Source: a virus (lineage: Duplodnaviria > Caudoviricetes). From it: a DNA stretch of 64,000 nt. The position numbers were made by a program, and so were the translations under genes. Of the stretch, positions 1 through 64,000 are shown piece after piece; position 1 is the stretch's first letter, and each line of letters begins with the position of its first letter. The DNA is taken from positions 1-64,000 of IMG/VR virus record IMGVR_UViG_3300030330_001955; one strand, written 5' to 3'. Below the pieces are notes generated by a model, which was not told the DNA's origin, did not search any database, and was given only the letters and a program-made list of their open reading frames with translations.

Positions 1-344
1 TAGAATCTAAACTCTCTTACTATCTCTACAAAGTTAGGATTCAGTAAGTTTTCACCAAATCCACTAAAAGATATTTTTCCATTGTACTGGGCTTCTCCTA
101 AATGTTCTGCTATTGTATTAGCACCCTTTACTGTCATGTGTAGGTTTCTATTAGGAAAAACCTCTGGGTTATGTCTAGGGCAGAATACACAACTTCTATT
201 ACATAATTCAGTAGTGTTTACTTCTACTGTCAATATGGAATCTAGTATTCCGCTTACATTACCTTTTCTTCGCCAATGTAGTTCTTCTTGTTTTCTTCTA
301 TGAGCAAGAAATGAATCCTTGTCTGTTGTTATGGTTTCGCTCAT
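1..344 (-). CDS. Radical SAM protein (runs off the left edge of the window)
   Basis: Manual translation MSETITTDKD...VEVNTTELCNRSCVFCPRH...ISFSGFGENLLNP; CxxxCxxC motif and GE-x-L-L motif. Not in the ORF track. Confidence 0.85.
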   Translation of the reverse strand, partial: MSETITTDKDSFLAHRRKQEELHWRRKGNVSGILDSILTVEVNTTELCNRSCVFCPRHNPEVFPNRNLHMTVKGANTIAEHLGEAQYNGKISFSGFGENLLNPNFVEIVREFRF

Positions 345-366
345 GATAATACATTTATTGCTTTCG

Positions 367-783
367 CTACCATTGATTATGTCGGGGGTCTGTTTGTTGT
401 TTGATAATCTTAAACTCATCGAGTATCTTACTATCAATCTTGAAACACTCTGTATGCCCCCCAAACTTGTGAGAAGGTTTGAACTTATCACATTCAAACT
501 TTCTGTGTAGCATTTGTTCTATACAAAATACTTCGTATAACGAACCGTGATATGTTCTTTGTATACGAAGGTCGTATCCTTGAAACCCTCTTGCTCTTTT
601 AATTACATGACGCCAGTCTTTACCACTAGCGATTCCTACTTTGATACACTCTCTTTCATAAGTCTTTTTGTTTACTAAGATTACTCCATAAAGCACTCCG
701 TCCCTTTCTCTTTCTTCAGGTCGTCTTGCAAAGTAAGTTTCATTGTATACTCCTACGGACATATTAAGCTCCGAGAGTAACAC
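367..783 (-). CDS. GIY-YIG-like (T5orf172/MUG113-type) protein
   Basis: LY...IKVGIA...R...EQMLH...GHTECF pattern. Confidence 0.55.
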   Translation of the reverse strand: MLLSELNMSVGVYNETYFARRPEERERDGVLYGVILVNKKTYERECIKVGIASGKDWRHVIKRARGFQGYDLRIQRTYHGSLYEVFCIEQMLHRKFECDKFKPSHKFGGHTECFKIDSKILDEFKIIKQQTDPRHNQW

Positions 784-1114
784 GCAAAATACCCATACCT
801 AAAATAAAGCAAGCCGCAGTATTTAGCATAATCAATGCTCTATCTTTCCACATAACAGATACTACAACCCAACCCGCGCAACCTGCGAAGGATAGGCATA
901 AATCTACAAAGGGCATGACCTGTGCACCACGAAGTACCATAGCTGTTAGCAATGTTAACGAAGACGCCCACTTGATATACCAGCTGACATCTTGTTTGGG
1001 TGTTGCACTTTTGTACCAACGATTTGAACCCTCTAACTCTTTCTTAGTGGGTATTTCTTTCTGCTTCGCTGAGTCTGTCATATTCCTCCAATAAAATTTC
1101 AAATGTTTCTTCAT
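764..1114 (-). CDS. Small membrane protein (true start probably ~1081)
   Basis: Three hydrophobic segments; WYIKW and WKDRALIMLN motifs. Confidence 0.6.
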   Translation of the reverse strand: MKKHLKFYWRNMTDSAKQKEIPTKKELEGSNRWYKSATPKQDVSWYIKWASSLTLLTAMVLRGAQVMPFVDLCLSFAGCAGWVVVSVMWKDRALIMLNTAACFILGMGILRVTLGA

Positions 1115-1229
1115 CTTGTTCTAAATCACTTCTAAAGGTTTCAATATCCATAGCTTCATGACCAGCAGGCACTTTAGCTACATAGACTCGGTAGGCTTTA
1201 TGTAGTTGTTCTTCTGTATATAATAACAT
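1044..1229 (-). CDS. Hypothetical protein
   Basis: Start codon overlaps the ligase stop; MLLYTEEQL..AY. Confidence 0.6.
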   Translation of the reverse strand: MLLYTEEQLHKAYRVYVAKVPAGHEAMDIETFRSDLEQDEETFEILLEEYDRLSEAERNTH

Positions 1230-2176
1230 TAGACTCTCCTCACTACTTTAGGGATAATCTCTCCACTACGGATAACTTCTACACTACAACCTATTTCTAA
1301 TCCTAACTCTTGGATAAATCCAAAATTATGTAAAGTTGCACGGCTAACCGTAGCACCACCAATGTTAATTGGTTCAAGTATTCCTACAGGAGCAACAATA
1401 CCAGACTTGCCAGTATTCCACTCCACATCAAGTAATTTAGTAACTACTCCCGCCTCTCTTGTTTTAAAGGCGTAAGCTCCTCTTGGGTGATGTGCTGTAA
1501 ATCCAAGTTCATCAAAATATTTATACTTATCGATTCTGAACACCGTTCCATCATGAGGGAACTCACTATAATCACTTCTAGTAATTACATTGAACCAATT
1601 ATCCAAGAAGGTCATGTCTTCTATCCAAAACCTTCCAAGATAGGGTTGAAGTCCGTAAGCAACAAACGTTAACTCACGACTTTTAAATTCTTCTACGCTT
1701 TTTAGATTGAGTGCTCCCGCTGCGTAATTCCTAGCGTTTTCTATTGTCTTTGGAGCAACAACCTCACCAGTTATTTGTCTTAGTCCATCAAATACTAAAT
1801 TGCCTATACTTTGAGGCACAATAGTTTTCATCTTATCTGTGATATCCAACCCCTCTTTGCCATCTCCTCTTGTCAATGCTTGAACTAAGATACCATCATA
1901 GTATTGTAAAGACACAGCTGCACCGTCCAGTTTTGGAGTGCATACTACTGATTCTTTTGGATTCCATGGTGGTGCTTCATCTTCTCCTGCAAAGACTTTT
2001 TGGAGAGACCTCATAGGGTATGGGTGGGGGAAGCGTTCTCCGTCTACTTTTGCACCGATTTTGTACTTTTGCGTACTACCTTCTACAATTCTATCGTAAA
2101 CATCATCTGCAATAAGTGGTTGACCTCTTTCGTAAGCCATGCGACACTTTGTGATATACGCTTCTATATTTTTCAT
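1229..2176 (-). CDS. ligA: NAD-dependent DNA ligase, subunit A of a T5-type split ligase
   Basis: KLDG adenylation motif, ALTRGDG, ARNYAAG, DGTVF, RATLHN; ends at RSGEIIPKV with no Zn-finger/HhH/BRCT part. Confidence 0.92.
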   Translation of the reverse strand: MKNIEAYITKCRMAYERGQPLIADDVYDRIVEGSTQKYKIGAKVDGERFPHPYPMRSLQKVFAGEDEAPPWNPKESVVCTPKLDGAAVSLQYYDGILVQALTRGDGKEGLDITDKMKTIVPQSIGNLVFDGLRQITGEVVAPKTIENARNYAAGALNLKSVEEFKSRELTFVAYGLQPYLGRFWIEDMTFLDNWFNVITRSDYSEFPHDGTVFRIDKYKYFDELGFTAHHPRGAYAFKTREAGVVTKLLDVEWNTGKSGIVAPVGILEPINIGGATVSRATLHNFGFIQELGLEIGCSVEVIRSGEIIPKVVRRV

Positions 2177-2183
2177 ATTATAT

Positions 2184-2224
2184 ATTTTACTACGTTTTTA
2201 AGTATTTGTCAAGAACTATTTTTT
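2184..2224 (-). promoter_or_regulatory. Sigma70 promoter with AAAATAGTTC upstream element
   Basis: TTGACA (2212-2207)-17-TAAAAT (2189-2184); ligase ATG 7 nt downstream. Confidence 0.85.
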
Positions 2225-2792
2225 ATCTACTTATCCTGTTTTCGTAGTCTGCATTTGTTTCGTCCCACCAATAAGGTTTATCTCGATATTTCCAGTCTGC
2301 GAAGACGGCTTTGTCTTTGTGATAGAACTCTCGGTAGGCTTCGATTGCACACTCTCGTTTGCAATCATCAGGCATTGCTTGTGCAAATGGGGTAAGCCCA
2401 ATGTCGGGGAGGTCAATGTCGGGTAAGCCCAAGACCATCTCAACGGATTTATGCACCTTTCCATATCGGTAGGTGTATTCATCTCCCAATGCAAGGGCAT
2501 AACAGTAGAGCCAGTCGTAGTTTGACTTGGAACTCCTAGCCCAGATGGTACAAGGGTGATTATACATAGTAGGGAGATATGGAAAATCCCTCGGTTCATT
2601 CTTTTTCTGAATGGAGACTTTTGCCCATTCATCTGATGTAAGTTTTCTGTCTGGTATGTATCCTGCATATTTCTGTGTCCAATGTACTGTGCATAGCATC
2701 TGTCCCGCTTCCAGCGGCATCTTGACGATATGCTTATCGACATGATACTCCGCGCACTTATCTAAATCTTCGTCAAGTATAAAAATATTCAT
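2223..2792 (-). CDS. Pyrimidine-dimer DNA glycosylase (DenV-like family)
   Basis: MNIFILD...DKHIVKMPLE..QML.T, NHPCTIWAR, FAQAMPD, AYREFY motifs. Confidence 0.85.
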   Translation of the reverse strand: MNIFILDEDLDKCAEYHVDKHIVKMPLEAGQMLCTVHWTQKYAGYIPDRKLTSDEWAKVSIQKKNEPRDFPYLPTMYNHPCTIWARSSKSNYDWLYCYALALGDEYTYRYGKVHKSVEMVLGLPDIDLPDIGLTPFAQAMPDDCKRECAIEAYREFYHKDKAVFADWKYRDKPYWWDETNADYENRISR

Positions 2793-2798
2793 GTGTAT

Positions 2799-2838
2799 AT
2801 TATACTAAGATTTTGAGATTTTGTCAAGAACTATTTTT
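2799..2838 (-). promoter_or_regulatory. Sigma70 promoter with AAAATAGTTC element
   Basis: TTGACA (2827-2822)-17-TATAAT (2804-2799); ATG 6 nt downstream. Confidence 0.85.
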
Positions 2839-3582
2839 TAGATACTTACTAAATAAGAAGTGTCCTTCTCTGTCTGTATGCCAAAAGCCAAGTCTGCTAC
2901 CAAAATCAGAGAGATTCTTTTCGGGAGACTTTACTAATACCTTTCTGTATACATCTTTAAAAAATTGTGTGTAAGGAGATTCAGGATTTAAATTTATTAC
3001 ACGAATGTCTTCACTAGGTTTTTTATCAAATATATCGAAGTTTTGTATAAAACTATACGAAATTCTTTTCTGGTCTAGGAAGTCCATGACTGCACTTATC
3101 TCCATCGCCCATACGGTAGCATAGTGATTATCCGAGTAATCTCCTGCATTACCATCTAAATCTTCATTGGCAAAATCATACCTGCCATCATTTGTTAACT
3201 TAAATATTCGTGTGGGTCTGAGCACAGGTAAATACACATGGTCATAGGACTTTAGTCGTCCTTGAAGATAATCCATCTTTATTGTTAGGTGTAAAAAATC
3301 ATTACTCAAAGCGGGCCAGGTTACTATTCTGGCATTGGGTTGAAATAAACTTGCCCAAGACTCGGGCAGTTGTCGTTGAGCAAAGTCAAAGACAGGCATC
3401 TTTGTGGCTCTACTCATTTTTTGATTCCAGTAAACTAAGGCTTGATGTAAACCAAACTGAAGTATTAAATCTTTCTTTTCTTTAAAACAGTCCCTGCCCA
3501 ATATGGAATCATGGTCAGATTCATACCCTGCAGTATGACTATCGCCATAAATATGAACAGGTCTATCATTGATATATCTCAT
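2824..3582 (-). CDS. SGNH/GDSL-like protein
   Basis: N-terminal IYGDSHTAG and C-terminal WHTDREGH. Confidence 0.5.
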   Translation of the reverse strand: MRYINDRPVHIYGDSHTAGYESDHDSILGRDCFKEKKDLILQFGLHQALVYWNQKMSRATKMPVFDFAQRQLPESWASLFQPNARIVTWPALSNDFLHLTIKMDYLQGRLKSYDHVYLPVLRPTRIFKLTNDGRYDFANEDLDGNAGDYSDNHYATVWAMEISAVMDFLDQKRISYSFIQNFDIFDKKPSEDIRVINLNPESPYTQFFKDVYRKVLVKSPEKNLSDFGSRLGFWHTDREGHFLFSKYLKNSS

Positions 3583-3868
3583 CGAGAGTATCCTTAAAGT
3601 GAGTTTCTAAAACATCTTTTGCTTCTGCTAAAGATATGATTTCAACTAGCCCTTCAAACAAACTCTTACTATTATTAAAATCAATAGCCATAGTTATACC
3701 CTCCTTACTAGGTTTCCATTCTTCATCAAAGTCTTGGTAGTATTTTCGGAGTGAAAGGTATTCTATACCTCTAAAAGTGTTTACTGTAAGAAATATCTTT
3801 TCATGTCTATCTTCATTATAGTGTATTTCTTTTTCGTAAATAGGTGGGGCTTCATGTAATTCTATCAT
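3566..3868 (-). CDS. PC4-like ssDNA-binding protein (T5 replication cluster)
   Basis: LTVNTFRGIEYLSLRKYYQDFDEEWKPSKEGIT is a PC4 signature. Confidence 0.85.
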   Translation of the reverse strand: MIELHEAPPIYEKEIHYNEDRHEKIFLTVNTFRGIEYLSLRKYYQDFDEEWKPSKEGITMAIDFNNSKSLFEGLVEIISLAEAKDVLETHFKDTLDEIYQ

Positions 3869-4124
3869 TTTTTAATATCTTGTTGAGAGGAACGATAGAT
3901 GTGACATTTTCAGGCTGCAGGAGTCTATAGGAATCTGTATCCCAGCAGAACAATAGAACTTGTCTTTGTGTAGGTTTTGCGCGATTCCTTTTGCTTTGTA
4001 TGTATTTATTATCAAAGTCAAGAGTACAGACGTTATACTTTAGTCTACGACTGTTCTGACTACGATAAGTTATCACAGCGTCACCTGCTTCGGTAACCTG
4101 TCTAATAAACTCGTCTTTTTTCAT
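3852..4124 (-). CDS. Conserved T5-like hypothetical protein
   Basis: Syntenic between D3 and the PC4-like gene as in T5; LLFCWDTDSYRL...V.SI..L. Confidence 0.65.
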   Translation of the reverse strand: MKKDEFIRQVTEAGDAVITYRSQNSRRLKYNVCTLDFDNKYIQSKRNRAKPTQRQVLLFCWDTDSYRLLQPENVTSIVPLNKILKNDRIT

Positions 4125-4255
4125 TCATTCCTTGTCGGGTTAGTTAATTTTAAGTTACCCAATAATGGTGTTGTCTTTGACGAGGTGATTTCTTTAGATG
4201 CAAAAATACGCAAGGGGACATAGCGTCGCCCTCGCGTTATTTGTTCTAGCGATTT

Positions 4256-4735
4256 CTAGCTGTTAGCTTTGTTTAGAAGTTCTGCAAAATAGTTAGCAGC
4301 TTTACCTGTTAGTTTAGAAATGATTGCTTCATCAGGTTCTAATCCCATATCTACAATCGCATCTTTAACAGACTGCTGAGCGTCAGCAACAGATACTCTG
4401 CCACCTCCACTACTACCATTACTAGAAGTGCTTCTAGCTGCAGGAGTCTTCTTAACATATACACCAGCCCTTGTCAAAATCATTCTAACACCATTTGGGC
4501 TCTCGCCTAATTCGGCAGCAATCTCTTTGACAACTTCCATACTATTTTCTGGAGTCGGTTCTTCTGCTGTATACATTTCAATCGCTTGCTGTTTTGCTTC
4601 ATCAGTCCAAGCCACTTTTCTTCTCCTATTTATTTTTCCAAATTTTTGTTCATATTCTTCTAATGTGGTTGTGTGCTTAAATCCAGGACACCAACCTGTT
4701 GCTTCTAGCATTTGTGTATAAAATCTATCGCTCAT
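4256..4735 (-). CDS. T5 D3-like DNA-binding protein (two in-frame starts: ATG 4735 and GTG 4615 with AGGAG)
   Basis: WT...SMEVVKEIA...SPNGVRMILTRAGVYVKK...IISKLTGKAA resembles T5 D3. Promoter TTGACA(4785)-17-TATAAT(4757) overlaps the track start at 4765. Confidence 0.8.
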   Translation of the reverse strand: MSDRFYTQMLEATGWCPGFKHTTTLEEYEQKFGKINRRRKVAWTDEAKQQAIEMYTAEEPTPENSMEVVKEIAAELGESPNGVRMILTRAGVYVKKTPAARSTSSNGSSGGGRVSVADAQQSVKDAIVDMGLEPDEAIISKLTGKAANYFAELLNKANS

Positions 4736-4795
4736 TAAAATCCTATTTATTGTTATATTATACATAAGAATAAGGGCGATGTCAACTACTATTTT

Positions 4796-5179
4796 TTAGA
4801 AGGTAAAACCAAAGGTCTCTAAATCAGGCTGAACTATGTCAGCAACTACATCTATCATCTCTTGTGTATACCATCTTTTGTATTCCGTTGATATCTCTAA
4901 CTTATTAAAATCTATGTTATTTTCCTCAGGTTTTAACTTATAAGTATCTATTGCATTTTTCCAATTATCTAAGTGCGTAACTATGTCTGCATCAGCATAA
5001 AGCTCTGCTTGTGGGATAATTGTTTCATGTTCTAAAAATTCAGATAAAGACCTGTATCCCCACGAACTTTTATAGAGTGCTATAATTCGTTCATAGGGGT
5101 TGCGTAGAAATGCAACTGTTCCTTTTACTTTTCGCTTTCCTTTACGAACTGTGTAAGGAATCAATAAACTTTGTTTCAC
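4796..5179 (-). CDS. Sulfotransferase-family-like protein (short)
   Basis: FLRNPYERI..Y and C-terminal Y.....D...FG.F motifs. Confidence 0.5.
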   Translation of the reverse strand: MKQSLLIPYTVRKGKRKVKGTVAFLRNPYERIIALYKSSWGYRSLSEFLEHETIIPQAELYADADIVTHLDNWKNAIDTYKLKPEENNIDFNKLEISTEYKRWYTQEMIDVVADIVQPDLETFGFTF

Positions 5180-5327
5180 GTGCTAACTCCGATGCCAACA
5201 TTTTAGCATCATCAACTAGCTGTGGCAAAGTTTGTGTATTTCTAGTGTCTATATTATGTAGCTTATCTAACAGGGCTGTTAGTTTTACACTACATTGTTG
5301 GGGCGTATGATGTACTGCCTCGGTCAT
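5142..5327 (-). CDS. Hypothetical protein
   Basis: Overlapping operon arrangement. Confidence 0.5.
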   Translation of the reverse strand: MTEAVHHTPQQCSVKLTALLDKLHNIDTRNTQTLPQLVDDAKMLASELARETKFIDSLHSS

Positions 5328-5518
5328 AGTTCATTTACCTCTAATAACTTATCTCGAGCCTCTGCAATTATTTGCAGTTGAGTATCGATTGTTGTAAGCA
5401 CTTCTGGGTGGTCTCCTGTGCCTACAGGGTTTTCTAAAAATATCTGTATGTTTGCTTGCGCCTCAGCTATTATACCTTTGTATTTTAGTCTGAGTGCGTT
5501 AATTATCATTTCTTTCAT
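5324..5518 (-). CDS. Conserved phage hypothetical protein
   Basis: ANIQIFLENPVGTGDHP motif common in marine phages. Confidence 0.7.
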   Translation of the reverse strand: MKEMIINALRLKYKGIIAEAQANIQIFLENPVGTGDHPEVLTTIDTQLQIIAEARDKLLEVNEL

Positions 5519-5781
5519 TCTTTTTCTACCAAATTCATAACATATGTTCTTACGAATAAATCTCTATGGTCGTCCCAAAGAACTGTTGTTATGAGTAACG
5601 GAGCAGTAATTAAAGTTCCTACTCCAAATATTAACCATGTAATTGGCCACCACTTTACTGAATTATGTCCTTCAGTATAACGATTGAGTGTCAAAATCGA
5701 GGGCATGAATATTCTAAACTGTATTATTAACCAAGTTGATAACCACGCTGCTCCAATTATATTAAGTAATGTTAACTCCAT
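5515..5781 (-). CDS. Membrane protein
   Basis: Two hydrophobic helices, in operon. Confidence 0.55.
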   Translation of the reverse strand: MELTLLNIIGAAWLSTWLIIQFRIFMPSILTLNRYTEGHNSVKWWPITWLIFGVGTLITAPLLITTVLWDDHRDLFVRTYVMNLVEKE

Positions 5782-6499
5782 ATTGCTCCAAATGCTTTAA
5801 GCTTGCTAAATCGTAAGCCAAAGAAAAGGAGTGATAACCTACTCTATTCCCATCTAACCATGGAAAATAAGAGTTACTCAGGTCTACTGGAGTAAGAACG
5901 TATATTGCATATCCTTTACTTCCATACTTTTCCTCATAATTAACAGGAGGTTTTATGTAGCCTGGCATTGAGTTCATATACTCAACTGTTTGTTCTCGTT
6001 TGATTTCAGCAATAGCATTGTCTTTTACAGACCATACTTTTTCACCTTCTTCAAACTCTTCTCTAACACATTCATCTGGAATCATCTCGTATCTGTGTCT
6101 ATAACATTTGGAGTGCTCTTCCTTTGATAACTTCCTAGGAACACCTACTCTTTCGATGATTGCTTTAACAAATGAGTTAGAACGATAGAGTCCTTTTGCT
6201 ATCTCAGAAATATTATCTCCTTCAAGATAGCACTCTATAACAGTTTTTATCTCATCACGGGTTGCCCCTTTACCACGATTCTGTGACTTTCGCCTTTCAC
6301 GGTATTCCGCCATATCAGAATAGTCATCTATGATTTTCTGAAGACGGGTCGTGTTATACCTTATATTCAGAATCTCACAGGCTTCTTTCTTGGTTATCGG
6401 AGAGTCGCCACCTAGTAAACCAACTACTTTTGCTATGTTATCATTTGATAACTTTTCATGTTTTGCTGCTCTTACTGTTCCCACTCTCTTTCTTCCCAA
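5762..6499 (-). CDS. T5 D2-like protein
   Basis: TKKEACEIL, YLEGDNISEIA..LYRS, EEFEEGEKVW, LASLKHLEQYGV match T5 D2 as recalled. Confidence 0.8.
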   Translation of the reverse strand: MGRKRVGTVRAAKHEKLSNDNIAKVVGLLGGDSPITKKEACEILNIRYNTTRLQKIIDDYSDMAEYRERRKSQNRGKGATRDEIKTVIECYLEGDNISEIAKGLYRSNSFVKAIIERVGVPRKLSKEEHSKCYRHRYEMIPDECVREEFEEGEKVWSVKDNAIAEIKREQTVEYMNSMPGYIKPPVNYEEKYGSKGYAIYVLTPVDLSNSYFPWLDGNRVGYHSFSLAYDLASLKHLEQYGVNIT

Positions 6500-6771
6500 T
6501 CATCTACACATCTACTATATAATATTATTGCGTAATGCATAATTTTGAGAAGGTCGCCAAGGTTATCTCCTTTCTTACCATATCTCATTGCATACTTTAT
6601 AATATTCCCTGCACAAAACCCTTCACCATGTCCCGAATCCCAAATGATTTCAGTAGCTTGAAAACTACCTTGGGCATAGTGTTGGTTGTATGTAGCATCA
6701 ATATACTCTTTTAATCTTTTGAGTATTTCATCTTCGGAGTATTTGTAATCGATTTGGTTATAACCTTCCAT
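6472..6771 (-). CDS. DUF3310/nucleotide-kinase-like protein
   Basis: QHY...GHGEGFCAGNIIKYAMRYGKK...DLLKIMHYA. Confidence 0.75.
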   Translation of the reverse strand: MEGYNQIDYKYSEDEILKRLKEYIDATYNQHYAQGSFQATEIIWDSGHGEGFCAGNIIKYAMRYGKKGDNLGDLLKIMHYAIILYSRCVDDWEEREWEQ

Positions 6772-6980
6772 TACTTTAACTCGTCTAATACATCAATGCC
6801 ACCTTCAATCTTAGCTAGGTATTCTTTCTTTAGTGCAAGTCTACCCTCTAAGACCATAATCTCTTCTTCAACTACTTTTCGTTGAACTTCTAAATTGTTT
6901 TTAAGAACGGCTCTATGTTCGACCATATCATCTTTTAAGACTCCCATCAGTCCTTCCATAGTTTGTTCATTCTTCGCCAT
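6771..6980 (-). CDS. Coiled-coil hypothetical protein
   Basis: Operon position, heptad pattern. Confidence 0.6.
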   Translation of the reverse strand: MAKNEQTMEGLMGVLKDDMVEHRAVLKNNLEVQRKVVEEEIMVLEGRLALKKEYLAKIEGGIDVLDELK

Positions 6981-7206
6981 GTCTTGCTCCGTGTGTTCTA
7001 TAACTTCGAAGTAGACTTTGACTTCCGTTCTTCTTAATCATTCTTAAGTTCCTGCGCAGGTGTAAATCAACCTTGGCTTTTTGAAACCATGCTTGTCTTT
7101 CTTCATCTGTCCAAGAACTAGGAAATACTGCACGCATACCATCTAATTCGTATGCACGCTTTCCATCATCTTCGATATTGTTTTCTAAAAATTCTCGTTT
7201 ATCCAT
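6967..7206 (-). CDS. Hypothetical protein
   Basis: First ORF after the structured leader at 7221-7378. Confidence 0.55.
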   Translation of the reverse strand: MDKREFLENNIEDDGKRAYELDGMRAVFPSSWTDEERQAWFQKAKVDLHLRRNLRMIKKNGSQSLLRSYRTHGARHGEE

Positions 7207-7220
7207 AATTGTAAAAGAAG

Positions 7221-7378
7221 GGTTGACTAGATAAATTCTCTGTCTGGACAGCTACATAGACCTAAAAGTTTCGCCTTTCATTACTTTTTGCTGTGTTATT
7301 AACTTATTTAGCGTTCACACGCCCTGTCAATGTGTAGGCTCGTTTTCTAGAAGGTTTCTGTTCACTACCTAGTCAACC
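7221..7378 (-). ncRNA. Candidate ~160-nt structured RNA or leader
   Basis: 13-bp terminal stem GGTTGACTAGGTA/TATCTAGTCAACC, internal GCGT-GTGA-ACGC and AAAAGT/ACTTTT hairpins; own promoter TTGACA(7459)-17-TATAAT(7431). Confidence 0.6.
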
Positions 7379-7486
7379 ACAAAACTGAAACTCCATTTAT
7401 TTGAGTTAGAGTTTATTTTATATATGATATATTATACTAAAATTTTCAAGTTCTGTCAAGAACTATTTTTCAGTTCCTATAATCAA

Positions 7487-7855
7487 TTACTTACTGTTAA
7501 TCTTATCTTTCGCTGTTCCAGCATATAAGCCAAACCATGCAGCACCTGCACCAACTATAATAGAGATTAGTCCTGATTGCTCGAGTGATGGGTCTGGTAA
7601 ATCCATAAACCACATTGTTGCATAGTATAGTAAGAATATATACACACTAAGAAAAGCTCTTGGAAAGATTCTCCAAGCATCTATCATTGCTGATAAATGA
7701 ATCCATCTTTGCCATGGATTTACTTTATCTTCATTCTCTAACATAAATATCTTTTGCTTTAGTTCATTATTTTCTTGAATCATCTCCATAAACTTATTAA
7801 GGTCTATTTCAACTTCATTCCGTGACATATCGCCACTAAATCGCTCGTCAGCCAT
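7487..7855 (-). CDS. Coiled-coil plus two-TM membrane protein (possible holin-like)
   Basis: IDAWRIFPR...WFM.L..P..EQSGLISIIVGAGAAWFGLY. Confidence 0.6.
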   Translation of the reverse strand: MADERFSGDMSRNEVEIDLNKFMEMIQENNELKQKIFMLENEDKVNPWQRWIHLSAMIDAWRIFPRAFLSVYIFLLYYATMWFMDLPDPSLEQSGLISIIVGAGAAWFGLYAGTAKDKINSK

Positions 7856-8564
7856 TTATGTCTCCAATCCAATCATACCAAGACTTCCTACTTCCTCCTT
7901 TCCAACTGATTGGGTCGGTGAAGTGGTAGGAAATTGATATTCTCGGGCCTAGGGTATCTACCCTGTGGTATAGTTTCTTCGGAAGGTATAATAAATCTCC
8001 TTCGTTCAAATCTAATACCTTATTTACTGTTGCATCTTCAGGCGGACAATCCCATTCGTATTCATTCATGATATACCAACGAACTGTTCCCCTGACATGG
8101 AACAGAAAATTTTCAGTAGAATCGCAGTGCGTTTTAAAACAATGTGCGTCTTTTTTAGAAGAGCAATACAAATTTGCACAACCTCTACCATAATATTTTT
8201 CAAACTTTACGCATTGATTCCACATAGTTTTATTTAGAAACTCACATAAAGTTAGCACAAATGTATCTCCTCTTTTCCAATGGCTATACATTTCATCTTT
8301 CTTCATTTTTACTTTAGCTTTCTTATGACAGTATTTATCGCCCTTTTCATTTATAATCTGGCATTGTGGTAATCTGTCATAACCATTTAAGTCACTAGAG
8401 TTTAAATACTCATCTAACTCTTCCCAACTAAAATGATTGAATCTATCTGTATTATCTTTTGCTACAAACCACTTTTTATTACGAAACTCTTTCTCGAAGC
8501 GTTCTAGTCCCATTGGTAATAAATCTTCTAACTCTACACTCTTATCCAAAATCAAACACCCCAA
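7848..8564 (-). CDS. JmjC/cupin 2OG-Fe(II) oxygenase
   Basis: ANLY, H-x-D (THCD), L.EGDLLYLPK..YH.V, RISIS. Confidence 0.8.
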   Translation of the reverse strand: MGCLILDKSVELEDLLPMGLERFEKEFRNKKWFVAKDNTDRFNHFSWEELDEYLNSSDLNGYDRLPQCQIINEKGDKYCHKKAKVKMKKDEMYSHWKRGDTFVLTLCEFLNKTMWNQCVKFEKYYGRGCANLYCSSKKDAHCFKTHCDSTENFLFHVRGTVRWYIMNEYEWDCPPEDATVNKVLDLNEGDLLYLPKKLYHRVDTLGPRISISYHFTDPISWKGGSRKSWYDWIGDING

Positions 8565-8979
8565 ATCTTACGCCCCAAACTGTGAAGCAATATCTTGTTC
8601 CTTTAGTAACTGGTGTAACCCAATGTAAAAAATGTGGGTGAAATAGAAAACAATCACCTGCTTCTAAAGTAATCTTCTCGTCATTAACAAAGAGCTTTCC
8701 TCCCTTAAAATCATTATTCAATAGTATACTAGCCGAGTGTGTTCTTAAGTTATGCTTGAGACTATCTCTATGTGGAGCAAAGCTTTCACCAACTTCATAC
8801 TTCTGAATCGCAAATGTTGGTTTACTTGGCTGGACTAGATTTGTTACCTTTGCTAATATACTGTCAGAGATTTGGAAGTCTGTGCACTCATGGCGTTCTT
8901 CCACAACTGGAACTGTTCCCATATTTTCTATGAGAAGTCCACATTCTGATTTGCTAAGAAAATTCTTTTTGAGTATCAT
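8542..8979 (-). CDS. Prolyl-4-hydroxylase-like 2OG-Fe(II) oxygenase
   Basis: KY..G..F.PHRD, LNNDFKGG.L, HWVTPVTKGTRY; start trimmed to MILKK, which overlaps the upstream stop. Confidence 0.8.
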   Translation of the reverse strand: MILKKNFLSKSECGLLIENMGTVPVVEERHECTDFQISDSILAKVTNLVQPSKPTFAIQKYEVGESFAPHRDSLKHNLRTHSASILLNNDFKGGKLFVNDEKITLEAGDCFLFHPHFLHWVTPVTKGTRYCFTVWGVRFGVFDFG

Positions 8980-9542
8980 GTATGTTTCGCATGCATTGCA
9001 TGTAGCTCTTTTGTAGGAATATCTCCTAGCTCCCTCAATATAAACCAACTTACAACTGAGTGTCTTACTCCTTTTGTTACTGGCTTAACTCTATGCATTA
9101 GGTTAGGAGCAAATAAACATGCGTCTCCCTTTTCCATTTTCATTACACCAAAGTCTTTAAACTCAAACTCACCACCCTCATACTCAGAGGGGTCGTTTAG
9201 TTGCATTGTTAAAGATAGTTTTCTATAACCAAAACCAGACCCGTCTTTGTGCCAGTTATAATACTCTCCTTCATTATAAGTTGTTATCTGTATAATTTCA
9301 GGAGTATAGATTGGTTCCTCTATAATATCATAAATCCACTTTTCTAAAAGTTCTATACCTCTGTGTTGAGGTTCTCTTCTCATTATATATCTTACTGAAG
9401 AATCTCTTTCTTTAAACTCTCTTTTATCATCACCATGAGCAAAACCTTTCATTGCCATATGTGTTTCAAATGTGCTCATGACTATATCTTTAAATTCGCC
9501 GTGTAATGCGTTTTTAATTATTTCTGGCTCTTGGTAAAACAC
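8976..9542 (-). CDS. PKHD-type 2OG-Fe(II) oxygenase
   Basis: YNWHKD, RKLSLTMQLNDPSEYEGGE, HRVKPVTKGVRHSVVSW. Confidence 0.88.
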   Translation of the reverse strand: MFYQEPEIIKNALHGEFKDIVMSTFETHMAMKGFAHGDDKREFKERDSSVRYIMRREPQHRGIELLEKWIYDIIEEPIYTPEIIQITTYNEGEYYNWHKDGSGFGYRKLSLTMQLNDPSEYEGGEFEFKDFGVMKMEKGDACLFAPNLMHRVKPVTKGVRHSVVSWFILRELGDIPTKELHAMHAKHT

Positions 9543-10312
9543 TAAAACTCCTCTGGGTGAGCTATCTTTCTTACTTCATATGCATACTTCCATAATAAGT
9601 TTACTAAGTCTGGTCTTGGGTGTGGAGACTTACCATGTGGTGTATACTTAGGGTGCCATGGCTGTGAACTCAATCCTGTCCAATGTAGCTGATATATTTC
9701 TCCTATATCGTAGCTTCCACCTAATTTTCTGTTTTCTGCACCATCTAGCTTAGGGTCATCAGTAATAAATCCATCAAATGAGTTCCATTTACTACTTATT
9801 GGGTGAATTACATCATTTTCCCTAGACTTAGGTGCTCCTGCGTTTTTCATAAAATCATACTTGTAAACATTTGTTGACTTAGCTATCTCCGCGTTCGGTG
9901 CCAAGTGCTCTTTTGCTTTCTCGCAATCAATTAACATCACGCTATCACTATACCAACCTCTAGCATACTCTGTATCTGCGTATTGCATTCCATTATGATT
10001 TAGCCCGTCCCAAACCATACCAAATGCTTTACCTTTTAAATCTATGTTCCAAAGTAACGCAACATCTTTCAAGTTTAGTTGGTCTACATCAAAGTATATT
10101 GCTTTTCCTTTATATTGACACATGCCAGGAATTGCATATCTAAAACAGGTAAAGGGTGTCCCCCAACCTCTCGTGTTCCATTCAGGAAACATACTAGGTC
10201 GTAAGAAAGTAATCTCTAGGGGTTGTGATGTATGCTTATATAGTGAGTATACTAAGATTTGTTCTATGAATCTATCTTCGGTCTCAGAAGTTCCTACAAA
10301 AATTCTTATCAT
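9542..10312 (-). CDS. Glycosyltransferase (GT8-like)
   Basis: IRIFVG, TPFTCFRYAIP, AIYFDVD (DxD), SVMLIDC, LHWT....QPW. Confidence 0.8.
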   Translation of the reverse strand: MIRIFVGTSETEDRFIEQILVYSLYKHTSQPLEITFLRPSMFPEWNTRGWGTPFTCFRYAIPGMCQYKGKAIYFDVDQLNLKDVALLWNIDLKGKAFGMVWDGLNHNGMQYADTEYARGWYSDSVMLIDCEKAKEHLAPNAEIAKSTNVYKYDFMKNAGAPKSRENDVIHPISSKWNSFDGFITDDPKLDGAENRKLGGSYDIGEIYQLHWTGLSSQPWHPKYTPHGKSPHPRPDLVNLLWKYAYEVRKIAHPEEF

Positions 10313-10806
10313 TATTCAACTCCAAAAACAAAAAACAGACAATCATCATAAGTTATTAAAGATGTATACTTGCCTGTATATAAATTAGGTTTATCTATCT
10401 GGAATCCGAAACTATTATCCCAGTCATTTAGCCAGTTTACTAACTTGGGAGTATAAGGTTTTAACATTGTAACTTGCCTATCATAGGGTATACTATCTGC
10501 AAACTTTACTCCATACATATTCTTAGAGTCTAAAAATACTGCTCCCATGTTAGGTCTTAGTGGTAAAAATACACTATGTTTGTTGCCTCTGACTAATACT
10601 AATTCAGAAACTATACTGTGTCCTGTAAATGCTTTTATCTCGTCAAAAATATCTTCACGAATCTCTTGAAACTTAGGGAACTGGGAAGCATATTTTCCCA
10701 GTTTGTAGAATAGCCATGAATCGGCATTGATAAATCTATTATCTATTTGGGGTGGGGAGTATTGTAATGTTTCCTTTGCGAGTAGCTTAGGGTATGTTAA
10801 GTCCAT
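10312..10806 (-). CDS. Hypothetical protein
   Basis: Start/stop coupled on both sides. Confidence 0.6.
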   Translation of the reverse strand: MDLTYPKLLAKETLQYSPPQIDNRFINADSWLFYKLGKYASQFPKFQEIREDIFDEIKAFTGHSIVSELVLVRGNKHSVFLPLRPNMGAVFLDSKNMYGVKFADSIPYDRQVTMLKPYTPKLVNWLNDWDNSFGFQIDKPNLYTGKYTSLITYDDCLFFVFGVE

Positions 10807-11456
10807 TAGTAAGTCTGTATAAAATCTAAAAGTTTGTTATATTTCTGCTCATCTTCAATGCCAATGGAAAGGTCTAACACTAATCTAGGAGTTTCTCCTA
10901 CATTACAGTCTGCAAACCATTGTGAGCCATCTTCAGGAAATGTATTAGTTATGACAGTCCAGTTCCCTGAGCCAATTTTATTATTTTGGTCTTTTATTGT
11001 TTGTTGTTTTTTGTTTACTACTCCGATAGAATATCCATCACCACTATTGTATATAAATCTTACTGAGTGTCTAGGTTTATTTTTACTATTAGTCCAACCT
11101 GTGTGTCCATACTTTGGCATCATTACTGCTAATGTGTCCCAATACCACTCTCCCCTAACACCATCAATATTATTTACAGCGTCTAAAAAGTTCTCTTTTA
11201 CAGCAGGGATTGTGTATCTTTGACCACCTCGATTTGGTAACTTATAGTTATTATTAGACTTACCTGCATAATCACAATAATTATGTGAATCAGGATAACC
11301 TTTATAATCTTTATCTGCCATAAGTGTTTTTAATCTGGCAAATGTTAAATTAGGTTGAGGTAATGACTTATATGTATGTGGGTATGATAATACAAACTGT
11401 GCACACTTGTCTAGTTTGTTCAGCATTGCGATATTTTTAATCGGTATTATTTTCAT
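10806..11456 (-). CDS. Hypothetical protein (cupin-like, metal ligands apparently degenerate)
   Basis: MPKYGHTGWTN...WFADC...PRLVL layout. Confidence 0.5.
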   Translation of the reverse strand: MKIIPIKNIAMLNKLDKCAQFVLSYPHTYKSLPQPNLTFARLKTLMADKDYKGYPDSHNYCDYAGKSNNNYKLPNRGGQRYTIPAVKENFLDAVNNIDGVRGEWYWDTLAVMMPKYGHTGWTNSKNKPRHSVRFIYNSGDGYSIGVVNKKQQTIKDQNNKIGSGNWTVITNTFPEDGSQWFADCNVGETPRLVLDLSIGIEDEQKYNKLLDFIQTY

Positions 11457-11823
11457 CTGTGGTCACTTTACGATAGTAAACTACTACGTCCTTGAGTTCG
11501 GTAATATACCTTTTTAGTTCTTGCATATTATATGCCATAACTTCATAATCAGGTATAGTCATTGCTAAAAATACCAACTCACCTTCTTGTTCTTCTATAA
11601 TGGCAAACTGTTCTTCATAGTTTTCTGGAGTTATAGTTAGCCATCTGACTTCTTTTAAGTCAATCTCTCGAGGCATAATTGGCTGTGTAATAACCCTTTC
11701 AATAGGTTTAGCACTTACCTCTATCTGCTTAGTTGGAATTAGGCTGCAGCTGGAGCCCATCATCAAGGTCATCAACAATAGTGCTGAGGTTCTCGATGTC
11801 TTCCATAATGTGTTTTGTTCCAT
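11437..11823 (-). CDS. o-spanin (lipoprotein)
   Basis: Hydrophobic stretch plus lipobox-like GSSC, Pro-rich linker; overlaps the 3' end of the i-spanin. Confidence 0.7.
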   Translation of the reverse strand: MEQNTLWKTSRTSALLLMTLMMGSSCSLIPTKQIEVSAKPIERVITQPIMPREIDLKEVRWLTITPENYEEQFAIIEEQEGELVFLAMTIPDYEVMAYNMQELKRYITELKDVVVYYRKVTTDENNTD

Positions 11824-12124
11824 TGTTTATCTTCCTTTGCATTTCAACAGGGTCGCCCATTATTTTTGCACTTAACTCATAGTTTCTGATAAATTCTGAG
11901 TATCTATTGAGTTCCCTTTGAGCCGCTTGACTTTTAACAGTCAGTTCTTGCATTTGGGCAGTCTGTAAAGCAAAATCACTTTGTAGAGTGGCAATTGCTT
12001 CTTCTTGTGTTGCTACTGCTCCTTCTAACTGTGCGTTGTTTGCTTGTAATACTTGGTTTTGACTATATAAATAGTAAGTTCCCAAACTTAATACTATTAT
12101 TATTCCTATTAAAAATTGATTCAT
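11729..12124 (-). CDS. i-spanin
   Basis: N-terminal TM followed by coiled coil, downstream of lysozyme. Confidence 0.7.
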   Translation of the reverse strand: MNQFLIGIIIVLSLGTYYLYSQNQVLQANNAQLEGAVATQEEAIATLQSDFALQTAQMQELTVKSQAAQRELNRYSEFIRNYELSAKIMGDPVEMQRKINNGTKHIMEDIENLSTIVDDLDDGLQLQPNSN

Positions 12125-12360
12125 AATTGTTCTATCCTGTAGTTGAGTCCATTACTGCCTCTAATTTCAACTAATTCATTATCATCAGTTACGAACTTCA
12201 AATACTTTTCCTGCTTCTTTTGGAACTTTTTTACTATGAACTCTCTATCATCTGCGTCACCCCAAGTAGAATTATAACTTACTGTAAGTCTATATCTTGG
12301 GAAGAAATAGTAGTAAGCACTATTATAAGTGTCTACTATCCATGTCTTTATGCGCTCCAC
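12121..12360 (-). CDS. Hypothetical protein
   Basis: Coupled between lysozyme and spanin. Confidence 0.6.
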   Translation of the reverse strand: MERIKTWIVDTYNSAYYYFFPRYRLTVSYNSTWGDADDREFIVKKFQKKQEKYLKFVTDDNELVEIRGSNGLNYRIEQL

Positions 12361-12773
12361 AAATCTGCCTCTGCTTGTCTGCGTCTTGTCAGACCTTCTA
12401 GCACTTTACCACCAGCTTTGTTCCATCTCAACATTTGAGCTGGCACGCCTTCATAGTCCCCTGCGTTTAAAACTTTCAGAAGTGTACTCGCTTTTAAGTT
12501 TCCTCCTCCTAAATTATAAACCCATGATACCATTGCATCAAACTGATTTTGATTTAAGCCGACTGTTACTAGGTTATTTACATAGCCTTCGTACTCTACT
12601 AATTCATCTAGTAGCATTTGGTCTGCTTCTTCTTGTGTAATTGTTTGTCCCTCATACACTCCTTTTGTGTGTCCATAGCCTATTGTCCATACATTTGCTG
12701 GACACTTGTAAGCCTCGAGTTCACAACCCTCGAAGTGTTTGATTAAGTCTAAACCTGTTTTAGATGTTTGCAT
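12348..12773 (-). CDS. Endolysin, GH24 lysozyme
   Basis: LIKHFEGCELEAYKCPANVWTIGYGHT, QNQFDAMVSWVYNLG, GLTRRRQAEA; start at MQTS (12773). Confidence 0.93.
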   Translation of the reverse strand: MQTSKTGLDLIKHFEGCELEAYKCPANVWTIGYGHTKGVYEGQTITQEEADQMLLDELVEYEGYVNNLVTVGLNQNQFDAMVSWVYNLGGGNLKASTLLKVLNAGDYEGVPAQMLRWNKAGGKVLEGLTRRRQAEADLWSA

Positions 12774-12825
12774 AATAGTTCCTTTGGTGGAGGGTATGAT
12801 GGGGCGGGTTGCGCCCCAACATAAC

Positions 12826-13209
12826 TTAGTCAATTTCAAACTGAACTTCTTTACTCTTGTCCTTCGTGATATTGACTGTGAGCAGACCATCTCTAAGCTT
12901 AATGTGGTCTACTTTGAGGTCGGAATTAAGGATAAAGGTTTTGTCGAACGACTTCCCGCTCAATCCTCGATGAAGATAATTATCACCTCCTTCGCTGTCT
13001 TTAGTGCCTTTTATTCGTAATTCATTGTCGTGTTGAACTACACTCAGTTGTTTCTTACTCCAACCGGGCACAGCGATTTCAAGTTTGAATCCACTTTTGC
13101 CCTCCACTATATTATATCTTGGGTAGTTTGTTTCCATCTGGTCGAACCAAGCTGGATTATGTCCTAGCCAAAAGTTTTTAAGTATTTCTCTATGTATGTT
13201 TGCTACCAT
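12826..13209 (-). CDS. Small heat-shock protein Hsp20
   Basis: YPRYNIV, LEIAVPGW, YLHRGLS..SF..TF, L.DGLL.V. Confidence 0.92.
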   Translation of the reverse strand: MVANIHREILKNFWLGHNPAWFDQMETNYPRYNIVEGKSGFKLEIAVPGWSKKQLSVVQHDNELRIKGTKDSEGGDNYLHRGLSGKSFDKTFILNSDLKVDHIKLRDGLLTVNITKDKSKEVQFEID

Positions 13210-13222
13210 AGTTTTTCTCCTT

Positions 13223-13325
13223 GTGCCTTTCGGTCACGCTTTGCGCCCTTGCGGTACGCGGTTAATTAAAATGTAAGATTTTTCACTTACTTCGTTATTA
13301 TAGCAAATTCTGAACTTCATGTCAA
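13223..13325 (-). promoter_or_regulatory. hsp20 promoter and twin bulged GNRA-hairpin leader
   Basis: TTGACA(13325)-17-TATAAT(13297); GCGTACC-GCAA-GGGCGC and GTGACC-GAAA-GGCAC directly before AAGGAG. Confidence 0.7.
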
Positions 13326-13334
13326 GAACTATTT

Positions 13335-13481
13335 TCAATCATCATATTCTATAAGCCCTTTATCTCGCATATAATCAAGGGTGTTCCCTATGCCTACGCG
13401 TTTACCTATGGAGAATGTAATACCTCCTGTGCATATGGCTATTACTAGCCATTGATACTCGTTCCAACCGAATAGTTCCAT
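13335..13481 (-). CDS. 48-aa membrane protein (not in track)
   Basis: MELFGWNEYQWLVIAICTGGITFSIGKRVGIGNTLDYMRDKGLIEYDD; AGGAG upstream. Confidence 0.6.
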   Translation of the reverse strand: MELFGWNEYQWLVIAICTGGITFSIGKRVGIGNTLDYMRDKGLIEYDD

Positions 13482-13593
13482 TACTTTCTCCTATTTCTTT
13501 TTTGTTCATCTACTATCATGGTAGACTCCCATGCAAACCAAGCTACAAATGTTGTTAAGAACAATGCTGCTAGTGCGTTTGGTAAATCTTCTA

Positions 13594-14037
13594 TCATTTC
13601 ATAGTCTCCTCTATAAATTTGCCAAGTGTTTCTATTTCTTCGTCAGATAACTGACCCGCCTGAGCCCACATTGTAGAACTCATATTACCCACTTCGCCTC
13701 TGTTTCTGTATGTAATCAGTCTACTACTTATGTAGTCTGCTGACTTACCTGCAAGTGCTGGAAATACTGCCATGCCCTGACCTTCATTTCCATGACACGC
13801 AGCACAGCCACCCCATAGACTCCTTACAGAACTAAATGGGTCGCCTGCTGCTAATTGTTGTTTTCTTATTTCTATTTCTGCAGGTGTTCCAAACATTCGA
13901 ACATATTCTTCATAACACTCTCCATAACAAGAACTGTTCCTAGAGTGTCCTTTGTATTCTAAGTCTGGATATATAACTGTTGCAAAAAATCCAAAAAGGA
14001 TAGCACAACCAAACAATACCATGCCTAGCTCTCTCAT
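13594..14037 (-). CDS. Membrane-anchored class I cytochrome c (c553/c4-like)
   Basis: N-terminal TM, CAACHG heme motif, FPALAG...YI, distal Met (MSSTMWAQA), LSDEEI. Confidence 0.85.
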   Translation of the reverse strand: MRELGMVLFGCAILFGFFATVIYPDLEYKGHSRNSSCYGECYEEYVRMFGTPAEIEIRKQQLAAGDPFSSVRSLWGGCAACHGNEGQGMAVFPALAGKSADYISSRLITYRNRGEVGNMSSTMWAQAGQLSDEEIETLGKFIEETMK

Positions 14038-14426
14038 GCTTCCTTATCTAAATCCCACCTTATAACATTGGGGGTTGGTTTTCTTTGCCAGAACTTCCAT
14101 GCAGTTCTTTCTTTCTGCCAAGTTCTTAGCCATGCTGCATTGTCTCTTTGGGCATCAATAAATACTGCATTTGTAAATCCTAGTGGTAATAATACTGCAA
14201 AATGGACAATAATACTTGTAATAGTATTATATCCTAACCAGCCCATATAGTAACTCGCTACAAAACCGAAGTATACACTCCACATGGTAAATAATACCAT
14301 TGTAAAATACATCTGTAGTGAGGGGTCTGGTATATGTCTTAATGGGTTGAATCTGTTATCCATTACCAATCTCCAACAGTCCAACACAAAGAAGAATAAT
14401 CTTCTGTGAAATTTTGGTTTATTCAT
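14034..14426 (-). CDS. Membrane protein coupled to the cytochrome c gene
   Basis: W..VMD.R.NPL..IPD...Q.Y...VL.TMWS; two TMs. Confidence 0.65.
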   Translation of the reverse strand: MNKPKFHRRLFFFVLDCWRLVMDNRFNPLRHIPDPSLQMYFTMVLFTMWSVYFGFVASYYMGWLGYNTITSIIVHFAVLLPLGFTNAVFIDAQRDNAAWLRTWQKERTAWKFWQRKPTPNVIRWDLDKEA

Positions 14427-14597
14427 AATTTTTCTTTCCTCTTTACTCTATCTAGGGAGTAGAACAATCTACTGTATCTTGCACTACTGTGCCAGCGATT
14501 GTCCTGTCCCATTGTTTCAATAACCCAAGTAAACGAAGTTTTCAATATTCTTTTCGTATAGTCTTTACCCATATGAGTAGATACTAATGTGTGCATT

Positions 14598-14912
14598 TTA
14601 CTTTCCTATATGTTTTACATCGCTTGGTGGAATGACTTGATATGCTCCTTTGTTATACGCTGGAGCAACAGTAAATTTCTTACTTGCTTCAATTTTCCAA
14701 CTATTGTCTACTTTAGTTCCCTGACCTGCACCTTTGCTGGTGGAGCTGACTGGAATCGAACCAGCGACCTTCGCATTGCAAGTGCGATGCTCTCCCTGCT
14801 GAGCTACAGCCCCTTTGGTCATTTTATTACTTTGCCTCTTTTTTCGCCAGAGGTGTGCATTTTTCTTTTTCCTGCCATTAGCAGAATAACGCATACTGCC
14901 TTGAATTATCAT
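14598..14912 (-). CDS. Conserved phage protein containing an in-frame tRNA
   Basis: AGGA RBS, promoter TTGACT(14973)-17-TATAAT(14945), C-terminal FTVAPAYNKGAYQVI..D.K.IG motif familiar from marine phage proteins. Confidence 0.7.
   Translation of the reverse strand: MIIQGSMRYSANGRKKKNAHLWRKKRQSNKMTKGAVAQQGEHRTCNAKVAGSIPVSSTSKGAGQGTKVDNSWKIEASKKFTVAPAYNKGAYQVIPPSDVKHIGK
14738..14813 (-). tRNA. tRNA-Ala(UGC)
   Basis: GGGGCTGTAGCTCAGCAGGGAGAGCATCGCACTTGCAATGCGAAGGTCGCTGGTTCGATTCCAGTCAGCTCCACCA: 76 nt, full cloverleaf, G3:U70, encoded CCA. Confidence 0.97.
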
Positions 14913-15039
14913 ATTATTTTCCTACTTTTTTGATTGATAGATATATTATACTACGTTTTTTGCGCCAAGTCAAGAATTTTATTTACCCAAGTTGAAAATA
15001 GTTCTTGACTTTGTTTAGTCATTTTGATATAATATATGT

Positions 15040-15222
15040 ATGAGAAATTGGACTGAGAAAGAAATAGCATTTTTGCGTAAGAGTTATAACAATGTGTCTA
15101 TTCGGCAAATCGAAGTAGCATTGGGTCGCTCCGCGCAATCTATTCGTTCAAAAGTCCACAACCTGAGAAAGAAAGGATTTACTTTTGACAGAAAGAGGGA
15201 CAATGCCGAAAGTAGAGTGTAA
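15040..15222 (+). CDS. Small HTH protein (probably leaderless)
   Basis: WTEKEIAFLRK.Y....I..ALGRS..SIRSK..NL; promoter TTGACT(15005)-17-TATAAT(15028). Confidence 0.7.
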   Translation: MRNWTEKEIAFLRKSYNNVSIRQIEVALGRSAQSIRSKVHNLRKKGFTFDRKRDNAESRV

Positions 15223-15418
15223 AAACATGAGATTCGAACGCGCACTACGAATTTTTCGTAAAAAGTGCGACAATGCAAATATCGTCAAAGAGGTACGCGA
15301 ACGACAATACTACGAAAAGCCTACTGCAAAAAGAAAACGCAAAAAAGCAGCCGCAGTTAAAAGACAACAAAAATTACACGCTCAAGAGACTGCACCACTA
15401 AGGCGAAGACCATACTAA
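15203..15418 (+). CDS. rpsU: Ribosomal protein bS21
   Basis: MPKV...FERALRIFRKKC...EVRERQYYEKPTAKRKRKKAAAVKR; GAGG RBS. Confidence 0.92.
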   Translation: MPKVECKNMRFERALRIFRKKCDNANIVKEVRERQYYEKPTAKRKRKKAAAVKRQQKLHAQETAPLRRRPY

Positions 15419-15548
15419 TCGAAAGGAACGATGGTGGCAGTCATACAATATCATTTTTACACTCCAAACAACTCTGAAAAATAAAATATTTTTTCGTAGC
15501 AAAAACTCATTCCAGAACATGCCACAATTACCTAGGCAAAAATACATC

Positions 15549-15790
15549 TTGCAAAATTTCAAAAAGTGTGGTAAAATATATACATAAATTAAGATACTAA
15601 TCAAAACAAATCACCAACTACTCCACCACTCCTAATCTCAGAATCTTCTGTATGGAGCATCGGAGGAGCGACAGCGGGGGAGATGCGATACATCAATCTG
15701 AAAAATTCTGGAGAAGATAAAGGAGTTGATTGTGTTAATCGCATCAACTAAAGATAATCAAATAACACCCAATCTAACCGCTGTAACCTA
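15549..15790 (+). ncRNA. Candidate sRNA with own promoter, long hairpin and possible pseudoknot
   Basis: TTGCAA-17-TAAAAT (15549-15577); nested ACTCCT/AGGAGT, CAGAAT/ATTCTG, TGTAT/ATACA, GCATC/GATGC; loop ACAGCGG complementary to CCGCTGT (15778). Confidence 0.5.
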
Positions 15791-15913
15791 CACTTCAAAC
15801 ACTAATTACTAAAAATTCGTCTCAAATTTTAATAACTTGCCCCAATTCGTTTTAATTCATAAATAAAAAACCCCACATTGAGTGAGGTAATTTATGATAA
15901 TTTGGTGTAATTT

Positions 15914-16138
15914 CTACTTGTGCCGTCTAGCTCTTCGTGACCTCATGTAATCGTATACCCGCTTGGGCTTGAGGTCTTCAGGGTGTAGTATCCTTAGATT
16001 TGATACTGATACTAGCTCACGATGTTCGTCAGGAAACTTGAGTCTTGCTTTTACACCCGTTGGGGTATCAACAAGACCAAGCACTTCCGCATAAATTCCA
16101 TGTCCAATATCTTTAGTCTTACAAATTCTCATTTCCAT
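15914..16138 (-). CDS. Hypothetical protein
   Basis: Last gene of the minus operon; terminator-like hairpin at ~15865-15888. Confidence 0.55.
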   Translation of the reverse strand: MEMRICKTKDIGHGIYAEVLGLVDTPTGVKARLKFPDEHRELVSVSNLRILHPEDLKPKRVYDYMRSRRARRHK

Positions 16139-16467
16139 TCCTCAGGTTTTAGGTTTAGCACTAATGCATCTTCTAGTGCTTTCAAACAACTCTTGGGAGA
16201 TTTCTCTAACCCCGCTAGGGTTTGATACTCTATTCCAATAATCTCAGAAATATGTTCTACTAACTCTTTCTTTGTTATTGGTTTCTCACCAGTCTTTGTC
16301 AGATATTCAGTCTTTTTATAGACTCCCTCTCTACTTAATTTACCTATTACAGATTTGATACTCTTCCCTAATTCATCAGCCAATTCCTCAACTGTTTCTC
16401 TAGTCGGATTAGCACTATATTTAGAAGTCATCATCTCTACCATTTCTTCTGTATAATTTACAGCCAT
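16129..16467 (-). CDS. T5 A2-like DNA-binding protein
   Basis: NYTEEM...Y.ANPTRETVE.LA..LGKS..SVIGKLSREGVY; paralog of 20569. Confidence 0.7.
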   Translation of the reverse strand: MAVNYTEEMVEMMTSKYSANPTRETVEELADELGKSIKSVIGKLSREGVYKKTEYLTKTGEKPITKKELVEHISEIIGIEYQTLAGLEKSPKSCLKALEDALVLNLKPEEWK

Positions 16468-16587
16468 TGTTCTTCTTCTCCTTGCTTTATCCAGCGTTCT
16501 ACTCTATAGACTGACCAACCCCACCACTCTGCTAGAATGTGTGGAGTTTCATCATTTCCATACTTACTAAAGGCTTCCCAGTAGTCA

Positions 16588-16863
16588 TCAATTCGCTTGC
16601 TGTCTTCCATATGCGTCTATAAGTTCCTGTTTTGTTAGTTTCTTTCCGAGTTGAATAATCGTTCCACTACTAGCAATATGTCTTTCAATCATGCCATTAT
16701 TGAATCTTATATCCATAACTCGCCCATCTTCTGGTCTGGTTTCATACCACATAGAGGTTGTTGTAGTATCAAAGCCATGTATGTCTTTTATACTATTCCC
16801 CCATTCTTCTGCCGCTAACTCATGTCGTCGTTTAGCAACTAAGTCTGCGTATTCTGTCATCAT
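16588..16863 (-). CDS. Hypothetical protein
   Basis: In operon. Confidence 0.55.
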   Translation of the reverse strand: MMTEYADLVAKRRHELAAEEWGNSIKDIHGFDTTTTSMWYETRPEDGRVMDIRFNNGMIERHIASSGTIIQLGKKLTKQELIDAYGRQQAN

Positions 16864-17396
16864 AACTGCTCCCAAGCTGAATCTCTCCAGTTGTGAATAA
16901 AATCATCTTGCACTTCTAGTGGGTTTCCAAACTCTTGTTCTTCCCACCAATCAAAGTCGTCATGAGTTATATCACATTGATACTCATTCATAAAGTGGTC
17001 TTTAACTATATCAAAATCTTCTTCAGCATGATTAAAGACTGCTCCATCTTCATAATGATACTTCGCTACACCAAAGTAGTTATAGAACTCATCAGTATAA
17101 TGATGTCGTATTACTACTTCATTATCTTCTTTTGCTATTGCACATGTTAGATGTTCTAGCATAGCAATACAAGGCGACCAAGCTGATACAAACACCATTG
17201 AGTTATCCCATTGTTCTTCAGCATAACACCACTTAGCCCCTACATTTTCACAATACCAATCATAGTCAGTCTGTTCGGCTGGCTTAACTGGCATCCAAGG
17301 TAATTCATCAATTTCCTTGTCTTTTGGGAAAAACTTAGTCAAATCCACACTTGAATCACAAAGTATTTCCACATAATTATCTACATGATTTGCCAT
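16860..17396 (-). CDS. YubB/DUF1281-like protein
   Basis: MANHV.N, WY.ENVGAKW, SAWSP; GAGGA RBS before MANH. Confidence 0.65.
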   Translation of the reverse strand: MANHVDNYVEILCDSSVDLTKFFPKDKEIDELPWMPVKPAEQTDYDWYCENVGAKWCYAEEQWDNSMVFVSAWSPCIAMLEHLTCAIAKEDNEVVIRHHYTDEFYNYFGVAKYHYEDGAVFNHAEEDFDIVKDHFMNEYQCDITHDDFDWWEEQEFGNPLEVQDDFIHNWRDSAWEQL

Positions 17397-17397
17397 A

Positions 17398-17640
17398 TTA
17401 TCCTCGTTTGAATACTGCGACAACCTTATTGTAGAATTTTTCTGCACTACCAACTATCTTTTCTAGTCCATTTACTAATAATTCATAACAGTTATATAGA
17501 AATACTGTTATTGGATTGGGGTATTCCCAACTGTCATACCTATTCAGTAGATAACTGAACAGAATTATCCATACAATTATTGAAAATAGATAATTAAAAC
17601 TGTAATATGGTAGTAATAATAAGTCATTTAAGAACTCCAT
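17398..17640 (-). CDS. Membrane protein
   Basis: Hydrophobic N-terminus, coupled to the MazG stop. Confidence 0.5.
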   Translation of the reverse strand: MEFLNDLLLLPYYSFNYLFSIIVWIILFSYLLNRYDSWEYPNPITVFLYNCYELLVNGLEKIVGSAEKFYNKVVAVFKRG

Positions 17641-18047
17641 TATATATCTCCTACCTCGCGGTTTTCGCTACGCACAACCTCAAAACCATTCGGGTATCGT
17701 TTTTCTAGCTTGCGTATATTTTCTGCCATTACTTCTTCTGGCGTATACCCTAGTGCCAGGCAGCCTTGACACCAATACCATAAAATATCTCCAAGTTCAC
17801 GCTTCATATGAAATCTCTCGTCCTCGTTTAGCTCCTTGCCTTGGAATATAATCTTCTTCATAATTTCTGTATACTCACCGCTTTCCGCCATCATACCGAT
17901 AGCAGAAGTCATCAATCTCGCAAGATTGATGTCGCGGTTTTCTTCTGTTAAACTATGCACTCTACCTATGAAGGCGATAGAGTGCTTCGATTCATCACTT
18001 GTAGTTGTATCTACGAATTTGCTGTAATCGTTAATGTTTATAGCCAT
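17640..18047 (-). CDS. MazG-like NTP pyrophosphohydrolase
   Basis: IG...ESGE..E..KK..FQGK, ELGDILWY, NIRKLEKRYP.GF. Confidence 0.88.
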   Translation of the reverse strand: MAININDYSKFVDTTTSDESKHSIAFIGRVHSLTEENRDINLARLMTSAIGMMAESGEYTEIMKKIIFQGKELNEDERFHMKRELGDILWYWCQGCLALGYTPEEVMAENIRKLEKRYPNGFEVVRSENREVGDI

Positions 18048-18254
18048 TTAGACACCTGCCTTTTTGTATATGTTGATACCCACGAAGATGTCTTCGCCAT
18101 TTACATTTATCTTTTGGTTGCCACTAGAAGTCGCAATCATGGTAGATTTACCACTACCACTCAAGCCAAAGTCTTTTGATGTGTCTACTACTATTGTCAT
18201 TAGACCATTATCATCAATCGAATACTTGATACCTTTACCTACTTCTACAAACAT
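18048..18254 (-). CDS. Conserved hypothetical protein
   Basis: G.S.SGKST.IATS.GN motif. Confidence 0.65.
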   Translation of the reverse strand: MFVEVGKGIKYSIDDNGLMTIVVDTSKDFGLSGSGKSTMIATSSGNQKINVNGEDIFVGINIYKKAGV

Positions 18255-18460
18255 TAGGCAACCTCCTTCTCGTAAGGATTATCTTTTGGACTTCCGTCGC
18301 CATCAAATCCTCGTTGGATAGCTGTGCCATCACAATATCCCACCTTTTTTCTTCGGTGTATTTCTTTTCTGGCTGCCTTGCCTTCTGGAGTTTGGTCGAA
18401 TCTCAACTCCTCGAGTTGCAAGTCAGTCAGTTTCATACTATCAAAATCTATCTGTTTCAT
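18254..18460 (-). CDS. Hypothetical protein
   Basis: Coupled in operon. Confidence 0.55.
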   Translation of the reverse strand: MKQIDFDSMKLTDLQLEELRFDQTPEGKAARKEIHRRKKVGYCDGTAIQRGFDGDGSPKDNPYEKEVA

Positions 18461-18615
18461 CTGCCTTGTCCTCTATATTTTTTATATGAGCGTCGCTTAC
18501 TTTTATTCATTGTTGAAGTAGCACACTTTGTGCGCCTACCTCTACCTCCAACACCTTGTGAGGACGCTTTTCTCACAGATACTTGGAGGGTTGTTGCTTT
18601 AGTCCATCTCGCCAT
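18457..18615 (-). CDS. Small basic protein ending KKYRGQGR
   Basis: S.MNK.KRR.YKKYRGQG motif common in marine phages. Confidence 0.65.
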   Translation of the reverse strand: MARWTKATTLQVSVRKASSQGVGGRGRRTKCATSTMNKSKRRSYKKYRGQGR

Positions 18616-18841
18616 CATCATCTCCAAATGCGTGATAGTCAGGTGGAAGCTTGACACCAGTCAGTTCACACAACCTGTGTAGCATATCTTCATACACTAC
18701 TGTAAGTTGCACAATTTCTTCATTGATTTGCTGTAAATCATCTAAGTTAGACTTAATCGCCTTCTCCAGTTCTTCCATACTCTCACGAAGTTTGTTCGCT
18801 TCTGTAAGAGTAGGGAACTGTATGATATTGTCTTTTGCCAT
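18599..18841 (-). CDS. Coiled-coil hypothetical protein
   Basis: MAKDNIIQFP start, coiled coil. Confidence 0.6.
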   Translation of the reverse strand: MAKDNIIQFPTLTEANKLRESMEELEKAIKSNLDDLQQINEEIVQLTVVYEDMLHRLCELTGVKLPPDYHAFGDDDGEMD

Positions 18842-18947
18842 TATCTGTTCCCCATATCGTGGGTTGCAGTAGCTATGTAGTAAATCCCTACTGTAAGACA
18901 CATACCGATTATTACACCAAATAAGAATATATTAAATAGTTCTAGCA

Positions 18948-19160
18948 CTATGCACTCTCCTTTGGTTTCCAAACCAACTTTACGCCCCTGCGGGTTAATT
19001 CATTTCTGCACTTCTGCACTATTTTTGGTTTCGCATTACTACTATTGATGTAATCAATCAACTCTTGCTTAGGAGTATTTTTGATAAAGTGCTTGGTAGT
19101 AATAACTTTCTTTGTGCCACGCACTAATCTTTTGTCATCTGATTTAAACTTTACTGGCAT
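18948..19160 (-). CDS. Conserved small basic protein
   Basis: KPKI.QKCRNELTRRG. Confidence 0.6.
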   Translation of the reverse strand: MPVKFKSDDKRLVRGTKKVITTKHFIKNTPKQELIDYINSSNAKPKIVQKCRNELTRRGVKLVWKPKESA

Positions 19161-19479
19161 CTTCTTCTCTCCTTAACTTATCTTCTATTTCAACTGACAG
19201 AACGAATTGCAACCTGTCTGCCAACTGTGGGTTATCATTTACTAAGACCTGCGCGAGAGTTGCAATCTGCACGCCGTCTTCACTAATTTTTTGTAGATTC
19301 TCTACTATATTCTTAATCGTTTTGCTACTCATAATTTCCTTTTGTTTCGCTATGATTTCTGTTCGCACATACTGTCCTGCTTTCCTCATGAGCCATGCGT
19401 TGTGTGTCCCTACACCCTGTAGTGCAAAGGCTTGCATACGCCAATCCATGATTTGTTTTTGCTCACTAGATAGTTTCAT
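19144..19479 (-). CDS. Hypothetical protein
   Basis: AGGAG RBS; promoter TTGACA(19551)-17-TATAAT(19523). Confidence 0.6.
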   Translation of the reverse strand: MKLSSEQKQIMDWRMQAFALQGVGTHNAWLMRKAGQYVRTEIIAKQKEIMSSKTIKNIVENLQKISEDGVQIATLAQVLVNDNPQLADRLQFVLSVEIEDKLRREEDASKV

Positions 19480-19600
19480 GCTTACTCCTTTAGAAATCTA
19501 CTATTATTTTATTTATGATATTATTATATCACGCGAAGGGTGGATTGTCAAGAACTATTTTAAGCTGGGCATAAAATTTTGATGTGAAGTTTTTAAGAAC

Positions 19601-20450
19601 AAAAAAATCCCCACGCTGAGTGGGGAACAAAAAACTCGAATGTTGTTTTGTAAAAGCGTGTCCTTCGGCATTGGTGGGCGGACTACAGAGCGACTGAGTC
19701 CATGACCACTCGGGTTCTTTTACGCGCTACCTCGAACCAACCCGATATTCACTAAACCTGTCTATTTGGAAGAGTCGCCGTTCTTATGGTAGTTCGACTA
19801 CTTCAAGCGTCGCAGGTTAGACACTAAGTGATATTCACGCTGTATCTACTCGTCAATCACGCTCTAATTTTCCACTTTTATACTGCTACTCCTATTAGAG
19901 AAGGAACTTACAGCACGGGGCGACAGTCGTCTTCTTCCTCCGTGAGCGACTTGTAAGTAGGTGTCGCTTATACACTACCATAGTATGCACACTATGGATT
20001 TCGGTCAAGAGCCAGTTGCCTGATTTACTGAGTTGGTATGCTACCGCTGAGATTGACCATTTGTTCGCACTTTGCTACCGAATCGGTTTGTTTTGATGTG
20101 CCTCAGTTTTATACTTGCCTTTCGCGACTGTTTACTTTTTCTTAACGGAGTGTTTGCTGTCGCCTTTCCACTCCAAAACTGTTCAATAAAGTGCGAGAGT
20201 TGACCTACTTTACTAAAGTGTTATACCCCGTTCTCTCGCGACTGGAATCCTACAATTACGCTTGGTCTTATCAACTGAAGTATATATCGTTGTGCCAATA
20301 ACCAGTCCACCACTTGTTGAGTCGGCTTAGTGCTGTTATGATACTGAAGTATTCTTCCAGACTTACTGCGACTCAGACTGAGACTTTGACCTCAAATAAG
20401 GAGAGAGCCTCGCTGTCTGTCGAAAATTTACTCTATTTCAATTTTCTATA
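19601..20450 (-). ncRNA. Candidate large (~850 nt) structured ncRNA
   Basis: Perfect promoter (20485-20457), intrinsic terminator TCCCCAC/GTGGGGA plus T7 (19626-19601), no ORF of 60 aa or more, many hairpins, nested 5'/3' long-range helices. Confidence 0.75.
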
Positions 20451-20533
20451 ATGTATATTATACTTGGTTTTTAACCATTTGTCAAGAACTTTTTTATGCT
20501 TTGCTACTAAAAGTTTGACTTGTTTTGAACTTG

Positions 20534-20555
20534 GTGGGGAAGCGAGTTCCCCACT
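20534..20555 (-). terminator. Hairpin terminator after the A2-like gene
   Basis: GTGGGGAA-GCGAG-TTCCCCAC. Confidence 0.6.
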
Positions 20556-20568
20556 CGTTTGTTCGGAA

Positions 20569-20895
20569 CTAGGAAGCGTTGACTTCTAGTTCAAGTGCCT
20601 CACAAAGTCTTTGTAGGTCTTGTTTGCCTGCTTTGACAAGTGTTGGCATTTCCACTCCAAAGTGTTCTACTATCGCACTCACAAATTGTGATTTGCTGAT
20701 TACTGGTTCGCCAGTTTTAGTAGTTCTTGGTTGTGCTTTGTAGATACCCTCTCTTGATAACTTAGCGATAATACTTCTTGTAGTTTTACCGAAAGTCTGT
20801 GCTAAGGCGTCTACTGTTTCCCTTGTAGGGTTTGCTTCGTATTGAGCAGTCATTTGCTCAACCATTTCATCTGTGTAATTTTTAGCTGCTGCCAT
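20569..20895 (-). CDS. T5 A2-like DNA-binding protein (optional 23-aa in-frame extension from 20964)
   Basis: NYTDEM...YEANPTRETVD.LA..FGK..RSIIAKLSREGIY; GGGAG RBS before 20895. Confidence 0.72.
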   Translation of the reverse strand: MAAAKNYTDEMVEQMTAQYEANPTRETVDALAQTFGKTTRSIIAKLSREGIYKAQPRTTKTGEPVISKSQFVSAIVEHFGVEMPTLVKAGKQDLQRLCEALELEVNAS

Positions 20896-20999
20896 GTTTG
20901 AACTCCCATTCATTAGTGAGTCTATCGACTCGATTATTATACTTTTTATTTCTTCCCATTTCATAATATAAATATTATACTATGGTTTTTGTTGGTTTG

Positions 21000-21185
21000 T
21001 CAAGATATATTTGAAGCTGCGCTTAAAATAACTAATATTGAAAAGCAACTTACATTGAGCGTGACCAGTCCAAACACGAAGCGTTCTTCTGCTGATAACT
21101 TACTCCATCTACGCCCCAGCGGGTGTGTCAATTTGAATCTCCACCATGCGGCGTCTACTTTATCTCTTATCATTTCCAAATTCAT
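21000..21185 (-). CDS. Small membrane protein (probably leaderless)
   Basis: ATG 6 nt after TATAAT (21197-21192); C-terminal TM. Confidence 0.55.
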   Translation of the reverse strand: MNLEMIRDKVDAAWWRFKLTHPLGRRWSKLSAEERFVFGLVTLNVSCFSILVILSAASNIS

Positions 21186-21229
21186 ATAAATATTATACTG
21201 TGGAATCTTATGCCAAGTCAAGATATTTC

Positions 21230-21850
21230 TTACGCTTGGCTTAAGATTTCTACAACTTTTGTGATTAGAGCCAATCTGCCATCTGCTTTGTCATTGTAGT
21301 CAATGGTGTGCCACTCGCCTAGTGTAGTCAATACTCGCTCTTTCAAAAGTGTCATCTGGTCGTATTTTGATAAAGCCAGTGCATCATTGGGTGAGAATTT
21401 CCAACTGGTTAGCGGGCTTGATTGTCTTTTCTCAATGCGATACTCTTGTTCTTCTTCGCTGATTGACAACCATAGCTTGATGAATTTTACATCTTGCTGT
21501 GCTTCCCAGTCCAATACTGACGCCATGAAGTCTTCATACTGTTCATCAGAACACCAGCCGTTTAGCTTTTGAACCATTGCTCTTGAATACCAACTTCTGT
21601 CGAATAATACCATTTGATTGTCAGATGGCAGTTTGTGTTGCCATGACTCTAGCCAGTTGTCCATATCCCATTTGCTCGGCATATTGCTGAACGATACAGA
21701 ATACTTGCTAGTTGGTAGATAGTGAGTGAACTCACGGATTGTGCCAGTCTTACCAGCAGTATCTCTACCCTCAAGCACTATCGCAACTTTACCGAAGTCT
21801 TGTGCGACTAGCTCGTTTAGTTTGATTTGTTGTGCTTGTAGTTTTGTCAT
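21230..21850 (-). CDS. ppk2: Polyphosphate kinase 2
   Basis: LEGRDTAGKTGTI Walker A, FDRSWYSR Walker B, IKLWLSIS.EEQ..R, WKFSPND; promoter TTGACC(21926)-17-TATAAT(21898). Confidence 0.92.
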   Translation of the reverse strand: MTKLQAQQIKLNELVAQDFGKVAIVLEGRDTAGKTGTIREFTHYLPTSKYSVSFSNMPSKWDMDNWLESWQHKLPSDNQMVLFDRSWYSRAMVQKLNGWCSDEQYEDFMASVLDWEAQQDVKFIKLWLSISEEEQEYRIEKRQSSPLTSWKFSPNDALALSKYDQMTLLKERVLTTLGEWHTIDYNDKADGRLALITKVVEILSQA

Positions 21851-22335
21851 GTCGTTCTCCTAATCATTTAGAAACTAATTTTTCTAAATATGGGTATATT
21901 ATATCACGCCTTTATGGTTCGGTCAATTACTTTTTAACGCGAGCATTAAAAAATTAACGCCGACAATTTCGGGGGGCGGGACGCGACCTTTGGCGGGTGT
22001 GTGGTAAATTGCTCCAAAAAACGCTAAAATCGTCTAAAAACTACTTAAAACTTCGCATAACCCCGCAAAAGCTCGCGCAAGTTTTTTCTTGACTCGGCAC
22101 TATTGGCCGTGTTATACTATACAGGGTGAGGAGGGAGGGATACCCGCGCGTACACAAAATTTAATCGTCATTTTACTACTTTGGCGCGGGTTCACGCGCC
22201 CCCGTTGCAAACCCTTTGTTTATCGGTGTTTCAGGCAGCTGTGCAGACTGACGAATGCAATCTTTTTTGAGACAATTTTAAAAAATCTCTTGACATGCCT
22301 TAGGTGGTATGATATAATCGGCGCGATTTTGCGGG

Positions 22336-22355
22336 TGTGGATAACCTGTGGATAA
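22336..22355 (-). promoter_or_regulatory. Two tandem perfect DnaA boxes (third, TTATGCACA, at 23030-23038)
   Basis: TGTGGATAA at 22336-22344 and 22347-22355, the reverse complement of TTATCCACA. Confidence 0.75.
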
Positions 22356-22436
22356 GTTTTTTGAAATTTCTTGTGCCAATCCCTTGACAAGCGTCAAAAA
22401 ATCCTTATAATAGTATACATAAATAAGGAGAAAGAA

Positions 22437-22601
22437 ATGGCAGAAATGAAAAAAGTAGAAAAAAGCAAAAGACCAAGCAAAAAAGTTCTCATGGCAGAAA
22501 TCGAGCAAATGGGAGTAGACAAAACAATTGTCGCTTCTCTAGCTAGAGCAAACATTGACACAATGCAATTTGTCAAAGAGCTTGTAGCAAAGTCACAATA
22601 A
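22437..22601 (+). CDS. Small protein, paralog of 24727-24879
   Basis: AAGGAG RBS; K.PSKK.LM.EIE...SL.R.NI; terminator ATACCCGC-AAAA-GCGGGTAT-T7 at 22672-22697. Confidence 0.75.
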   Translation: MAEMKKVEKSKRPSKKVLMAEIEQMGVDKTIVASLARANIDTMQFVKELVAKSQ

Positions 22602-22963
22602 TCGACTGAGCGAGTAGATACCTCAACGCTAGACAGATGTCCCTATTGGCACGGGACAGATGTTGCCAAAAATACCCGCAAAAGCGGGTATTTTTTTATG
22701 CTAACCCCTTGACACGCTTCGAAAAATATGGTAAAATACTAGGGTGGGGGGAGGGATACCCGCAGAGACTCGCCGCCGAAAAAACTTTGAAAAAATTTAA
22801 GAAAACCCTTGACAAGCACCCGTCGCTGTGGTATAATCGGTGCGGTCGCGCGTTTGTAAAACAAAAAATTACTTCATCACTCTACTACTGGCGCAGAGCG
22901 ACACTCGCACGTAATAAAATAAAATCATCGTCACACTACTACTGGCGCGGCTGCGCCGCGGAC

Positions 22964-23012
22964 AAAAAAAAAGCGGGAGCGAATCCACAAATAAATGTGA
23001 ATCCGCTCCCGC
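22964..23012 (-). terminator. Terminator of the putative pre-early operon
   Basis: GCGGGAGCGGATTCACA/TGTGGATTCGCTCCCGC followed by T9 on the minus strand. Confidence 0.75.
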
Positions 23013-23050
23013 GATTTCCCCCAAATATCTTATGCACAGATTTTTGAGTA

Positions 23051-23515
23051 TTAAGCCGAGTGATACAAAAACCAATATTGCGGAGCGGGGCAAGTAAACC
23101 CCAATTCGCTCATAGCTTTTCTTATGTCCGCCCTATCATCAAAGAAGATTTTTTCGCGTTGCTTAACGCTCGGCAAGTTAATCCTCTTTTTGATTTTAGC
23201 TAATTTGTAGGAAACATCTTCGCGGTTATCGTTCCTATCTCTCGACAGAATCAAATCCGCTCCACCTATCCCCAAATTATCGAGCAAGTCTTTATCCGCT
23301 CGGCTCAAAGTTCGAGAAGTGCAAATCCAAGTTCTAATATTAGAATCAGATATACAATCTCGCATAAATGAAATGAGCGGAAGTTCGCTATCGCCCAAAA
23401 TTTGCTCCCTCGTATGAGTTCGCCAATTTTCGAGATTTATTCCGCCCTTTTCATTTGTTAACGCTCTATGAGATGAATCAATTACAGTTCCATCTAAATC
23501 AAAAACCGCAATCAT
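23051..23515 (-). CDS. HAD-family phosphatase (PNK-phosphatase-like)
   Basis: MIAVFDLDGTVIDS, CTSR, K, FFDDR motifs; start trimmed. Confidence 0.85.
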   Translation of the reverse strand: MIAVFDLDGTVIDSSHRALTNEKGGINLENWRTHTREQILGDSELPLISFMRDCISDSNIRTWICTSRTLSRADKDLLDNLGIGGADLILSRDRNDNREDVSYKLAKIKKRINLPSVKQREKIFFDDRADIRKAMSELGFTCPAPQYWFLYHSA

Positions 23516-23704
23516 AAAGACCACCCACAGAACACCCCTAAAGAGAAAGCCACCAAGAAGGTAAATAAAAATCTCCAAAAGTAGCTTTCCGCTCTCCATT
23601 CTTTTTCTCTTAAAGTCATAATTTCTCCCAAAATTAAAGTTAATAAAAGTAGTCGCTAGTTTTTGGAGCGGGGCGACAAGTCCCGCCAACTTCTATGGGA
23701 GAAG

Positions 23705-24490
23705 TTATTTTTTTATTCGCTTCTGCATTTTTGCTTTAGCGGATAATTTCTTTTTGAGCATAACCCAAGAAACAGTTTTTGGATTACCAAGAAAAGTTTT
23801 CTCAAAATCCTGTTTATGTTTTCTTGCGAAATGTCGGGCTAGTTCAAATTCCATCTTCGAATCTTCGAGGGCGGTATGTTGCTCCTCGTATTGCTCCGCG
23901 TCAAAAATCCACCTTGCCATACATTGAGCGGAATACCCATAATTTTTCCCGCTCTTGCTCATAAATTGGAGTTTATCAATTTCATCTAATTCGTTAATCA
24001 TTTTAAAATAATTCAAATTGATTTCCTTATTAGCATAACAATCCATAATGCACCAATTCGGAATCCGCTCGAATTCTCGATATTTCTCATTGTGAAATTC
24101 TAAAACAGTTTTATTAAATGCCTGTTTATCAAAGTTCCAATTATAAGACGCTATCGAATCAGCAAAACCAATATGTTTTGAAATGTAATTCAAAATATAT
24201 TTTAGAGGTTTAATTTTGCTCCGATTCTTGAAAGCGTCATTTAATACATGAGCATATCGCCTATCGTATTTCCAAAATTTCCTTTCGCCTGTTTCCTTGT
24301 CCTTGTAAGTATGGACAAAGTTTTCAGGATTCGAAATTATCTCTTGAACATAGAAATCGAATTCTAGCGGTTGAGAATTGGGCGAGTAAATATCGCCCAA
24401 CGCTCCGCCTATGTTATACGCGAGAAATGGCTTCTCGTTTTTCATAGTCGTTTCAGTATCTATAACAAGTGCGTTATGTCGCTTACGCAT
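23705..24490 (-). CDS. DEDDh 3'-5' exonuclease
   Basis: LVIDTET, SYNWNFD, HTALEDS; start at MRKRH. Confidence 0.85.
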   Translation of the reverse strand: MRKRHNALVIDTETTMKNEKPFLAYNIGGALGDIYSPNSQPLEFDFYVQEIISNPENFVHTYKDKETGERKFWKYDRRYAHVLNDAFKNRSKIKPLKYILNYISKHIGFADSIASYNWNFDKQAFNKTVLEFHNEKYREFERIPNWCIMDCYANKEINLNYFKMINELDEIDKLQFMSKSGKNYGYSAQCMARWIFDAEQYEEQHTALEDSKMEFELARHFARKHKQDFEKTFLGNPKTVSWVMLKKKLSAKAKMQKRIKK

Positions 24491-24671
24491 TATAACCCCC
24501 TTTTTCAAAAAACCCGCTTTCAACGAGTTCATTATAGACCTTACGCCCCTCATCAATCGTATATTCAGTCTCGCCAAATTTACGCTTTTCTGCGGAGTTC
24601 TCGTGATACCATTCATTAAAAGTGGGCGTTTTATGTCCACCAAATGAAAAGTTAAATGATAATTGTTTCAT
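24483..24671 (-). CDS. Hypothetical protein
   Basis: GGGAGA RBS; PTFNEWY.ENS.E...FGE..Y. Confidence 0.65.
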   Translation of the reverse strand: MKQLSFNFSFGGHKTPTFNEWYHENSAEKRKFGETEYTIDEGRKVYNELVESGFFEKGGYNA

Positions 24672-24726
24672 ACAATCTCCCATAAAAAGAGGGCATATCT
24701 ACCAACGCGATACGCCCTCGGTTAAA

Positions 24727-24879
24727 TTACCCTTTCAAGAGTTCACGAATAGCAATTATATTTGCTATGTTAGTTCTCGAAAGAGACACCAAATCAAAAA
24801 CCTTGTTTTTATCAAGATTTTCAATCTCTCGCATTAGCTCCTTTTTAGAAGGTGCTTTTGCTTTCTTTTCCTTTTCCAT
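24727..24879 (-). CDS. Small protein, paralog of 22437-22601
   Basis: GGGAGA RBS; KAPSKKELMREIE...SLSRTNI. Confidence 0.7.
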   Translation of the reverse strand: MEKEKKAKAPSKKELMREIENLDKNKVFDLVSLSRTNIANIIAIRELLKG

Positions 24880-24933
24880 GATTATTCTCCCATAAAAAAA
24901 GAGGGTATGTTCATTAGGCACATACCCAAAAGC

Positions 24934-25281
24934 CTATACAGTAAGAGCATACACGAACAGAAAACCATTCGAGCATATCCCTATAAACTCGCCAACAGCA
25001 TACACCCATTCTGTGCGATAGTTCCTTATAGCTCTCGCCATATAGAAACATAATCCGCACATTACCAAGCCTGTTAAACTTGCTGGAGGTGGAGTTCCAC
25101 CATTCACAAGAACATTAAACAAGCTCGGAAATGTAGCAATGTTTACGAGTATCAAGCCACAAAATACCAAGGTATTATCTACCTTGATTTTTTGCTTTTC
25201 GATTCTTTTCATTTCTTCCAAGTGGGGCAAGTAATCCCGCCCCACAATTCCGAAAGTAGATTTTTTATGTAGTTGTTTCAT
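24934..25281 (-). CDS. Three-TM membrane protein
   Basis: Same ATGGGAGATTGTATGAAACAA start context as 24671. Confidence 0.65.
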   Translation of the reverse strand: MKQLHKKSTFGIVGRDYLPHLEEMKRIEKQKIKVDNTLVFCGLILVNIATFPSLFNVLVNGGTPPPASLTGLVMCGLCFYMARAIRNYRTEWVYAVGEFIGICSNGFLFVYALTV

Positions 25282-25751
25282 ACAATCTCCCATATTAAGT
25301 AGTTAATTAAATTGTCAATTTATCCTGTTTTTCAGTCTGTTAAATAATCTTTTTAACAAGTGGCGAACATTATCGCTTGTCAGGTGGTAGCTCTCGCTTT
25401 TAACCGAGACGCCTAGAGTTTGATTAGTTCCTCGTCATCAGGCTCGGGGTGTTTAATTCTTTTCCTTGAATATATGTATATATTACATGAAAAGTCGCCT
25501 AAATTAAACCTTTTTAACCCTTTATTTTTAATTATTTTTATGAGTGGAAATATGAAAATAGTTCTTGTATTTGATTCAATAGTATGGTAAGGGCGGTTAA
25601 TAGACCTAACACACGCTCACGCTCAGGACCCCTCCGCACGTACAACTTTTGAAAATTTTGCGAACAATCAATTAACGCCGTACAGCGCATCATGATGATG
25701 CTCTTAAAAATTTTTCTTGACAAGGAAGTTAAAATGGAGTATAATTAACCT

Positions 25752-26213
25752 ATGAAAAATGAAATTGCAGTAAAAATGAGTCCAGAAGGATTAGAAGTGG
25801 CGAACACTTATTTAGAACTTGGTAGTGTAGGAGAGGTTTGTACTAAACTTGCTCTCGATGAGAATACTGTTAGCGAATATCTTAATAAACGCGAAGTCAA
25901 ACAATACATCGACCAAGTCTATCTAGATACCGGGTACAGAAACCGTTTTAAAATTGCTAGCGCACTCGATAACATCATAGAAGAGAAGTTAGCGGAAGTT
26001 GAAGAAACTGGAATGTACACTAATAAAGACGTTGCTGACCTCTTACAAATGGCTCATAAAATGAGAATGGACGAAATAAAAGCTATGGCAGAATTAGAAA
26101 AAGCTAAAACTGCCCCTATAAAACAACAAGCTAACATTCAAATAAATGAGATGCCTTTTGGTCAAGGTAATTACGGCAAACTCATGGAGAAGTTAATTGG
26201 CGAAAAGAATTGA
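25752..26213 (+). CDS. terS: Terminase small subunit (T5-type)
   Basis: MSPEGLEV..TYL, EVKQYID.VY.DTGYRNR, KL.E.EETG, AHKMRMDE closely parallels T5 TerS; promoter TTGACA(25717)-17-TATAAT(25740). Confidence 0.85.
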   Translation: MKNEIAVKMSPEGLEVANTYLELGSVGEVCTKLALDENTVSEYLNKREVKQYIDQVYLDTGYRNRFKIASALDNIIEEKLAEVEETGMYTNKDVADLLQMAHKMRMDEIKAMAELEKAKTAPIKQQANIQINEMPFGQGNYGKLMEKLIGEKN

Positions 26214-26772
26214 AGAACTTAAAAGTTCTTTAGATTGGAATAGAATACCAGTCCAAAAAATTCGAAAAATCGCGAAACTAAACAAAGACCGTGATGGGGC
26301 TTCTCGTGCAGAAGCAGTATTCAAAGACTACTTTATAAATAGACGAGGAATGACGCAAGAGCAATGGCAAGAGCAGTATGATGCAATTGCTCCTACTTGG
26401 GAATGGTATAAAACACACGCTATACACCCGAACGACCCCATGATGGTGGGATACTTAAAAGAAGTGTGGGAAAAATTTAATTGCGGGTTGGCTCAGTACA
26501 TACAGTTTTATTTACAGCCGCCTCTAATGGACTTACCCTATCATTATGATGGCAGGTCAACTAATATAAATTTTGTATACCCACACGAAGAAGTTTCTCC
26601 TCTAACAATAGAGGGAAAAGATTTTTATTATGATAACTTTGTCTTTGACGGAGGTTATCAGAAACATATGGTAAGAGGCGCTGCATCACCTAGATTTATG
26701 ATGCAGATTTGTTTTTGGGAAGTACCTTATGAAAAAGTGGTACAAGAACTAAGGAGACAGAATCATGTGTAA
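26197..26772 (+). CDS. Cupin/2OG-Fe(II) oxygenase-like protein
   Basis: LPYHYDG (HxD), INF, KHMV, RF..QI.F. Confidence 0.55.
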   Translation: MAKRIEELKSSLDWNRIPVQKIRKIAKLNKDRDGASRAEAVFKDYFINRRGMTQEQWQEQYDAIAPTWEWYKTHAIHPNDPMMVGYLKEVWEKFNCGLAQYIQFYLQPPLMDLPYHYDGRSTNINFVYPHEEVSPLTIEGKDFYYDNFVFDGGYQKHMVRGAASPRFMMQICFWEVPYEKVVQELRRQNHV

Positions 26773-26809
26773 ATGTTGTAAATGTTGCAACTGTACTTGT
26801 TGCGAATAG
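26765..26809 (+). CDS. 14-aa Cys-rich micropeptide MCKCCKCCNCTCCE (not in track)
   Basis: AGGAG at 26752-26756, ATG 26765, TAG 26807-26809 overlapping the iscU RBS. Confidence 0.65.
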   Translation: MCKCCKCCNCTCCE

Positions 26810-26817
26810 GAGGATAA

Positions 26818-27249
26818 ATGGCATACTCAAAAGAAGTAGTAGAAAGATTCGAAGCGGTAACAAATAATCCCGCGGCACACGGTGTTGGTAGGTTTGACCC
26901 TAACGACCCAATGGTTGCAACTGGACTCACAGGAGCTCCAGCTTGCGGTGATGTAATGAAACTCGATTTGAAACTAAATGAAGAGAATCAGATACTAGAT
27001 GTCAAATTTAAAACTTATGGTTGCGGAAGTGCAATCGCGAGTAGTTCACTATTTGTAGACATGCTAAAAGGTCTTACACTAGAAGAGGCTAAACTAATTA
27101 AAGATAAAGAAATAGCAGAGGTGCTGCAGTTACCTCCTATAAAACTTCATTGCTCAGTACTTGCAGAAGATTGTATAAAAAAGGCAATAGAAGATTGGGA
27201 AAAGAAAGTAGCACATAGAAACCACAACTATGATAGAGCTCACGGATAA
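26818..27249 (+). CDS. iscU: Fe-S scaffold IscU
   Basis: GAPACGDVMKL, FKTYGCGSAIASSS, LPPIKLHCSVLAED. Confidence 0.95.
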   Translation: MAYSKEVVERFEAVTNNPAAHGVGRFDPNDPMVATGLTGAPACGDVMKLDLKLNEENQILDVKFKTYGCGSAIASSSLFVDMLKGLTLEEAKLIKDKEIAEVLQLPPIKLHCSVLAEDCIKKAIEDWEKKVAHRNHNYDRAHG

Positions 27250-27547
27250 AGCATATGAAAAGCTTCTGGAGAAGACAAGAGGCGATGAGGGTATCACCAT
27301 TGCTTTACTTCCCGGCGGCTGTGCTGGTTTTGAGTATAAGTTGGATTATATTGGTAATAGAATCCTTGATAGCTCGTGGAAGATACTAGATTACGTTAAC
27401 TTTAAAATAGGAGTTGACAAGATGTCAATTCCATACTTAGATGGGGCTACCTTAGATTGGCAGCAACAAGGAATAAACGAAGAGTTTGTTTTTAGAAACC
27501 CTAACGAACAAAACAGGTGTGGCTGTGGTGTTAGCGCGTATTTCTAA
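27230..27547 (+). CDS. iscA: A-type Fe-S carrier (IscA/HesB)
   Basis: IELTDKA, GGCAGFEY, F.NPN....CGCG.S. Confidence 0.92.
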   Translation: MIELTDKAYEKLLEKTRGDEGITIALLPGGCAGFEYKLDYIGNRILDSSWKILDYVNFKIGVDKMSIPYLDGATLDWQQQGINEEFVFRNPNEQNRCGCGVSAYF

Positions 27548-27840
27548 TGGAAGTTTTTCAGTTAATAGCAGAAGTTGGAGCGCCTATAGCAGGAGCCCTG
27601 GTGATGCTTTATTTTCTGTTCATAATTATGAAACAAAAAATCGAAGACACCGTAGGTAAAGTAAAACTTTTACAAACTTTTGCAGAGTCGTTAACAACAA
27701 GAGTCAAGACTATAAACAATGACTTAATAAAATTAGACACAGCTGTTAGTTCAGCACTAGGTCTAAAACCAGATTTAGATAGAATTGCCCGAGCAGAAAA
27801 TTTTGTTGAAGATGGCACTATCGATGTTAGGAGAGATTAG
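27547..27840 (+). CDS. Single-TM coiled-coil protein
   Basis: IAEVGAPIAGALV TM, RVKTINNDLIKLD; paralog-like to the next gene. Confidence 0.7.
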   Translation: MEVFQLIAEVGAPIAGALVMLYFLFIIMKQKIEDTVGKVKLLQTFAESLTTRVKTINNDLIKLDTAVSSALGLKPDLDRIARAENFVEDGTIDVRRD

Positions 27841-28127
27841 TGAGTGATGTAGCAACGCTAATCGCCGAGTTTGGATTTCCTATTGTAATGATGGTATCGC
27901 TTGGATACTTCGTCTACTATATATGGAACTCTATACAGAAGGTTATAAATCCTGCAATCAGTAGCCAGCATATGGCGCTGATAAAACTCATTGACCAAGT
28001 ACGGATGCTTGATAATGATGTTATTCGTCTACAAGAGAAGATAGACACGGTGCTACAGATTAAAGAAAATGAAATACTTAATAGGAGCGTTAATACTAAT
28101 AGTATCGACGACGACAGTAGCCGATGA
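27840..28127 (+). CDS. Single-TM coiled-coil protein
   Basis: IAEFGFPIV TM, LIDQVRMLDNDVIRL. Confidence 0.7.
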   Translation: MSDVATLIAEFGFPIVMMVSLGYFVYYIWNSIQKVINPAISSQHMALIKLIDQVRMLDNDVIRLQEKIDTVLQIKENEILNRSVNTNSIDDDSSR

Positions 28128-28539
28128 AATAGTCCACGGCTTTAAAAATCCTTCCTTTAGCGGAATAGGAACTTCCGCACACTACCTCACTATTGAAAAT
28201 CAAGAGAAGAGTAGACGCGACCAAATTCAGGACGATATCGAATCTGCACTAAAAGCTGCTCAACGTGAAGCAGAAAACACAACTCTTGCTAAATTTATAA
28301 GAAACCTCGAAAGTAGAATCTTTGCGCAGTTATCAAAACAATTAGTAGATAATATGTTTGGTAATGATGAAGCGTCATTATTTGGTTCTTTTACACTAGA
28401 AGGTAATACAATAACTTATCAGAGAACAGAAAGCTGTACTGAGGACGGTGTATGTACAGAGATTATTAGACTTACAATAGTCGCAGAGGACGGAAGTACA
28501 ACTACAATAGACATTCCAATAGGCACTGGAGGTTTTTAA
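28069..28539 (+). CDS. csgF: Curli assembly protein CsgF-like
   Basis: Signal peptide then EIVHGFKNPSFSG...L...Q; F...LESRIFAQLSKQL; directly upstream of csgG. Confidence 0.8.
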   Translation: MKYLIGALILIVSTTTVADEIVHGFKNPSFSGIGTSAHYLTIENQEKSRRDQIQDDIESALKAAQREAENTTLAKFIRNLESRIFAQLSKQLVDNMFGNDEASLFGSFTLEGNTITYQRTESCTEDGVCTEIIRLTIVAEDGSTTTIDIPIGTGGF

Positions 28540-29378
28540 TGAAACATCTGGTTGTTCTATCCTTATTATTTTTGACAGGGTGTGCATCTATACCTATGTG
28601 GAACGACAGTTGTACTGTAGAATTTGCCAAACAATTTGGAGAGTGTAGAGAAGCTCCTGAGATTATCGAACTTCCTACATATGAACAACTCTTAAACTTC
28701 CCACCAGCAGAAGTAATGCCGGTTGTGGCTGTTTATAATTTTCAAGACCTTACAGGTCAAAGAAAGCGTAGAGATAATTTAGCAGACTTTAGTACTGCAG
28801 TTACTCAGGGCGCTACAGAATTACTCATTGACGCACTCAAAACTGCCGCAAAAGGTAAGTGGTTTCGTGTTGTCGAAAGACATGGGATTGACCACTTAGT
28901 ACGAGAAAGACAAATTGTTAGAAGTACTAGAGAAGAGAACGATAATGATAAAGGAATTCAACCTCTGCTTTTTGCGGGTATTATATTTGAAGGTGGTATC
29001 ATAGGATATGACTCAAATATTGAAACTGGCGGTAGAGGTGCAAGAACATTAGGGATTGGACATCAAACTCAATATAGAAGAGATGTTGTTACTGTAAGTT
29101 TACGTGGAATTAGCACTCTTACAGGAGAGATATTATTAAATGTCCAAACTCAAAAGACTATACTATCAGTTGGTGGAGGTTTCGATGTATTTAAGTTTGT
29201 CGATATGGACACTCAACTAGTAGAAATAGAAGACGGTGTTGCAAAAAACGAAAGCGTAACTGTTGCAACCCGTGCGGCTATAGAGGCTGCAGTGGTCGCC
29301 GTTATTAAGCAAGGCGACGAAAGGGGCTACTGGAAAATCCAGGAGCAATTGGGAGATGAAAGTGAAGAAACTAAATAG
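28539..29378 (+). CDS. csgG: Curli secretion channel CsgG (lipoprotein)
   Basis: LTGC lipobox, VAVYNFQDLTGQRK, FSTAVTQGA, WFRVVER.G...L..ERQIVR, EGGIIGYDSN. Confidence 0.93.
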   Translation: MKHLVVLSLLFLTGCASIPMWNDSCTVEFAKQFGECREAPEIIELPTYEQLLNFPPAEVMPVVAVYNFQDLTGQRKRRDNLADFSTAVTQGATELLIDALKTAAKGKWFRVVERHGIDHLVRERQIVRSTREENDNDKGIQPLLFAGIIFEGGIIGYDSNIETGGRGARTLGIGHQTQYRRDVVTVSLRGISTLTGEILLNVQTQKTILSVGGGFDVFKFVDMDTQLVEIEDGVAKNESVTVATRAAIEAAVVAVIKQGDERGYWKIQEQLGDESEETK

Positions 29379-30087
29379 CATACTATTCGTTTTATTACTT
29401 TCTGCTGGCTATGTGCTAGCCGACGCCTCCGATAACGAGATTTTTCTCGAACAGGAAGGTGACACACTTGAATTGACAATTGACCAAGTAGGTTATGGAA
29501 ACAAGTTCTGTGGAACAATATCATCTGGCGCTTGTGCTAGTGATATGGTAATCACAGGTAGTAACATAACTTTTAATTTGGATCAATTAGGTAATAGTAA
29601 CCAACTATTCGGGCCTATCATATTAGACTCTTCTAATATAGATATGTCTTTTACTGGAGATAGCAATGTCTTTGATTGGAATATTGGTGCTACAGGTTCT
29701 GCCGATAACTTAGATTTAGATTTAACCGTTACTGGCGATAGCAACTCATGGAATCTTGATATTGGAGGTAACGCTTCATCAGAAAGTTTAAACTATGATT
29801 TAACTATTACTACAGGAAGTTCAAATGTTTTTACACAAATATTTGACTCTGACAACAACAAGTGGGAATTAGAACTAGCAGGTGGTAGTAATGACTTCAA
29901 TACTACTCAGAAAGACGCAGATCAAATCTTAATTATTGACTATGATGGTGATGATGGAGATATAGATATTGTCCAGCAATCTGGAACCTGTCCAAACGGT
30001 GTTACAACCTGTTCAGGTGTGATAGATATGGAGATTGATTCTGACGATGCAGTTATTACAATTAACCAGAAAGATACTAGCGACTAG
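29356..30087 (+). CDS. Secreted curlin-like beta-solenoid protein
   Basis: Signal peptide, repeated x-Q-x-G-x-x-N and GDSN units, very acidic, Cys pairs. Confidence 0.7.
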   Translation: MKVKKLNSILFVLLLSAGYVLADASDNEIFLEQEGDTLELTIDQVGYGNKFCGTISSGACASDMVITGSNITFNLDQLGNSNQLFGPIILDSSNIDMSFTGDSNVFDWNIGATGSADNLDLDLTVTGDSNSWNLDIGGNASSESLNYDLTITTGSSNVFTQIFDSDNNKWELELAGGSNDFNTTQKDADQILIIDYDGDDGDIDIVQQSGTCPNGVTTCSGVIDMEIDSDDAVITINQKDTSD

Positions 30088-31156
30088 TTTATTAGTCCCT
30101 GCTTTTGCTTTTGCAGACATAGGTAATATATTTGAGCAAACAGGAGTAGGAAACATCACAAGACAGAATGATACGCTTGATGCGGTCGAAGGTGTAGACA
30201 TCTTATTATATGATACACTAAATACTGGCAATGGGCGTATCGCTGTCAACTTTTTAGACGATTCTAATTTAAGACTTACAGAACATTCAGAAGTTTTAAT
30301 AGATGAAGTAATTTACGACCCAAACCCTTCTAAATCCAAGATGGTTATGAAGTTTGCAATGGGCACAGCCCGTTTCACTTCTGGAAAACTTGGAATGGTT
30401 AATAAAGCCAATATCGATATACAAACACCTACAGCAAGTATCGGTATAAGAGGCACAGATTTTACAACAACGATAGATGAATTAGGAAGAAGCTTAATTA
30501 TTCTATTACCTGATGCAAGTGGTGACGCTTCAGGAATTATAACAGTAAGTAACGAAGCTGGTACTGTAACCCTCGACCAAGCTTATCAAGCAACGATGGT
30601 GAGTACAATCTCAAGCATGCCAGCAAAGCCTGTTACAATTACAAATATTACTGTAGGAATGATAGACAATATGTTTATTGTCAATCCTCCTGAAGAAGTA
30701 CAAAGGCAACAAGATGAACAACAGAACGAAAATCGTTCTAACAATATTCTAGAAGCTGACTTTCTTGAGTTTAACGACTTAGAGCAAGACTATCTAGATG
30801 AAAATGAATTAGAGTACACAGAATTAGACAGAGACCTCTTAGATGTAGATTTCTTACAAGACTTGTTAGAAATTATAGAAGAAGCTGACTTACTCGATAG
30901 AAGAAAGAGTGCAGGTGGTTTTGAGAATGTCGATATTGTTGGTACTCTACCAGGATTTGACAAAGATACACAGTATCAAACAATAGTCGAAGACAATGGC
31001 AAAATATGGTTTTATAGAGAGGTCACAGGTATTATCAGTATACGACTAGCGCAAGATGCAAATGCTAGAATCAATACTATTACTGATGAAAAAGAAAGTA
31101 TAATAACGGTTGGTGATGGCGAATCCATCAGCATTATAATAAGGCAAACAAATTGA
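30035..31156 (+). CDS. Secreted FecR-domain protein
   Basis: D.L.TGNGR..V.F.D.S.L.L.E.S, G.ARF.SG, I.TPTASIGIRGTDF; acidic C-terminal repeats. Confidence 0.85.
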   Translation: MILTMQLLQLTRKILATSLLVPAFAFADIGNIFEQTGVGNITRQNDTLDAVEGVDILLYDTLNTGNGRIAVNFLDDSNLRLTEHSEVLIDEVIYDPNPSKSKMVMKFAMGTARFTSGKLGMVNKANIDIQTPTASIGIRGTDFTTTIDELGRSLIILLPDASGDASGIITVSNEAGTVTLDQAYQATMVSTISSMPAKPVTITNITVGMIDNMFIVNPPEEVQRQQDEQQNENRSNNILEADFLEFNDLEQDYLDENELEYTELDRDLLDVDFLQDLLEIIEEADLLDRRKSAGGFENVDIVGTLPGFDKDTQYQTIVEDNGKIWFYREVTGIISIRLAQDANARINTITDEKESIITVGDGESISIIIRQTN

Positions 31157-31842
31157 AAAACGAAGAAATACGAGAAAAATGCGAACTATGTGGGCTTATT
31201 AGCCTATTCCTAATGTCACTATTAGCGGTTGCTCCTGCTGCACGAGCTGGAGACAATCACGTACACATTGACCAGGTTGGTACTGGTGGAGATGAAGTAA
31301 CTTTGACTATTGACCAAGAAGGTTACAATAATCAGATAGACTTCTCTTTTGCACATAGTGGTAATACTATTATACTAAAACAATATGGAGCGAATAATAA
31401 AGTATCTTGGGTTCCGTACTGGGGTTCAGGTAAGTCCTGGGGTGGCGATATAGACGGCACAGGCAATAACTTAAATATTGAACAATGGAACGGAGCTACA
31501 TATGGTGGACATGTTTGGGGTGATGATAATGATATAGATATTTATCAACACGGAACTCAAACTCACTATCTTGACATACACATGGACGATGTAGTTCATG
31601 AGATTTTACAAGAAGGTTCAGGAAGCAGTTATTCACATGTTTACTACTATGGAACTGCAGATGGCTCTACAGTAGACATACAACAAAAAGGTGGTGGCAG
31701 TCACAATGCTACTATAACACTACAAGGCACTCAGCCTACTAATTTAACTTTAATACAAGACAGCGCTAGTAATCAAACTTATGGTCTTACACAGACTTGC
31801 TATACTTCAGGCGGCTGCAATATTACAGTAACTCAAGACTAA
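31153..31842 (+). CDS. Second curlin-like beta-solenoid protein
   Basis: DNHVHIDQVG, IDQEGYNN, LKQYGANN, IQQKGGGSH; C-terminal CYTSGGC. Confidence 0.7.
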   Translation: MKNEEIREKCELCGLISLFLMSLLAVAPAARAGDNHVHIDQVGTGGDEVTLTIDQEGYNNQIDFSFAHSGNTIILKQYGANNKVSWVPYWGSGKSWGGDIDGTGNNLNIEQWNGATYGGHVWGDDNDIDIYQHGTQTHYLDIHMDDVVHEILQEGSGSSYSHVYYYGTADGSTVDIQQKGGGSHNATITLQGTQPTNLTLIQDSASNQTYGLTQTCYTSGGCNITVTQD

Positions 31843-33611
31843 TGAAAATCAATTTATTACTAGGTGCTGCTCTTCTTGCAGTCCTGGTCTGGAATCCTTA
31901 CCCTTTACAAATACTTGAACTAAAAAGTTTAGACGCTTTGATTATGTCTAGAGATACTGTTCAAGATGAAATGATACTACTTGTAGATATTGATGAAGAA
32001 ACCGTAGAACACTTTGGAGGTTATCCTCTACCGAGAGACTTTTATGGTGAGCTAATAGACTACACAGCGGGTACTCCAGGAATCACAGTAGCTTTTCCCG
32101 ACCCAGATATACATGGAAAAGACAAATTCTTACAAAATGCACTAGATTATAAACCCACCGTACTATCTTTTATAGGTAGCACCCAAGCAAGTGAAGGCGG
32201 CCCACATGTGGGTACTGCTCAACTAGGAAATGGAGACCCATCAGAATGGCTATACAAGTACCCAGGAATTTTACGATCACACATCAACAGCGAAGGCGTC
32301 GGCTTAATAAGCAGCGTACCAGAATTAGACGGCGTCGTCAGGCGTCTGCCCCTCGCCATAAGCGTTGATAATAAAATATATCCTAGTTTTGCACTAGAGA
32401 TGCTTAGACTTGCTGCAGAAGACCCCAGCTATCAGATAAAAACAGAAGAGACTGGCGTTGAATGGGTAAGAGTTCCTAAGTTTGGTAAGATTGTTACTAA
32501 CGAAAATGGTACTGTGTGGGCAAATTGGAATACAAAGTTTCACAGACAAACAGCATTAGACTATTTTCAGGAGCCAGTCCCTGCGCCTTTTGTTGTTTTC
32601 GGCGTTACTGCAGAGGGGGTGGCTCCGCTCGTAGCAACTCCCAACGGGCCAATGTACCCACATGACGTACAAGCGACAGTTTTGAACACAATTGTGAACG
32701 GAAATGCGCTTTCACAGCCCTCGTGGGGATACTTGGCAGAGATAGGTATAACAATTATCGGAATGATACTCATTATTTTAGTATCTTCTAGTATTTGGTG
32801 GAGCTTACCAGTCATTTTATCACTATTAGGAGGACTTTCTTACGCTTCCTGGAAGCTTGTTGAATCTTCCTACTTGTTTGACGTTTCTGGCACGCTACTT
32901 ATACTGTTTTTATTCTGGAGTATTGTACAATTTCATAGTTTTATTACTCAATATTTGTTGAGATTACAGATTAAACAACAATTTGGGACGTATGTTAGCC
33001 CTGCCCAAGTAGAAATACTCCAAAATAATCCAAAATTACTGAGATTGGGTGGGGTGACAAAACGAATGACTTTCCTTTTTTCTGATATCCGAGGTTTCAC
33101 CCCGATTTCAGAATTTTATCAGTCTGACCCACAAAAATTAGTGGAACTGGTTAATCGTTTTTTAACTAATCAGACTGATATCATACTCAAACACGAGGGA
33201 ACAATAGATAAATACATGGGAGACTGCATCATGGCTTTTTGGAACGCACCTCTCGATGTCGAAGACCAAGAAAGAAAAGCCACAGAGTGCGCTCTCGAGA
33301 TGAGAGTAGCTTTAGAGGAGTTAAATGATGTTCTCAGGAATGAAGGAAGCCCTGAAATCAATACTGGAGTCGGAATCAATACAGGACCGTGTGTTGTCGG
33401 TAATATGGGTAGTAATAGTCGCTTTGATTATAGTGTTCTCGGCGACGCTGTTAATCTCGCTGCTAGACTTGAATCATCTTGTAAAACCTATGACACCGAT
33501 CTTATAATATCAGAGTACAGCATGGTCGACGGATTCGACTATAAGTTCTTAGACGAGGTCACGGTGAAAGGAAAGTCTGAACCAGTTAAAATTTATACCA
33601 TCGAAAAATAG
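31842..33611 (+). CDS. CHASE2-domain class III adenylate cyclase
   Basis: LVDIDE..V...G.YP.PR and DGVVRRLP (CHASE2), three TMs, FSDIRGFT, IDKYMGDCIMAFW, DYSVLGDAVNLAARLE with ATP-specifying K and D. Confidence 0.93.
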   Translation: MKINLLLGAALLAVLVWNPYPLQILELKSLDALIMSRDTVQDEMILLVDIDEETVEHFGGYPLPRDFYGELIDYTAGTPGITVAFPDPDIHGKDKFLQNALDYKPTVLSFIGSTQASEGGPHVGTAQLGNGDPSEWLYKYPGILRSHINSEGVGLISSVPELDGVVRRLPLAISVDNKIYPSFALEMLRLAAEDPSYQIKTEETGVEWVRVPKFGKIVTNENGTVWANWNTKFHRQTALDYFQEPVPAPFVVFGVTAEGVAPLVATPNGPMYPHDVQATVLNTIVNGNALSQPSWGYLAEIGITIIGMILIILVSSSIWWSLPVILSLLGGLSYASWKLVESSYLFDVSGTLLILFLFWSIVQFHSFITQYLLRLQIKQQFGTYVSPAQVEILQNNPKLLRLGGVTKRMTFLFSDIRGFTPISEFYQSDPQKLVELVNRFLTNQTDIILKHEGTIDKYMGDCIMAFWNAPLDVEDQERKATECALEMRVALEELNDVLRNEGSPEINTGVGINTGPCVVGNMGSNSRFDYSVLGDAVNLAARLESSCKTYDTDLIISEYSMVDGFDYKFLDEVTVKGKSEPVKIYTIEK

Positions 33612-33643
33612 TTCTTGACATGACCCTGTAATTTTGGTATAAT
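33605..33643 (+). promoter_or_regulatory. Sigma70 promoter with AAAATAGTTC element
   Basis: TTGACA(33615)-17-TATAAT(33638). Confidence 0.85.
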
Positions 33644-33686
33644 TTAAGTTGTATAAAAATATACACAAGTAAACAGGAGCTAGGTA

Positions 33687-33917
33687 ATGGAAGTCGAAGA
33701 ACTAAGTGCCGAGTTAAAAAAGCACGAAGCCATTTGTGAAGAGCGCTGGAAAACTGTATTTAATCAGCTCCAAGGTATTGAAGGGAGGTCTGCTAAACGG
33801 TTTGACGGTGTTGAATCATCAATAACACGAATTGAGACAATACTAATAAGTGTTGCAGGCACAATCATTGTGGGAGGTGCTGGGGTCATATATTCAATGT
33901 GGCAAATGCACCCATAG
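33687..33917 (+). CDS. Coiled-coil plus C-terminal TM protein
   Basis: HEAICEERW motif, one TM. Confidence 0.7.
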   Translation: MEVEELSAELKKHEAICEERWKTVFNQLQGIEGRSAKRFDGVESSITRIETILISVAGTIIVGGAGVIYSMWQMHP

Positions 33918-33925
33918 GAGAAATA

Positions 33926-34102
33926 ATGGAATTAGAATACGATAAAAAAGATGTAGCAAAAAGCCCAAAGGTAAAAGAAGCAAAATTACCAAAAGGGTAT
34001 GACCTTTATTTAAAAAGAGGTAAGTGGTGTCTACGCGATGTCAACGGTAGACTATGGAAGTTTGATAGCGAAAAAGAGGCATTACAACATGCAAACGGAT
34101 AA
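33926..34102 (+). CDS. Hypothetical protein
   Basis: AGGAG RBS before MELEY. Confidence 0.55.
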   Translation: MELEYDKKDVAKSPKVKEAKLPKGYDLYLKRGKWCLRDVNGRLWKFDSEKEALQHANG

Positions 34103-34265
34103 ATCAATCAATCAAGAAGAGCAAGCAGTAGAAGAAAAAGTTATTACTGCAGCTGAGAAACGAGCAGCAATGTTAGCGGCTCGTAAAAAGAATCTACAGC
34201 GACAAAAAAGAGGGAAACTTCCACGTTCGCTTAGATAGGAGACTTAGGTCTATTGGGAGAGCGTT

Positions 34266-34430
34266 ATGCCATCAGGTAAAGGAACGTACGGCAAAAGAAG
34301 AGGCCGTCCGATGAAAAGCAAGAAAAGAAAGAACGGTAAGAAAAAGAGAAAAGGTTTGACAGCCGCTCAAAAAAGATTGCCAAAGAAATTGCAACAAGCA
34401 ATTTTACGGAAGTTGAGAGGTAGAAGATAA
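34266..34430 (+). CDS. 54-aa Lys/Arg-rich protein (not in track)
   Basis: MPSGKGTYGKRRGRP...LTAAQKRLPKKLQQAIL; GGGAG RBS. Confidence 0.7.
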   Translation: MPSGKGTYGKRRGRPMKSKKRKNGKKKRKGLTAAQKRLPKKLQQAILRKLRGRR

Positions 34431-34519
34431 TGCCATATCATTACAAACCTAAAAAGAAGAAAAAGAAAAAAGGTGGCAGGAAGAAACGCAAAAGCATGAG
34501 GAGGCATCATGGCTGTTAG
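34430..34519 (+). CDS. 29-aa Lys-rich peptide (not in track)
   Basis: MPYHYKPKKKKKKKGGRKKRKSMRRHHGC; TAATG coupling. Confidence 0.55.
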   Translation: MPYHYKPKKKKKKKGGRKKRKSMRRHHGC

Positions 34520-34691
34520 ACGAAAAAGAAAAACCAAAAGAAAAACTCTTACTAAACGTCAACAAGCAACTATGAGACGTCATGCTAAACATCATACTAG
34601 AAAGCATATGGCTATGATGAGACGACTAATGCTACAAGGTAAAACATTTACCCAGGCGCACAAAGCGGCACAGAGAAAGGTAGGAAGATAA
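34509..34691 (+). CDS. Basic protein
   Basis: H..HHT.KHM..MR..M..G.TFTQAHK.A. Confidence 0.7.
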   Translation: MAVRRKRKTKRKTLTKRQQATMRRHAKHHTRKHMAMMRRLMLQGKTFTQAHKAAQRKVGR

Positions 34692-34879
34692 TGGCTAGAA
34701 AAAGAAGGAAGGCTCGAAGAAGCACTAAAGCAAAAAGAAATATTCCTACTAATAAAGCTTTATATGCTAGAGTCAAAGCTGCTGCTAGAAGAAAGTTTGC
34801 AGTTTATCCTTCAGCGTATGCGAACGCTTGGCTTGTAAGAGAATACAAGAAGCGAGGCGGGAGATATAGACGTGGCTAA
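34691..34879 (+). CDS. Basic protein
   Basis: LYARVKA.A.RKF.VYPSAYAN.W.V.EYK.RGG.Y. Confidence 0.75.
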   Translation: MARKRRKARRSTKAKRNIPTNKALYARVKAAARRKFAVYPSAYANAWLVREYKKRGGRYRRG

Positions 34880-35171
34880 GGCTAGAGGCGGATTAGGTAA
34901 ATGGTTTAAGCAGAACTGGGTAGATATCTCAAGACCTAAAAAAGGTGGCGGATACCACAAATGCGGAAGAAAGAAAGCAGGAAAAGGTGGCTACCCTAAA
35001 TGTGTACCAGCCGCAAAAGCTAGACGAATGTCAAAGAAACAAATAGCTTCAGCCGTTCGTAGGAAGAGAGCAAGGAAACAAGGAGTTGGTGGTAAACCAA
35101 CTAATGTTCGTACTTTTACTAAAAGAAAAAGAAGAACAACAAGGAGACGTCGTGCCCGTAAGACGCGTTAA
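34872..35171 (+). CDS. Basic protein
   Basis: GL.KWF.Q.WVDI...CGR...YPKCVP. Confidence 0.75.
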   Translation: MAKARGGLGKWFKQNWVDISRPKKGGGYHKCGRKKAGKGGYPKCVPAAKARRMSKKQIASAVRRKRARKQGVGGKPTNVRTFTKRKRRTTRRRRARKTR

Positions 35172-35304
35172 AGGCGGTTATCGTTGGGGTAAGTCTGGAA
35201 AGATTTACAAAACGAAGAAAGCTGCAGAACGCCAAGGCAGGGCGATATACGCATCAGGCTATGGTAAGAAGAAAAAGAAGAGATCCAAAAAAAGGAACAG
35301 GTAA
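35152..35304 (+). CDS. Basic protein
   Basis: AGGAG then GTG; PVRRVKGGYRWGKSGKIY...A..QGRAIYASGY. Confidence 0.65.
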   Translation: MPVRRVKGGYRWGKSGKIYKTKKAAERQGRAIYASGYGKKKKKRSKKRNR

Positions 35305-35590
35305 AAAACCTAAAGGGTCTGGAAGAAGACTTTATACTGACGAAAACCCAAAGGATACTGTCAGAATCAAGTTTGCTACTGCAAAAGATGCCAGAGCAAC
35401 TGTACGAAAAGTAAAACGGGTTCGTAAGTCTTATGCAAGAAAGATACAAATATTAACAGTTGGAGAACAACGAGCAAAAGTGATGGGAAAGAAGACAGTC
35501 GCATCAATTTTTAAATCTGCAAAAGCAGGTTTACGGAGAGCAAACAATGCCAAGAAAAAGAGATCCAAGACTAAAAAGAGCAGGCGTTAA
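35261..35590 (+). CDS. Basic protein
   Basis: GTGKKPKGSGRRLYTDENPKDTV.IKFAT. Confidence 0.75.
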   Translation: MVRRKRRDPKKGTGKKPKGSGRRLYTDENPKDTVRIKFATAKDARATVRKVKRVRKSYARKIQILTVGEQRAKVMGKKTVASIFKSAKAGLRRANNAKKKRSKTKKSRR

Positions 35591-35837
35591 AGGTTATAAC
35601 AAACCAAAAAGGACACCTAATCACCCTAAAAAGTCACACATTGTCGTTGCCAAAGTAGGAAATAAAATTAAGACTATCCGATTTGGACAGCAAGGTGCTA
35701 AAACTGCGGGGAAACCTAAGAAGGGAGAGTCAGCGCGAATGAAAGCAAAAAGACGTTCTTTTAAAGCGAGACACCGTAGAAACATAGCAAAGGGAAAATT
35801 GTCTGCCGCATATTGGGCAAACAAAGTTAAATGGTAG
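35547..35837 (+). CDS. Basic protein
   Basis: NKPKRTPNHPKKSHIV.AK, IRFGQQG, SFKARH, SAAYWANKVKW. Confidence 0.75.
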   Translation: MPRKRDPRLKRAGVKGYNKPKRTPNHPKKSHIVVAKVGNKIKTIRFGQQGAKTAGKPKKGESARMKAKRRSFKARHRRNIAKGKLSAAYWANKVKW

Positions 35838-35846
35838 GAGAACGAA

Positions 35847-36161
35847 ATGTTAGCATTTTCAGTAGGTGGTAATAGCGCAGCGTGTCCAACGACACCAGAG
35901 ACTGCCACTTCATTTAGTGATATTACTAGTGTAGTACTATTTGTAAATACTAGTAATGCAACCCAAACTATATATCATGGTAATTCTGCAGACCCTTCAG
36001 ACGTTATAGGGAGTGTAGTAATACTTCCAAATGAAAGACTGATGTTATGGAAAAGAATTACAAGACATAAGTTTTGGGCAAGTAGCAATGAGGTTATAGG
36101 CACCCCGGGTATGGCATTTAGTCCGACCCAAACTGCTAGGAATAATCCAGGCGTTACTTAA
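35847..36161 (+). CDS. Hypothetical protein
   Basis: AGGAG RBS. Confidence 0.6.
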   Translation: MLAFSVGGNSAACPTTPETATSFSDITSVVLFVNTSNATQTIYHGNSADPSDVIGSVVILPNERLMLWKRITRHKFWASSNEVIGTPGMAFSPTQTARNNPGVT

Positions 36162-36194
36162 AGCGAAGATTCAAACTCTTCTGGGAGAAAAAGT

Positions 36195-36386
36195 ATGTTT
36201 GAATTTATAATGGTAGTATGGAAACTTATACAAGTTATTCCAATACTCATAACAGTATGTTCAGCAGTAGTAGCTATGACAGATACTCCTGTGGACGATA
36301 AAATATGGGCGAAAGTTTATAAATGGATAGACAGATTTGCTCTGAATATCGGAAAAGCGAAGGATAGAAATCCACTCCTCGACTAG
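36195..36386 (+). CDS. Small membrane protein (holin-like)
   Basis: TM followed by T.TP.DD...K.Y..ID..ALN.GKAK. Confidence 0.6.
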   Translation: MFEFIMVVWKLIQVIPILITVCSAVVAMTDTPVDDKIWAKVYKWIDRFALNIGKAKDRNPLLD

Positions 36387-36395
36387 GAGATTATT

Positions 36396-36605
36396 ATGCT
36401 GAATACCAGCATTAAAATTAAAGAAGTCGAAGAAAAGATAGCTATCTCTGAAGCGCTTATTTCCGTTGAGAAGGCAACAGCTATGCTTATTTTTAAAGTT
36501 ACCAAAAACATGCATACCCTTTCTCAGATAAAAGAATTAACAGCTAAGCCTCGACTCGGTCGAGGCAAACAGCTGAGGACAATATTGGAGAATTACAATG
36601 GCTAA
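36396..36605 (+). CDS. Hypothetical protein
   Basis: AGGAG RBS. Confidence 0.55.
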   Translation: MLNTSIKIKEVEEKIAISEALISVEKATAMLIFKVTKNMHTLSQIKELTAKPRLGRGKQLRTILENYNG

Positions 36606-36855
36606 ATTCTTAAGTGGACCAACAGGTATTCACAACACACAAAAGATTAGAAAGCATGTACTAAGAAGGGGCGTTACTAGAGACATGAACGCTGCAGCAG
36701 GAACTGTCGTTAATAGCAGGAACCCTAACAGTTTTAGTTATGCTAGATACTCTACTGGGGCAAAAGGCATCGGACCTAGATATGGTAAGTCAGCTGGCCC
36801 TAAAAGAGCACGATTCGGCAAAGGATCGCACTCTAGAATAATGAGACGTAGATAA
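36598..36855 (+). CDS. Basic protein
   Basis: GGAG RBS, Arg/Lys/Gly-rich. Confidence 0.65.
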   Translation: MAKFLSGPTGIHNTQKIRKHVLRRGVTRDMNAAAGTVVNSRNPNSFSYARYSTGAKGIGPRYGKSAGPKRARFGKGSHSRIMRRR

Positions 36856-36872
36856 ACAACCAAATAAGTAGT

Positions 36873-37097
36873 ATGAAACAGATTGATGGAAGAAAGTTAT
36901 GGCTTGATGAGAACGCCCTCAACGCGGCAACGATTGTGGGCGCTCTTAGTTTAGCAGAGAAACGTAGAGAACTAACACCGAAAGAACAAGACATGAAAAT
37001 GCTGTCCGCAGCGTTTATGTACTTGTACAACGTAGTGGAAGAAAAGGAGCTTCTAAACGAAGTAGAAAATTTATTTGAACCTGAGACAGTACACTAA
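36873..37097 (+). CDS. Hypothetical protein
   Basis: Coupled to terL by TAATG. Confidence 0.6.
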   Translation: MKQIDGRKLWLDENALNAATIVGALSLAEKRRELTPKEQDMKMLSAAFMYLYNVVEEKELLNEVENLFEPETVH

Positions 37098-38395
37098 TGC
37101 TAGAAACCAGTAGAACTGATGTAGAAAGCAAGTTTCTCATGACCTTTGATGAAGATAGATTCATCAAGCTTCCTATAAATTCATACATGGAGTTATTAGG
37201 TATCGAACCTAACACAACTCAAAATTCAATTATAAACTGCATGAACAATCCGAAGTATCGTTTTGTTACTGCCGCAGTTTCTCGTAGACAAGGTAAAACA
37301 TATATTGCAAACGTGATAGGACAACTCGTGTGTCTTGTTCCGAATAGCAATGTTTTACTTATGTCACCTAACTACTCACTTTCCCAGATTTCTTTTGATT
37401 TACAAAGAAGTCTAATTAAACATTTTGATTTGGAGGTACTTAGAGATAATGCAAAAGATAAAGTTATTGAACTTTCGAACCATTCTACAATACGTATGGG
37501 CTCGGTTAATCAAGTGGATTCAGTCGTTGGTCGCTCCTATGACCTCATCATTTTTGATGAAGCGGCACTTGTCGACGGACGTGATGCGTTTAATGTTGCA
37601 CTACGACCTACACTAGATAAAGACAACTCAAAAGCATTATTTATTTCTACACCGCGTGGTAGAAATAATTGGTTTGCAGAGTTTTTTCAAAGAGGGTATT
37701 CAGACCAGTTCCCAGAGTGGGCAAGTGTAAAAGCTACCTATCATGAGAACCCTAGAATATCTGAAGAAGATATACAAGAAGCTAGAAAGACCATGTCTGA
37801 AGCTGAATTTAATCAAGAGTATATGGCAGACTTCAATACTTACGAAGGCCAGGTATGGGGCTTTAAGCATGAAGAATGTGTTTCTGATTTAGTTGAATTA
37901 GATACTAGTAAAATGGATATATTCGCAGGAATGGACGTGGGTTATAAAGACCCTACAGCTTTCTGTGTTATAGGTTATGATTGGGACGCAGATAAATACT
38001 ACTTACTAGATGAGTACTTAGATGCAGAAAGAACAACTGAACAACACGCAGAAAAAATTAGAGATTTAATCAATAAATGGGCTATTGATTATATTTATAT
38101 TGATTCTGCTGCACAACAAACGAGGTTCGACTTTGCACAAAACTATGATATTACTACTATCAACGCAAAGAAATCAGTTCTAGATGGCATTGGTCATGTA
38201 GCAGCGATCTGTGATAATGATAAACTTATAGTTGATCAAAGGTGTAAAGAATCACTACTCTCACTTGACCAATACCAGTGGGATCCAAACCCCAATTTAT
38301 TGAAAGAGAAACCAGTGCATAACTATGCATCACATATGGCAGACGCACTACGATATGCGTTGTATTCGTTCGAGACCACGGCGACAACGTTCTAA
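37097..38395 (+). CDS. terL: Terminase large subunit (T5-type)
   Basis: SRRQGKT Walker A, VGRSYDLIIFDEAA Walker B, FISTPRG, GMDVGYKDPTA, SHMADALRYA. Confidence 0.96.
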   Translation: MLETSRTDVESKFLMTFDEDRFIKLPINSYMELLGIEPNTTQNSIINCMNNPKYRFVTAAVSRRQGKTYIANVIGQLVCLVPNSNVLLMSPNYSLSQISFDLQRSLIKHFDLEVLRDNAKDKVIELSNHSTIRMGSVNQVDSVVGRSYDLIIFDEAALVDGRDAFNVALRPTLDKDNSKALFISTPRGRNNWFAEFFQRGYSDQFPEWASVKATYHENPRISEEDIQEARKTMSEAEFNQEYMADFNTYEGQVWGFKHEECVSDLVELDTSKMDIFAGMDVGYKDPTAFCVIGYDWDADKYYLLDEYLDAERTTEQHAEKIRDLINKWAIDYIYIDSAAQQTRFDFAQNYDITTINAKKSVLDGIGHVAAICDNDKLIVDQRCKESLLSLDQYQWDPNPNLLKEKPVHNYASHMADALRYALYSFETTATTF

Positions 38396-38409
38396 TGACC
38401 ACCGTACCA

Positions 38410-38448
38410 AAAATAGTTCTTGACATTGAACCCAAAGTTATGTATAAT
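38410..38448 (+). promoter_or_regulatory. Sigma70 promoter with AAAATAGTTC element
   Basis: TTGACA(38420)-17-TATAAT(38443). Confidence 0.85.
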
Positions 38449-38467
38449 AAAAAGAATGGAATAAGTT

Positions 38468-38839
38468 ATGCCTCTTAAGAGAGATTTAGTAAAGTATGTC
38501 AGGGACAAAGCTAAGTCTCAATATAAGAAAGATACTGAATGTTATATTTGCGGTAGTCAAGAAAACCTGGACTTTCATCATTTCAACGGTCTAACAGAGT
38601 TGCTAGATATTTGGTTGAGAAAGAATAAGTTGATAATAACAGAAGAAGCAGATATACTCAATCTACGAGAAAAGTTTATCGAAGAGCATAGCAAAGAATT
38701 ATACGACGAGGCTGTTACCTTGTGTCATGAACATCATCTACAACTGCACTCAATCTATGGCAAAAGACCCAAAGTCGTAACAGCAAGAAAACAAGCGAGA
38801 TGGGTGGGCATACAGAGAGAAAAACATGGCATGGTATGA
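38468..38839 (+). CDS. HNH nicking endonuclease (T5 terL-portal position)
   Basis: CYICG..ENL.FHH...TLC..HH..LH..YG. Confidence 0.82.
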   Translation: MPLKRDLVKYVRDKAKSQYKKDTECYICGSQENLDFHHFNGLTELLDIWLRKNKLIITEEADILNLREKFIEEHSKELYDEAVTLCHEHHLQLHSIYGKRPKVVTARKQARWVGIQREKHGMV

Positions 38840-40049
38840 CAGATTTATAGGTCGACAACCTAATATAGATGAGGAGGAAAAACTAAATCCTTCTCAATAT
38901 CTTATTGCGGGTGACGAAGGTGGAACAATAAGTTCCCGTGAAGTAATCACGAATTACAGGCACGCCTATGAACAATTAGAAGTTGTAAACCGAGCAGTCA
39001 ACATGATAGTGGACGACTCATCGGATATACCTTTTGATGTAGGCGAAACCCTAAAAGGACAAACTAGCATTTTTAAAAATGTTAGAAAATCGAAAGTAGA
39101 TTTATTACTGAATAGAGAACCAAATCCTTTTCAAGATATAAATACTTTCAAAAGAAATTTAGTAACAGATTTAATGCTTGATGGTAACATTTTTGTTTAC
39201 TTTGATGGTGCTCACTTGTACCATCTACCAGCAGACAGAGTTACAATCGAAAGTAATGAAAGAACTTACATAGAAAAGTTCACATATGACCACAGCATAG
39301 AATATTCTCCTAGTGAGATTATTCACATAAAAGAAAATTCATTTAATTCCATTTATCGTGGAGTTCCTAGATTAAAACCCGCGTTCAGAACAATGCAACT
39401 ATTGTTAAGTATGAGGCGTTTTCAAGATAACTTCTTCAAGAACGGAGCCGTACCAGGCTTAGTACTTAAATCACCAAACACTCTTTCTGAGAAAATTAAA
39501 GAAAGAATGTTACAAGCATGGGTTGCCCGTTACAACCCACAATCTGGTGGTAGACGTCCTCTTTTCTTAGATGGCGGACTTGAAGTAGAAAACTTAACGG
39601 AAGTAAGCTTCAAAGAGTTAGACTTTCAAGAGGCAATAAAGTCAAATGAAAGAATAATCCTAGAAGCAATGGGTATACCACCCATTATATTGGACGGTGG
39701 TAACAATGCGAATATTCGCCCAAATCATCGACTATATTATTTAGAAACCATACTACCTATCACAAGAAAGATAGCGTATGCTTTCGAGAGGTTCTTCGGT
39801 TTTAAACTGAATGAAGATGTAAGCAATGTGCCTGCACTTCAGCCCGAACTAAAAGATCAGGCTTCTTATTACGCCACACTTGTAAATACGGGAATATTAA
39901 CACCGAATGAGGCAAGGGAGGCGTTGAGATTTGAGAAGATTGACGGATTTGATCAACCGCGAGTTCCTGCAAATATCGCAGGTTCAGCCGCAAATCCAGA
40001 GGAAGGTGGCAGACCGCAAGAAACCCCACCCGCAGAGGAAGAATTATGA
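38826..40049 (+). CDS. Portal protein
   Basis: LLN.EPNPFQ, DL.LDGN.FVY, F.NGAVPG.VL, GI.TPNEARE. Confidence 0.93.
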   Translation: MAWYDRFIGRQPNIDEEEKLNPSQYLIAGDEGGTISSREVITNYRHAYEQLEVVNRAVNMIVDDSSDIPFDVGETLKGQTSIFKNVRKSKVDLLLNREPNPFQDINTFKRNLVTDLMLDGNIFVYFDGAHLYHLPADRVTIESNERTYIEKFTYDHSIEYSPSEIIHIKENSFNSIYRGVPRLKPAFRTMQLLLSMRRFQDNFFKNGAVPGLVLKSPNTLSEKIKERMLQAWVARYNPQSGGRRPLFLDGGLEVENLTEVSFKELDFQEAIKSNERIILEAMGIPPIILDGGNNANIRPNHRLYYLETILPITRKIAYAFERFFGFKLNEDVSNVPALQPELKDQASYYATLVNTGILTPNEAREALRFEKIDGFDQPRVPANIAGSAANPEEGGRPQETPPAEEEL

Positions 40050-40297
40050 CAAAAAACATGATGCTAAAGGCTTTATCAGAATACATGGCAGCAAAGAATG
40101 TAGACTACGTAAGCCTATCAGATTATAAAGCGGACGAGAAAGCTCCTGTAAGGGACTATCTTTTAAGGAGAAAGTTTGGCTCTTGGAATAGAGTTGTTGC
40201 CGCTGCACTACATAGATTTCCTGTGGAAGTCGAAGTAGCTCCTGCACCAAAACCTAAAGCTGCTAAAAAGGTTGAGGCAGAAGTTAAGGAGGAATAA
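40046..40297 (+). CDS. Hypothetical protein
   Basis: RRKFGSWNR motif, APAPKP tail. Confidence 0.6.
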   Translation: MTKNMMLKALSEYMAAKNVDYVSLSDYKADEKAPVRDYLLRRKFGSWNRVVAAALHRFPVEVEVAPAPKPKAAKKVEAEVKEE

Positions 40298-40299
40298 CT

Positions 40300-42345
40300 A
40301 TGTCTGAGAAAATATTTCATTGGACAAACTCGTTCAAAATGCTTGGCGAAGACGACGACGGTGGACTAGACATCAAAGGAAGTGCTAGTACAAATGCTGT
40401 CGACAGAGCTGGCGATATAATTGAACATGATGCATGGACAAAAGGTGGATTAGAAAATTTTAAAAATAATCCAGTTATATTGTTTAATCACAACTATGAC
40501 AGACCTATTGGTCGTGCAAAAGAACTTAGTGTTGGTGAAAACGGTTTAGATATTACAGCCCGTATTTCTAAATCCGCCAACGAAATAAAAGATCTTATTA
40601 AAGACGGCGTTCTTGGAGCCTTTAGTGTCGGTTTCAAGGTCAAGGACGCTGAATATATGACCGAAACCGACGGATATAAGATAAAGGACGCTGAACTGTT
40701 CGAAGTGTCAGTAGTTTCGGTTCCCTGTAACCAAAACGCTGTCTTCTCTATTGCGAAGTCATTTGACAATATGGAAGAGTACAACAAGTTTAAACAAGAC
40801 TTTATTCAGACTAACTCAATTGGAGCAGACGCTAAGATTGAGCAGTCAAGCGAGGCAATAGCCGACAAAACGGAGACGAAAATGTCAGAAGATGTAAAAA
40901 CTCCTGAAGCAAGCCCTGAGTTCGACTTGGAAACATTCGCTAAAGAAGTTGCGGAAAAAACTGCCGCTTCCATCGCAATGAAACAAGCTGAGCAAAAAGC
41001 TGCTGAAGCAAAAGCACAAGCTGAAGCCGACGAAAAGGCACAAGCAGAAGCAGAAGCTAAGCAAGCTGAAGAGCAAGCTGAAATGGAAAAACAAAAGAAA
41101 ATCGTTGCAAGTGGGTTGTCAGGTGCTGAGAAACTTATGGAAGACGTTGAAAAACGTGTCAATGAGAAGCATGAAGATTTAGAAACAGTTGTTAAATCTC
41201 TTGAAAAAGAATTAGCAGAAAAATCTGAAGAAATTATGTCAATCAGAGAATCCAAAAGAATCTTTGCAGACAGAGGCAACAAAGACTGGAAAGAAGCATT
41301 TCAAGGAGACATTCTTGATGCTAAGATTCTAGGTCTTGCTACTGGTAAAGGTTACGAAACAGATTATGCAAAAGGCGTTATGCAAAAAGTGAACGAACAT
41401 TCAGGTGTTCAAGTATCTTCTGCTGACTTCGAGCAAATCGTTTCAACAAACGTCGAAAGAGATATTCAAAACGAGCTAGTCTTGGCTCCTCTATTCAGAG
41501 AAATTCCAATGACTTCAGCAAACATGATTATCCCAATCCTTCCAGATGCAGGTTACGCTGAGTTTGCTTCAGGGCAAACAGCAAGTGGTTCTTCACCACA
41601 TGGTAACTTAGCTGAAAGAGGAGACACCTATGGTTCACCATTTGGTGGGGTTGATTTAACTGAAAGAACTCTTTCAACCAAAAAACTTATTTCACAATCA
41701 TACTTAGGTAATGAAACTGAAGAAGATGCAATCATGCCAATTCTACCGCTTATCAGAGAATCTATCGTTAGGTCTCATGCAAGAGCAATAGAAAATGCTA
41801 TCTTAGCTGGTGATGATGCTGATGGTGCTTTCGGTACCTCAGGTGCTTCTTTCGAAGGTTTATTACACCTAGCAAGAAATGATTCAGACTTCACACAAAG
41901 TACAACTGCTTTCGCATCTGATACTTTGACAGCTGCTGAATTACTTTCAATGAGAAAGAACATGGGTAAATATGGTATTAACCCAGCAGATGTGGTTTAT
42001 ATCGTATCACAAAGATCTTACTTTGAATTGCTAGAAGATGCTGAGTTCCAAGATGCTAACCTAGTTGGCGACATGGCAACTAAGCTATCTGGTGAAATCG
42101 GACAGGTATTCGGATCAAGAGTACTATTATGTGACGAATTCGCTACACCAGCAGTTGGTAAGTTCGCAGCAATAGCTGTTAACCCAATGAACTTCGTAAT
42201 GCCTAGATTAAGAGGTGTTACAATCGAATCAGACTACGAAGTAGCTAACCAAAGACGAGTCCTAGTGGCTTCTCAAAGAATAGGTTTCACAGACCTAATC
42301 GATGGTGCAACTTCTAAGTGGGGTTATATGTATAAAGCTAGCTAA
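40300..42345 (+). CDS. Prohead protease-scaffold-major capsid fusion (HK97 fold); internal start at 40882
   Basis: LFNHN...PIG, FSVGF, LFEVSVVSVPCN (protease); Ala/Glu coiled coil; T5 pb8-like capsid; GGAG-N7-ATG in frame at 40882. Confidence 0.92.
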   Translation: MSEKIFHWTNSFKMLGEDDDGGLDIKGSASTNAVDRAGDIIEHDAWTKGGLENFKNNPVILFNHNYDRPIGRAKELSVGENGLDITARISKSANEIKDLIKDGVLGAFSVGFKVKDAEYMTETDGYKIKDAELFEVSVVSVPCNQNAVFSIAKSFDNMEEYNKFKQDFIQTNSIGADAKIEQSSEAIADKTETKMSEDVKTPEASPEFDLETFAKEVAEKTAASIAMKQAEQKAAEAKAQAEADEKAQAEAEAKQAEEQAEMEKQKKIVASGLSGAEKLMEDVEKRVNEKHEDLETVVKSLEKELAEKSEEIMSIRESKRIFADRGNKDWKEAFQGDILDAKILGLATGKGYETDYAKGVMQKVNEHSGVQVSSADFEQIVSTNVERDIQNELVLAPLFREIPMTSANMIIPILPDAGYAEFASGQTASGSSPHGNLAERGDTYGSPFGGVDLTERTLSTKKLISQSYLGNETEEDAIMPILPLIRESIVRSHARAIENAILAGDDADGAFGTSGASFEGLLHLARNDSDFTQSTTAFASDTLTAAELLSMRKNMGKYGINPADVVYIVSQRSYFELLEDAEFQDANLVGDMATKLSGEIGQVFGSRVLLCDEFATPAVGKFAAIAVNPMNFVMPRLRGVTIESDYEVANQRRVLVASQRIGFTDLIDGATSKWGYMYKAS

Positions 42346-42360
42346 TAGTTAGTATACTAT

Positions 42361-42391
42361 GTAGTGGGAGTTCGCTCCCACTACAACTTTT
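42361..42391 (+). terminator. Terminator after the capsid gene
   Basis: GTAGTGGGAG-TTCG-CTCCCACTAC. Confidence 0.8.
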
Positions 42392-42399
42392 AAAATATT

Positions 42400-42996
42400 A
42401 TGGCAGACTTAGTAACAGTAAATGAATATAAAGACGCAGAGGGAATGAGAGGCGAGAAAAATGACGACCGCCTAAATGTTATAGTTCCTCAAGTTTCTGA
42501 ACTCGTAAAAAGATATTGCGGGACATCATTTATTGATTTCTTTTCTACTAATAAAGTTGAAACATTCAATATAAATGATCAGTATACCACGACAGTGATT
42601 TTAAGTGAATGTCCAGTAGTTAGTATTAACAAAGTAGAAGAAAGGACTTCTTACTCAGAAGACTACAAAGAACTACTCACTAGTAATTATGAATATTACT
42701 TTGACTCTACCGCAGATTCTATAATTAGAACTAATGATAACGGTGGAAAGAAACATTGGGCTCATGGCATGGGAGCAGTAAGAGTAACTTACAAAGCTGG
42801 CTACGCAGAGTGTCCAAAAGATTTACAACTTGCAATATTTGACTTAATTACATACTATGTAAAAGATGAGCATAAGCAAAGGCAGACTCTTGGTGGAGCA
42901 ACTTTGCAAAACCAGGGTACAGCAGGAGTTAGAAATAGTACTGACTTTCCTGACCATATAAAAAGAGTGCTTGATTTACATAGAGTAATTATATGA
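42400..42996 (+). CDS. Head-tail connector/head completion protein
   Basis: VS.LVK.YC, VTYKAGY...P.DLQLA, FP.HIKRVLD..R. Confidence 0.85.
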   Translation: MADLVTVNEYKDAEGMRGEKNDDRLNVIVPQVSELVKRYCGTSFIDFFSTNKVETFNINDQYTTTVILSECPVVSINKVEERTSYSEDYKELLTSNYEYYFDSTADSIIRTNDNGGKKHWAHGMGAVRVTYKAGYAECPKDLQLAIFDLITYYVKDEHKQRQTLGGATLQNQGTAGVRNSTDFPDHIKRVLDLHRVII

Positions 42997-44540
42997 TTCA
43001 AGATGTAGAAAACTTTTTTAAACGAATGATGGAGAAATCCAACATTGATATGGCTAGAGCTCATTCTGATGCTACATATGAACATAAGTTCCTAATAAAA
43101 CAAAAGAACTTAGTAAATATGATAGTCGACAGAGTTATACAAGCTAGACATGACGCAGGACTACCACCAGCTAGTAAGACTACAATTGCTAATATAGTAA
43201 AAACTAGTGTTTGGAACAAGGTGTATACTATACCCAATGTTAAAAGAGCCTTTAGAAGATACTATGGCTCTACTGGTAAAAGTGGTGGCATATTTGTTAG
43301 TAAAGGTGTCGGAGGTATGGTACAAGTAGTTTTCATGCGAGGTAAATACGCTGAAAAAGTAGCTACATCACGAGGTAACTTGATACCAAAGACTAACATG
43401 GCGATGCAAGATTTATGGTTTGAAGCCATATCTGTTATTAAGACAGAAATGGGCAAGAGAAGAAACCTAGGATTAGATTTGGTAGGTAGCCAGGTTCCTG
43501 AAAGATTTAGGTCTCCACCTCATGCAGGTGCAAGACTTCATGGAGACACTTCTGCTAAAGGAGGCTTTCAAACTACGATTGCCAAACAAGTATTAGCAGA
43601 GGGTGGAGGAGAAGGAGCTGGTTTTGATGACGCTGTAAAAAACTTTGACAGAAACTTTAGGGAAGAGTATCCTGAAGATGGTTGGTTAATGGACCAAGCT
43701 GTAACTCAGATATTTAATCCAATAAAGAAAAAGTATAACGTAAAAGATATACAAGACTTTACTTCAGCATCAGGAACTAGAGAGATTTCTGTTACTGTTG
43801 AATATGGAGACGCTCGTTTAAATAGAGAAATGAACTGGGCAGATGCAGACGGAATAAAAAGAGCTGCAAAAGACGAAACAGACAAGTTTATAAAGTTTTT
43901 AGGGGCTAGTAAAGATGAGGTTGCAGAAGAAGGAGGAGCTTTACAAGGTTCCGATAGTTTTAATACTAAAGCAACAAAAATAGTACAAGGAAAACTTATT
44001 GAAAGTCTTCTAAAGGTAAAGGGAACAAGACCTGACTTTAGATTAAAAGTTAATAAAAAACTACTTGCACAAGCAAAAAAAGCAAAAGGCAAGAAAAGGG
44101 GTCAAGGTGGTTTTGATATAAATGAGGCAATTAAAACCGCAGTTGTTGCTAGTACTAAAGCTAAAACGCAAAAAGTACGAAAAGGTAGACCAAACTCAAA
44201 TAAAAAAGGTGTATCAAGAACAATAGAAAGCCCAATAGCTTTGAGAAACATACTTAATGAAGCACTACCACAAATGGTAGCAAGTAAAATGACACCGCCA
44301 GCACTACAATATAGAACTGGTAGGTTTGCAAACTCAACTAGAATTGAGAATGTAAATATAGGTTCAAGAGGTGGATTGCATATAGACTATACTTATATGA
44401 GAAATCCTTATGAAACTTTTGAGCCAGGTGGAAAACAGGGGAGTACTTTAAGAGACCCTCGAAAAATAATAGGAGCAAGTATTAGAGAACTTGCTATGGG
44501 AATACTGGGAAGACAGCCGACAACACTTAGGAGACAATAA
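42993..44540 (+). CDS. Tail completion protein (T5 p143-like C-terminus, long N-terminal extension)
   Basis: L.YRTGRFANS, Y.YM..PY..FE, RDPR..I..SIR. Confidence 0.7.
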   Translation: MIQDVENFFKRMMEKSNIDMARAHSDATYEHKFLIKQKNLVNMIVDRVIQARHDAGLPPASKTTIANIVKTSVWNKVYTIPNVKRAFRRYYGSTGKSGGIFVSKGVGGMVQVVFMRGKYAEKVATSRGNLIPKTNMAMQDLWFEAISVIKTEMGKRRNLGLDLVGSQVPERFRSPPHAGARLHGDTSAKGGFQTTIAKQVLAEGGGEGAGFDDAVKNFDRNFREEYPEDGWLMDQAVTQIFNPIKKKYNVKDIQDFTSASGTREISVTVEYGDARLNREMNWADADGIKRAAKDETDKFIKFLGASKDEVAEEGGALQGSDSFNTKATKIVQGKLIESLLKVKGTRPDFRLKVNKKLLAQAKKAKGKKRGQGGFDINEAIKTAVVASTKAKTQKVRKGRPNSNKKGVSRTIESPIALRNILNEALPQMVASKMTPPALQYRTGRFANSTRIENVNIGSRGGLHIDYTYMRNPYETFEPGGKQGSTLRDPRKIIGASIRELAMGILGRQPTTLRRQ

Positions 44541-45004
44541 TGGACTCAACTACAGCAAGAAAATATTCAACGCGTAGACGAGCCATAGTAGGAGCAATAG
44601 CCGAGAAACTAAACCAAAGTTTGGACGGCAATCCTCCTTTTAGAACAGCGGTTCAAAGCGTTGAGCCAAGACTTAGATTTTGGGACGAAGTCACAGACTT
44701 TCCCGCAATCCAAGTTGGAGCAGGACAAGAAACTCGCGAATATGAAGGTGGCGGGTTTCGATTTAGATTTTTACGAGTAACTGTTAGATGTTATATACAT
44801 GATGAAGATGATGTAATACTAGCATTAGAAGAGTTACTAGAAGATGTTGAAACTGTACTTGAAGATAACGATCCTTTAACGTATACAGATTCAACAGGTA
44901 CGTCTCAAACGACAGTAAAGACTACAATTCTTTCTGTGGATACAGACGAAGGTGTATTAGAACCTCTCGGTGTCGGAGAAGTCGTCGCAGAGATTCAATA
45001 CTAG
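44540..45004 (+). CDS. Tail terminator (T5 p142-like)
   Basis: F.DEV.DFP, E.REY, I.SVDTDEGVL.P.GVGE. Confidence 0.8.
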   Translation: MDSTTARKYSTRRRAIVGAIAEKLNQSLDGNPPFRTAVQSVEPRLRFWDEVTDFPAIQVGAGQETREYEGGGFRFRFLRVTVRCYIHDEDDVILALEELLEDVETVLEDNDPLTYTDSTGTSQTTVKTTILSVDTDEGVLEPLGVGEVVAEIQY

Positions 45005-45062
45005 AAAAAGTTACGCCGAGTAAATACTTGGCAAAGCTCTTTCAGAGAGATAGGAGAATAAA

Positions 45063-46295
45063 ATGGCATTTCATTTTAGTAGAGATACCAAAGTATTCAT
45101 GAAGTGGCACGCTAGTGCTTCTGGTACAGATGATGCACTTTATGAAATACCAGTACTTGATGGGTTTTCTTTCAGTCAGGCTACAAACACTTCAGAGATT
45201 ACTTTAAGTGAAGCAGCTGACGGAAGTAACCTAAATAGTAAAAGGGGTAGAGCTATGTTTAACGATTCTTACGCTCCAGCGGAGTGGAGTTTCAGTACAT
45301 ACATGAGACCGTCTACCTCAGACTCTAGTGATACTTATACTATCGCTGGTGGAGAAGGTTCTCACGCAGGTAACGAAAAGAAATTTGCAGTTGAAGGCCC
45401 ATTATGGGGCGCTATGTCTGCTACTACTTATAATTTAGCAGTTGGCGGAACAGGAGCACCTACGTTGGCTTCTTTTGAACCAAACGTGTTTAACTTTCAA
45501 AACTCCAACAAAGTTGCATTAGGAGTATTTGACTTATTCTTTGTAATGGGAGCGGCTAAAGATGACGATGTTTCAACGTATGATACATCAGCAGGTGGAG
45601 ACGTTACTATTTACAAAATTTCAGATTGTTCAGTAGGCTCAGCATCTATTGACTTCGATATTGAAGGATTAGCACAAGTTAACTGGTCTGGACAGGGTAA
45701 ACTCATTACTGAAGTTGCACAGCTAAATACAGCTGCTGGAGGAACAACAACAAAAGGTCTAATTAACGAAGGAATTAGTAGTACTAGCAACTTCGTTAGA
45801 CAAAAATTAACAAGTATGACGTTAGCATTTGATGCAAGTGCGTCAACAGGTACTGATGGGACACACCCAACATCATATAACTTGGTGTTAACAGGTGGAA
45901 ACATCACTATCGAAAACAATCTTACATATCTAACACCAGAAACTCTAGGTGTTGTTAATCAACCACTAGGGCATGTAATGGGTACTAGATCTGTAAGTGG
46001 TAACTTTACTTGTTACTTAAATACAGTAAATGATGGCTCAGCAGAATTGTTTGAGAACCTCATTGAAGCTACAGGACAGATATCTCCTGCGTTTGATTTA
46101 GACTTCCACATTGGGGGAGCTGGACAAACACCAAGAGTAAGTGTATCTGTGCCTAAAGCACACCTTGAACTACCTACACATAGTATAGAAGATGTAGTAA
46201 GTTTAGATGTAGCCTTCCATGGCTTACCATCTGACCTCTCTTCTTCAACAGCAAGTAGTTCAGCAAATGAGATAAGTTTAACATACGTATCTTAA
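45063..46295 (+). CDS. Major tail tube protein (T5 pb6-like)
   Basis: SR.TKVF, EIPVLDGFSFSQ, FNDS.AP.EWSFSTY, NN.TYLTP..LG.VN.P.G...GTR.VSG; hairpin GGGGCGG-TTCG-CCGCCCC at 46311. Confidence 0.9.
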   Translation: MAFHFSRDTKVFMKWHASASGTDDALYEIPVLDGFSFSQATNTSEITLSEAADGSNLNSKRGRAMFNDSYAPAEWSFSTYMRPSTSDSSDTYTIAGGEGSHAGNEKKFAVEGPLWGAMSATTYNLAVGGTGAPTLASFEPNVFNFQNSNKVALGVFDLFFVMGAAKDDDVSTYDTSAGGDVTIYKISDCSVGSASIDFDIEGLAQVNWSGQGKLITEVAQLNTAAGGTTTKGLINEGISSTSNFVRQKLTSMTLAFDASASTGTDGTHPTSYNLVLTGGNITIENNLTYLTPETLGVVNQPLGHVMGTRSVSGNFTCYLNTVNDGSAELFENLIEATGQISPAFDLDFHIGGAGQTPRVSVSVPKAHLELPTHSIEDVVSLDVAFHGLPSDLSSSTASSSANEISLTYVS

Positions 46296-46349
46296 TAATT
46301 TAACAATATAGGGGCGGTTCGCCGCCCCTCCTTACAGGGACAGGAATAT

Positions 46350-46793
46350 ATGAACGACACAGTAAAACAACCAGTCAAAGCAGTCTCGTTAAAAAGTCTT
46401 ATGACTCCAAGCAAAACTGTAGAATTTGACTATCCAGGTAGTGAAGGATTTAAAGTAAAACTTTGTTACTTGGCGAGAGAAGAACTCGTAAAATTAAGAG
46501 GACGTTGCGTTACTCAAAACTTTAATAGAAAAACAAGAAGTTATGAAGAAGTAATGGACGATGATAAGTTTTTAGAAGAGTACACCAAAGCAGTAATTAA
46601 AGGGTGGACAGGATTTAAACTTGCATATGCTAAGAATATGTTACTACTTGGAGATTTAACTCCAGAAGAGGAAGAAAAAGAACTAGACTTTACACAAGAG
46701 AATGTTGAAGTTCTTATGAAAAACTCTACTGATTTTGATAGTTGGGTAACGGAAATGGTAGGTGACCTCGAAAATTTTACACAGAGCAAGTAG
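46350..46793 (+). CDS. Tail assembly chaperone (gpG-like)
   Basis: Between tail tube and TMP; IKGW.G, LM.NS.DFD.W. Confidence 0.8.
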   Translation: MNDTVKQPVKAVSLKSLMTPSKTVEFDYPGSEGFKVKLCYLAREELVKLRGRCVTQNFNRKTRSYEEVMDDDKFLEEYTKAVIKGWTGFKLAYAKNMLLLGDLTPEEEEKELDFTQENVEVLMKNSTDFDSWVTEMVGDLENFTQSK

Positions 46794-46809
46794 CGTGGGC
46801 TCTTGCTCT
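46772..46809 (+). other. Programmed -1 frameshift signal
   Basis: A-AAT-TTT in phase at 46772-46778, hairpin AGAGCAAG..CTTGCTCT at 46783-46809, -1 frame open into 46856-47170. Confidence 0.75.
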
Positions 46810-46855
46810 AATTGAAAGATATTACTCAGATAACATAAGTTTAGATGCATATCTA

Positions 46856-47170
46856 ATGATGTGCGAGCAATTAGGTCAAGAACCTAAACTAGAAGAAATG
46901 CCTCCAGAAATGGGGGACTTTCCTTTAGAGATACAGGAGGCGTTTGTAGTTCACGCTATGCTTCCTGATAGATGGGACGGAATGAGTGGGTCATACATGG
47001 GAAAAGACTGGTCTGCTCTTGAAGCCTTATTAAAAATACAAGGCGTGGACGACAAAAAGACTGTTTGCTTTTTCTTAAAAAACATTGAAAGCTACTCGAC
47101 GATGAGTATCAACGCAGAGCTTAAACGTAAGCAAGACGCCTCAGCAAGGCGAGCAAAAGCAAAAAGGTAA
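46856..47170 (+). CDS. Tail chaperone gpT-like part (probably reached by frameshift)
   Basis: MCEQLG.EP..EE.P, L.DRWDGM.G.Y.GKD. Confidence 0.75.
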   Translation: MMCEQLGQEPKLEEMPPEMGDFPLEIQEAFVVHAMLPDRWDGMSGSYMGKDWSALEALLKIQGVDDKKTVCFFLKNIESYSTMSINAELKRKQDASARRAKAKR

Positions 47171-50100
47171 ATGGCAAAAAAGAAAATACAAGCTGCTGAG
47201 ATTATTATCAAAACCACCGATGGTGGTTCTTTTAAAGTCACAGGTAAAGAAGCAGAAAAACTAGCGAAGAATTTAAATAAGACTGGTCGAGCTGCTCAAA
47301 ATACTGACCGTGCGATAAAAGGTGTAACCCAGCAGTCATCAAACAGTACTAAAGAATTTGCAAAGATGGCGACCATGCAAGGTGGTCTTGTTCAAGTCTA
47401 TGCAACTATCGCAGCGCAGGTCTTTGCGCTTACTGCCGCATTCCAATTCTTAAAGTCTTCAATGGAGACCCGTAACCTTATGGCTGCACAAGAAGCTTTT
47501 GGAGCAGTTACGGGTACTGCATATAGAACTTTGACAACTAATATTCAAGACGCTACTCAAGGTATGCTAGACTTTAAAACTGCCGCACAGGGAGCTGCTA
47601 TTGGTATCGCTTCTGGACTAAGTGCTAGTCAAATGGAACAATTAGGTAAAGCGGCAACTGATGCTTCACTTGCTCTTGGTAGAGACTTGACAGACTCTTT
47701 TAACAGGCTTGTTCGTGGTGTTACGAAAGCAGAGCCAGAACTCTTGGACGAACTTGGTATTGTTTTGAGATTAGAAAATGCAACTACAAAGTATGCTGTT
47801 TCTATCGGAAAAACAAGAGAACAATTAAATGCGTTTGAGAGAACACAAGCTGTTTTAAATGATGTTGTAGGGCAGGCAGAAGTTAAATTTGGAGCAATCC
47901 AAAAAATAATGGATCCAGATGCATTCGCATTAGGTCAGTTCCAAAAAGAGATGGACGACCTACTCATGGGATTCCAAAAGTTCATCATTGAAGGACTAAT
48001 TCCAATTATCAACTTTTTCAAAGAAAACTCTATGGCACTTATAGCTGCTGTAGGTTTATTTGTTACTCCAATTATTAAATCACTACTGCCAGATATGAAC
48101 AAGGCAGCCGCTGATTCACTTTCAAAGTTTAAAGACCATAAGAAACAAGCTATAGCAGATGCCTCTGAATTTAAAGCATCTATACAAGGAGTAGGAGATG
48201 CCTTTGCAGGAGGCCCAGTAGATGCAGCAAGTTCTAAGAAAGGACTCCAAGATTTAGGCGTAAAGAAATTTAGTGGAAAAAACGAAGAAACTCTCAGTAA
48301 ACGACAAGTAGCCGCATACAGACGTATGATGCGTGAAAAGAAAGGTATCTACATGAAGATGAACGCTCAAGAAAGAAGAGCGTTTAGAAACCACTTAAAT
48401 GCACAAGACGCAATGTTACAAGGCTCTAGTACAAAGCAGAGATCTATTGTACAGGCTACTGAAAATATGAAGAGAGCTGCTTATAAAGGTACACAAATGG
48501 TTTATCAAGCTACCATGACAGCTATGACTAGAGCCACAGCTTTTGCAGCCAAAGCAATGAATAGAGCTATGATGGCAGCTGGTATTATTGGTATTGTCTT
48601 TATGATAATACAGGCAGTTGCATCGTTAATAAACTTTTTTAGAGACTTAGATGAGACTGCTAAAAAACTTAGAGAAGAAACAAAGAAATCTACAGAAGAG
48701 TTTCAACAACTAAATAGTGAACTAAGCAAAATGGCAGAAGTCAGAGAAGCTCCAGGGTTACTAGGTATTAGTCAAATGGTAGAACAATCTGGTAATGCTC
48801 TCAGTAGTGCTGACTTAAATAAAAGAATCCAACAATATAATAAAGAAATTGCAAAAGGTACAGATAAGAATAGCGACTTTATGAAGGAAGCTAGAAAAAT
48901 GGGAGATAGTTTAGAAATTGTTGCTCCCGGCCTAGCCAAATTAAATAGTAGAATACAAGAGGGATTACCAATTACAGCGGCTATGGTATCAGAATTTACT
49001 AGTCTTGCTAATGGATATCAAAATGCTGCTGCAGCTTCAAAAAGATTCTCTCAAAACCAAGAAACATTAAATAAAACACTTGATAAACAAATACGTAAAT
49101 TTAAACAGCTTCCTTTCCAAGACTTAAAAACAGCTTTTTCAGCAAGTATCTCAGATTTAGAAGCAGAACTAGGTTTAGGTGTAGATGAAAAAGGAAATCA
49201 AACAATTGACCGATTCGGATTAAAAGGACAACTTGCTGAACAAAGAAAGATTAGAGGAGCGCAAATAGCTAAGTTACGACTAGATAGTAGTAAGCAAGTC
49301 TATAGCTCTTCGTCAGGTGCTCAATTTAGTAACACAGTCTTAAGCATGGAAAACCAAGCAGGAGAACTACTTAGCGAAGTAGAAATGATTAACGCTATTA
49401 TTGCAAGCGGTCATAAAGAAGGCTCTAGAATTTATGAAAGAATGATGGGGCAGTACCATGAAGAGAAAAAGATTCGAGAAGACATTGCAGCTATTCAAAA
49501 ACAAACTGAAGATGATGAAAAAGTTATTGCATTTAAAGAGGAAACACTAAGACAGCAAAAAGCATTAGAAAGTGATGTAAATGCTTTACAACAATTTGGT
49601 CTAAAAAATGTACAGGATACTCTTAATAATAGAAAAGAACAACAAAGAATACTTGTAGAAGAGGTAGGACTAGAGAGAACAAAACAGGGAATAGCAAATG
49701 ATAGGCTTATGCTTACAGATAAAGAAAATAAAGCTAAAAGTGATATCATGGCAGCAGAGCTTGCTGAAAAAGCTGTTTTAGAAAAACAAAGAGGTATTTT
49801 AATAGCGTTAGAAGATGAGCAAGGAAAGTTATTATTTAAGAAACAAGATGTTTTAAATATGGATAAAGAAGCTCTTAAGGACGCTTTAGTAAAAAACAAT
49901 CTTAGTACTACTGAAGTAGAAGCCTCAGCGGCAGCAGTAGAGAACGCAAACACTGAAGCAGATATTATAAAATTCCAAAACGATTTGCTTAGAGAAAAAC
50001 TTGATATAAAAGAAAAACTTTTTGAATTAGAGCCTAAGATGGAAGTTTTAAAACAACAAGAAAAAGTTTTAAAAGATGAAATGGCACTTGCAAGATTACA

Positions 50101-51205
50101 AGAAAAAAGAGATGCAGCTGTAGGTGGAGGCCAATTTGCAGGAATGTCTCAATTTGGAGCAGGTGGAATAGTAGCAACACAAAGACGAAATCAAATAGGT
50201 AGGCACAAAAGTACTATTAGCAATCTTGAACTTCAAAAGGAGAATATAGGAAGTCAAATAACTAATCTTAAAGCAGATACAACTGCAAGTAATTTTAATG
50301 CAGCCACCGGTATGTTTACAGGTGACTTAACAGAAACACAAAAGAAATTTAACCAATTAAAACAAACAGAACTCAGTCTCACACAGCAAATAAACATGGA
50401 GACCGTAAAGAAAGTCATGCTAGAGGATATTGAAAGCGGAGATGTTGCTAGACAAAAACTCAAGATTATGCAAGAGGAGTTAGAGATAGCAAGAGAGCAC
50501 ATAGGCTCTATAAATCCTGCTTCAGCTGCTTACCATCAATTTGTATCAGAACAGAAAAAGTTAGGAGTTGAGTTTACTGAAAAAGAACTTGAGGGTCTTC
50601 AAAAGCAGTTTGAAACAATGGAATTGCTTAAAATAGAAACTGAACTTATGAATGGTATAAAAGATACTCTTTCAAATGGTTTCCAAAATATGTTCCAAGC
50701 TATGATAGACGGAACTAAATCTTTTAAAGATTCTATGAAAGATTTAACAAAACAAGTACTTATGGACTTAGCCTCTATGTTTATGAGAGCTGCAGCCCTA
50801 AAAGCTATGATGGCTTTCTTCCCTGGCATGGGGTCAGGCGGAGGCTTCACAGACTTAATGGGATTAGGAAGCGGAGATAGGTATGGTGGAGAAAGATCTT
50901 ATGCTCATGGAGGTGTAGCAGACGGCCCTGAGTCTGGTTATATGGCAAAGCTACACGGAAGAGAAGCTGTTGTTCCTCTTGGAAATGATAGAAGCATACC
51001 TGTAAAGATGATGGGAGAAGGTGGTACTAATATTGTAAATGTCACAGTAAATATGCAAGGTGGAGGCGCTCAAACAAATACAGTAGGCGACGGAGCACTA
51101 GCAGGAATGGGTAGACAGATTGGAAACTTAGTACAACAAAAATTACAAGAAGAAATGAGACCAGGTGGAATATTAAATTCTAGTGGTGGTAGAGGTAGAG
51201 GCTAA
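47171..51205 (+). CDS. Tape measure protein (T5 pb2-like N-terminus)
   Basis: 1344 aa helical; GLV..YA..AA.VFAL, ALGRDLTDSFNRLVRGVTKAEPELLDELG. Confidence 0.92.
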   Translation: MAKKKIQAAEIIIKTTDGGSFKVTGKEAEKLAKNLNKTGRAAQNTDRAIKGVTQQSSNSTKEFAKMATMQGGLVQVYATIAAQVFALTAAFQFLKSSMETRNLMAAQEAFGAVTGTAYRTLTTNIQDATQGMLDFKTAAQGAAIGIASGLSASQMEQLGKAATDASLALGRDLTDSFNRLVRGVTKAEPELLDELGIVLRLENATTKYAVSIGKTREQLNAFERTQAVLNDVVGQAEVKFGAIQKIMDPDAFALGQFQKEMDDLLMGFQKFIIEGLIPIINFFKENSMALIAAVGLFVTPIIKSLLPDMNKAAADSLSKFKDHKKQAIADASEFKASIQGVGDAFAGGPVDAASSKKGLQDLGVKKFSGKNEETLSKRQVAAYRRMMREKKGIYMKMNAQERRAFRNHLNAQDAMLQGSSTKQRSIVQATENMKRAAYKGTQMVYQATMTAMTRATAFAAKAMNRAMMAAGIIGIVFMIIQAVASLINFFRDLDETAKKLREETKKSTEEFQQLNSELSKMAEVREAPGLLGISQMVEQSGNALSSADLNKRIQQYNKEIAKGTDKNSDFMKEARKMGDSLEIVAPGLAKLNSRIQEGLPITAAMVSEFTSLANGYQNAAAASKRFSQNQETLNKTLDKQIRKFKQLPFQDLKTAFSASISDLEAELGLGVDEKGNQTIDRFGLKGQLAEQRKIRGAQIAKLRLDSSKQVYSSSSGAQFSNTVLSMENQAGELLSEVEMINAIIASGHKEGSRIYERMMGQYHEEKKIREDIAAIQKQTEDDEKVIAFKEETLRQQKALESDVNALQQFGLKNVQDTLNNRKEQQRILVEEVGLERTKQGIANDRLMLTDKENKAKSDIMAAELAEKAVLEKQRGILIALEDEQGKLLFKKQDVLNMDKEALKDALVKNNLSTTEVEASAAAVENANTEADIIKFQNDLLREKLDIKEKLFELEPKMEVLKQQEKVLKDEMALARLQEKRDAAVGGGQFAGMSQFGAGGIVATQRRNQIGRHKSTISNLELQKENIGSQITNLKADTTASNFNAATGMFTGDLTETQKKFNQLKQTELSLTQQINMETVKKVMLEDIESGDVARQKLKIMQEELEIAREHIGSINPASAAYHQFVSEQKKLGVEFTEKELEGLQKQFETMELLKIETELMNGIKDTLSNGFQNMFQAMIDGTKSFKDSMKDLTKQVLMDLASMFMRAAALKAMMAFFPGMGSGGGFTDLMGLGSGDRYGGERSYAHGGVADGPESGYMAKLHGREAVVPLGNDRSIPVKMMGEGGTNIVNVTVNMQGGGAQTNTVGDGALAGMGRQIGNLVQQKLQEEMRPGGILNSSGGRGRG

Positions 51206-51624
51206 TGGCAACAGGAATAACAACAAACACAGTACAAACAGGTGGAGGCACAGTATCCGCAGGTACAAATATAACAGGATTTAGTGCTCCTGTAATGTTT
51301 GATAAGGGTGCTCAACAAAGTGCAGCTCCAAGAGTTATCAAAGCTCAGTTTGGAGACGGCTATCAACTAAGAATGGTTGATGGAATAAACAATACCCCTA
51401 GAAAATGGGCACTTTCATTTGCCAATAGAACAAATGATGATATAGATAAACTTTATAAATTTTTCAATACTTTAGCAAGTGTCAGCACTTGTCAACTAAC
51501 AATACCTAATTCTGTTGATGGGGAAGAGACTGTAAAAGTTGTAATTAGCAACTATAATAAACAATATGCGTACGACGAATTTTATAGTCTTACCTGTGAA
51601 GCGGAAGAAGTATTTGAAGCATGA
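51205..51624 (+). CDS. Distal tail protein, lambda gpM-like
   Basis: [17 protein letters not shown]....W.LSF. Confidence 0.85.
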
Positions 51625-53243
51625 GTGATACAATATATACAGGTAATTCTGGTGGCAACTTGGTACAAGATATACAAAGCCAAGCGATTGCTAGTGGGTT
51701 TATTATTGTATTCGAAATAGAACTACCTGATAGTAATATTGGTGGACATGGTATAGATAGATTATACTTTCACAATGGAGCAACAGGAACTTCAGACATT
51801 AGTTGGTATAGTCCTATAAATCTAGACAACTATGGTTCTACAACTAGAACAGATTATAGTGCTGCAACATATACAGCATTTCCTGTAGAAGCAGAGGGGT
51901 TCGAAACTAGGGGGACAGGAACTCTTCCAAGACCTCTTGTAAGATTTGCAAATGTTAATCAGTATTGGAATGCTTTTCTTTCAGACTATGATGATTTAGT
52001 TGGAGCAAAAGTAATTCGAAGAAGAACTTTAGAAAAGTATCTAGCAACTAGTGGTAAAACTGTAGCAAATGACCCTAACTGCCCTCCTGTAGAATTTAAT
52101 AGAGATTGCTACTATATAGAAAGAAAGACAAAAGAAACTCCACAGTTAGTAGAGTTCGAACTAACAAGTGCATTTGATGTTCAAGGAGTAAAACTACCTA
52201 GAAGAACTATTATTGCAGCACGCTGTCCCTGGAAGTATAAAGATACAGACCAAGGCGGTTGTGACTGGCCAAAAGACAATAGATTTACTATTAGTGGTAC
52301 AGAACATACTTTATACTTTGATAAAGACGATACTCAAATTACAGAGGCAAGTAACTTAGCAAGTGCAAGTACAAACGAATATACATACTGGGGCAGACAA
52401 GATGTTTCTAGTAATAGAACTACAAATTTATACTTAGGTAAAAGCTATGCTGTAAATGACTATGTTGAATATGAAAGACCTGTTGGAAGTATGTTCAAGA
52501 TAGATAGAATACAAAGAACAAGTGCAAATGTAGTACAAATAACTTTTGATTCTAGTAGCGATGCAGCAACATTCTCTACTACGGCAGGAGAAGATTTTAT
52601 TTGTATAAAAGGAATAAGCACAGAGGCTGCAAACCATAAAAATGTACCCCTACATGTAACAGGAGTAAGTGGAGCAGTAGTAACAGTAGAAACTGACGAT
52701 AGTTTTACAGGCGACATTCAAGATGCTGATGATGGAATAGGTTTTGCACAAGCAACTCGTAGAACTTTATATCAATGTATTACTGCACATACATTAAGTA
52801 CTAGTGATAGTCTTGATGATATAATTAGACCAACTAATATATCATACTGGCAGTTTGGAGATGTTTGTGGAAAAAGATTAGACTCTTGTGCTTGTAGATT
52901 TGGATTCAATCCTACAAGTCAAGGAGTAGTTACTCATGTTGTGCCTGATAATACAGGTAGTGACGCAGGAAAAGGAGCAGGATATACTTCAACTCCTACT
53001 GTAACAATCTCTGGAGGCGGGGGTAGTGGCGCTACAGCCACCGCTATAAGGTCAAGTGGACAAATAATAGGATATACTGTAACAAATGGAGGGAGTGGAT
53101 ATACAACTATACCAACTGTTACTGTATCAGGAGGAAACCCAACTAGAGCTGCAAGTCCAGTTGCAGTTGTAGGTAATTTAAAAGGGAACAAAAGAAATGT
53201 TGCGCTACCATTTGGAGGATTCCCAGGAGCAAGTTTATACTAA
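51621..53243 (+). CDS. Tail tip protein, lambda gpL-like with insertions
   Basis: PVEA.GFE....G.LPRP, DL.GAKV.RRRT..KYL, FELTS.FD, C.W.Y...C, CGK....C..RF, PFGGFPG. Confidence 0.88.
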
Positions 53244-53944
53244 TGATAGAACCAGTACTAGAAGATATAAAACAATACGTATATGAACAAGAGGGCGTGG
53301 AAGCTTGTGGTCTACTAAATATAGAAAGAGGACGAGTTAATTGGCACCCTTGTATAAATAAAGCAGAACAACCTTGGATTGATTTTATGATAGACCCTCT
53401 AGACTATAAACAGATAGCAGATAGAGGAGACATAGTAGGTGTTGTACATAGCCATCTTGGGCCACCAATTCCAAGTGTTATGGACAGGGCTGCTTGTGAT
53501 AGATTAGGTATTCCTTGGTATATTTTTGGAGAAAATGATGAATGGACAAAATTGGAACCGAAAGAAGAAGCTTATGATTTACTGGGAAGACCATTCGTTT
53601 ATGGCGTCTATGATTGTTTCACTATCATAAAAGATTATTACGAAGCACAAGATATAAATATCTTCCCATATGAGTACGAGTGGGAATTTTGGGAAAAGGG
53701 TAAAAATCTATATATAGACAACTTTGAAAAAGAGGGGTTTGAAATTGTAAGAGATGGTAGTCTAAAGATTCATGATTTAGTTTTAATGGCTCTAAATAGT
53801 GACATTACCAATCATGCAGGAATCTATGTAGGACGTGGAAAAATGCTTCATCATGCACCTAACAGATTATCATGCCGAGACAACTATGACGGCATATGGA
53901 AAAAGATTACGAGAGTAATAGTAAGACACGAGAAGTTTAAATGA
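53243..53944 (+). CDS. Tail tip protein, lambda gpK-like (JAB + NlpC/P60)
   Basis: EACG, VHSH, GRPF.YG..DC, NHAGIY.G...MLHH. Confidence 0.9.
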   Translation: MIEPVLEDIKQYVYEQEGVEACGLLNIERGRVNWHPCINKAEQPWIDFMIDPLDYKQIADRGDIVGVVHSHLGPPIPSVMDRAACDRLGIPWYIFGENDEWTKLEPKEEAYDLLGRPFVYGVYDCFTIIKDYYEAQDINIFPYEYEWEFWEKGKNLYIDNFEKEGFEIVRDGSLKIHDLVLMALNSDITNHAGIYVGRGKMLHHAPNRLSCRDNYDGIWKKITRVIVRHEKFK

Positions 53945-54810
53945 GAAAAGTTTATTTAGAAGGTATACTAGGGCAAAAATATGGGGAGGAATGGACTCTT
54001 AATGTTGCCTCGCCCGCAGAAGCACTTACAGCTATTATGGCACAGCGCCCTGGCATGAAACAGTTTCTAGCAGAATCAGAAGGTATACAAGGCTATGAAG
54101 TTTTAATAAATGATGAGAGTATTACTAGCGAAGCAGAGTTAGTTTTAAATGAACCAGGAATGACTCAGACCTACACTTTTGTTCCTGTAGTTGCAGGGTC
54201 AAAAAGTAAAGTTATGATGATGGTACTCGGTGTTACACTTATTGCTGTAACAGGAGGTTTTGGAGCTGCATTTGTCCCTGGATTTATGGGAGGAGCAGTA
54301 GCAGGTGGAGCAGCAGTAGGAACAGCTTCGGGTTTAACAGGTGCAGCACTGACTTCGGCAATATCAGCAGGAACAGTAACAGCTGCAGGAACTTATACAG
54401 TAGCAGGAGCAGCTGCGGCTATGGGTACTAGTTCAGCTGCAATACTTGCAACATCAGCCGCAGGAAGCATGGGAGTAGGACTACTATTAGCAGGTGTAGC
54501 TTCAATGCTTATGCCTGAACCACCAGAAGGTTCTGGAGCAGAATCAGCACAAAACTATTTATTCTCAGGCCCAGTTAATAATGTAAAACAAGGTGGCCCA
54601 GTTCCTCTTGTTTATGGGAGAGCAATAGTAGGTTCAACAACTATTTCGGGGTCAGTATATTCAACAACTTCAAGAGAAAAAGTATCAAGTACTAGAGCAC
54701 TAGTAGGTATATCAAACTTTAGACAAGGCGGGTCAACTTTTGGACAAAATGAGAACACAGGTCAAAATCAACAAGTACCTGTTACACCACCAGGAACAGT
54801 AATACCATGA
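53941..54810 (+). CDS. Tail assembly protein, lambda gpI-like
   Basis: V.L.G.LG..YG, PVVAGS, Gly/Ala hydrophobic middle, YLFSGPVN...QG.PVPLVYGR..VGS. Confidence 0.88.
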   Translation: MRKVYLEGILGQKYGEEWTLNVASPAEALTAIMAQRPGMKQFLAESEGIQGYEVLINDESITSEAELVLNEPGMTQTYTFVPVVAGSKSKVMMMVLGVTLIAVTGGFGAAFVPGFMGGAVAGGAAVGTASGLTGAALTSAISAGTVTAAGTYTVAGAAAAMGTSSAAILATSAAGSMGVGLLLAGVASMLMPEPPEGSGAESAQNYLFSGPVNNVKQGGPVPLVYGRAIVGSTTISGSVYSTTSREKVSSTRALVGISNFRQGGSTFGQNENTGQNQQVPVTPPGTVIP

Positions 54811-57800
54811 GTAAGTTAATACGAATAAAAGGATCTGGCGGAGGAAAAGGCGGAGGCGGAGAAACCTTTGAAGCCGATGATAATCTATTTTCTCGACAAA
54901 GCGCCGCGTTTGTAGATGCAATCGCAGAAGGCCCAATCAAAGGATTAGTATATGGCGATGCTTCAATTATCGTTGATGAACAACGTCTTCGTAATGTAAA
55001 TCAATCTACAGGACTTGTATCATCTAAAACAAACTTCAAAAACTTTATTATGACAACAACAAAAGGTGAGGCTACACAAACGCCTGACCCAGAGTTCTTT
55101 TCAGACTTTCCTTCAGCAGCAATAACAGAAGAAAAGAACTCAGCAGTTCTTTTGGAAGGAGAGCCTCAGTTCTTCACTATTTCTAGTGGCACATTTGAAA
55201 AACAAAATGCAGACTATTTAAAAGTTACTATTTCTACAAATGGTATGAGTGCTATAACAAAGAAAGGAGATAATAAAGGAGACATAAAGGAAACAAAAGT
55301 ATTCTTTAGAATTGACTTAGTTTTTACAAATAATAGTGGAGCAACAATCACTAGAAATAAATTCAATACTGGATTTGTAGGAAAAGTAGGAAGTAAATAC
55401 GCACATACTTTCGGATTCAATATTGAAAATGAAAAAGAGAATGAAGGAGTACTAGACTGGGCGATTAAAGTTACAAAACTAACTTCAAGTCCAAATAGCA
55501 CAGAGACCACAGAAGTTTCAAATGATATCTTTGTAGATAGCATTGAAGCAACTATTGCTGATAAGTTAGAATATCCTTATACTGCTTATGTTGCTGGTGT
55601 AATTGATGCAGAACAATTTAGTAGTATTCCTTCAAGAGGTTACGAGATAGATGGAAAAATTATTAGTATTCCTACTAATATGTTCCCTTGCGATTATAAT
55701 GGTAGAAAGATAACTGTAAACAGCGTTTCAGGAATTAGTGTAGGAACAGTTTTAAGTCAAACATTGACCGTAAGTAGTATTACTGCAGCAGGAAATGCTG
55801 ATGATGGCTTTATAGCTACGGTTACACTTAGTGCAAATCACCAAGTTCCTAGTACTGAGACCTTTGAAGTAACAATCGCAGGAGTTACAAATGATACTGA
55901 TTTTTATAATGGCACATTTACTGCAACTTCTACTGGTGGTACAACTTTTACTTATCCACTTGCTACACCATTCAACGAATCCACAGGAGAGTTCAAAACA
56001 CTAGGAAGCACTACTGCAAGTGGTACAAAAACTGCCGCACTATTTACAGGTGGTATTGTTGATAAAATAGATGGAAGCACCCTTTATGTAAGAAACGTAG
56101 CGGCTCAAAAACAAATAGTTGGAGGACTACTTACGTTTCCAGGAGGTACAACTAATGTAACTAATCTTAGTGGACAAATTTTTATTCCTGCTAATTATAG
56201 AAGACATGTAACTACAGGTGTGATGCAAACTACTGAGCAAGACTGGGACGGAAACTTTTATGAGTCTTGGTGTAATAATCCAGCATGGGTATATAATGAT
56301 TTAATTACTGATAAAATTTATGGATTAGGAAACTATCTTGGGCAAACAGAAGTAAATAAATGGGAGTTATTCCAAATAGGTAGATACTGCGATGAACTCG
56401 TACCAGCAGGAGTAGATGCCGCAGACTTTTTAGCACTATTTACTACTGATGATAGTAATTATATTCCTAGTGGTAGTACAGGAACTCATGAGCCTAGGTT
56501 TAGTGCAAACTTAGTTATTAACGGAAAGCAAGAAGCATATAAAGTACTCAATGATATAGTAGGGATATTTAGAGGTATGACCTACTGGTTAAATGGAGAA
56601 GCTTTTGTTGTACAAGATTCAGAAAAAGATCCTGTCTATCAATTCACAAATGCAAATGTAATAAACGGTACTTTCGCGTATGAAGGCACTCCTTTAAAAA
56701 CTCGTATCAATGCTTGTCAGGTTACTTGGAATGACCCTAACGATTATTACAGGCAAAGAGTAGAACATGTAGAACTTGAAGAAACTTTACAAAGAGACGA
56801 TGAGTTTGTAAAACCAGATTCAGTTACAGCATTTGGTTGTACGTCTAGAGGACAAGCTAGAAGACTAGGTAAATGGAGACTTCTTACTAATAATTTACAT
56901 ACTAATACCGTTACATTTAGTACAGGTATTAACGCGGCATTTATTAAGCCAGGTGATATTATTCAAATCGTTGACCAACATAAAGATGGTAAGTCATGGG
57001 GTGGAAGAATATCAAGTGGTAGCTCAACTACCGCAATAAAAGTAGATAGAAAACCAACAGGATTCGGAGATACAAGTGTAGAGTCAGGATATGCAGTAGG
57101 CGACTATAGACTCACAGCTTCTTTTGTAGGACATATTGCTTTACTCGCGCAGGATACTGCAACTATTGGTGGAGTAAACTATGTAAGAGGACAAGAGATA
57201 CCAAATATAGCTTCAGAAGAAGCAGCAGCAAAACAACAAGATGATAGTGGTGATATTGTCTTTATACAATGGAGTGCATACACTCATACAGAAACAAGAA
57301 CTTTAAATGCCGTATCAAATAGTGGTAAAACTCTAACTGTTTCTCAAGCCTTTACTACTGCTCCCGCAGAAGACCAAATATGGATATTATCTAGACCTAG
57401 TTTACAAACTGGAAAAACAAAACAGGAAGCTAAATTATTCAGAGTATTGGCTATGGTGGAAGAAGAAGTTGGTAAATTCGAAATCACAGGTTTAGAATAT
57501 AATGCTACAAAATTTGATGCAGTAGATAAAAATGAAGCGATATCAGAATACAGAACAATTAACTTACCAAATTCTTTTAGTACTGTTCCTACTGTAAATA
57601 ACGTACATGCCTTTGGAACAAAAGAACCAAGAATAGGTGATAATACTTATATAAATGTTTTAAATGTAAACTGGGATAATGCAAAAAATGATGATGGAAG
57701 TATGTATAACTTTGTTAGAGGATACGAAGTACATTACTCCAAAGACAATGTAAAATTTATAAATGCAGGATTATTCCATGGTACTGAAGCAGATATTGTA

Positions 57801-60791
57801 GGAGCTATAACTGGCACTTACTTTTTTAGAGTCTATACTATTAGTATGCAGGGTAAAAAATCTGCACCTGCATTATTAACTAAAACTATCGACTTTGCTT
57901 CTCTAATGGATATAGAAGGCACAGTTGGTAACGGGGATATGATAATCCCACTAACAGGTAGAATTAACTCAGAATTTAATATAAATACAAGTAGTGGTCT
58001 CGTTAGCTTTACACCTTCTACTAATTTTACTTACACTAATAACATAGCAAATATAGAAATAAGTAGCCAAGCAAATCTAGACTTTAGCGGATTAGCAAAT
58101 AGTGGAATAGGCTATGTTTACTTTGACCATTCAGTTGGTGGGACAAATAACTTCAAAGCAATAGCACATGATAGCACGTCCGACCAGTTCTTTCCTGTAG
58201 GTGGAAATGTTTTCCAAACAGGAACAGGAACTATAACTTCTGCAGGAAATACTAGAACACTTACAGGTAACGGTACAAACTGGAGTACTGCATTAAAGAA
58301 ACATGACGTTCTTAAAATTACAAAAGATAGTGTAGATTACTATGTTAGAGTCGATGAAGTAGTAAGTGATACAAGTGTAATTCTTAGAAAAGTTTTAAGT
58401 CCAAGTTTAACAAACAATGCTTATTCATTCCCTACTTTCTCAGTAGAATATGCTTCTGCAACAAGTGGTGGTATAAGAGATACTATCATGGGAGAGGTTA
58501 CAAAATCATCTGATGGCAGTTCTTATAGCCTAGTACAATTTGGTACAAGTAGAGGGGAAGCAGGCTTTAGTGTATTTGGAACTAATGAATCTCATGGATT
58601 CACAGCACCAAATAATGGACAAATTAGTCAAAGTGATTATACCGCATATGTAAATGATTACACAGTTTCAAAAGGCTCAACCCAATATACATTTGCTTCT
58701 AGTGGCACAGCTGCAAATACTTATAATGTAACTGTATCTGCAGTTACAGGATTCTCAGGAACTAGTGCAGTTAATATTGGCACAAATAATAGTCAAGCAA
58801 GAATTACTATTGATGATAACTCACTAGATAGTGTTACAGCTGCAACAGCTACTCTTTCTTTTACAGAAAACGCAACAGGAAATACAATTTCAACAAGAGT
58901 TCTTTCTTTTACAAAACAAACTGCAGGTGCAGCTGGTGCTGATGGTGCTGATGGACAAGATGGGCAAGACGGAGCAGACGGTCAAGACGGCTCAGCTGGT
59001 GTAAGCGCAGCAGCAATAAAATTAGTTCCAAGTTCACAAGCTATACTATTTGACCAAGCAGGAAGTGAAAGCACAACTATTACTTTTACAACTGATGTTC
59101 AAAATGTTACTTCACCAAACTATGAGTTTTTAGTTGATGATGTAAGTAAGCAAAATGGCACAACTGCTACATTTACTTTATCTGATAGTGATGAGCCAAC
59201 AGTAGGAAATCTTAAAAAAGTTTTAGTTAAAGTTAGAAGTGGCAGTACTTCAGGAACAGTACTAGCAAGAGACACAGTAACAATTTATGGTGTTAAAGAA
59301 GGTTCTGATGCATATACTGTAATTCTTTCTAATGATGCACATACTCTTCCAACTACAAATGCAGGAACAGTAACTTATACAGGCTCAGGAACAGATGTTA
59401 GAGTATTTAAAGGTAGTAGTGCACTAACACATACTACAGGAACACCATCAACAGGACAATTTAAAGCAGTAGCTCAATCAGCAACAAATATCGTAGCGGG
59501 TAGTAGAAGTACTGTAACAAAAACAACTACAAATGATACAGCTAGATTTGCAAACGCAAGTAGTTGTAGTGCAGATACAGCAGAGATTGAGTTTAGTGTA
59601 AACTGTGAAAATTTACAAACAATAATAAAATCACAAACATTCAGTAAATCTAAACAAGGTACAGATGGTCAAGATGGACAAGATGGTCAAGATGGACAAG
59701 ATGGTCAAGATGGTCAAGATGGAGAAGATGGAACAAATGGAGCTAATGGATTAAGAACCGTACAAGGCTACTTATACTATGAAAAGACAACTAGTGGAGC
59801 ACCAGGAGCACCAAGCGGAAATACTTATACTTTTTCTACTGGACTTGTAACAGGAAGTGGAATTAACGATAGTGGAACTACTAACTGTTGGAAAAACTCT
59901 CCAAGAACACAAGACGCTACAAGCACAAATCAGTATTGGATAGTTAGATACTTTGGAACAGAAAGTTCTGCAAATGCTTCAACTATAAGTGTAACTTATA
60001 GCAATGTAACACAGCATGCTAGCTTTACTGGAGTTGTAACATTTAGTGGTGGTACTTTACAAGATAATAGCGGTAATTCATATGATACTTCTACAGCTAT
60101 CACAGCAAGTCAAGTTATAAATCATATTGGGGGCGCAAATACAACCACAATTGATGGGGCTGTAATTACTACAGGAACACTAAATGCAAACAGAATAGTA
60201 GCAAATAGTATTGATATTGCAGGTAAATCAATTGCAAATAGTTTAGGAGTCTTAAAAAGAACAATCACTGATAGTAGTGATATTTTTAATTATACTGAGT
60301 TAAATAGAAGTGCTTTTGATGGTAGAGTACAAGATGGCAATGGACCACCTCATATATCAAACACAAATTCTGGTCCAAGTAATACAACTTCTAATCCACA
60401 AATATTTGCAGGTACTTCTATACTAGGCAATAGTCCACTAATGACTTTACAATATACTACTCATAATTGGGGAAGTGGGACAAAGCCTTTTGTATTTGAA
60501 TTTGTAGGAACTGTAAACGGTTCTACTTCAGATGAAACAGAAACAGTAGTTGCACTTGTTGTTAGAGAAACAACTAGTGCTACAAACTATACAAGTAATA
60601 GTCCAAGTTCTTATAAAGCTAGTAGTAGAGAAAGTGCTAGTGGAAGCTCTTCTTTTGGAGTACAAAGACTAGTCGTAGAGTGTGAGTTATCACCAAATAC
60701 TTCATACTATGCTTGGCTATTTGTAGGAGGAGAACAAGGTATCACTAGACTATCTGATGCAACAATAGAAATAAGAGGATTAAATATATAA
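54807..60791 (+). CDS. Central tail fibre/host-specificity protein, lambda gpJ-like
   Basis: I.GSGGGKGG, EGPI.GL, YPYTAY, WDG.F...W.NNPAW..ND, FTNANV..G.F.Y, FGCTSRGQARR.G.W. Confidence 0.92.
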   Translation: MSKLIRIKGSGGGKGGGGETFEADDNLFSRQSAAFVDAIAEGPIKGLVYGDASIIVDEQRLRNVNQSTGLVSSKTNFKNFIMTTTKGEATQTPDPEFFSDFPSAAITEEKNSAVLLEGEPQFFTISSGTFEKQNADYLKVTISTNGMSAITKKGDNKGDIKETKVFFRIDLVFTNNSGATITRNKFNTGFVGKVGSKYAHTFGFNIENEKENEGVLDWAIKVTKLTSSPNSTETTEVSNDIFVDSIEATIADKLEYPYTAYVAGVIDAEQFSSIPSRGYEIDGKIISIPTNMFPCDYNGRKITVNSVSGISVGTVLSQTLTVSSITAAGNADDGFIATVTLSANHQVPSTETFEVTIAGVTNDTDFYNGTFTATSTGGTTFTYPLATPFNESTGEFKTLGSTTASGTKTAALFTGGIVDKIDGSTLYVRNVAAQKQIVGGLLTFPGGTTNVTNLSGQIFIPANYRRHVTTGVMQTTEQDWDGNFYESWCNNPAWVYNDLITDKIYGLGNYLGQTEVNKWELFQIGRYCDELVPAGVDAADFLALFTTDDSNYIPSGSTGTHEPRFSANLVINGKQEAYKVLNDIVGIFRGMTYWLNGEAFVVQDSEKDPVYQFTNANVINGTFAYEGTPLKTRINACQVTWNDPNDYYRQRVEHVELEETLQRDDEFVKPDSVTAFGCTSRGQARRLGKWRLLTNNLHTNTVTFSTGINAAFIKPGDIIQIVDQHKDGKSWGGRISSGSSTTAIKVDRKPTGFGDTSVESGYAVGDYRLTASFVGHIALLAQDTATIGGVNYVRGQEIPNIASEEAAAKQQDDSGDIVFIQWSAYTHTETRTLNAVSNSGKTLTVSQAFTTAPAEDQIWILSRPSLQTGKTKQEAKLFRVLAMVEEEVGKFEITGLEYNATKFDAVDKNEAISEYRTINLPNSFSTVPTVNNVHAFGTKEPRIGDNTYINVLNVNWDNAKNDDGSMYNFVRGYEVHYSKDNVKFINAGLFHGTEADIVGAITGTYFFRVYTISMQGKKSAPALLTKTIDFASLMDIEGTVGNGDMIIPLTGRINSEFNINTSSGLVSFTPSTNFTYTNNIANIEISSQANLDFSGLANSGIGYVYFDHSVGGTNNFKAIAHDSTSDQFFPVGGNVFQTGTGTITSAGNTRTLTGNGTNWSTALKKHDVLKITKDSVDYYVRVDEVVSDTSVILRKVLSPSLTNNAYSFPTFSVEYASATSGGIRDTIMGEVTKSSDGSSYSLVQFGTSRGEAGFSVFGTNESHGFTAPNNGQISQSDYTAYVNDYTVSKGSTQYTFASSGTAANTYNVTVSAVTGFSGTSAVNIGTNNSQARITIDDNSLDSVTAATATLSFTENATGNTISTRVLSFTKQTAGAAGADGADGQDGQDGADGQDGSAGVSAAAIKLVPSSQAILFDQAGSESTTITFTTDVQNVTSPNYEFLVDDVSKQNGTTATFTLSDSDEPTVGNLKKVLVKVRSGSTSGTVLARDTVTIYGVKEGSDAYTVILSNDAHTLPTTNAGTVTYTGSGTDVRVFKGSSALTHTTGTPSTGQFKAVAQSATNIVAGSRSTVTKTTTNDTARFANASSCSADTAEIEFSVNCENLQTIIKSQTFSKSKQGTDGQDGQDGQDGQDGQDGQDGEDGTNGANGLRTVQGYLYYEKTTSGAPGAPSGNTYTFSTGLVTGSGINDSGTTNCWKNSPRTQDATSTNQYWIVRYFGTESSANASTISVTYSNVTQHASFTGVVTFSGGTLQDNSGNSYDTSTAITASQVINHIGGANTTTIDGAVITTGTLNANRIVANSIDIAGKSIANSLGVLKRTITDSSDIFNYTELNRSAFDGRVQDGNGPPHISNTNSGPSNTTSNPQIFAGTSILGNSPLMTLQYTTHNWGSGTKPFVFEFVGTVNGSTSDETETVVALVVRETTSATNYTSNSPSSYKASSRESASGSSSFGVQRLVVECELSPNTSYYAWLFVGGEQGITRLSDATIEIRGLNI
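58926..59000 (+). repeat. Collagen-like Gly-X-Asp repeat in gpJ
   Basis: GAAGADGADGQDGQDGADGQDGSAG. Confidence 0.85.
59658..59750 (+). repeat. Collagen-like (GQD)n repeat, 9-nt tandem GGWCAAGAT x6
   Basis: GTDGQDGQDGQDGQDGQDGQDGEDGTNGANG. Confidence 0.9.
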
Positions 60792-61039
60792 TGGTAACAA
60801 ATTTAGAAAGATGGCAAGTAATAAAAGAAAAACGAGATGCAAGATTATCTTCATGTGACTGGACTGCTCTTAGTGATGTAGACTTATCTACTTCGAAAAA
60901 AACAGAGTGGGCGACCTACAGGCAAGCATTAAGAGACATACCTAATAATTTAAGAGGACACTCTGATTATGTAAGTGACTCAGACACCAATCCTTTTGAA
61001 GATCTTGGTACTTGGGGTTGGCCAACAAAACCAAGTTAA
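60791..61039 (+). CDS. Tail fibre assembly chaperone
   Basis: RDA.L..CDWT.L.D, W.TYRQALRDIP, WP.KP. Confidence 0.85.
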   Translation: MVTNLERWQVIKEKRDARLSSCDWTALSDVDLSTSKKTEWATYRQALRDIPNNLRGHSDYVSDSDTNPFEDLGTWGWPTKPS

Positions 61040-61130
61040 AAATATAACCATAAATTTTTGGTTGTATTTCCGAGAATTGTATAAGCAATGCTAGAGCAAA
61101 CTAAAATAGCTGACGTTCCAAATTTAGTTC

Positions 61131-61159
61131 TTGACATTACCTATGATTTTTGCTATAAT
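61131..61159 (+). promoter_or_regulatory. Sigma70 promoter for fibre genes
   Basis: TAGTTC-TTGACA(61131)-17-TATAAT(61154). Confidence 0.8.
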
Positions 61160-61183
61160 TTACAAATAGGAGTATAATTTTAA

Positions 61184-61522
61184 ATGGCAGCAGGAACTTA
61201 CGATATAGTTATAGACCAAGGAGCGGATTTCGCTATTGAAATAGCGATTACAGACGATAATGGTGTAGTGCAACTTGCAACTCATACAGCAAGGGCACAA
61301 CTTCGTCCATCTCCAACTTCTTCTACTAAAACAGCAGATTTTACTTGCACTATCGTAAACGCTTCTCAGGGCAAATTAAAAATGGCTTTGAGTAATTCGA
61401 CTACTGCTAGTATCTCCTCAGGAAAGTATTACTATGATTTAGAATTAGTAAATACAGGTAATGGTACAGTAAATAGGTTACTGCAGGGTGTGGCTAGAGT
61501 CACTCCAGAAGTCACGAGATAA
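61184..61522 (+). CDS. Virion fibre-attachment/collar-like protein
   Basis: IDQGADF, A.AQ.R, G.Y.YD.E, R.LQG...V.P.VT. Confidence 0.7.
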   Translation: MAAGTYDIVIDQGADFAIEIAITDDNGVVQLATHTARAQLRPSPTSSTKTADFTCTIVNASQGKLKMALSNSTTASISSGKYYYDLELVNTGNGTVNRLLQGVARVTPEVTR

Positions 61523-61650
61523 TGGACGTAACAGGTTTATGGAATGATTTATCTTATTTTGACGGAATAATATTTTCTGTCTGGATAGGTATTTTATATG
61601 TAGGTAAATCTTATATAGATGATTATTTCTGGCATAAAAAGGATAAGTAA
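61522..61650 (+). CDS. 42-aa membrane peptide (not in track)
   Basis: MDVTGLWNDLSYFDGIIFSVWIGILYVGKSYIDDYFWHKKDK; TAATG coupling at both ends. Confidence 0.6.
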   Translation: MDVTGLWNDLSYFDGIIFSVWIGILYVGKSYIDDYFWHKKDK

Positions 61651-62030
61651 TGGCAACTAAATTAACAATCACCCCGCAAACTACTTCATTAAGTACTACC
61701 AATCAGGTTACTACTCTTACTATTTCTAGTGCAGTAGCTGGAGCAGCTACAGATGCAGCAGGTATTACTTTCGCAAACGCAGCTAGAACTTTATCTACTG
61801 CAAACAATGTTGAGGACGCCTTACTTCAATTGGCGGATCAATTCTTTGTACAAACAACTGCACCTACAGCTAGTACTACAAATCTAGCGGAGGGTGATTT
61901 ATTTTATGATACTGACGATAATCAGTTAAAGATCTACCGTGAAACATCTACTGGGACGTTTGAATTCGTTCCAATAATGATTGGCAATAATTCAGCGAAC
62001 TCAGATACGGTAGACGCAGGGAGCTTTTAA
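61650..62030 (+). CDS. Virion structural protein
   Basis: NV..AL.QL, EGDL.YDT....L, D.G.F end. Confidence 0.65.
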   Translation: MATKLTITPQTTSLSTTNQVTTLTISSAVAGAATDAAGITFANAARTLSTANNVEDALLQLADQFFVQTTAPTASTTNLAEGDLFYDTDDNQLKIYRETSTGTFEFVPIMIGNNSANSDTVDAGSF

Positions 62031-62049
62031 GCTCATATAGGGAATAATA

Positions 62050-63582
62050 ATGGCACAAGTAATTAAAATTAAAAGAAGTACCAGTACTTCCGCACCAGGT
62101 TCACTGGTAGCTGGTGAGTTAGCGTATTCTTCGGATAGTAATAAGCTATTTATTGGTCACCCTTCCTCAGAAGCTGTAACAGCTATCGGTGGTGCGTTGT
62201 ATGTAAACATGTTAGACCACTCTGCTGGAACACTAACAGCAAGTTCAGCTATTATAGTTGATACTAACAGTAAGATTGACCAATTAAAATCAGGTAATAT
62301 AGTAGTTACTGGTTCAAGTAATACTATTTCTACATCTTCAGGTAATTTAACAATTGCACCAGCGGGTACATTAGTAGTTACTCATGGCGGTACAGTTGAT
62401 TTATCTGGACAAGCAAACTCACTAACATTACCAGACAACCAAGCGTCTGCGTTAGATATTAACGAAGGCGGCACTTCATATCTTAAATTTACAACTACAA
62501 ACTCTGGAGAGAAAGTTGTTGTCGGTAAAGATATGGACACAGGAACAATCAATGTTACTAGCGGTAATTTATTAGTAGGAACAGATAAACTTACAGTAGC
62601 ATCAGGTACAGGTAACACAGTAATAAAAGGTACTGCAAATATACAAGGAGCAGCAGACCTAGATTCTACACTTAATGTAGATGGAGCTACAACTCTTAAT
62701 GGAGCTGTAACTTTAGGTGACGCTTCAGCAGATGCAATTACAGTTAGTGGTACAGCAACTTTTACCCCATCAGCAGACTTTGATGGTGGCTTTTCAGTAG
62801 CAGGTTCACAGACTGTTGATATGGGCTCAAACAGAGTTCAGAATGTAGCAACTCCTACATCAAGTACTGATGCAGCAAACAAAGGTTATGTAGATAGTGT
62901 AAAACAAGCACTAGATATCAAAGACTCCGTTAAATTAGGTACAACTGCAAACTTAAATGCAACTTACAATAATGGTAACGGAACACTTACAATGGACGCA
63001 ACTGGAGTTGTGACTATTGACGGTGTAGCAACTGCTCTTAATGATAGAGTCTTAATTAAAGACCAAAGTAGCGCAGTTGAAAATGGTATCTATACTGTAT
63101 CAACAGCAGGTGCTGTTGGTGTAGCAGGAGTATTTACAAGAGCCTCAGATGCTGACGCTAACTCTGAAGTTACAGGAGGTTTGTTTACCTTTATTGAAGC
63201 AGGTTCTGTTAATGCAGATAATGCTTTCGTTTTAACTTCAGTAACAGGAACAGCAACTCTTGGTACAAGTGCTCTAACATTTACTCAGTTCTCAGGAGCT
63301 GGTCAGGTTACAGCAGGAAATGGTCTTGCTAAATCTGGTAATACTTTAAGTGTAAATGTAGACGATAAAACAATCGAACTAAGTTCAGATACTGCTAGAA
63401 TCAAAGGAATAACAGCAACTGCAAATGGTGATTTACTATTTGGAGCAAACGGTTCTAATGGAGGTTATTCAAGACTAGCAATCGGAACTTATGATTCAAC
63501 AAACAGCGTAGGTCAATTACTTCAAGTTGGAGCATCTTCAACAGTAACTTGGTCTAATACATTAGATGGAGGCACATTCTAA
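62050..63582 (+). CDS. Tail fibre protein
   Basis: IKIKRS....P..L..GELAY, DAANKGYVD, DRVL.KDQ....ENGIY, FTQFSGAG, LDGGTF. Confidence 0.82.
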   Translation: MAQVIKIKRSTSTSAPGSLVAGELAYSSDSNKLFIGHPSSEAVTAIGGALYVNMLDHSAGTLTASSAIIVDTNSKIDQLKSGNIVVTGSSNTISTSSGNLTIAPAGTLVVTHGGTVDLSGQANSLTLPDNQASALDINEGGTSYLKFTTTNSGEKVVVGKDMDTGTINVTSGNLLVGTDKLTVASGTGNTVIKGTANIQGAADLDSTLNVDGATTLNGAVTLGDASADAITVSGTATFTPSADFDGGFSVAGSQTVDMGSNRVQNVATPTSSTDAANKGYVDSVKQALDIKDSVKLGTTANLNATYNNGNGTLTMDATGVVTIDGVATALNDRVLIKDQSSAVENGIYTVSTAGAVGVAGVFTRASDADANSEVTGGLFTFIEAGSVNADNAFVLTSVTGTATLGTSALTFTQFSGAGQVTAGNGLAKSGNTLSVNVDDKTIELSSDTARIKGITATANGDLLFGANGSNGGYSRLAIGTYDSTNSVGQLLQVGASSTVTWSNTLDGGTF

Positions 63583-63791
63583 TGTCACAGATTATAAAAA
63601 TAAAGAGGTCAGAAACAGCTAGTGCCGAGCCAAGCTCTAGCGATTTAGCAACACACGAAATTGCTATGAATGTTTCTGATAAGAAAATCTTTACTAAGAA
63701 GGCAGATGGAACTATCGTAACAGTTGCAAGCCATACAGAAGGACTTGCGACTGAAGACGATATTCTTGCACTTAGTATTGCACTAGGATAA
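63582..63791 (+). CDS. Small fibre-associated protein
   Basis: IKIKRS N-terminus, ALSIALG C-terminus. Confidence 0.7.
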   Translation: MSQIIKIKRSETASAEPSSSDLATHEIAMNVSDKKIFTKKADGTIVTVASHTEGLATEDDILALSIALG

Positions 63792-63795
63792 GATT

Positions 63796-64000
63796 ATGGC
63801 ATCAGCATTTAAATCAGCAACATCAGCAAGTGTAGGTACTAGTTTAACAACTATATACACTTGCCCAAGTAGCACTACGGTAACTATCATAGGCTTGTAT
63901 CTTTGTAACCAATCAGGTGGACAAATAGAAGCCTCATGTGAATTTTTTGACAATAGTGCGAATGCCCACGTAGGGCTTATATCTTCTGCACCAATTCCTA
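63796..64000 (+). CDS. Virion protein (runs off the right edge)
   Basis: MASAFKS...TTIYTCPS.T..TIIGL.LCN. Confidence 0.65.
   Translation, partial: MASAFKSATSASVGTSLTTIYTCPSSTTVTIIGLYLCNQSGGQIEASCEFFDNSANAHVGLISSAPIP

Follow-up and report, generated by a model that had tools for sequence, protein, structure and literature searches.

The DNA considered here, which we call the window, is a stretch of 64,000 nucleotides from the start of the IMG/VR virus record IMGVR_UViG_3300030330_001955, which is 102,910 bp long and is rated as complete by CheckV. The large terminase of this virus shares ~50% amino-acid identity with those of Pectobacterium phage My1 and T5-like Vibrio phages, and the phage, which is uncultured, is therefore distantly related to the T5 group. 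The longest stretch in these 64 kb without an ORF of at least 50 aa runs from 19583 to 20568 (986 nt); the runner-up is 384 nt. Upstream of it lies a minus-strand gene (20569-20964) whose product resembles D5-like phage transcription regulators and has no match among cultured phages, and downstream of it lies a gene for a 111-aa protein, which as a query found no related viral loci. Apart from a duplicated promoter block, no repeats or iterons are seen in the region. The unit between the two genes is delimited by the following features.

20533-20555, minus strand: hairpin after the upstream regulator gene, without a U run; upstream edge of the unit
20457-20485, minus strand: sigma-70 promoter of the RNA gene, 12 of 12 consensus positions, conserved in all related loci
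19601-20450, minus strand: primary transcript of the gene (non-coding RNA), ~850 nt with the predicted start and the terminator as its ends
19601-19626, minus strand: intrinsic terminator, with a 7-bp G+C-rich stem (19626-19608), a 5-nt loop and a U run
19523-19551, minus strand: perfect promoter of the downstream 111-aa gene, found by consensus scan; downstream edge of the unit

The original prediction, made from the letters of the DNA, proposed that a large structured non-coding RNA is read here from a perfect minus-strand promoter to a terminator of its own. Both signals are borne out. A consensus scan places the -35 element TTGACA at 20485-20480 and the -10 element TATAAT at 20462-20457, with a spacer of 17 nt between them, so that every one of the 12 positions agrees with the consensus and transcription is predicted to start near 20450/20449. 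At the other end, 19626-19601 indeed holds a 7-bp stem followed by a T run, and the place and type of this terminator are kept in relatives, where it is conserved jointly with the promoter at 19551-19523. The proposal that 20534-20555 is an upstream insulating terminator survives in part: the hairpin is genuine, but no run of U follows it on the minus strand. Its place is taken in distant relatives by a tRNA-like element.

With the D5-like regulator gene as an anchor, 52 viral and 80 metagenome loci were collected, the sources being IMG/VR viral contigs together with metagenome and Tara Oceans contigs, many of them marine. At the equivalent place in these ~130 related loci, which belong to uncultured marine T5-like phages, stands a unit of 0.8-1.2 kb that is poor in ORFs, and most of the loci share a core of ~140 nt. 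In all 47 of the 47 loci in which both boundaries are present, 951-1746 nt separate the regulator from the block formed by the terminator plus the next promoter, and no sense ORF in these intervals is longer than 96 aa, with the exception of a gene inserted in locus L013. The interiors of the intervals fall into 20 clusters, among which similarity is patchy.

The case that 19601-20450 does not code for protein can be made both from the window and from these relatives. Between 19.6 and 20.45 kb the longest ORF on either strand is at most 45 aa, in agreement with the earlier observation that none reaches 60 aa. When tblastx is run against 52 related loci, similarity is confined to the nucleotide-conserved promoter and terminator ends, where it appears in all frames, and the interior of the RNA shows none at the protein level. 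The metagenome contig L072 is 93% identical to the window across the whole unit; 102 substitutions and 10 indels separate the two within the RNA, six of these indels having a length not divisible by three, and all of the 22-43 aa ORFs of the window RNA are stopped, frameshifted or re-bounded in the contig. Conserved short ORFs had been named from the outset as something that might explain the region. None is kept in L072, and no small ORF is conserved across the 20 sequence clusters of the locus. It is strongly indicated, then, that the stretch is non-coding.

What the family conserves instead is an RNA fold. The features of its core, all on the minus strand, are these.

19781-19916, minus strand: family-wide core domain, ~140 nt, from iterative nhmmer (model positions 565-705, ~80 loci)
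19819-19865, minus strand: 47-nt core motif described by the covariance model R1, established by covariation; R1 score 61 bits
19894-19900, minus strand: 5' strand of helix P1', pairing with 19868-19862 over 7 bp
19862-19868, minus strand: 3' strand of P1', directly before the 47-nt core, recognized by within-locus complementarity
19890-19905, minus strand: helix Pb (19905-19902/19893-19890), which encloses the 5' strand of P1' and covaries

Carried to convergence, the iterative nhmmer search finds the ~140-nt core to be the sole part of the RNA that is conserved in distant relatives, and R1 finds a single copy in the phage genome. The 47-nt motif comprises helix P2 (19851-19849 with 19828-19826), helix P3 (19846-19843 with 19833-19830) and a pseudoknot, PK, in which 19861-19859 pair with 19840-19838 in the P3 loop. 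The 5' bases of PK are three in number and stand immediately upstream of an invariant unpaired heptamer. P2, P3 and PK covary across 42 sequences. For the 10 core pairs, 93.9% of cells are paired as opposed to 82.4% in shuffles, and 39 cells are changed on both sides as opposed to 9.4, a value as high being found in 0 of 500 shuffles; on sliding the pairs out of register, every one of the controls collapses. The PK pair 14-38 may serve as an example, being C-G in 31 sequences, G-C in six and A-U in five.

A second set of pairings lies directly upstream of this motif. The two strands of P1' stand ~27-32 nt apart in family loci, and their complementarity is a property of each locus: the mean is 5.63 bp within a locus vs 3.89 bp across loci, and at least 5 bp are formed in 95% of within-locus and 22% of cross-locus comparisons. 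Fifteen different 5' strands are seen, each matching its own partner. The window and L072 differ on both strands of P1', with pairing compensated, and Pb is likewise kept in L072 through two compensated pairs. The equivalent of Pb in the wider family covaries as well (one pair, for example, is U-A in eight cases, C-G in five, A-U in five and G-C in two). Since the 5' strand of P1' lies inside Pb, P1' and Pb together make a second pseudoknot.

These helices were scored by hand and with cross-locus controls because RNAalifold recovered few helices from MAFFT alignments of distant relatives, which are not structure-aware. The covarying pairs also tell the strands apart. G-U is frequent among them, which points to the minus strand as the one that folds. 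The 5-mer AGTAG, which occurs at helix ends, has a strand-specific excess (127 occurrences in the sense direction, where 50.6 are expected, and 18 in the antisense direction), which again indicates the minus strand as the folded one.

Outside the core, helices are assessed from two or three sequences, L072 being the single full-length close relative. The differences between the window and L072 are concentrated in hairpins and are mainly compensatory. RNAalifold applied to the two sequences gives 206 pairs, 15 of which are changed on both sides yet still paired. As this fold is fitted to both sequences, a blind test was made in which the window RNA was folded alone, giving 238 pairs, and the changes in L072 were then scored on them. 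Fourteen pairs proved to be doubly changed and still paired in L072, as compared with 1.39 expected and a maximum of 6 under a null in which substitutions equal in number and kind were placed at random (300 simulations); broken pairs numbered 24, where 38.4 +/- 4.7 were expected. Folding energy, on the other hand, is unexceptional, with an MFE z-score relative to shuffled sequence of -1.27 for the minus strand and -0.42 for the plus strand, and stability alone is therefore uninformative. Two features outside the core are the following.

20193-20239, minus strand: 5'-domain hairpin 20239-20233/20199-20193, with a conserved loop and one pair compensated in L072
19945-19997, minus strand: two adjoining hairpins, 19997-19991/19984-19978 and 19968-19963/19950-19945, with doubly changed pairs in L072

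Four pairs of helix 19997-19991/19984-19978 have both bases replaced in L072. The stem of hairpin 20239-20233/20199-20193 is rewritten in locus L002 yet remains complementary, and its loop is kept; in helix 20174-20169/20152-20147 the reverse is seen, the stem being kept and the loop rewritten in L072. Helix TCGGGTT/AACCCGA has no differences in L072. Of the five internal helices that the original prediction named, three gain compensatory support from relatives (20239-20233/20199-20193, 19997-19991/19984-19978 and 19968-19963/19950-19945). Less well served is its proposal that the ends of the RNA pair in nested order, 20420-20410 with 19693-19685 and 20376-20370 with 19700-19694. These helices are not supported: their segments pair locally in the single- and two-sequence folds, and in the first of them two bases of the 5' strand differ in L072 while the partner is unchanged, so that two pairs are broken. 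Nor was any conserved long-range closing helix found, the partners being inconsistent among the window, L072, L002 and L008, and a candidate pairing of a conserved 5' block with 19679-19671 was dropped as not conserved or not compensated. Covariation among homologs, the absence of which would have spoken against an RNA, is found both as compensation in L072 and in the core helices across loci, and it is strongly indicated that helices of this RNA are held by compensatory substitutions.

Around the core, the RNAs of relatives vary. In core-bearing relatives the predicted RNA is mostly ~820-1220 nt long (one is 586 nt), and its start and the core are 330-590 nt apart; the R1 core is present in 22 of 76 further viral contigs picked by a loose pattern. 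The relatives nearest by their flanks (L002, L005, L007, L009, L073, L089 and L095) lack the R1 core, although an ORF-poor unit of 0.86-1.1 kb stands at the equivalent place in each; the "family" is therefore mosaic and may comprise several RNA types at one locus. L002 has its first ~300 nt in common with the window, L068 shares a middle block and the core with it, and short boxes recur in changed order among relatives, from which it follows that the RNA is assembled from exchangeable domains. An anatomy in which a ~140-nt double-pseudoknot core sits within peripheral domains exchanged mosaically between phages is strongly indicated.

The core is missing from cultured phages and from those bacterial genome loci that were scored. 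The whole region has no blastn match in 50,697 phage records, and the core has chance-level matches alone there (E of at least 1). When 596 Gb of bacterial genomes were searched with the loose pattern used on the viral contigs, a degenerate form of the core, there were >120 matches, seven Prochlorococcus single-cell genomes being among their sources; by our own estimate, chance would give about this number. On the first 100 of these loci R1 scores at most 25 bits throughout, and there is thus no host or prophage signal. An 18-mer from the 5' domain brought in viral loci L054-L057, which have no further similarity and were set aside as chance matches.

Evidence of the RNA itself comes from metatranscriptomes, where 15 RNA-library runs contain at least part of the stretch. 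The fullest of them give the following.

19666/19672-20465, strand not given by the contigs: metatranscriptome contigs of 794-800 nt, 100% identical to the window, in three marine runs

The three runs belong to one study, and each has a single contig of 794-800 nt on window positions 18000-22000, with k-mer depths of 754, 237 and 539. Flanking contigs reach depths of 25-110 over the upstream genes and 5-21 over the downstream gene, and no RNA contigs are listed over 18804-19205 in those runs. The contig of the RNA is thus several-fold to tens-fold deeper than those of neighbour genes, depth being a poor measure of expression and the runs having been chosen for holding the RNA stretch. Contaminating DNA would hardly produce depths that differ so much within a single phage genome, and the contigs suggest that the RNA far outnumbers the transcripts of neighbour genes. 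The expectation of a discrete ~850-nt minus-strand RNA is thereby answered in part, as a discrete contig of ~800 nt whose strand and true ends the contigs do not give. One candidate metatranscriptome paper does not mention a non-coding RNA.

Taken together, the compensation, the covarying core, the absence of ORFs and the ~800-nt contig bear out the prediction of a large non-coding RNA that is structured and has a promoter and a terminator of its own. The minus strand from 20450 to ~19601 is very probably a discrete gene for such an RNA. That the RNA belongs to a previously uncatalogued family of uncultured marine T5-like phages is strongly indicated. The best explanation as a whole, to which, with the working model set out below, we assign a rough probability of 0.8, is a free-standing large structured RNA gene of this uncatalogued family. 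Several other accounts have been weighed against it.

The one that survives best, unlikely as we consider it, is that the RNA is a diverged ortholog of the RNAX of phage T5, both stemming from one ancient T5-like family that has drifted past recognition. T5 rnaX (RNAX, T5s08; NC_005859 40848-41566) is a 719-nt misc_RNA which GenBank describes as a "stable RNA with unknown functions"; it lies between promoter P16-17 and tRNA-Arg, abutting the latter, and contains a tRNA-like piece that scores 38 bits, above the Rfam tRNA threshold. The likeness in size and gene organisation is considerable. Both are large RNAs (719 vs ~800-850 nt) with a strong promoter of their own in a tRNA-associated early region of a T5-type phage, as the ~50% identity of the window's terminase attests, and both are without an Rfam family, the internal tRNA-like piece of RNAX apart. 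GTAG is in excess on the sense strand of both (10 vs 2 in the window, 6 vs 2 in T5), and in some distant relatives of the window the RNA promoter is preceded by a tRNA-like element and tRNA-Glu, which recalls the tRNA-like piece held by RNAX.

Descent from a common ancestor with RNAX would nonetheless have left no trace in sequence that we can detect. Searches with nhmmer are silent in both directions at E up to 10, whether T5 rnaX is compared with all family loci and the window or the family HMM with the T5 locus, and the R1 core, sought in that locus with filters off, reaches 3 bits at best, so that the double-pseudoknot core is absent from T5. Whereas RNAX has its tRNA-like element and runs into tRNA-Arg, the window RNA has neither, no tRNA-model match being found in it, and ends at a terminator of its own; the neighbour genes differ as well. 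A search of the full-text literature found no paper on this RNA family or on T5 RNAX.

It is less probable that the transcript is a precursor, cut into several smaller stable RNAs such as tRNA-like or other small RNAs. The modular, mosaic anatomy, with motifs shuffled between relatives, would suit such a precursor, as would the tRNA-associated region that the locus corresponds to in T5-like phages. In a run from a second study, moreover, contigs are confined to 19669-20251 and are fragments of 190-230 nt. In both studies the contigs end at 19666-19672, which leaves ~45-70 nt to the terminator (19626-19601). These ends fall in a short motif, and four distant relatives have this motif about equally far from their terminators; 19536-19665 falls outside the listed RNA contigs, a hole which by itself proves nothing. 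The common stop hints weakly at 3' processing; an RNA so processed would be ~780 rather than ~850 nt long. A multiply cut precursor, however, is at odds with the three runs that assemble 794-800 nt as a single contig and with P1' and Pb, which link distant segments of the core, and no tRNA or known small RNA was detected inside the transcript.

A transcription-activated DNA element, such as an R-loop replication origin or a promoter or regulatory spacer, is a very improbable reading, even though a strong promoter in an ORF-free stretch of the early region is what one would look for in such an element. The covarying helices use G-U pairs and are strand-specific, the unit has a dedicated terminator and a discrete, deep contig in RNA libraries, and repeats or iterons are missing.

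The prediction had left open whether the RNA was a divergent member of the GOLLD or ROOL families or a new class. GOLLD RNAs exceed 800 nt, are found in phages and prophages, often beside tRNAs and with marine members, and have no known function; their 3' region is conserved and their 5' region variable, they contain multiple pseudoknots, and they form a homo-oligomeric nanocage, a 14-mer (PMC12286853). ROOL is a ~600-nt phage and prophage RNA near tRNA islands, also with pseudoknots, for which neither a protein partner nor a function is known (PMC12286853). The description of these large phage and prophage RNAs, often near tRNA islands, fits the window family, which is likewise large and phage-borne, lies in the vicinity of tRNA islands, combines variable with conserved parts and contains pseudoknots.

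Membership in either family is nonetheless highly improbable, and the reason lies in the covariance models. With Rfam 15, cmscan assigns the window RNA to no family, either at gathering score or at E up to 10. The single gathering-score match in the window is a tRNA-Ala at 14741-14813, and the best scores in 19400-20700 are 13-22 bits, far under gathering scores, with several of these matches on the terminator hairpin. Nineteen relatives gave nothing but tRNAs at gathering score, and in ten relatives searched at E up to 1 no RNA family besides tRNAs was found. The GOLLD model, built on the conserved 3' region, does not match the window RNA, and the conserved part of the window family is merely ~140 nt; ROOL, too, has no model match, and the window family, found in marine T5-like phages, has another core. 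The remaining Rfam 15 models, among them those for OLE, HEARO, RNase P, group I and II introns, tmRNA, 6S, ribozymes and IMES, gave no match at or close to gathering score either, and no hammerhead was found in the RNA or in the relatives that were scanned. With no Rfam family for the window or its relatives, a new class fits, and a divergent GOLLD or ROOL does not.

Least probable of all is that protein-coding sequence has decayed here or that very small protein genes are clustered in the stretch. There are indeed several ORFs in the range of 25-45 aa, but none is kept in L072, the interior has no protein-level similarity, and matches between clusters are limited to antisense pieces of 12-44 aa in several frames, which arise because the underlying nucleotides are conserved.

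For the free-standing RNA gene that we prefer, the following working model may be proposed. Host RNA polymerase would transcribe the gene from its consensus promoter upon entry of the phage DNA, early in infection, and the RNA would accumulate as a stable, trans-acting particle. Its function would reside in the double-pseudoknot core, where a partner would dock, be it a protein, a tRNA-related RNA, the ribosome or a small ligand; the variable helices, which recurrent G-U-A-G junctions connect, would serve as scaffold. Among possible activities, a scaffold or self-assembling particle like GOLLD and ROOL is ranked first, though it is not likely in itself. A decoy or sponge for a host factor or a defence is ranked second and is rather unlikely; what suggests it is that the locus turns over in mosaic fashion, as conflict genes typically do. 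A ribozyme or ligand sensor is improbable. More speculatively, and here too we would think it rather unlikely, the RNA may represent a new "ornate" class of large phage RNA, its core an unseen fold with an activity of its own (self-assembly, catalysis, or capture of a host factor or tRNA) and its locus an arms-race hotspot at which marine T5-like phages swap one large RNA for another.

To our knowledge, large intricate bacterial and phage RNAs of unknown function are rare, and each that has been studied (RNase P, OLE, GOLLD, ROOL) has yielded unusual biochemistry. The RNA described here is a further large folded RNA, from abundant uncultured phages of the ocean; what is new is the uncatalogued family, while large phage RNAs of unknown function are already known as a kind. 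Its comparison with RNAX suggests that a large stable RNA close to the tRNA genes is a general feature of T5-type phages, and if it is, the question becomes testable in a model phage as well as in its marine relatives. Structured RNAs do not usually evolve as this one does, by mosaic replacement of RNA domains at a single locus. The core, for its part, is compact (~50-140 nt) and strongly covarying, and is small enough for direct structural and biochemical study.

The RNA gene is bracketed by complementary sequences, because its terminator and the hairpin upstream of its promoter have one arm in common. The result is a perfect inverted repeat, the two copies of which lie 917 nt apart in the window:

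19618-19628 and 20546-20556: copies of the perfect 11-nt inverted repeat

Such a repeat could be the border mark of an exchangeable cassette. The closest relatives by flanking sequence (loci L005, L007, L009, L073, L089 and L095 on viral or metagenome contigs) carry a different unit at the RNA locus, poor in ORFs and 0.86-1.1 kb long, for example:

L005, 2395-3449: ORF-poor unit
L007, 3943-5101: ORF-poor unit
L009, 2746-3696: ORF-poor unit

These units have the same promoter and terminator and lack the R1 core, the 47-nt motif of the RNA's core domain, and may therefore be a second RNA type. Shuffling of RNA modules is suggested by a box whose place relative to the core varies among relatives:

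19785-19797 (window): 13-nt box ACCAUAAGAACGG, also found before the core in L068 and after the cores in L099 and L111

The promoter includes a block that is kept in all relatives and that spans the -35 box together with the A/T-rich sequence preceding it, as would fit a stereotyped T5-type early promoter:

19545-19566 and 20479-20500 (window): 22-nt block common to both perfect promoters

Near the 3' end of the RNA, a short conserved motif lies in a hairpin loop, at the very site where the metatranscriptome contigs of two studies end:

19666-19673 (window): AAUGCCGA or near variant

The motif or a near variant recurs about 75-95 nt before the terminators in L020, L024, L034 and L035, and may mark a site of 3' processing.

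In distant relatives, a conserved element lies between the D5-like regulator gene and the RNA promoter; in it, a long stem closes a sequence that resembles a T-arm:

L020, 433-700: T-arm-like element
L025, 1551-1720: T-arm-like element
L011, 350-545: T-arm-like element

Neither ARAGORN nor Rfam calls a tRNA in this element; a true tRNA-Glu(UUC) follows it directly in L011 and L020, and its counterpart in the window (20486-20568) holds a hairpin only. A tRNA-like piece is also found in the 5' part of phage T5 rnaX (locus L350), scoring 38 bits on the Rfam tRNA model against a gathering score of 29; in the T5 record the piece has no annotation apart from that of the misc_RNA to which it belongs:

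L350, 3933-4004, minus strand: tRNA-like piece

The RNA region is flanked by two metabolic genes, nucleotide-metabolism cargo in one early block:

21230-21850, minus strand: polyphosphate kinase 2 (PPK2)
17640-18047, minus strand: MazG-like pyrophosphatase

Follow-up and report, generated by a model that had tools for sequence, protein, structure and literature searches.

Strand-specific loss of the ACT trinucleotide in putative first-step-transfer DNA of an uncultured clade of T5-like phages

Why should a phage keep one strand of a short DNA segment nearly free of a single trinucleotide and leave the opposite strand at normal density? The question is raised by a stretch of 64,000 nucleotides (hereafter the window) from a phage genome of 102,910 bp, where ACT is almost missing from the (+) strand between a set of TACTACT(T)GGCGC repeats and the terminase gene terS.

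A purge that belongs to the DNA strand

The first-pass annotation had counted four ACT, all in the context AACT, against about 60 AGT on the (+) strand between 22944 and 25805. Direct recount gave the same four (23689, 24987, 25078 and 25645, every one AACT) and 61 AGT, while 69 ACT were expected from the rate in the rest of the window and 55 from the rate of the reverse complement. ACT is indeed common elsewhere (2,516 copies in the genome, ~24 per kb), and a whole-genome scan found no similar desert: ACT density goes down, to 1, 1 and 8 per kb, solely at 23–26 kb, and the window has its three longest ACT gaps within this region. Among common trinucleotides ACT alone shows a gap of this kind in the genome; similar ratios of observed to expected counts were registered only for the rare GC-rich words CCC, GCG and CCT, at expectations of just 15–30. 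The deficit also withstood codon-shuffled controls, for which we used five minus-strand genes (2,181 coding nucleotides) with 2 AGT in the sense orientation. The same proteins written with bulk codon usage contained 33.8 ± 4.4 sense AGT (minimum 20 in 2,000 runs), and permutation of synonymous codons within the five genes left 15.7 ± 3.0 (minimum 7). In the 529 non-coding bases of the segment there are 11 AGT and no ACT.

The segment was then compared in related phages, as had been proposed with the initial count. Ranking all 64 strand-specific trinucleotides in each of 46 related loci from IMG/VR placed ACT as the highest-scoring desert in 34. In 21 non-identical deserts, which together make up 69 kb, ACT occurs 87 times versus 1232 AGT, and YACT 19 times versus 491 AGTR. 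Deserts of the clade are 2.3–4.2 kb in size with the bias confined to that stretch, and they span genomes with G+C content from 27 to 38%. Gene content of the segment differs between subclades, the purge remains constant. Comparison with relatives also corrected the right border. The desert had been thought to end inside terS, but relatives regain normal ACT density at a conserved GTACRACT (25640–25647 of the window), and the ~160 nt behind it (25648–25805, including the start of terS) are ACT-free in this genome only, i.e. by chance extension. The bounds taken from relatives are thus:

22944–25644, (+) strand: ACT desert proper, from the last nick-like motif to GTACRACT; three ACT (all AACT) against ~60 AGT

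Outside the segment YACT has normal density on the (+) strand.

All segment genes of the window lie on the minus strand, and the desert stops 20 nt beyond their terminator; from the end of this terminator to the first minus-strand AGT there are ~20 nt. Such an arrangement would suit the second proposal of the first-pass annotation, that pre-early mRNAs avoid AGU and so evade a sequence-specific RNase, or a context-specific mutational bias acting on the transcribed or single-stranded strand. The relatives contradict the RNA-level version. Within their deserts, loci L058 and L045 contain conserved genes on the (+) strand (dN/dS 0.33) with no ACT and with 10 and 20 AGT, respectively, including AGT codons for serine, so that no common RNA-level rule can be drawn. 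In the desert of L018 (+) strand genes are likewise devoid of ACT and keep AGT; the avoided word, therefore, does not track the sense strand. The gene for PPK2 is purged only if placed inside the segment (L068, L087, L062 and L038), and in the window, where it is outside, it is ACT-rich. A 54-aa (+) strand gene adjoining the boundary motif of the window has several AGT. Since (+) strand desert genes lack ACT and PPK2 is purged only within the segment, avoidance of AGU against an RNase is rejected. The mutational version meets another obstacle: serine in the segment genes is retained via AGC and TCN codons and not through one type of transition, and AGT across codon junctions is avoided as well. 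These features argue for selection and not for one mutational signature. Both versions have hardly any probability. The purge belongs to the (+) strand of DNA whatever the gene orientation; it is positional and not gene-specific.

Edges of the desert and their counterparts in phage T5

By its structural and replication genes the phage is T5-like (Demerecviridae-related), and the desert clade is a large, distant, uncultured group of such phages. TerL is ~50% identical to its counterparts in My1 and in T5-like phages of Vibrio, Serratia and E. coli; PHROG matches were obtained for terS, portal, head and major tail protein, and the replication module (Pol A, DnaB-like helicase, SbcCD-like pair, flap endonuclease, ResIII helicase, RNR) is of the T5 type. 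Early genes, a stop-signal-like region, a pre-early cassette and terS follow each other as in a flipped T5, the cassette itself being inverted; as in T5, the segment is placed between terS with late genes and the early genes, and the stop signal is on the early-gene side. The cassette contains:

22963–23012, minus strand: intrinsic terminator of the cassette, 17-bp stem and a T9 run
23051–23689, minus strand: HAD-family phosphatase, homologue of T5 Dmp (34% identity, E 6e-14); start codon uncertain
23705–24490, minus strand: predicted DEDDh 3'-5' exonuclease of 261 aa, ATG at 24490, conserved DxE, NxxxFD and HxAxxD
24483–24683, minus strand: 66-aa gene, its stop codon overlapping the exonuclease start
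24727–24921, minus strand: small ORF of at most 64 aa without a family match
24934–25293, minus strand: 119-aa gene without a family match

Dmp of T5 is a pre-early 5'-deoxyribonucleotidase, and its homologue is a further likeness. The cassette differs from that of T5 in its length (~2.7 kb instead of ~10 kb) and inversion, and in the absence of A1 and A2, which have no match anywhere in the genome or its relatives and in whose stead the DEDDh exonuclease is found. No endonuclease was recognised among the segment genes.

The left edge is formed by the following elements:

21960–22934, (+) strand: region resembling the T5 injection-stop signal by comparison with T5, with promoters, DnaA boxes and one gene
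22175–22200, (+) strand: third, distal motif copy, ACTACTTT-GGCGCG hairpin, ~760 nt upstream, the same in relatives
22437–22601, (+) strand: 54-aa gene within the stop-signal-like region
22884–22894, (+) strand: second motif copy, CTACTACT-GGCGCAG
22935–22957, (+) strand: proximal boundary motif, ACTACTACT, GGCGC and then the hairpin GGCGC-GGCT-GCGCC, aligned to the 7.9% nick of T5

The repeats (at 22174/22175, 22883/22884 and 22935) are the only sites with GGCGC[AG]G on the (+) strand of the genome. Single-chain interruptions of T5/BF23, phiKMV-like and tf/LUZ24-like phages are all on one strand; T5 has the nick consensus R/GCGCRGG and many relaxed “minor” nicks, phage tf has the consensus TACT/RTGMC, and the authors of the tf study, who also mention the sciA/sciB genes, suggest that nickase and sites co-evolve (PMC3517423). 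The proximal motif fits the T5 consensus if cut as ACTG/GCGCGG, and the variants ACTG/GCGCGG, ACTG/GCGCAG and TTTG/GCGCGG all agree with the pattern N-R/GCGC-R-G. Like these phages, ours has its nick-like sites on one strand, and with TACT directly upstream of nick-like sites, as in tf, the motif merges TACT/R of tf with R/GCGCRGG of T5. Known nicked phages, however, place full sites of 7–9 nt on one strand, while here a core word of 3–4 nt is erased over kilobases beside the putative sites.

Among 23 strong-desert loci, 21 carry two or three copies of YACT-N0-5-GGCGC on the (+) strand at the desert edge, two have no motif, and in none is it on the minus strand. In almost every strong-desert relative the desert starts at the last copy, which bears out the initial remark that it begins right after the last of the three repeats (22935). 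Immediately 5' of the G/GCGC hairpin every nick-like site has YACT repeated 2–4 times, and the 100 nt before the edge contain on average 5.4 ACT versus ~1.9 per 100 nt just upstream. In the bulk genome ACT within 10 nt upstream of GCGC was found 10 times on the (+) strand with 16 ± 3.4 expected, which is weakly suggestive, and 12 times on the minus strand with 12.2 expected. The motif aligns with an annotated major nick of T5 (minus strand AAAA/GCGCAGGG plus palindrome), GCGC hairpin included, on the equivalent strand and with equal polarity, and the alignment takes in the downstream AATGCGAATGAGAATC..ATTCTCATTT element common to the T5 stop signal and the relatives. As judged by this alignment, the left-edge motif is homologous to the mapped 7.9% nick within the injection-stop signal of T5. 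Paired DnaA boxes and AATGAGAATCATT-type palindromes are also shared with T5; in the window tandem boxes TGTGGATAA occupy 22336–22355, and five strong (+) strand promoters are predicted at 22089, 22290, 22384, 22709 and 22809. The ACT-rich run 5' of the nick-like site is a difference from T5. Since T5 itself has no comparable strand-specific trinucleotide desert and no ACT upstream of its nick sites, the YACT component is specific to this clade.

The right edge, ~110 nt upstream of terS, is also conserved:

25591–25647, (+) strand: right-boundary block, GGGCGGTTAATAGAC at 25591–25605, GGACCCC ending at 25632 and GTACAACT at 25640–25647
25717–25745, (+) strand: terS promoter, flanking the segment outside the conserved desert
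25752–26213, (+) strand: terS, flanking the segment outside the conserved desert

This block aligns with nt 1–50 of the T5 left end (GGCGGTTAGCAGAC vs GGCGGTTAATAGAC), T5 base 1 corresponding to 25632 of the window, and the element at the edge is homologous to T5 nt 36–50. The contig was assembled as a circle whose ends overlap by 278 nt, and contig ends gave no consistent signal as a clue to termini. From the homology of 25591–25632 to T5 nt 1–50 the segment is probably physically terminal and the first to enter.

Two conserved edges, one of them homologous to the T5 genome end 110 nt from terS, together with a strand-specific and transcription-independent purge, might also be expected of a packaging signal. 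A terminase or companion nuclease would track one strand, become armed by the YACT-GGCGC cluster and cut at the next permitted site, so that the tracked strand of the terminal repeat must be word-free. However, one subclade and T5 have GACT ~45 nt inside the conserved end block, and the first ACT is therefore at no fixed cut position; a terminase reading a word of 3–4 nt is not known, and the direction of T5 packaging is inconsistently reported. We consider this reading improbable.

What may read the word

The desert points to a strand-reading phage enzyme. The reading we prefer, with a probability of about 0.45, is that the segment represents first-step-transfer (FST) DNA from which the phage has eliminated the core word of its own strand-specific nicking signal. 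It would be the terminal FST part of the terminal-repeat region, spanning from the T5-type nick-site cluster (in place of the 7.9% nick) to the homologue of the T5 left end, and would carry pre-early genes, including the Dmp homologue and the DEDDh 3'-5' exonuclease in A1's stead. The strand with nick sites would be that with the 3' end at the entering terminus, and selection would have removed YACT from it. If a phage-encoded nicking activity takes YACT as its core recognition word, any lone YACT on this strand would run the risk of being nicked at low frequency (a “minor” nick). An interruption of this kind in DNA that enters first could not be mended until pre-early genes are expressed; its 3'-OH would be open to the pre-early 3'-5' exonuclease that the phage itself encodes, or delivery might be paused or broken off prematurely. 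Since lone-YACT nicks would be harmful, everything between the terminus and the first programmed nick would be kept YACT-free on the strand at risk. We infer here three things: the motifs undergo nicking, the segment is terminal and first-entering, and YACT is read by a nickase. T5 ejection in vitro pauses at nick positions (PMC2771126).

Were YACT by itself sufficient for nicking, nicks would be numerous in the bulk genome too, and the nicking model thus requires that these bulk nicks are tolerated or repaired. T5 mutants without nicks are viable, and for this reason nicks may be of little importance. The first proposal of the first-pass annotation, that the repeats are polar DNA signals with an adjacent purge, stands in outline (the purge concerns a single strand, its edge is the last YACT-GGCGC copy, and the motif is homologous to a T5 nick), and the activity that reads the signal may be a nickase, primase, terminase or stop.

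A primase that starts primers at 5'-(Y)ACT-3' on a single-stranded template could select against the same word. Recognition sites of primases usually consist of a 3-nt core with a flanking preference (GTC in T7, GTT/GCT in T4), and the size of the word is typical of them. (ACT)n clusters by hairpins, DnaA boxes and promoters would then be priming hot spots, and the purged strand would be unprimable when displaced or serving as lagging-strand template, so that the terminal repeat stays single-stranded, for instance to serve as a 3' tail in strand invasion and the formation of concatemers. The strict strand-specificity regardless of gene orientation, the origin-like flank with DnaA boxes and strong promoters, and the T5-like replication module fit this reading. 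Yet one priming event should be cheap, whereas YACT is nearly all gone (19 vs 491), and the homologue of the boundary motif in T5 is a mapped nick and no known origin; T5 origins are mid-genome (Davison). Primase-site avoidance is therefore rather unlikely.

We give about the same low weight to self-immunity, which modifies an idea of Davison: the phage would be immune to its own pre-early system of host-DNA destruction. Host DNA would be shredded by a YACT-dependent endonuclease together with the DEDDh exonuclease and Dmp, and FST DNA would escape because all its sites are on one strand, which precludes opposed nicks or head-to-head pairs; deliberate cutting or release would take place at the YACT cluster of the edge. 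How T5 FST DNA escapes A1-dependent degradation is an open question, and absence of attacked sites is one published hypothesis (10.1101/866236; 10.64898/2026.04.02.716235). The segment does encode an exonuclease and a Dmp homologue, and its opposite strand has normal site density. There is also a precedent: T7 has all its EcoP15I sites in one orientation and is thereby refractory to this enzyme, which needs opposed sites (PMC3874151). In both cases a short asymmetric word has one orientation only, but the T7 bias is genome-wide and concerns a 6-bp host site, while here it is local (ACT and AGT are both common genome-wide) and concerns a word of 3–4 nt also present in the phage's own boundary signal. 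Against self-immunity are the missing endonuclease, the constancy of the purge in spite of varying gene content, the second-step DNA, where sites abound on both strands and which would have to be protected separately, and the position of the edge motif at the homologue of a virion-DNA nick, i.e. of a late function.

The word could also be read by the host from the entering end, as a CRISPR PAM when spacers are captured from the stretch that separates the free end from a Chi-like site, or as a target of a nuclease acting on the 3'-ended strand. Vulnerability of T5 to CRISPR and EcoRI is limited to the first-step-transfer region (Davison), and by homology the purged strand would bear the 3' end at the entering terminus. 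The lack of EcoRI sites in T5 first-step-transfer DNA (Davison) similarly implies special selection against cleavable sites in the first-entering DNA, but that site is a palindromic 6-bp host site with few copies expected, whereas here ~65 expected copies per genome are gone, from one strand only. Purging of this one word extends over a wide clade that varies in G+C content (27 to 38%) and presumably in hosts, the conserved boundary motif of the phage itself contains the word, and no known PAM or Chi matches it, which makes a host reader quite improbable.

Implications for T5-like phages

After sixty years of T5 research it is unanswered why one strand is nicked, what brings the first-step transfer to a halt and how the DNA injected first outlives the destruction of host DNA. 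The signature described here, a ~14-fold ACT/AGT asymmetry over 69 kb of independent sequence, joins nick-like sites, the genome end and pre-early nuclease genes, and gives a candidate recognition word (YACT) and the strand on which it is read. Tentatively, the clade may define and protect its first-injected DNA “by absence”: a phage enzyme would read YACT on one strand, and the word would have been removed between the genome end and its first programmed cluster, so that length, integrity and the stop or release point of FST are encoded as a word-free tract. If true, this would be a sequence-level answer, in a relative, to the purpose of T5 nicks and to the escape of FST DNA from the phage's own DNA destruction. 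In more general terms, strand-specific scans for short words can reveal functional DNA, here likely a terminal repeat, in metagenomic phage contigs that have lost their termini on assembly. The finding bears on the protection of first-injected DNA in T5-like phages, and with it old questions about T5 become simple experiments.

ACT depletion in the window and in related phages

Direct counting on the + strand of the window agrees with the ACT scarcity recorded in the first-pass annotation. Between 22944 and 25805 this trinucleotide is present only at 23689, 24987, 25078 and 25645, each time as AACT, against 69 copies expected from its rate in the remainder of the window and 61 AGT in the same strand and interval. 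The three longest stretches of the window without ACT all fall within this tract (hereafter the desert; its conserved part is 22944–25644), and comparable ratios are reached by rare GC-rich words alone, with far lower expectations. In the 102,910-bp IMG/VR phage contig, bases 1–64000 of which form the window, ACT is among the commonest trinucleotides (~24 per kb) and drops, to 1, 1 and 8 per kb, at 23–26 kb only. A local ACT excess (44–63 per kb) at 67000–70000 of this genome coincides with a Thr-rich fibre gene, ACT being a Thr codon.

Codon-shuffled controls confirmed the depletion in the coding part. The sense strands of the five minus-strand genes inside the desert (2,181 nt) contain 2 AGT, while the same proteins written with bulk codon usage gave 33.8±4.4 (minimum 20 in 2,000 runs) and permutation of synonymous codons within the five genes gave 15.7±3.0 (minimum 7). 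By the latter measure AGT is thus also avoided where it would span two codons. In the 529 nt of non-coding desert bases there are 0 ACT and 11 AGT. Serine is retained in the desert genes by means of AGC and TCN replacing AGT, which argues for selection; together with avoidance at the junctions it leaves a single mutational signature, such as ACT to ATT deamination, unsupported.

Other compositional peculiarities were also registered. Enrichment of GCGC in the desert was considered and rejected, since the desert of the window has one GCGC only and its CpG excess is due to other words. The CpG observed/expected ratio is 1.1–1.4 at 22000–26000 of the window versus ~0.6 in the remainder of the genome, and CCGC, CGCC, GCGG and similar words are enriched 3–7 times in pooled deserts, for which ACT avoidance alone is an insufficient cause. 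GATC is depleted ten-fold genome-wide (34 versus 353 expected), with zero copies in 1–29580 and 90009–102910, i.e. in the early-gene arms; CCGG (11 versus 127), GGCC and ACGT are depleted genome-wide as well, and all this looks like classical restriction-site avoidance.

The desert was found in all four related contigs detected via the 312-aa protein encoded in it (61–89% identity). For the wider clade we used loci anchored at terS, keeping 80 of 402 candidate stretches. Unbiased strand-specific scanning for each of the 64 trinucleotides ranked ACT first in 34 of the 46 loci of at least 9 kb and second or third in four more. Taken together, 21 non-identical deserts (2.3–4.2 kb each, 69 kb total) contain 87 ACT versus 1232 AGT and 19 YACT versus 491 AGTR. 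In five pooled deserts TACT occurs once and CACT and ACTA are absent (124, 57 and 89 expected, respectively), the surviving ACT being mostly AACT(T/C). Among loci L039, L052, L069, L029/L074 and L047/L051 some keep copies of the YACT-GGCGC motif with a partial desert and others have neither; they look like stages in gain or decay of the system, with L039, L052 and L069 resembling cases of decay.

Strand dependence and genes of the segment

All desert genes of the window are encoded on the minus strand, so RNA-level and DNA-level explanations are inseparable there, while relatives separate them. Deserts of two related loci, L058 and L045, contain + strand genes that have ribosome-binding sites and are represented by homologues elsewhere among the loci; for one pair of such genes dN/dS is 0.33 at dS 0.86. 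Their 429 and 800 nt include 0 ACT but 10 and 20 AGT, Ser AGT codons among them; the purge is therefore fixed to one DNA strand despite the gene flip. The earlier proposal that mRNAs avoid AGU to escape an RNase fails on these genes, and protection of the template strand is rejected by them too. A search of the window at 19–27 kb against Rfam registered no RNA family. The purge is positional: the PPK2 gene is purged where it lies inside the segment (L068, L087, L062 and L038) and full of ACT in the window, where it lies outside.

Features of the segment and its flank in the window:
21230–21850, PPK2 gene, just outside the desert
24490, true start of the 312-aa ORF
24483–24683 and 24934–25293, two pre-early genes with identical leader and start (GGGAGATTGTATGAAACAA; MGDCMKQL...)

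The leader and start common to the last two suggest a duplicated translation-initiation cassette. The 212-aa HAD protein, whose gene is present throughout the clade, is homologous to T5 Dmp (34% identity, E 6e-14). The product of the ORF starting at 24490 has invariant DxE, NxxxFD and HxAxxD motifs, and a fold search with its model (mean pLDDT 75.5) matched DnaQ, RNase T, TREX and 3'hExo; by motifs and fold it is a DEDDh 3'-5' exonuclease. Solved structures searched with a profile of the exonuclease alignment yielded no match. Homologues of A1/A2 were found neither in the genome nor in its relatives. With its nuclease and dNMP phosphatase the cassette resembles a small analogue of the T5 pre-early set. 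Elsewhere in the early region, 82804–84309 and 99542–100912 of the whole genome encode an asparagine-synthase-like amidotransferase and a NodU/TobZ-type carbamoyltransferase close to PPK2, and these proteins might act on nucleotides or DNA.

Desert edges and comparison with T5

TerL of this phage is ~50% identical to that of T5-like phages, phage-family matches were obtained for terS, portal, head and major tail protein, and the early region carries a T5-style replication set (Pol A, DnaB-like helicase, SbcCD-like pair, flap endonuclease, ResIII helicase and RNR). The phage has no cultured close relative: in the phage database the region had no nucleotide match among cultured phages, and tblastn with the exonuclease gave none. 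The record is labelled linear; its bases 1–278 repeat 102633–102910 with few mismatches, and this 278-nt overlap implies a circular assembly of ~102.6 kb, the break point of which is uninformative on physical ends. Contig ends of relatives, used as a proxy for physical ends, showed no consistent position.

In nearly every locus the desert begins immediately after the final ACT of a run that is rich in ACT and adjoins a GC hairpin with GGCGC; the sequences before and after the edge are, for instance, CACTACTACT and GGCGCGGCTGCGCC, or cACTtcACTttgccACT and GGCGCCCGCGCGCC. The final 100 nt before the edge contain 5.4 ACT on average. Two copies of the left-edge motif are 40–55 nt apart and a third is 550–760 nt further on, all on the + strand. 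In the deserts of L082 and L068, YACTGGCGC also occurs on the minus strand; these copies were discounted, being coding sequence with neither A-rich leader nor hairpin, and are tolerated there. Within the window, the longest stretch of the + strand without AGT (434 nt, 22613–23047) covers the group of motifs; beside the motifs L002 and L004, but not L005, have a mirror-image gap in ACT. The right edge is marked by a conserved block, GGGG(C)GGTTAnTAGAC ... GGACnCC ... CACGTAC(A/G)ACTT, 111–113 nt upstream of terS if there are no extra genes between.

Reference points in the annotated T5 record:
1–10219, left terminal repeat, the end of which adjoins dmp
9140–10149, injection-stop signal
9748/9749, minus strand, major nick
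N-R/GCGC-N, nick consensus

In T5 the three sites annotated as nicks read RA/GCGCAGGG, and nick-like sites on the + strand of the window read ACTG/GCGCGG, ACTG/GCGCAG and TTTG/GCGCGG. Alignment of the T5 minus strand at the 7.9% nick with the left edge of the clade revealed an identical order of elements: GCGC site, GC palindrome, spacer and AATGCGAATGA(G/T)AATC..ATTCTCATTT. The first 100 nt of T5 (reverse complement) align with the right-edge block (GGCGGTTAGCAGAC versus GGCGGTTAATAGAC), so that T5 base 1 corresponds to 25632 of the window; the conserved ACT (25645) follows 13 nt later. The block order of the clade (early genes, stop-signal-like region, pre-early cassette and terS) is that of T5 in reverse, and the strand carrying the nick or nick-like sites runs in the same direction relative to the end. 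Based on homology at both edges one can assume that the desert is the nicked-strand interval from the first nick/stop site to the genome end, that is, probably the first-step-transfer DNA. Unlike the clade, T5 has neither an ACT run at the nick site nor a desert, and scanning its terminal repeat for strand-specific 3-/4-mer deserts found none.

A Fur-box-like palindrome, AAATGAGAATCATTCTCATTT, is common to the T5 injection-stop repeats and the clade. It is often located just downstream of promoters ending TATAATCGGYGCG and may be an operator:
T5 (L008), 9540–9720
L012, 2640–2680
L068, 3110–3140
L058, 4760–4800

YACT as a candidate nicking word

That even isolated copies have been removed almost completely suggests harm from a single one, and such harm fits an irreversible enzymatic event, for instance a cut, better than cooperative binding. 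Nick sites of phages are confined to one strand, reading TACT/RTGMC in phage tf and R/GCGCRGG, plus many relaxed minor sites, in T5 (PMC3517423), and ejection of T5 DNA in vitro pauses at nick positions (PMC2771126). Because of this near-total removal and these published facts we favour, with a probability slightly short of one half (about 0.45), the reading in which strand-specific nicking in this clade is signalled by a motif with YACT as its core word, which is kept out of the first-entering segment on the vulnerable strand. YACT is abundant on the + strand of the bulk genome, and avoidance of a bipartite signal there was not significant (GCGC was preceded by ACT within 10 nt in 10 cases versus 16±3.4).

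A host-side motif, e.g. a PAM, is an unlikely target, because the same word is purged in phages of many hosts, presumably different ones, and the phage's own signal contains it too. Avoidance of primase sites and a signal linked to terminase are live alternatives. The escape of T5 first-step-transfer DNA from the phage's own DNA destruction is an acknowledged puzzle, to which Davison's proposed answer is DNA without the attacked sites (10.1101/866236; 10.64898/2026.04.02.716235), and a variant of this kind, with the first-step-transfer DNA devoid of sites attacked in that destruction, is likewise live here. If YACT is the nicking word, the purged strand would be the sole phage strand offering a 3'-OH to the pre-early 3'-5' exonuclease while the first segment is alone in the cell.

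Follow-up and report, generated by a model that had tools for sequence, protein, structure and literature searches.

A cysteine-dense micro-ORF beside a phage iscU gene belongs to an apparently undescribed family common to marine phages and SAR86 bacteria and putatively encodes a metal-thiolate peptide

Introduction

Metallothioneins are a polyphyletic class of small, cysteine-rich metal-thiolate proteins, defined by their properties and not by descent; examples are the Neurospora copper metallothionein of about 25 aa, cyanobacterial SmtA and mycobacterial MymT. Short ORFs rich in one amino acid are also known as attenuator leader peptides (trpL, pheL, hisL), which lie before biosynthesis-related genes. 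In mycobacteria, leaderless polycysteine sORFs (Ms5788A, Rv0815A and others) are cysteine-responsive attenuators; they carry runs of consecutive cysteines at their 3′ end, form a stable duplex with the downstream Shine-Dalgarno (SD) sequence and precede cysteine-metabolism operons (bioRxiv 10.1101/834739).

Here we analysed 64,000 nt of phage DNA (the window), for which an earlier note had described a micro-ORF with eight cysteine codons directly upstream of iscU. The note read its product either as a cysteine sensor, tying translation of IscU, IscA and the proteins downstream to the supply of Cys-tRNA, or as a minimal metallothionein-like chelator. We compared this locus with the systems described above and asked whether the same peptide occurs elsewhere.

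Results

Both anatomical claims of the earlier note held. The frame of 14 codons lies where it had been placed, with AGGAG 8 nt before its ATG and with both cysteine codons in use (six TGT and two TGC), and its stop codon does overlap the ribosome binding site of iscU, so that 8 nt separate the micro-ORF stop from the iscU start (Table 1). At its other end, too, the micro-ORF is tightly packed, its ATG overlapping the stop of the 191-aa ORF that precedes it (ATGTGTAA), a point absent from the earlier note. A single predicted transcript from the consensus promoter before terS likely covers all five genes (terS, the 191-aa ORF, the micro-ORF, iscU and iscA), and no terminator-like site was found on the plus strand between 25400 and 27300, which includes the stretch from promoter to iscU. 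The micro-ORF lies about 1 kb 3′ of this promoter, behind two genes.

Table 1. Features of the micro-ORF and its surroundings in the window
Feature	Position	Strand	Remarks
Promoter before terS, sigma-70-type consensus, TTGACA-17-TATAAT	25717..25745	+	12/12 consensus matches
T5-type small terminase subunit (terS)	25752..26213	+	blastn to T5-like phage terS; 402 relatives in viral contigs
191-aa ORF, function unassigned	26197..26772	+	stop TAA 26770-26772 inside the micro-ORF start region
Micro-ORF Shine-Dalgarno, AGGAG	26752..26756	+	8 nt 5′ of ATG
Micro-ORF, 14 codons + TAG, encodes MCKCCKCCNCTCCE	26765..26809	+	ATG at 26765, TAG at 26807-26809; 14 aa with 8 Cys; C-x-CC-x-CC-x-C-x-CC family member
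iscU Shine-Dalgarno, AGGAGG	26808..26813	+	shares 2 nt with micro-ORF stop; 4 nt before iscU ATG (26818)
iscU (NifU_N scaffold, Fe-S cluster assembly)	26818..27249	+	PF01592, 1.3e-37; 558 phage relatives
iscA/HesB-like A-type Fe-S carrier	27230..27547	+	PF01521, 1.3e-13

Against GenBank phages, blastn and tblastn of the region found no close relative, only distant terS matches, and IscU was 38–56% identical to its counterparts there (one partial match, 30%). Its identity to SAR86 IscU is 63–70%, a level which is not diagnostic of the host. The 191-aa ORF had no match in Pfam, PHROG or phage databases, and the neighbouring genes matched only PHROG families of unknown function.

Could so cysteine-dense a frame be open by accident? 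A 9-nt unit (TGTAAATGT) stands twice in tandem in the 18 nt that follow the ATG, and the closest relatives lack the micro-ORF, as would be expected of a meaningless microrepeat. We regard this reading as hardly credible and as already refuted by the comparative data. Second-order Markov simulation of the 102.9-kb genome, run 100 times, never gave at least eight cysteines in 13 stop-free codons; in the real genome every other such stretch is antisense to Thr/Ala-rich coding regions. The same peptide recurs in other phage types with synonymous differences and unrelated flanks; one such copy (L090) differs from that of the window by a single synonymous cysteine codon, TGT for TGC, and by a TAA stop in place of TAG. 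SD or −10 signals are, moreover, strongly enriched at the family loci. Judged from sequence, the recurrence elsewhere is the decisive evidence for a real mini-gene. The earlier note would have taken absence from relatives with the same gene order, together with a lack of ribosome occupancy, to mean that the peptide was only a TGTAAATGT microrepeat; the first of these, the absence, was found, but the conclusion fails because the peptide is conserved in many phages and in SAR86.

The family to which this mini-gene belongs is apparently undescribed and common to several lineages of marine phages and to SAR86 bacteria; our literature search found no published description of C-x-CC-x-CC-x-C-x-CC micropeptides. 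As a stand-alone ORF of 13–18 codons, this core is present in 51 marine viral contigs, in about 17 gene contexts, as well as in at least 25 of 266 SAR86 genomes and about 30 metagenome contigs. Two degenerate patterns matched 24 and 69 viral loci, 51 of which are short stand-alone ORFs. One pattern matched 15 of the 266 SAR86 genomes (reversed control, 0); a synteny search added nine genomes and a class-wide sample one more. Only two matches were found among the 401 Gammaproteobacteria of that sample, both in SAR86-order genomes. The tally before the metagenome scan was 86 loci, with 47 distinct ORF sequences and 37 distinct peptides, and after it 72 distinct loci, counted as distinct by the ORF and the 20 nt upstream. 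SAR86 bacteria are among the most abundant of the surface ocean and must import all of their reduced sulfur.

The loose pattern CCxCCxCxCC in viral contigs returned nearly all noise (off-frame GCT/CTG repeats and cysteine repeats of giant viruses), with L255 alone being family-like. Three matches to MCKCCKCCKKIQMLN (L084, L091, L104) were rejected as unrelated, as were two long frames from Peribacillus and Chitinophagaceae, all being without an SD or inside longer frames.

The sequence rules of the family are strict. The core is free of indels, its four x columns hold exclusively K, N, T, R, Q, S, D, E or A, a rule which the new metagenome variants also obey, and TGT and TGC are mixed in every cysteine column. 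Of the 45 distinct core sequences, 44 keep the core and one has Y at the first cysteine. This invariance is in part ascertainment, because most search patterns required cysteine at most core positions; only about 11 loci, those recovered through synteny, escape the bias. In three core sequences of one clade the last cysteine is replaced by proline and an extra cysteine stands two residues on, so the total stays at eight. One SAR86 form of the peptide is MCDCCKCCECSCCSK.

An SD at the position seen in the window precedes 32 of the 72 distinct loci (12.9% of background ATGs), and 36 of them have a TAnnnT −10 box placed exactly 6 nt 5′ of the ATG, as against 2.8% of the background. The two are mutually exclusive solutions: phage copies, including that of the window, are SD-led, whereas SAR86 copies are led by the −10 box and are predicted to be leaderless. 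These enrichments show that the family copies have their own predicted translation signals. RNA structure is another matter. The window between 26740 and 26850 folded no better than its shuffles (z = +0.69), and Rfam gave no match, and thus no leader, in this region. SAR86 leader regions mostly had z values of −1.4 to +1 against shuffles, with no general structure, and a hairpin over the stop codon was confined to the MBL-linked SAR86 clade.

A search for Cys-rich short ORFs upstream of phage iscU, which the earlier note had proposed, found none directly upstream of iscU at 80 other phage loci. The micro-ORF is likewise absent from 36 relatives with the same terS...iscU-iscA-csgF-csgG order, including those with 90–94% TerS identity, and close relatives have nothing at the site between the upstream ORF and iscU. 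To stand in front of iscU is thus an idiosyncrasy of this single phage and not a general feature. In the terS lineage, iscU and the micro-ORF share one variable site. The insertion borders could not be defined by aligning the junction with the closest relatives, and a cassette insertion of about 50 nt is suggested with caution because the homologues of the 191-aa ORF are merely 25–34% identical.

In most phage copies the distance to the following start is −1 to 13 nt. An IscA-like gene follows the micro-ORF after 3 nt at two loci (L156/L157), and an NfuA-type gene lies 9 nt upstream of it at three others (L120/L137/L146); about 14 of the 17 phage contexts have no Fe-S gene nearby. The genes downstream elsewhere include a virion-region ORF, a cytidylyltransferase and DUF5824. 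In SAR86, MerC is directly downstream (PF03203, 1e-22 to 5e-25), then PepSY_TM and a His/Met-rich outer-membrane-like protein, and the micro-ORF often heads this cluster; the other downstream gene is of the MBL-fold type. One SAR86 genome has an HMA-domain protein, a CsoR/RcnR-type repressor and a cupredoxin in the neighbourhood.

The peptide itself is shorter than 20 aa. Surrogates of 22 and 27 aa had no match in Pfam at E ≤ 10, and thus none to a metallothionein family, and the sole match of the surrogate search against the PDB, to a ferredoxin-type motif, was not significant (E = 8.3).

Discussion

What would a peptide of this kind do? The main rival to the reading that we prefer is a cysteine-sensing coupler, by analogy with the mycobacterial "Cys ribulon". 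A shortage of Cys-tRNA would stall ribosomes on the eight cysteine codons, and one halted at the last codons would cover the SD of iscU and its start 8 nt downstream, blocking initiation; with ample cysteine, termination at TAG would hand the ribosomes to iscU. The overlap of stop and SD permits such coupling locally, the spacing to the following start is short in most phage copies, IscU uses cysteine-derived sulfur and three phage contexts involve Fe-S carriers. Like the mycobacterial sORFs, the micro-ORFs are unannotated, very short and rich in cysteine codons, and the SAR86 copies share their architecture, having no leader and often opening a co-directional cluster. A cysteine sensor is plausible in SAR86 because these bacteria, dependent on reduced sulfur, are unable to reduce sulfate (PMC3358033). 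We nevertheless consider this reading unlikely. The coupling to iscU suggested by the earlier note survives only as local anatomy, since the arrangement is missing from the 36 syntenic relatives and the other iscU loci, and no RNA structure, terminator or Rfam match accompanies it in the window; SAR86 leaders, too, resemble shuffles at most loci. The downstream genes are in most contexts unrelated to cysteine, with no conserved cysteine or sulfur operon in the 17 or so phage contexts or in SAR86, and where the NfuA-type gene is present it lies 5′, not 3′, of the micro-ORF. The differences from the mycobacterial sORFs are also considerable: here the spacing is fixed and interrupted, no SD duplex is predicted (neither the window nor the SAR86 folds indicate structural control between cysteine tract and ribosome binding site), the downstream genes vary, and phage copies are SD-led and inside operons, so that only SAR86 copies are leaderless first cistrons. 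With trpL, pheL and hisL the micro-ORF shares enrichment in one residue and a position just 5′ of biosynthesis-related genes, but it is not at the 5′ end of its transcript and has no terminator or antiterminator, for which the 8 nt before the iscU start leave no room. Finally, a codon counter would need neither the fixed cysteine spacing, nor the purely hydrophilic spacers, nor the compensating cysteine of the proline variant.

The metallothionein-like reading fits the family-wide evidence better than a cysteine sensor, because the cysteine spacing is invariant, the spacers are hydrophilic, the expression signals are independent and the SAR86 neighbours are metal-transport genes. We put at about 0.5 the probability that the micro-ORF product is a translated accessory metal-thiolate micropeptide. 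In common with metallothioneins it has a low mass and a very high cysteine content in CC, CxC and CxxC arrays, small or charged hydrophilic spacers with no aromatic or hydrophobic residue in the four non-cysteine core columns, a predicted cytosolic location with no signal peptide and, in SAR86, metal-handling genes as neighbours. It differs from them in its roughly twofold cysteine density (8 of 12 core residues), in being carried by phages and a free-living bacterium, in the putative nature of its metal binding and in having, as judged from the surrogates, no detectable sequence relation to the Pfam metallothionein families. To our knowledge, it is half the size of the smallest known metallothioneins.

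According to this metallothionein-like model, the peptide would be made from the terS transcript via its own SD and would wrap thiophilic metal ions, most likely Cu(I), Zn, Cd or Hg and possibly Fe, which it would buffer or hand on. In SAR86 it may be the cytosolic acceptor for the MerC/PepSY_TM/His-Met-rich membrane system. In phages, as an auxiliary gene of host type, it may keep soft metals off the metalloproteins of the infection or supply metals to them, and these could include the phage's own IscU and IscA; Cu and Zn target and poison both proteins (PMC6495748). In the present phage the micro-ORF is squeezed into a variable cargo region 3′ of terS, between the 191-aa ORF and iscU; the sharing of nucleotides between its stop and the iscU SD would give ordinary translational coupling, a by-product of compact insertion and not a conserved sensor.

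Is it possible that the ligand is iron? The micro-ORF could encode a minimal iron or Fe-S peptide, a carrier or store for IscU, IscA or NfuA that ligates Fe(II), [2Fe-2S] or [4Fe-4S] clusters or persulfide sulfur. It lies beside IscU/IscA, IscA-like or NfuA-type genes in three independent phage arrangements, and core positions 1, 4, 7 and 11 read CxxCxxCxxxC, the eight cysteines forming two interleaved CxxC ladders. In the 16-residue clade this reads CxxCxxCxxxCP, as spaced in classical [4Fe-4S] ferredoxins, where the window copy has C instead of P. However, almost any cysteine motif can be read in a peptide with eight cysteines in 12 residues, and pairs of the CC and CxC kind characterise metallothioneins, not Fe-S sites. 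Most phage contexts lack an Fe-S gene, and the SAR86 neighbours indicate soft-metal transport rather than Fe-S assembly. That Fe-S genes are neighbours may simply be due to cargo hot spots used in common, as at the common variable site of iscU and the micro-ORF in the terS lineage. We find an iron or Fe-S role distinctly unlikely, while the IscA-like and NfuA-type neighbours in two further phage lineages make a looser functional link to Fe-S biogenesis possible. With the phage Fe-S auxiliary metabolic genes (iscU, iscA, nfuA) the micro-ORF shares cargo regions, a sporadic distribution across lineages and a counterpart in the SAR86 host; it differs from them in its length of 45 nt, below every gene-calling threshold. 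More specific, and to be viewed with much doubt, is the idea of a "proto-ferredoxin / micro-metallothionein" of 13–16 residues, the smallest known gene-encoded metal-cofactor peptide, whose eight cysteines would hold an Fe-S or metal-thiolate cluster and which marine phages would have captured from SAR86-like hosts and would use with their own IscU, IscA or NfuA for Fe-S supply during infection.

The conserved peptide sequence and expression signals indicate that the peptide matters, and leave its role unspecified. It might then have nothing to do with metals and, for example, buffer thiol redox state, act as a small inhibitor on some host protein or undergo modification, which seems improbable to us given that its composition is that of metal-thiolate peptides and that no maturase, protease or transporter gene is recurrently adjacent. 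As for precursors of the SCIFF/ranthipeptide type, there is no leader region, cysteines beginning at residue 2, and no maturase was found among the neighbours in the window or in a scan of 20 proteins encoded next to the micro-ORF at other phage loci.

Should the rival sensor prove true, ribosome-based cysteine sensing would reach beyond mycobacteria, to marine Gammaproteobacteria and the phages that infect them. If, as we favour, metal is bound, then among the metal-thiolate peptides made on ribosomes that are known to us this one would be by far the shortest and the densest in cysteine. It would show how much biology sits under gene-calling thresholds and would represent a new, wholly unannotated class of auxiliary genes in the trace-metal biology (Cu, Zn, Cd, Hg, Fe) of phages and their hosts.

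The micro-ORF and its operon

Direct reading of positions 26400-27600 verified all that the earlier note had described of the micro-ORF, a 14-codon frame with eight Cys codons: its Shine-Dalgarno (SD) sequence, its codons, its peptide and the overlap of its stop with the SD of iscU. The thirteen codons after the ATG are TGT AAA TGT TGT AAA TGT TGC AAC TGT ACT TGT TGC GAA and the product is MCKCCKCCNCTCCE. The note had not mentioned that the ATG also overlaps the stop of an upstream 191-aa ORF (ATGTGTAA). Since a perfect promoter precedes terS and no terminator was found on the + strand from there up to iscU, it is probable that terS, the 191-aa ORF, the micro-ORF, iscU and iscA form a single transcript. 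The window comes from an IMG/VR virus genome of 102.9 kb, rated complete.

Features of the terS-iscU region of the window
Feature	Position	Remarks
Promoter TTGACA-17-TATAAT	25717-25745	12/12 sigma-70 consensus, directly upstream of terS
terS	25752-26213	T5-type
Micro-ORF SD, AGGAG	26752-26756	direct sequence reading
Micro-ORF	26765-26809 (+)	ATG at 26765, TAG at 26807-26809
iscU SD, AGGAGG	26808-26813	overlapped by micro-ORF TAG; 4 nt before iscU ATG
iscU	26818-27249	PF01592, 1.3e-37
IscA/HesB-type carrier gene	27230-27547	PF01521, 1.3e-13
Small membrane protein 1	27547-27840	phrog_18771
Small membrane protein 2	27840-28127	phrog_18771; weak holin-like match, 3.7e-4
csgF	28069-28539	PF10614
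csgG	28539-29378	PF03783
243-aa secreted-looking protein	29356-30087	repeated GDSN/GxxN-type segments; no Pfam match at E <= 0.01

The iscU-to-csgG segment (26818-29378) ends with genes for curli-secretion/export components, which to our knowledge are unusual in phages. Its two small membrane proteins are tandem paralogues, and both are conserved throughout the terS relatives. The 243-aa protein encoded right after csgG might be a curlin-like subunit.

A family shared by phages and SAR86

A stop-free run of 13 codons with at least eight Cys codons never arose when the genome was simulated 100 times with a second-order Markov model, and each of the other Cys-dense frames in the actual genome is antisense to a coding region rich in Thr/Ala. 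The earlier note's fallback, that this is only a microrepeat, is in our judgement excluded by these simulations and by the recurrence of the frame in other phages and in the marine bacterial order SAR86; we regard the comparative evidence as decisive against a chance origin. Degenerate patterns for MCKCCKCC and CCKCCxCTC matched 24 and 69 viral contigs, and in 51 of the matching contigs the frame stands alone as an ORF with 13-18 codons (22 in L149 if read from an upstream GTG). The viral forms follow M(x0-5)-C-x-CC-K-CC-x-C-T-CC with no tail or a G, S or E, and an additional 16-residue clade ends in CTCPECN. The window's exact peptide recurs in a phage of a different type (L090), with one synonymous Cys-codon change, another stop codon and unrelated flanks.

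Among species-representative genomes, the MCKCCKCC pattern matched two from SAR86, and CCKCCxCxCC matched 15 of 266 SAR86-order genomes as against none for a reversed control pattern. Synteny with the neighbouring PepSY_TM protein, a search independent of the cysteine pattern, added nine more SAR86 genomes, whose variants have S for K, as in MCDCCSCCNCDCCS. In a class-wide sample of 401 Gammaproteobacteria only two genomes matched, both of the SAR86 order, one contributing a D variant, and a metagenome scan gave about 30 further copies of both the phage and SAR86 kinds. Exact-motif and topic searches found no literature description of the family.

Signs of translation and selection

In 45 distinct core sequences TGT and TGC are mixed in every Cys column (column 9 has 17 TGT and 28 TGC). 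The four columns between the cysteines hold only K, N, T, R, Q, S, D, E or A, never a hydrophobic or aromatic residue, Gly, Pro or His, and no core contains an indel, while the N- and C-terminal extensions vary. Most search patterns demanded Cys at most core positions, so the constancy of the cysteines is in part a product of the search; only some 11 loci, detected through synteny, escape this bias, and all of them retain eight Cys. The only Cys loss seen is Tyr for the first Cys (MYDCC…, TGT to TAT) in L287 and L372 of SAR86 genome G261. An SD is present at 32 of 72 distinct loci, compared with 12.9% of background ATGs, and a TAnnnT -10 hexamer lies exactly 6 nt before the ATG at 36 (2.8% of background); only four loci have neither and none has both. 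The frame has two expression solutions: phage copies are led by an SD, and those of SAR86 are leaderless and bring their own promoter. That two such different solutions serve one frame argues strongly that selection acts on its translation.

The 16-residue phage clade (L082:9181-9231 and 14 similar loci) has Pro for the last Cys and gains a new Cys two residues on, so that the total stays eight; its stop and the start of a 148-aa ORF, which lacks an SD, overlap in TAATG. The swap creates CxxCxxCxxxCP, the classical ferredoxin spacing, which in other members is present as CxxCxxCxxxC at core positions 1, 4, 7 and 11. Could the micropeptide itself bind iron or an Fe-S cluster? With cysteines so numerous the match is weak evidence, PDB similarity is insignificant, and we consider this narrower variant quite improbable.

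Gene contexts and the link to iscU

The earlier note regarded the micro-ORF as coupled to iscU, which turns out to be a chance feature of this locus, not a system. The 100 nt upstream of iscU contain no Cys-rich ORF at any of the 80 best phage loci (IscU identity 76-85%). Of 80 relatives picked out by their TerS (62-94% identity), 36 marine T5-like phages carry iscU downstream of terS (L291-L327, L340, L355), most in the order terS...iscU-iscA-two small membrane proteins-csgF-csgG, and all 36 lack the micro-ORF. In the five closest (L291-L294, L297) the upstream ORF extends to the iscU SD and start, so the window carries about 50 extra nucleotides; their borders are approximate, the upstream gene having diverged too far. 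Remoter phages of the terS lineage (L083, L088, L094, L114, L359, L364, L519) have the micro-ORF downstream of terS without iscU, which evidently makes this region a hot spot for cargo. A T5-like phage lineage carries the family, and the micro-ORF is not tied to iscU.

The phage copies occupy about 17 distinguishable contexts. At 15 loci the micro-ORF lies between two unknown ORFs in a virion-like region, its stop overlapping the next start (TAATG); elsewhere it stands between DUF6267 and a cytidylyltransferase/DUF6321 gene, adjoins DUF5824 proteins, or has neighbours without a recognised family. In L156/L157 (and L419, L456) the micro-ORF is followed after 3 nt by an IscA-like gene (PF01521, 2e-11); in L120/L137/L146 it is preceded, at a distance of 9 nt, by an NfuA-type gene (PF01521 + PF01106); and in a fourth phage, L101, iscU/iscA lie 9.4 kb away. 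Adjacency to Fe-S genes in three of about 17 contexts, the window included, is more than expected for rare genes; common cargo sites could be the cause.

The recurrent SAR86 order is an HXXEE protein, the micro-ORF, a MerC-family transporter (1e-22 to 5e-25), a PepSY_TM protein and a His/Met-rich protein of about 360 aa with a beta-barrel-like C-terminus. In genome G001 the micro-ORF lies 64 nt before MerC and adjoins a divergent set that encodes a protein with an HMA domain and a His-rich N-terminus, a metal repressor of CsoR/RcnR type and a protein weakly resembling MerT; a cupredoxin is encoded nearby. One clade has an MBL-fold glyoxalase-II-like gene between micro-ORF and MerC. Its conserved co-directional cluster (L380:105-3116 of genome G092; also L475, L498, L464), running from the leaderless micro-ORF through MBL-fold/HAGH_C, MerC and PepSY_TM to a 361-aa His/Met-rich protein, has the appearance of a still uncharacterised system for soft-metal trafficking. 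Among the SAR86 clades, this one alone has a hairpin of 6-10 bp in which the final two Cys codons and the stop codon pair with sequence immediately 3' of them (L380:128-168; equivalents in L278, L384, L387, L388, L393, L396); L384 and L396 show one change compatible with G-U pairing.

Possible function

The main rival reading casts the micro-ORF as an element that senses cysteine through ribosome stalling, in the manner of the polycysteine leaderless sORFs of mycobacteria (bioRxiv 10.1101/834739); the SAR86 copies resemble these in being leaderless and first in their cluster. Also in its favour, SAR86 is unable to assimilate sulfate (PMC3358033), and stalling on the final Cys codons in the window would leave the ribosome sitting over the start of iscU. 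Against it, the arrangement with iscU is not conserved, most genes downstream of the micro-ORF have no relation to cysteine, a codon counter would not need constraints at the peptide level, and an RNA duplex or terminator was looked for and not found. We consider this reading unlikely.

The best reading, to which we give a probability of about 0.5, is that the micro-ORF encodes a translated metal-thiolate, metallothionein-like micropeptide. We prefer it because it would jointly explain why the cysteines keep a fixed geometry, why strictly hydrophilic residues separate them, why the family is conserved whatever gene lies downstream, why the copies have independent signals for expression and why their neighbours in SAR86 include metal-transport genes. 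Fe-S biogenesis is inhibited by Cu and Zn, which bind IscU and IscA (PMC6495748), and for this reason a micropeptide acting as a soft-metal buffer would be sensibly placed beside the phage Fe-S carriers.
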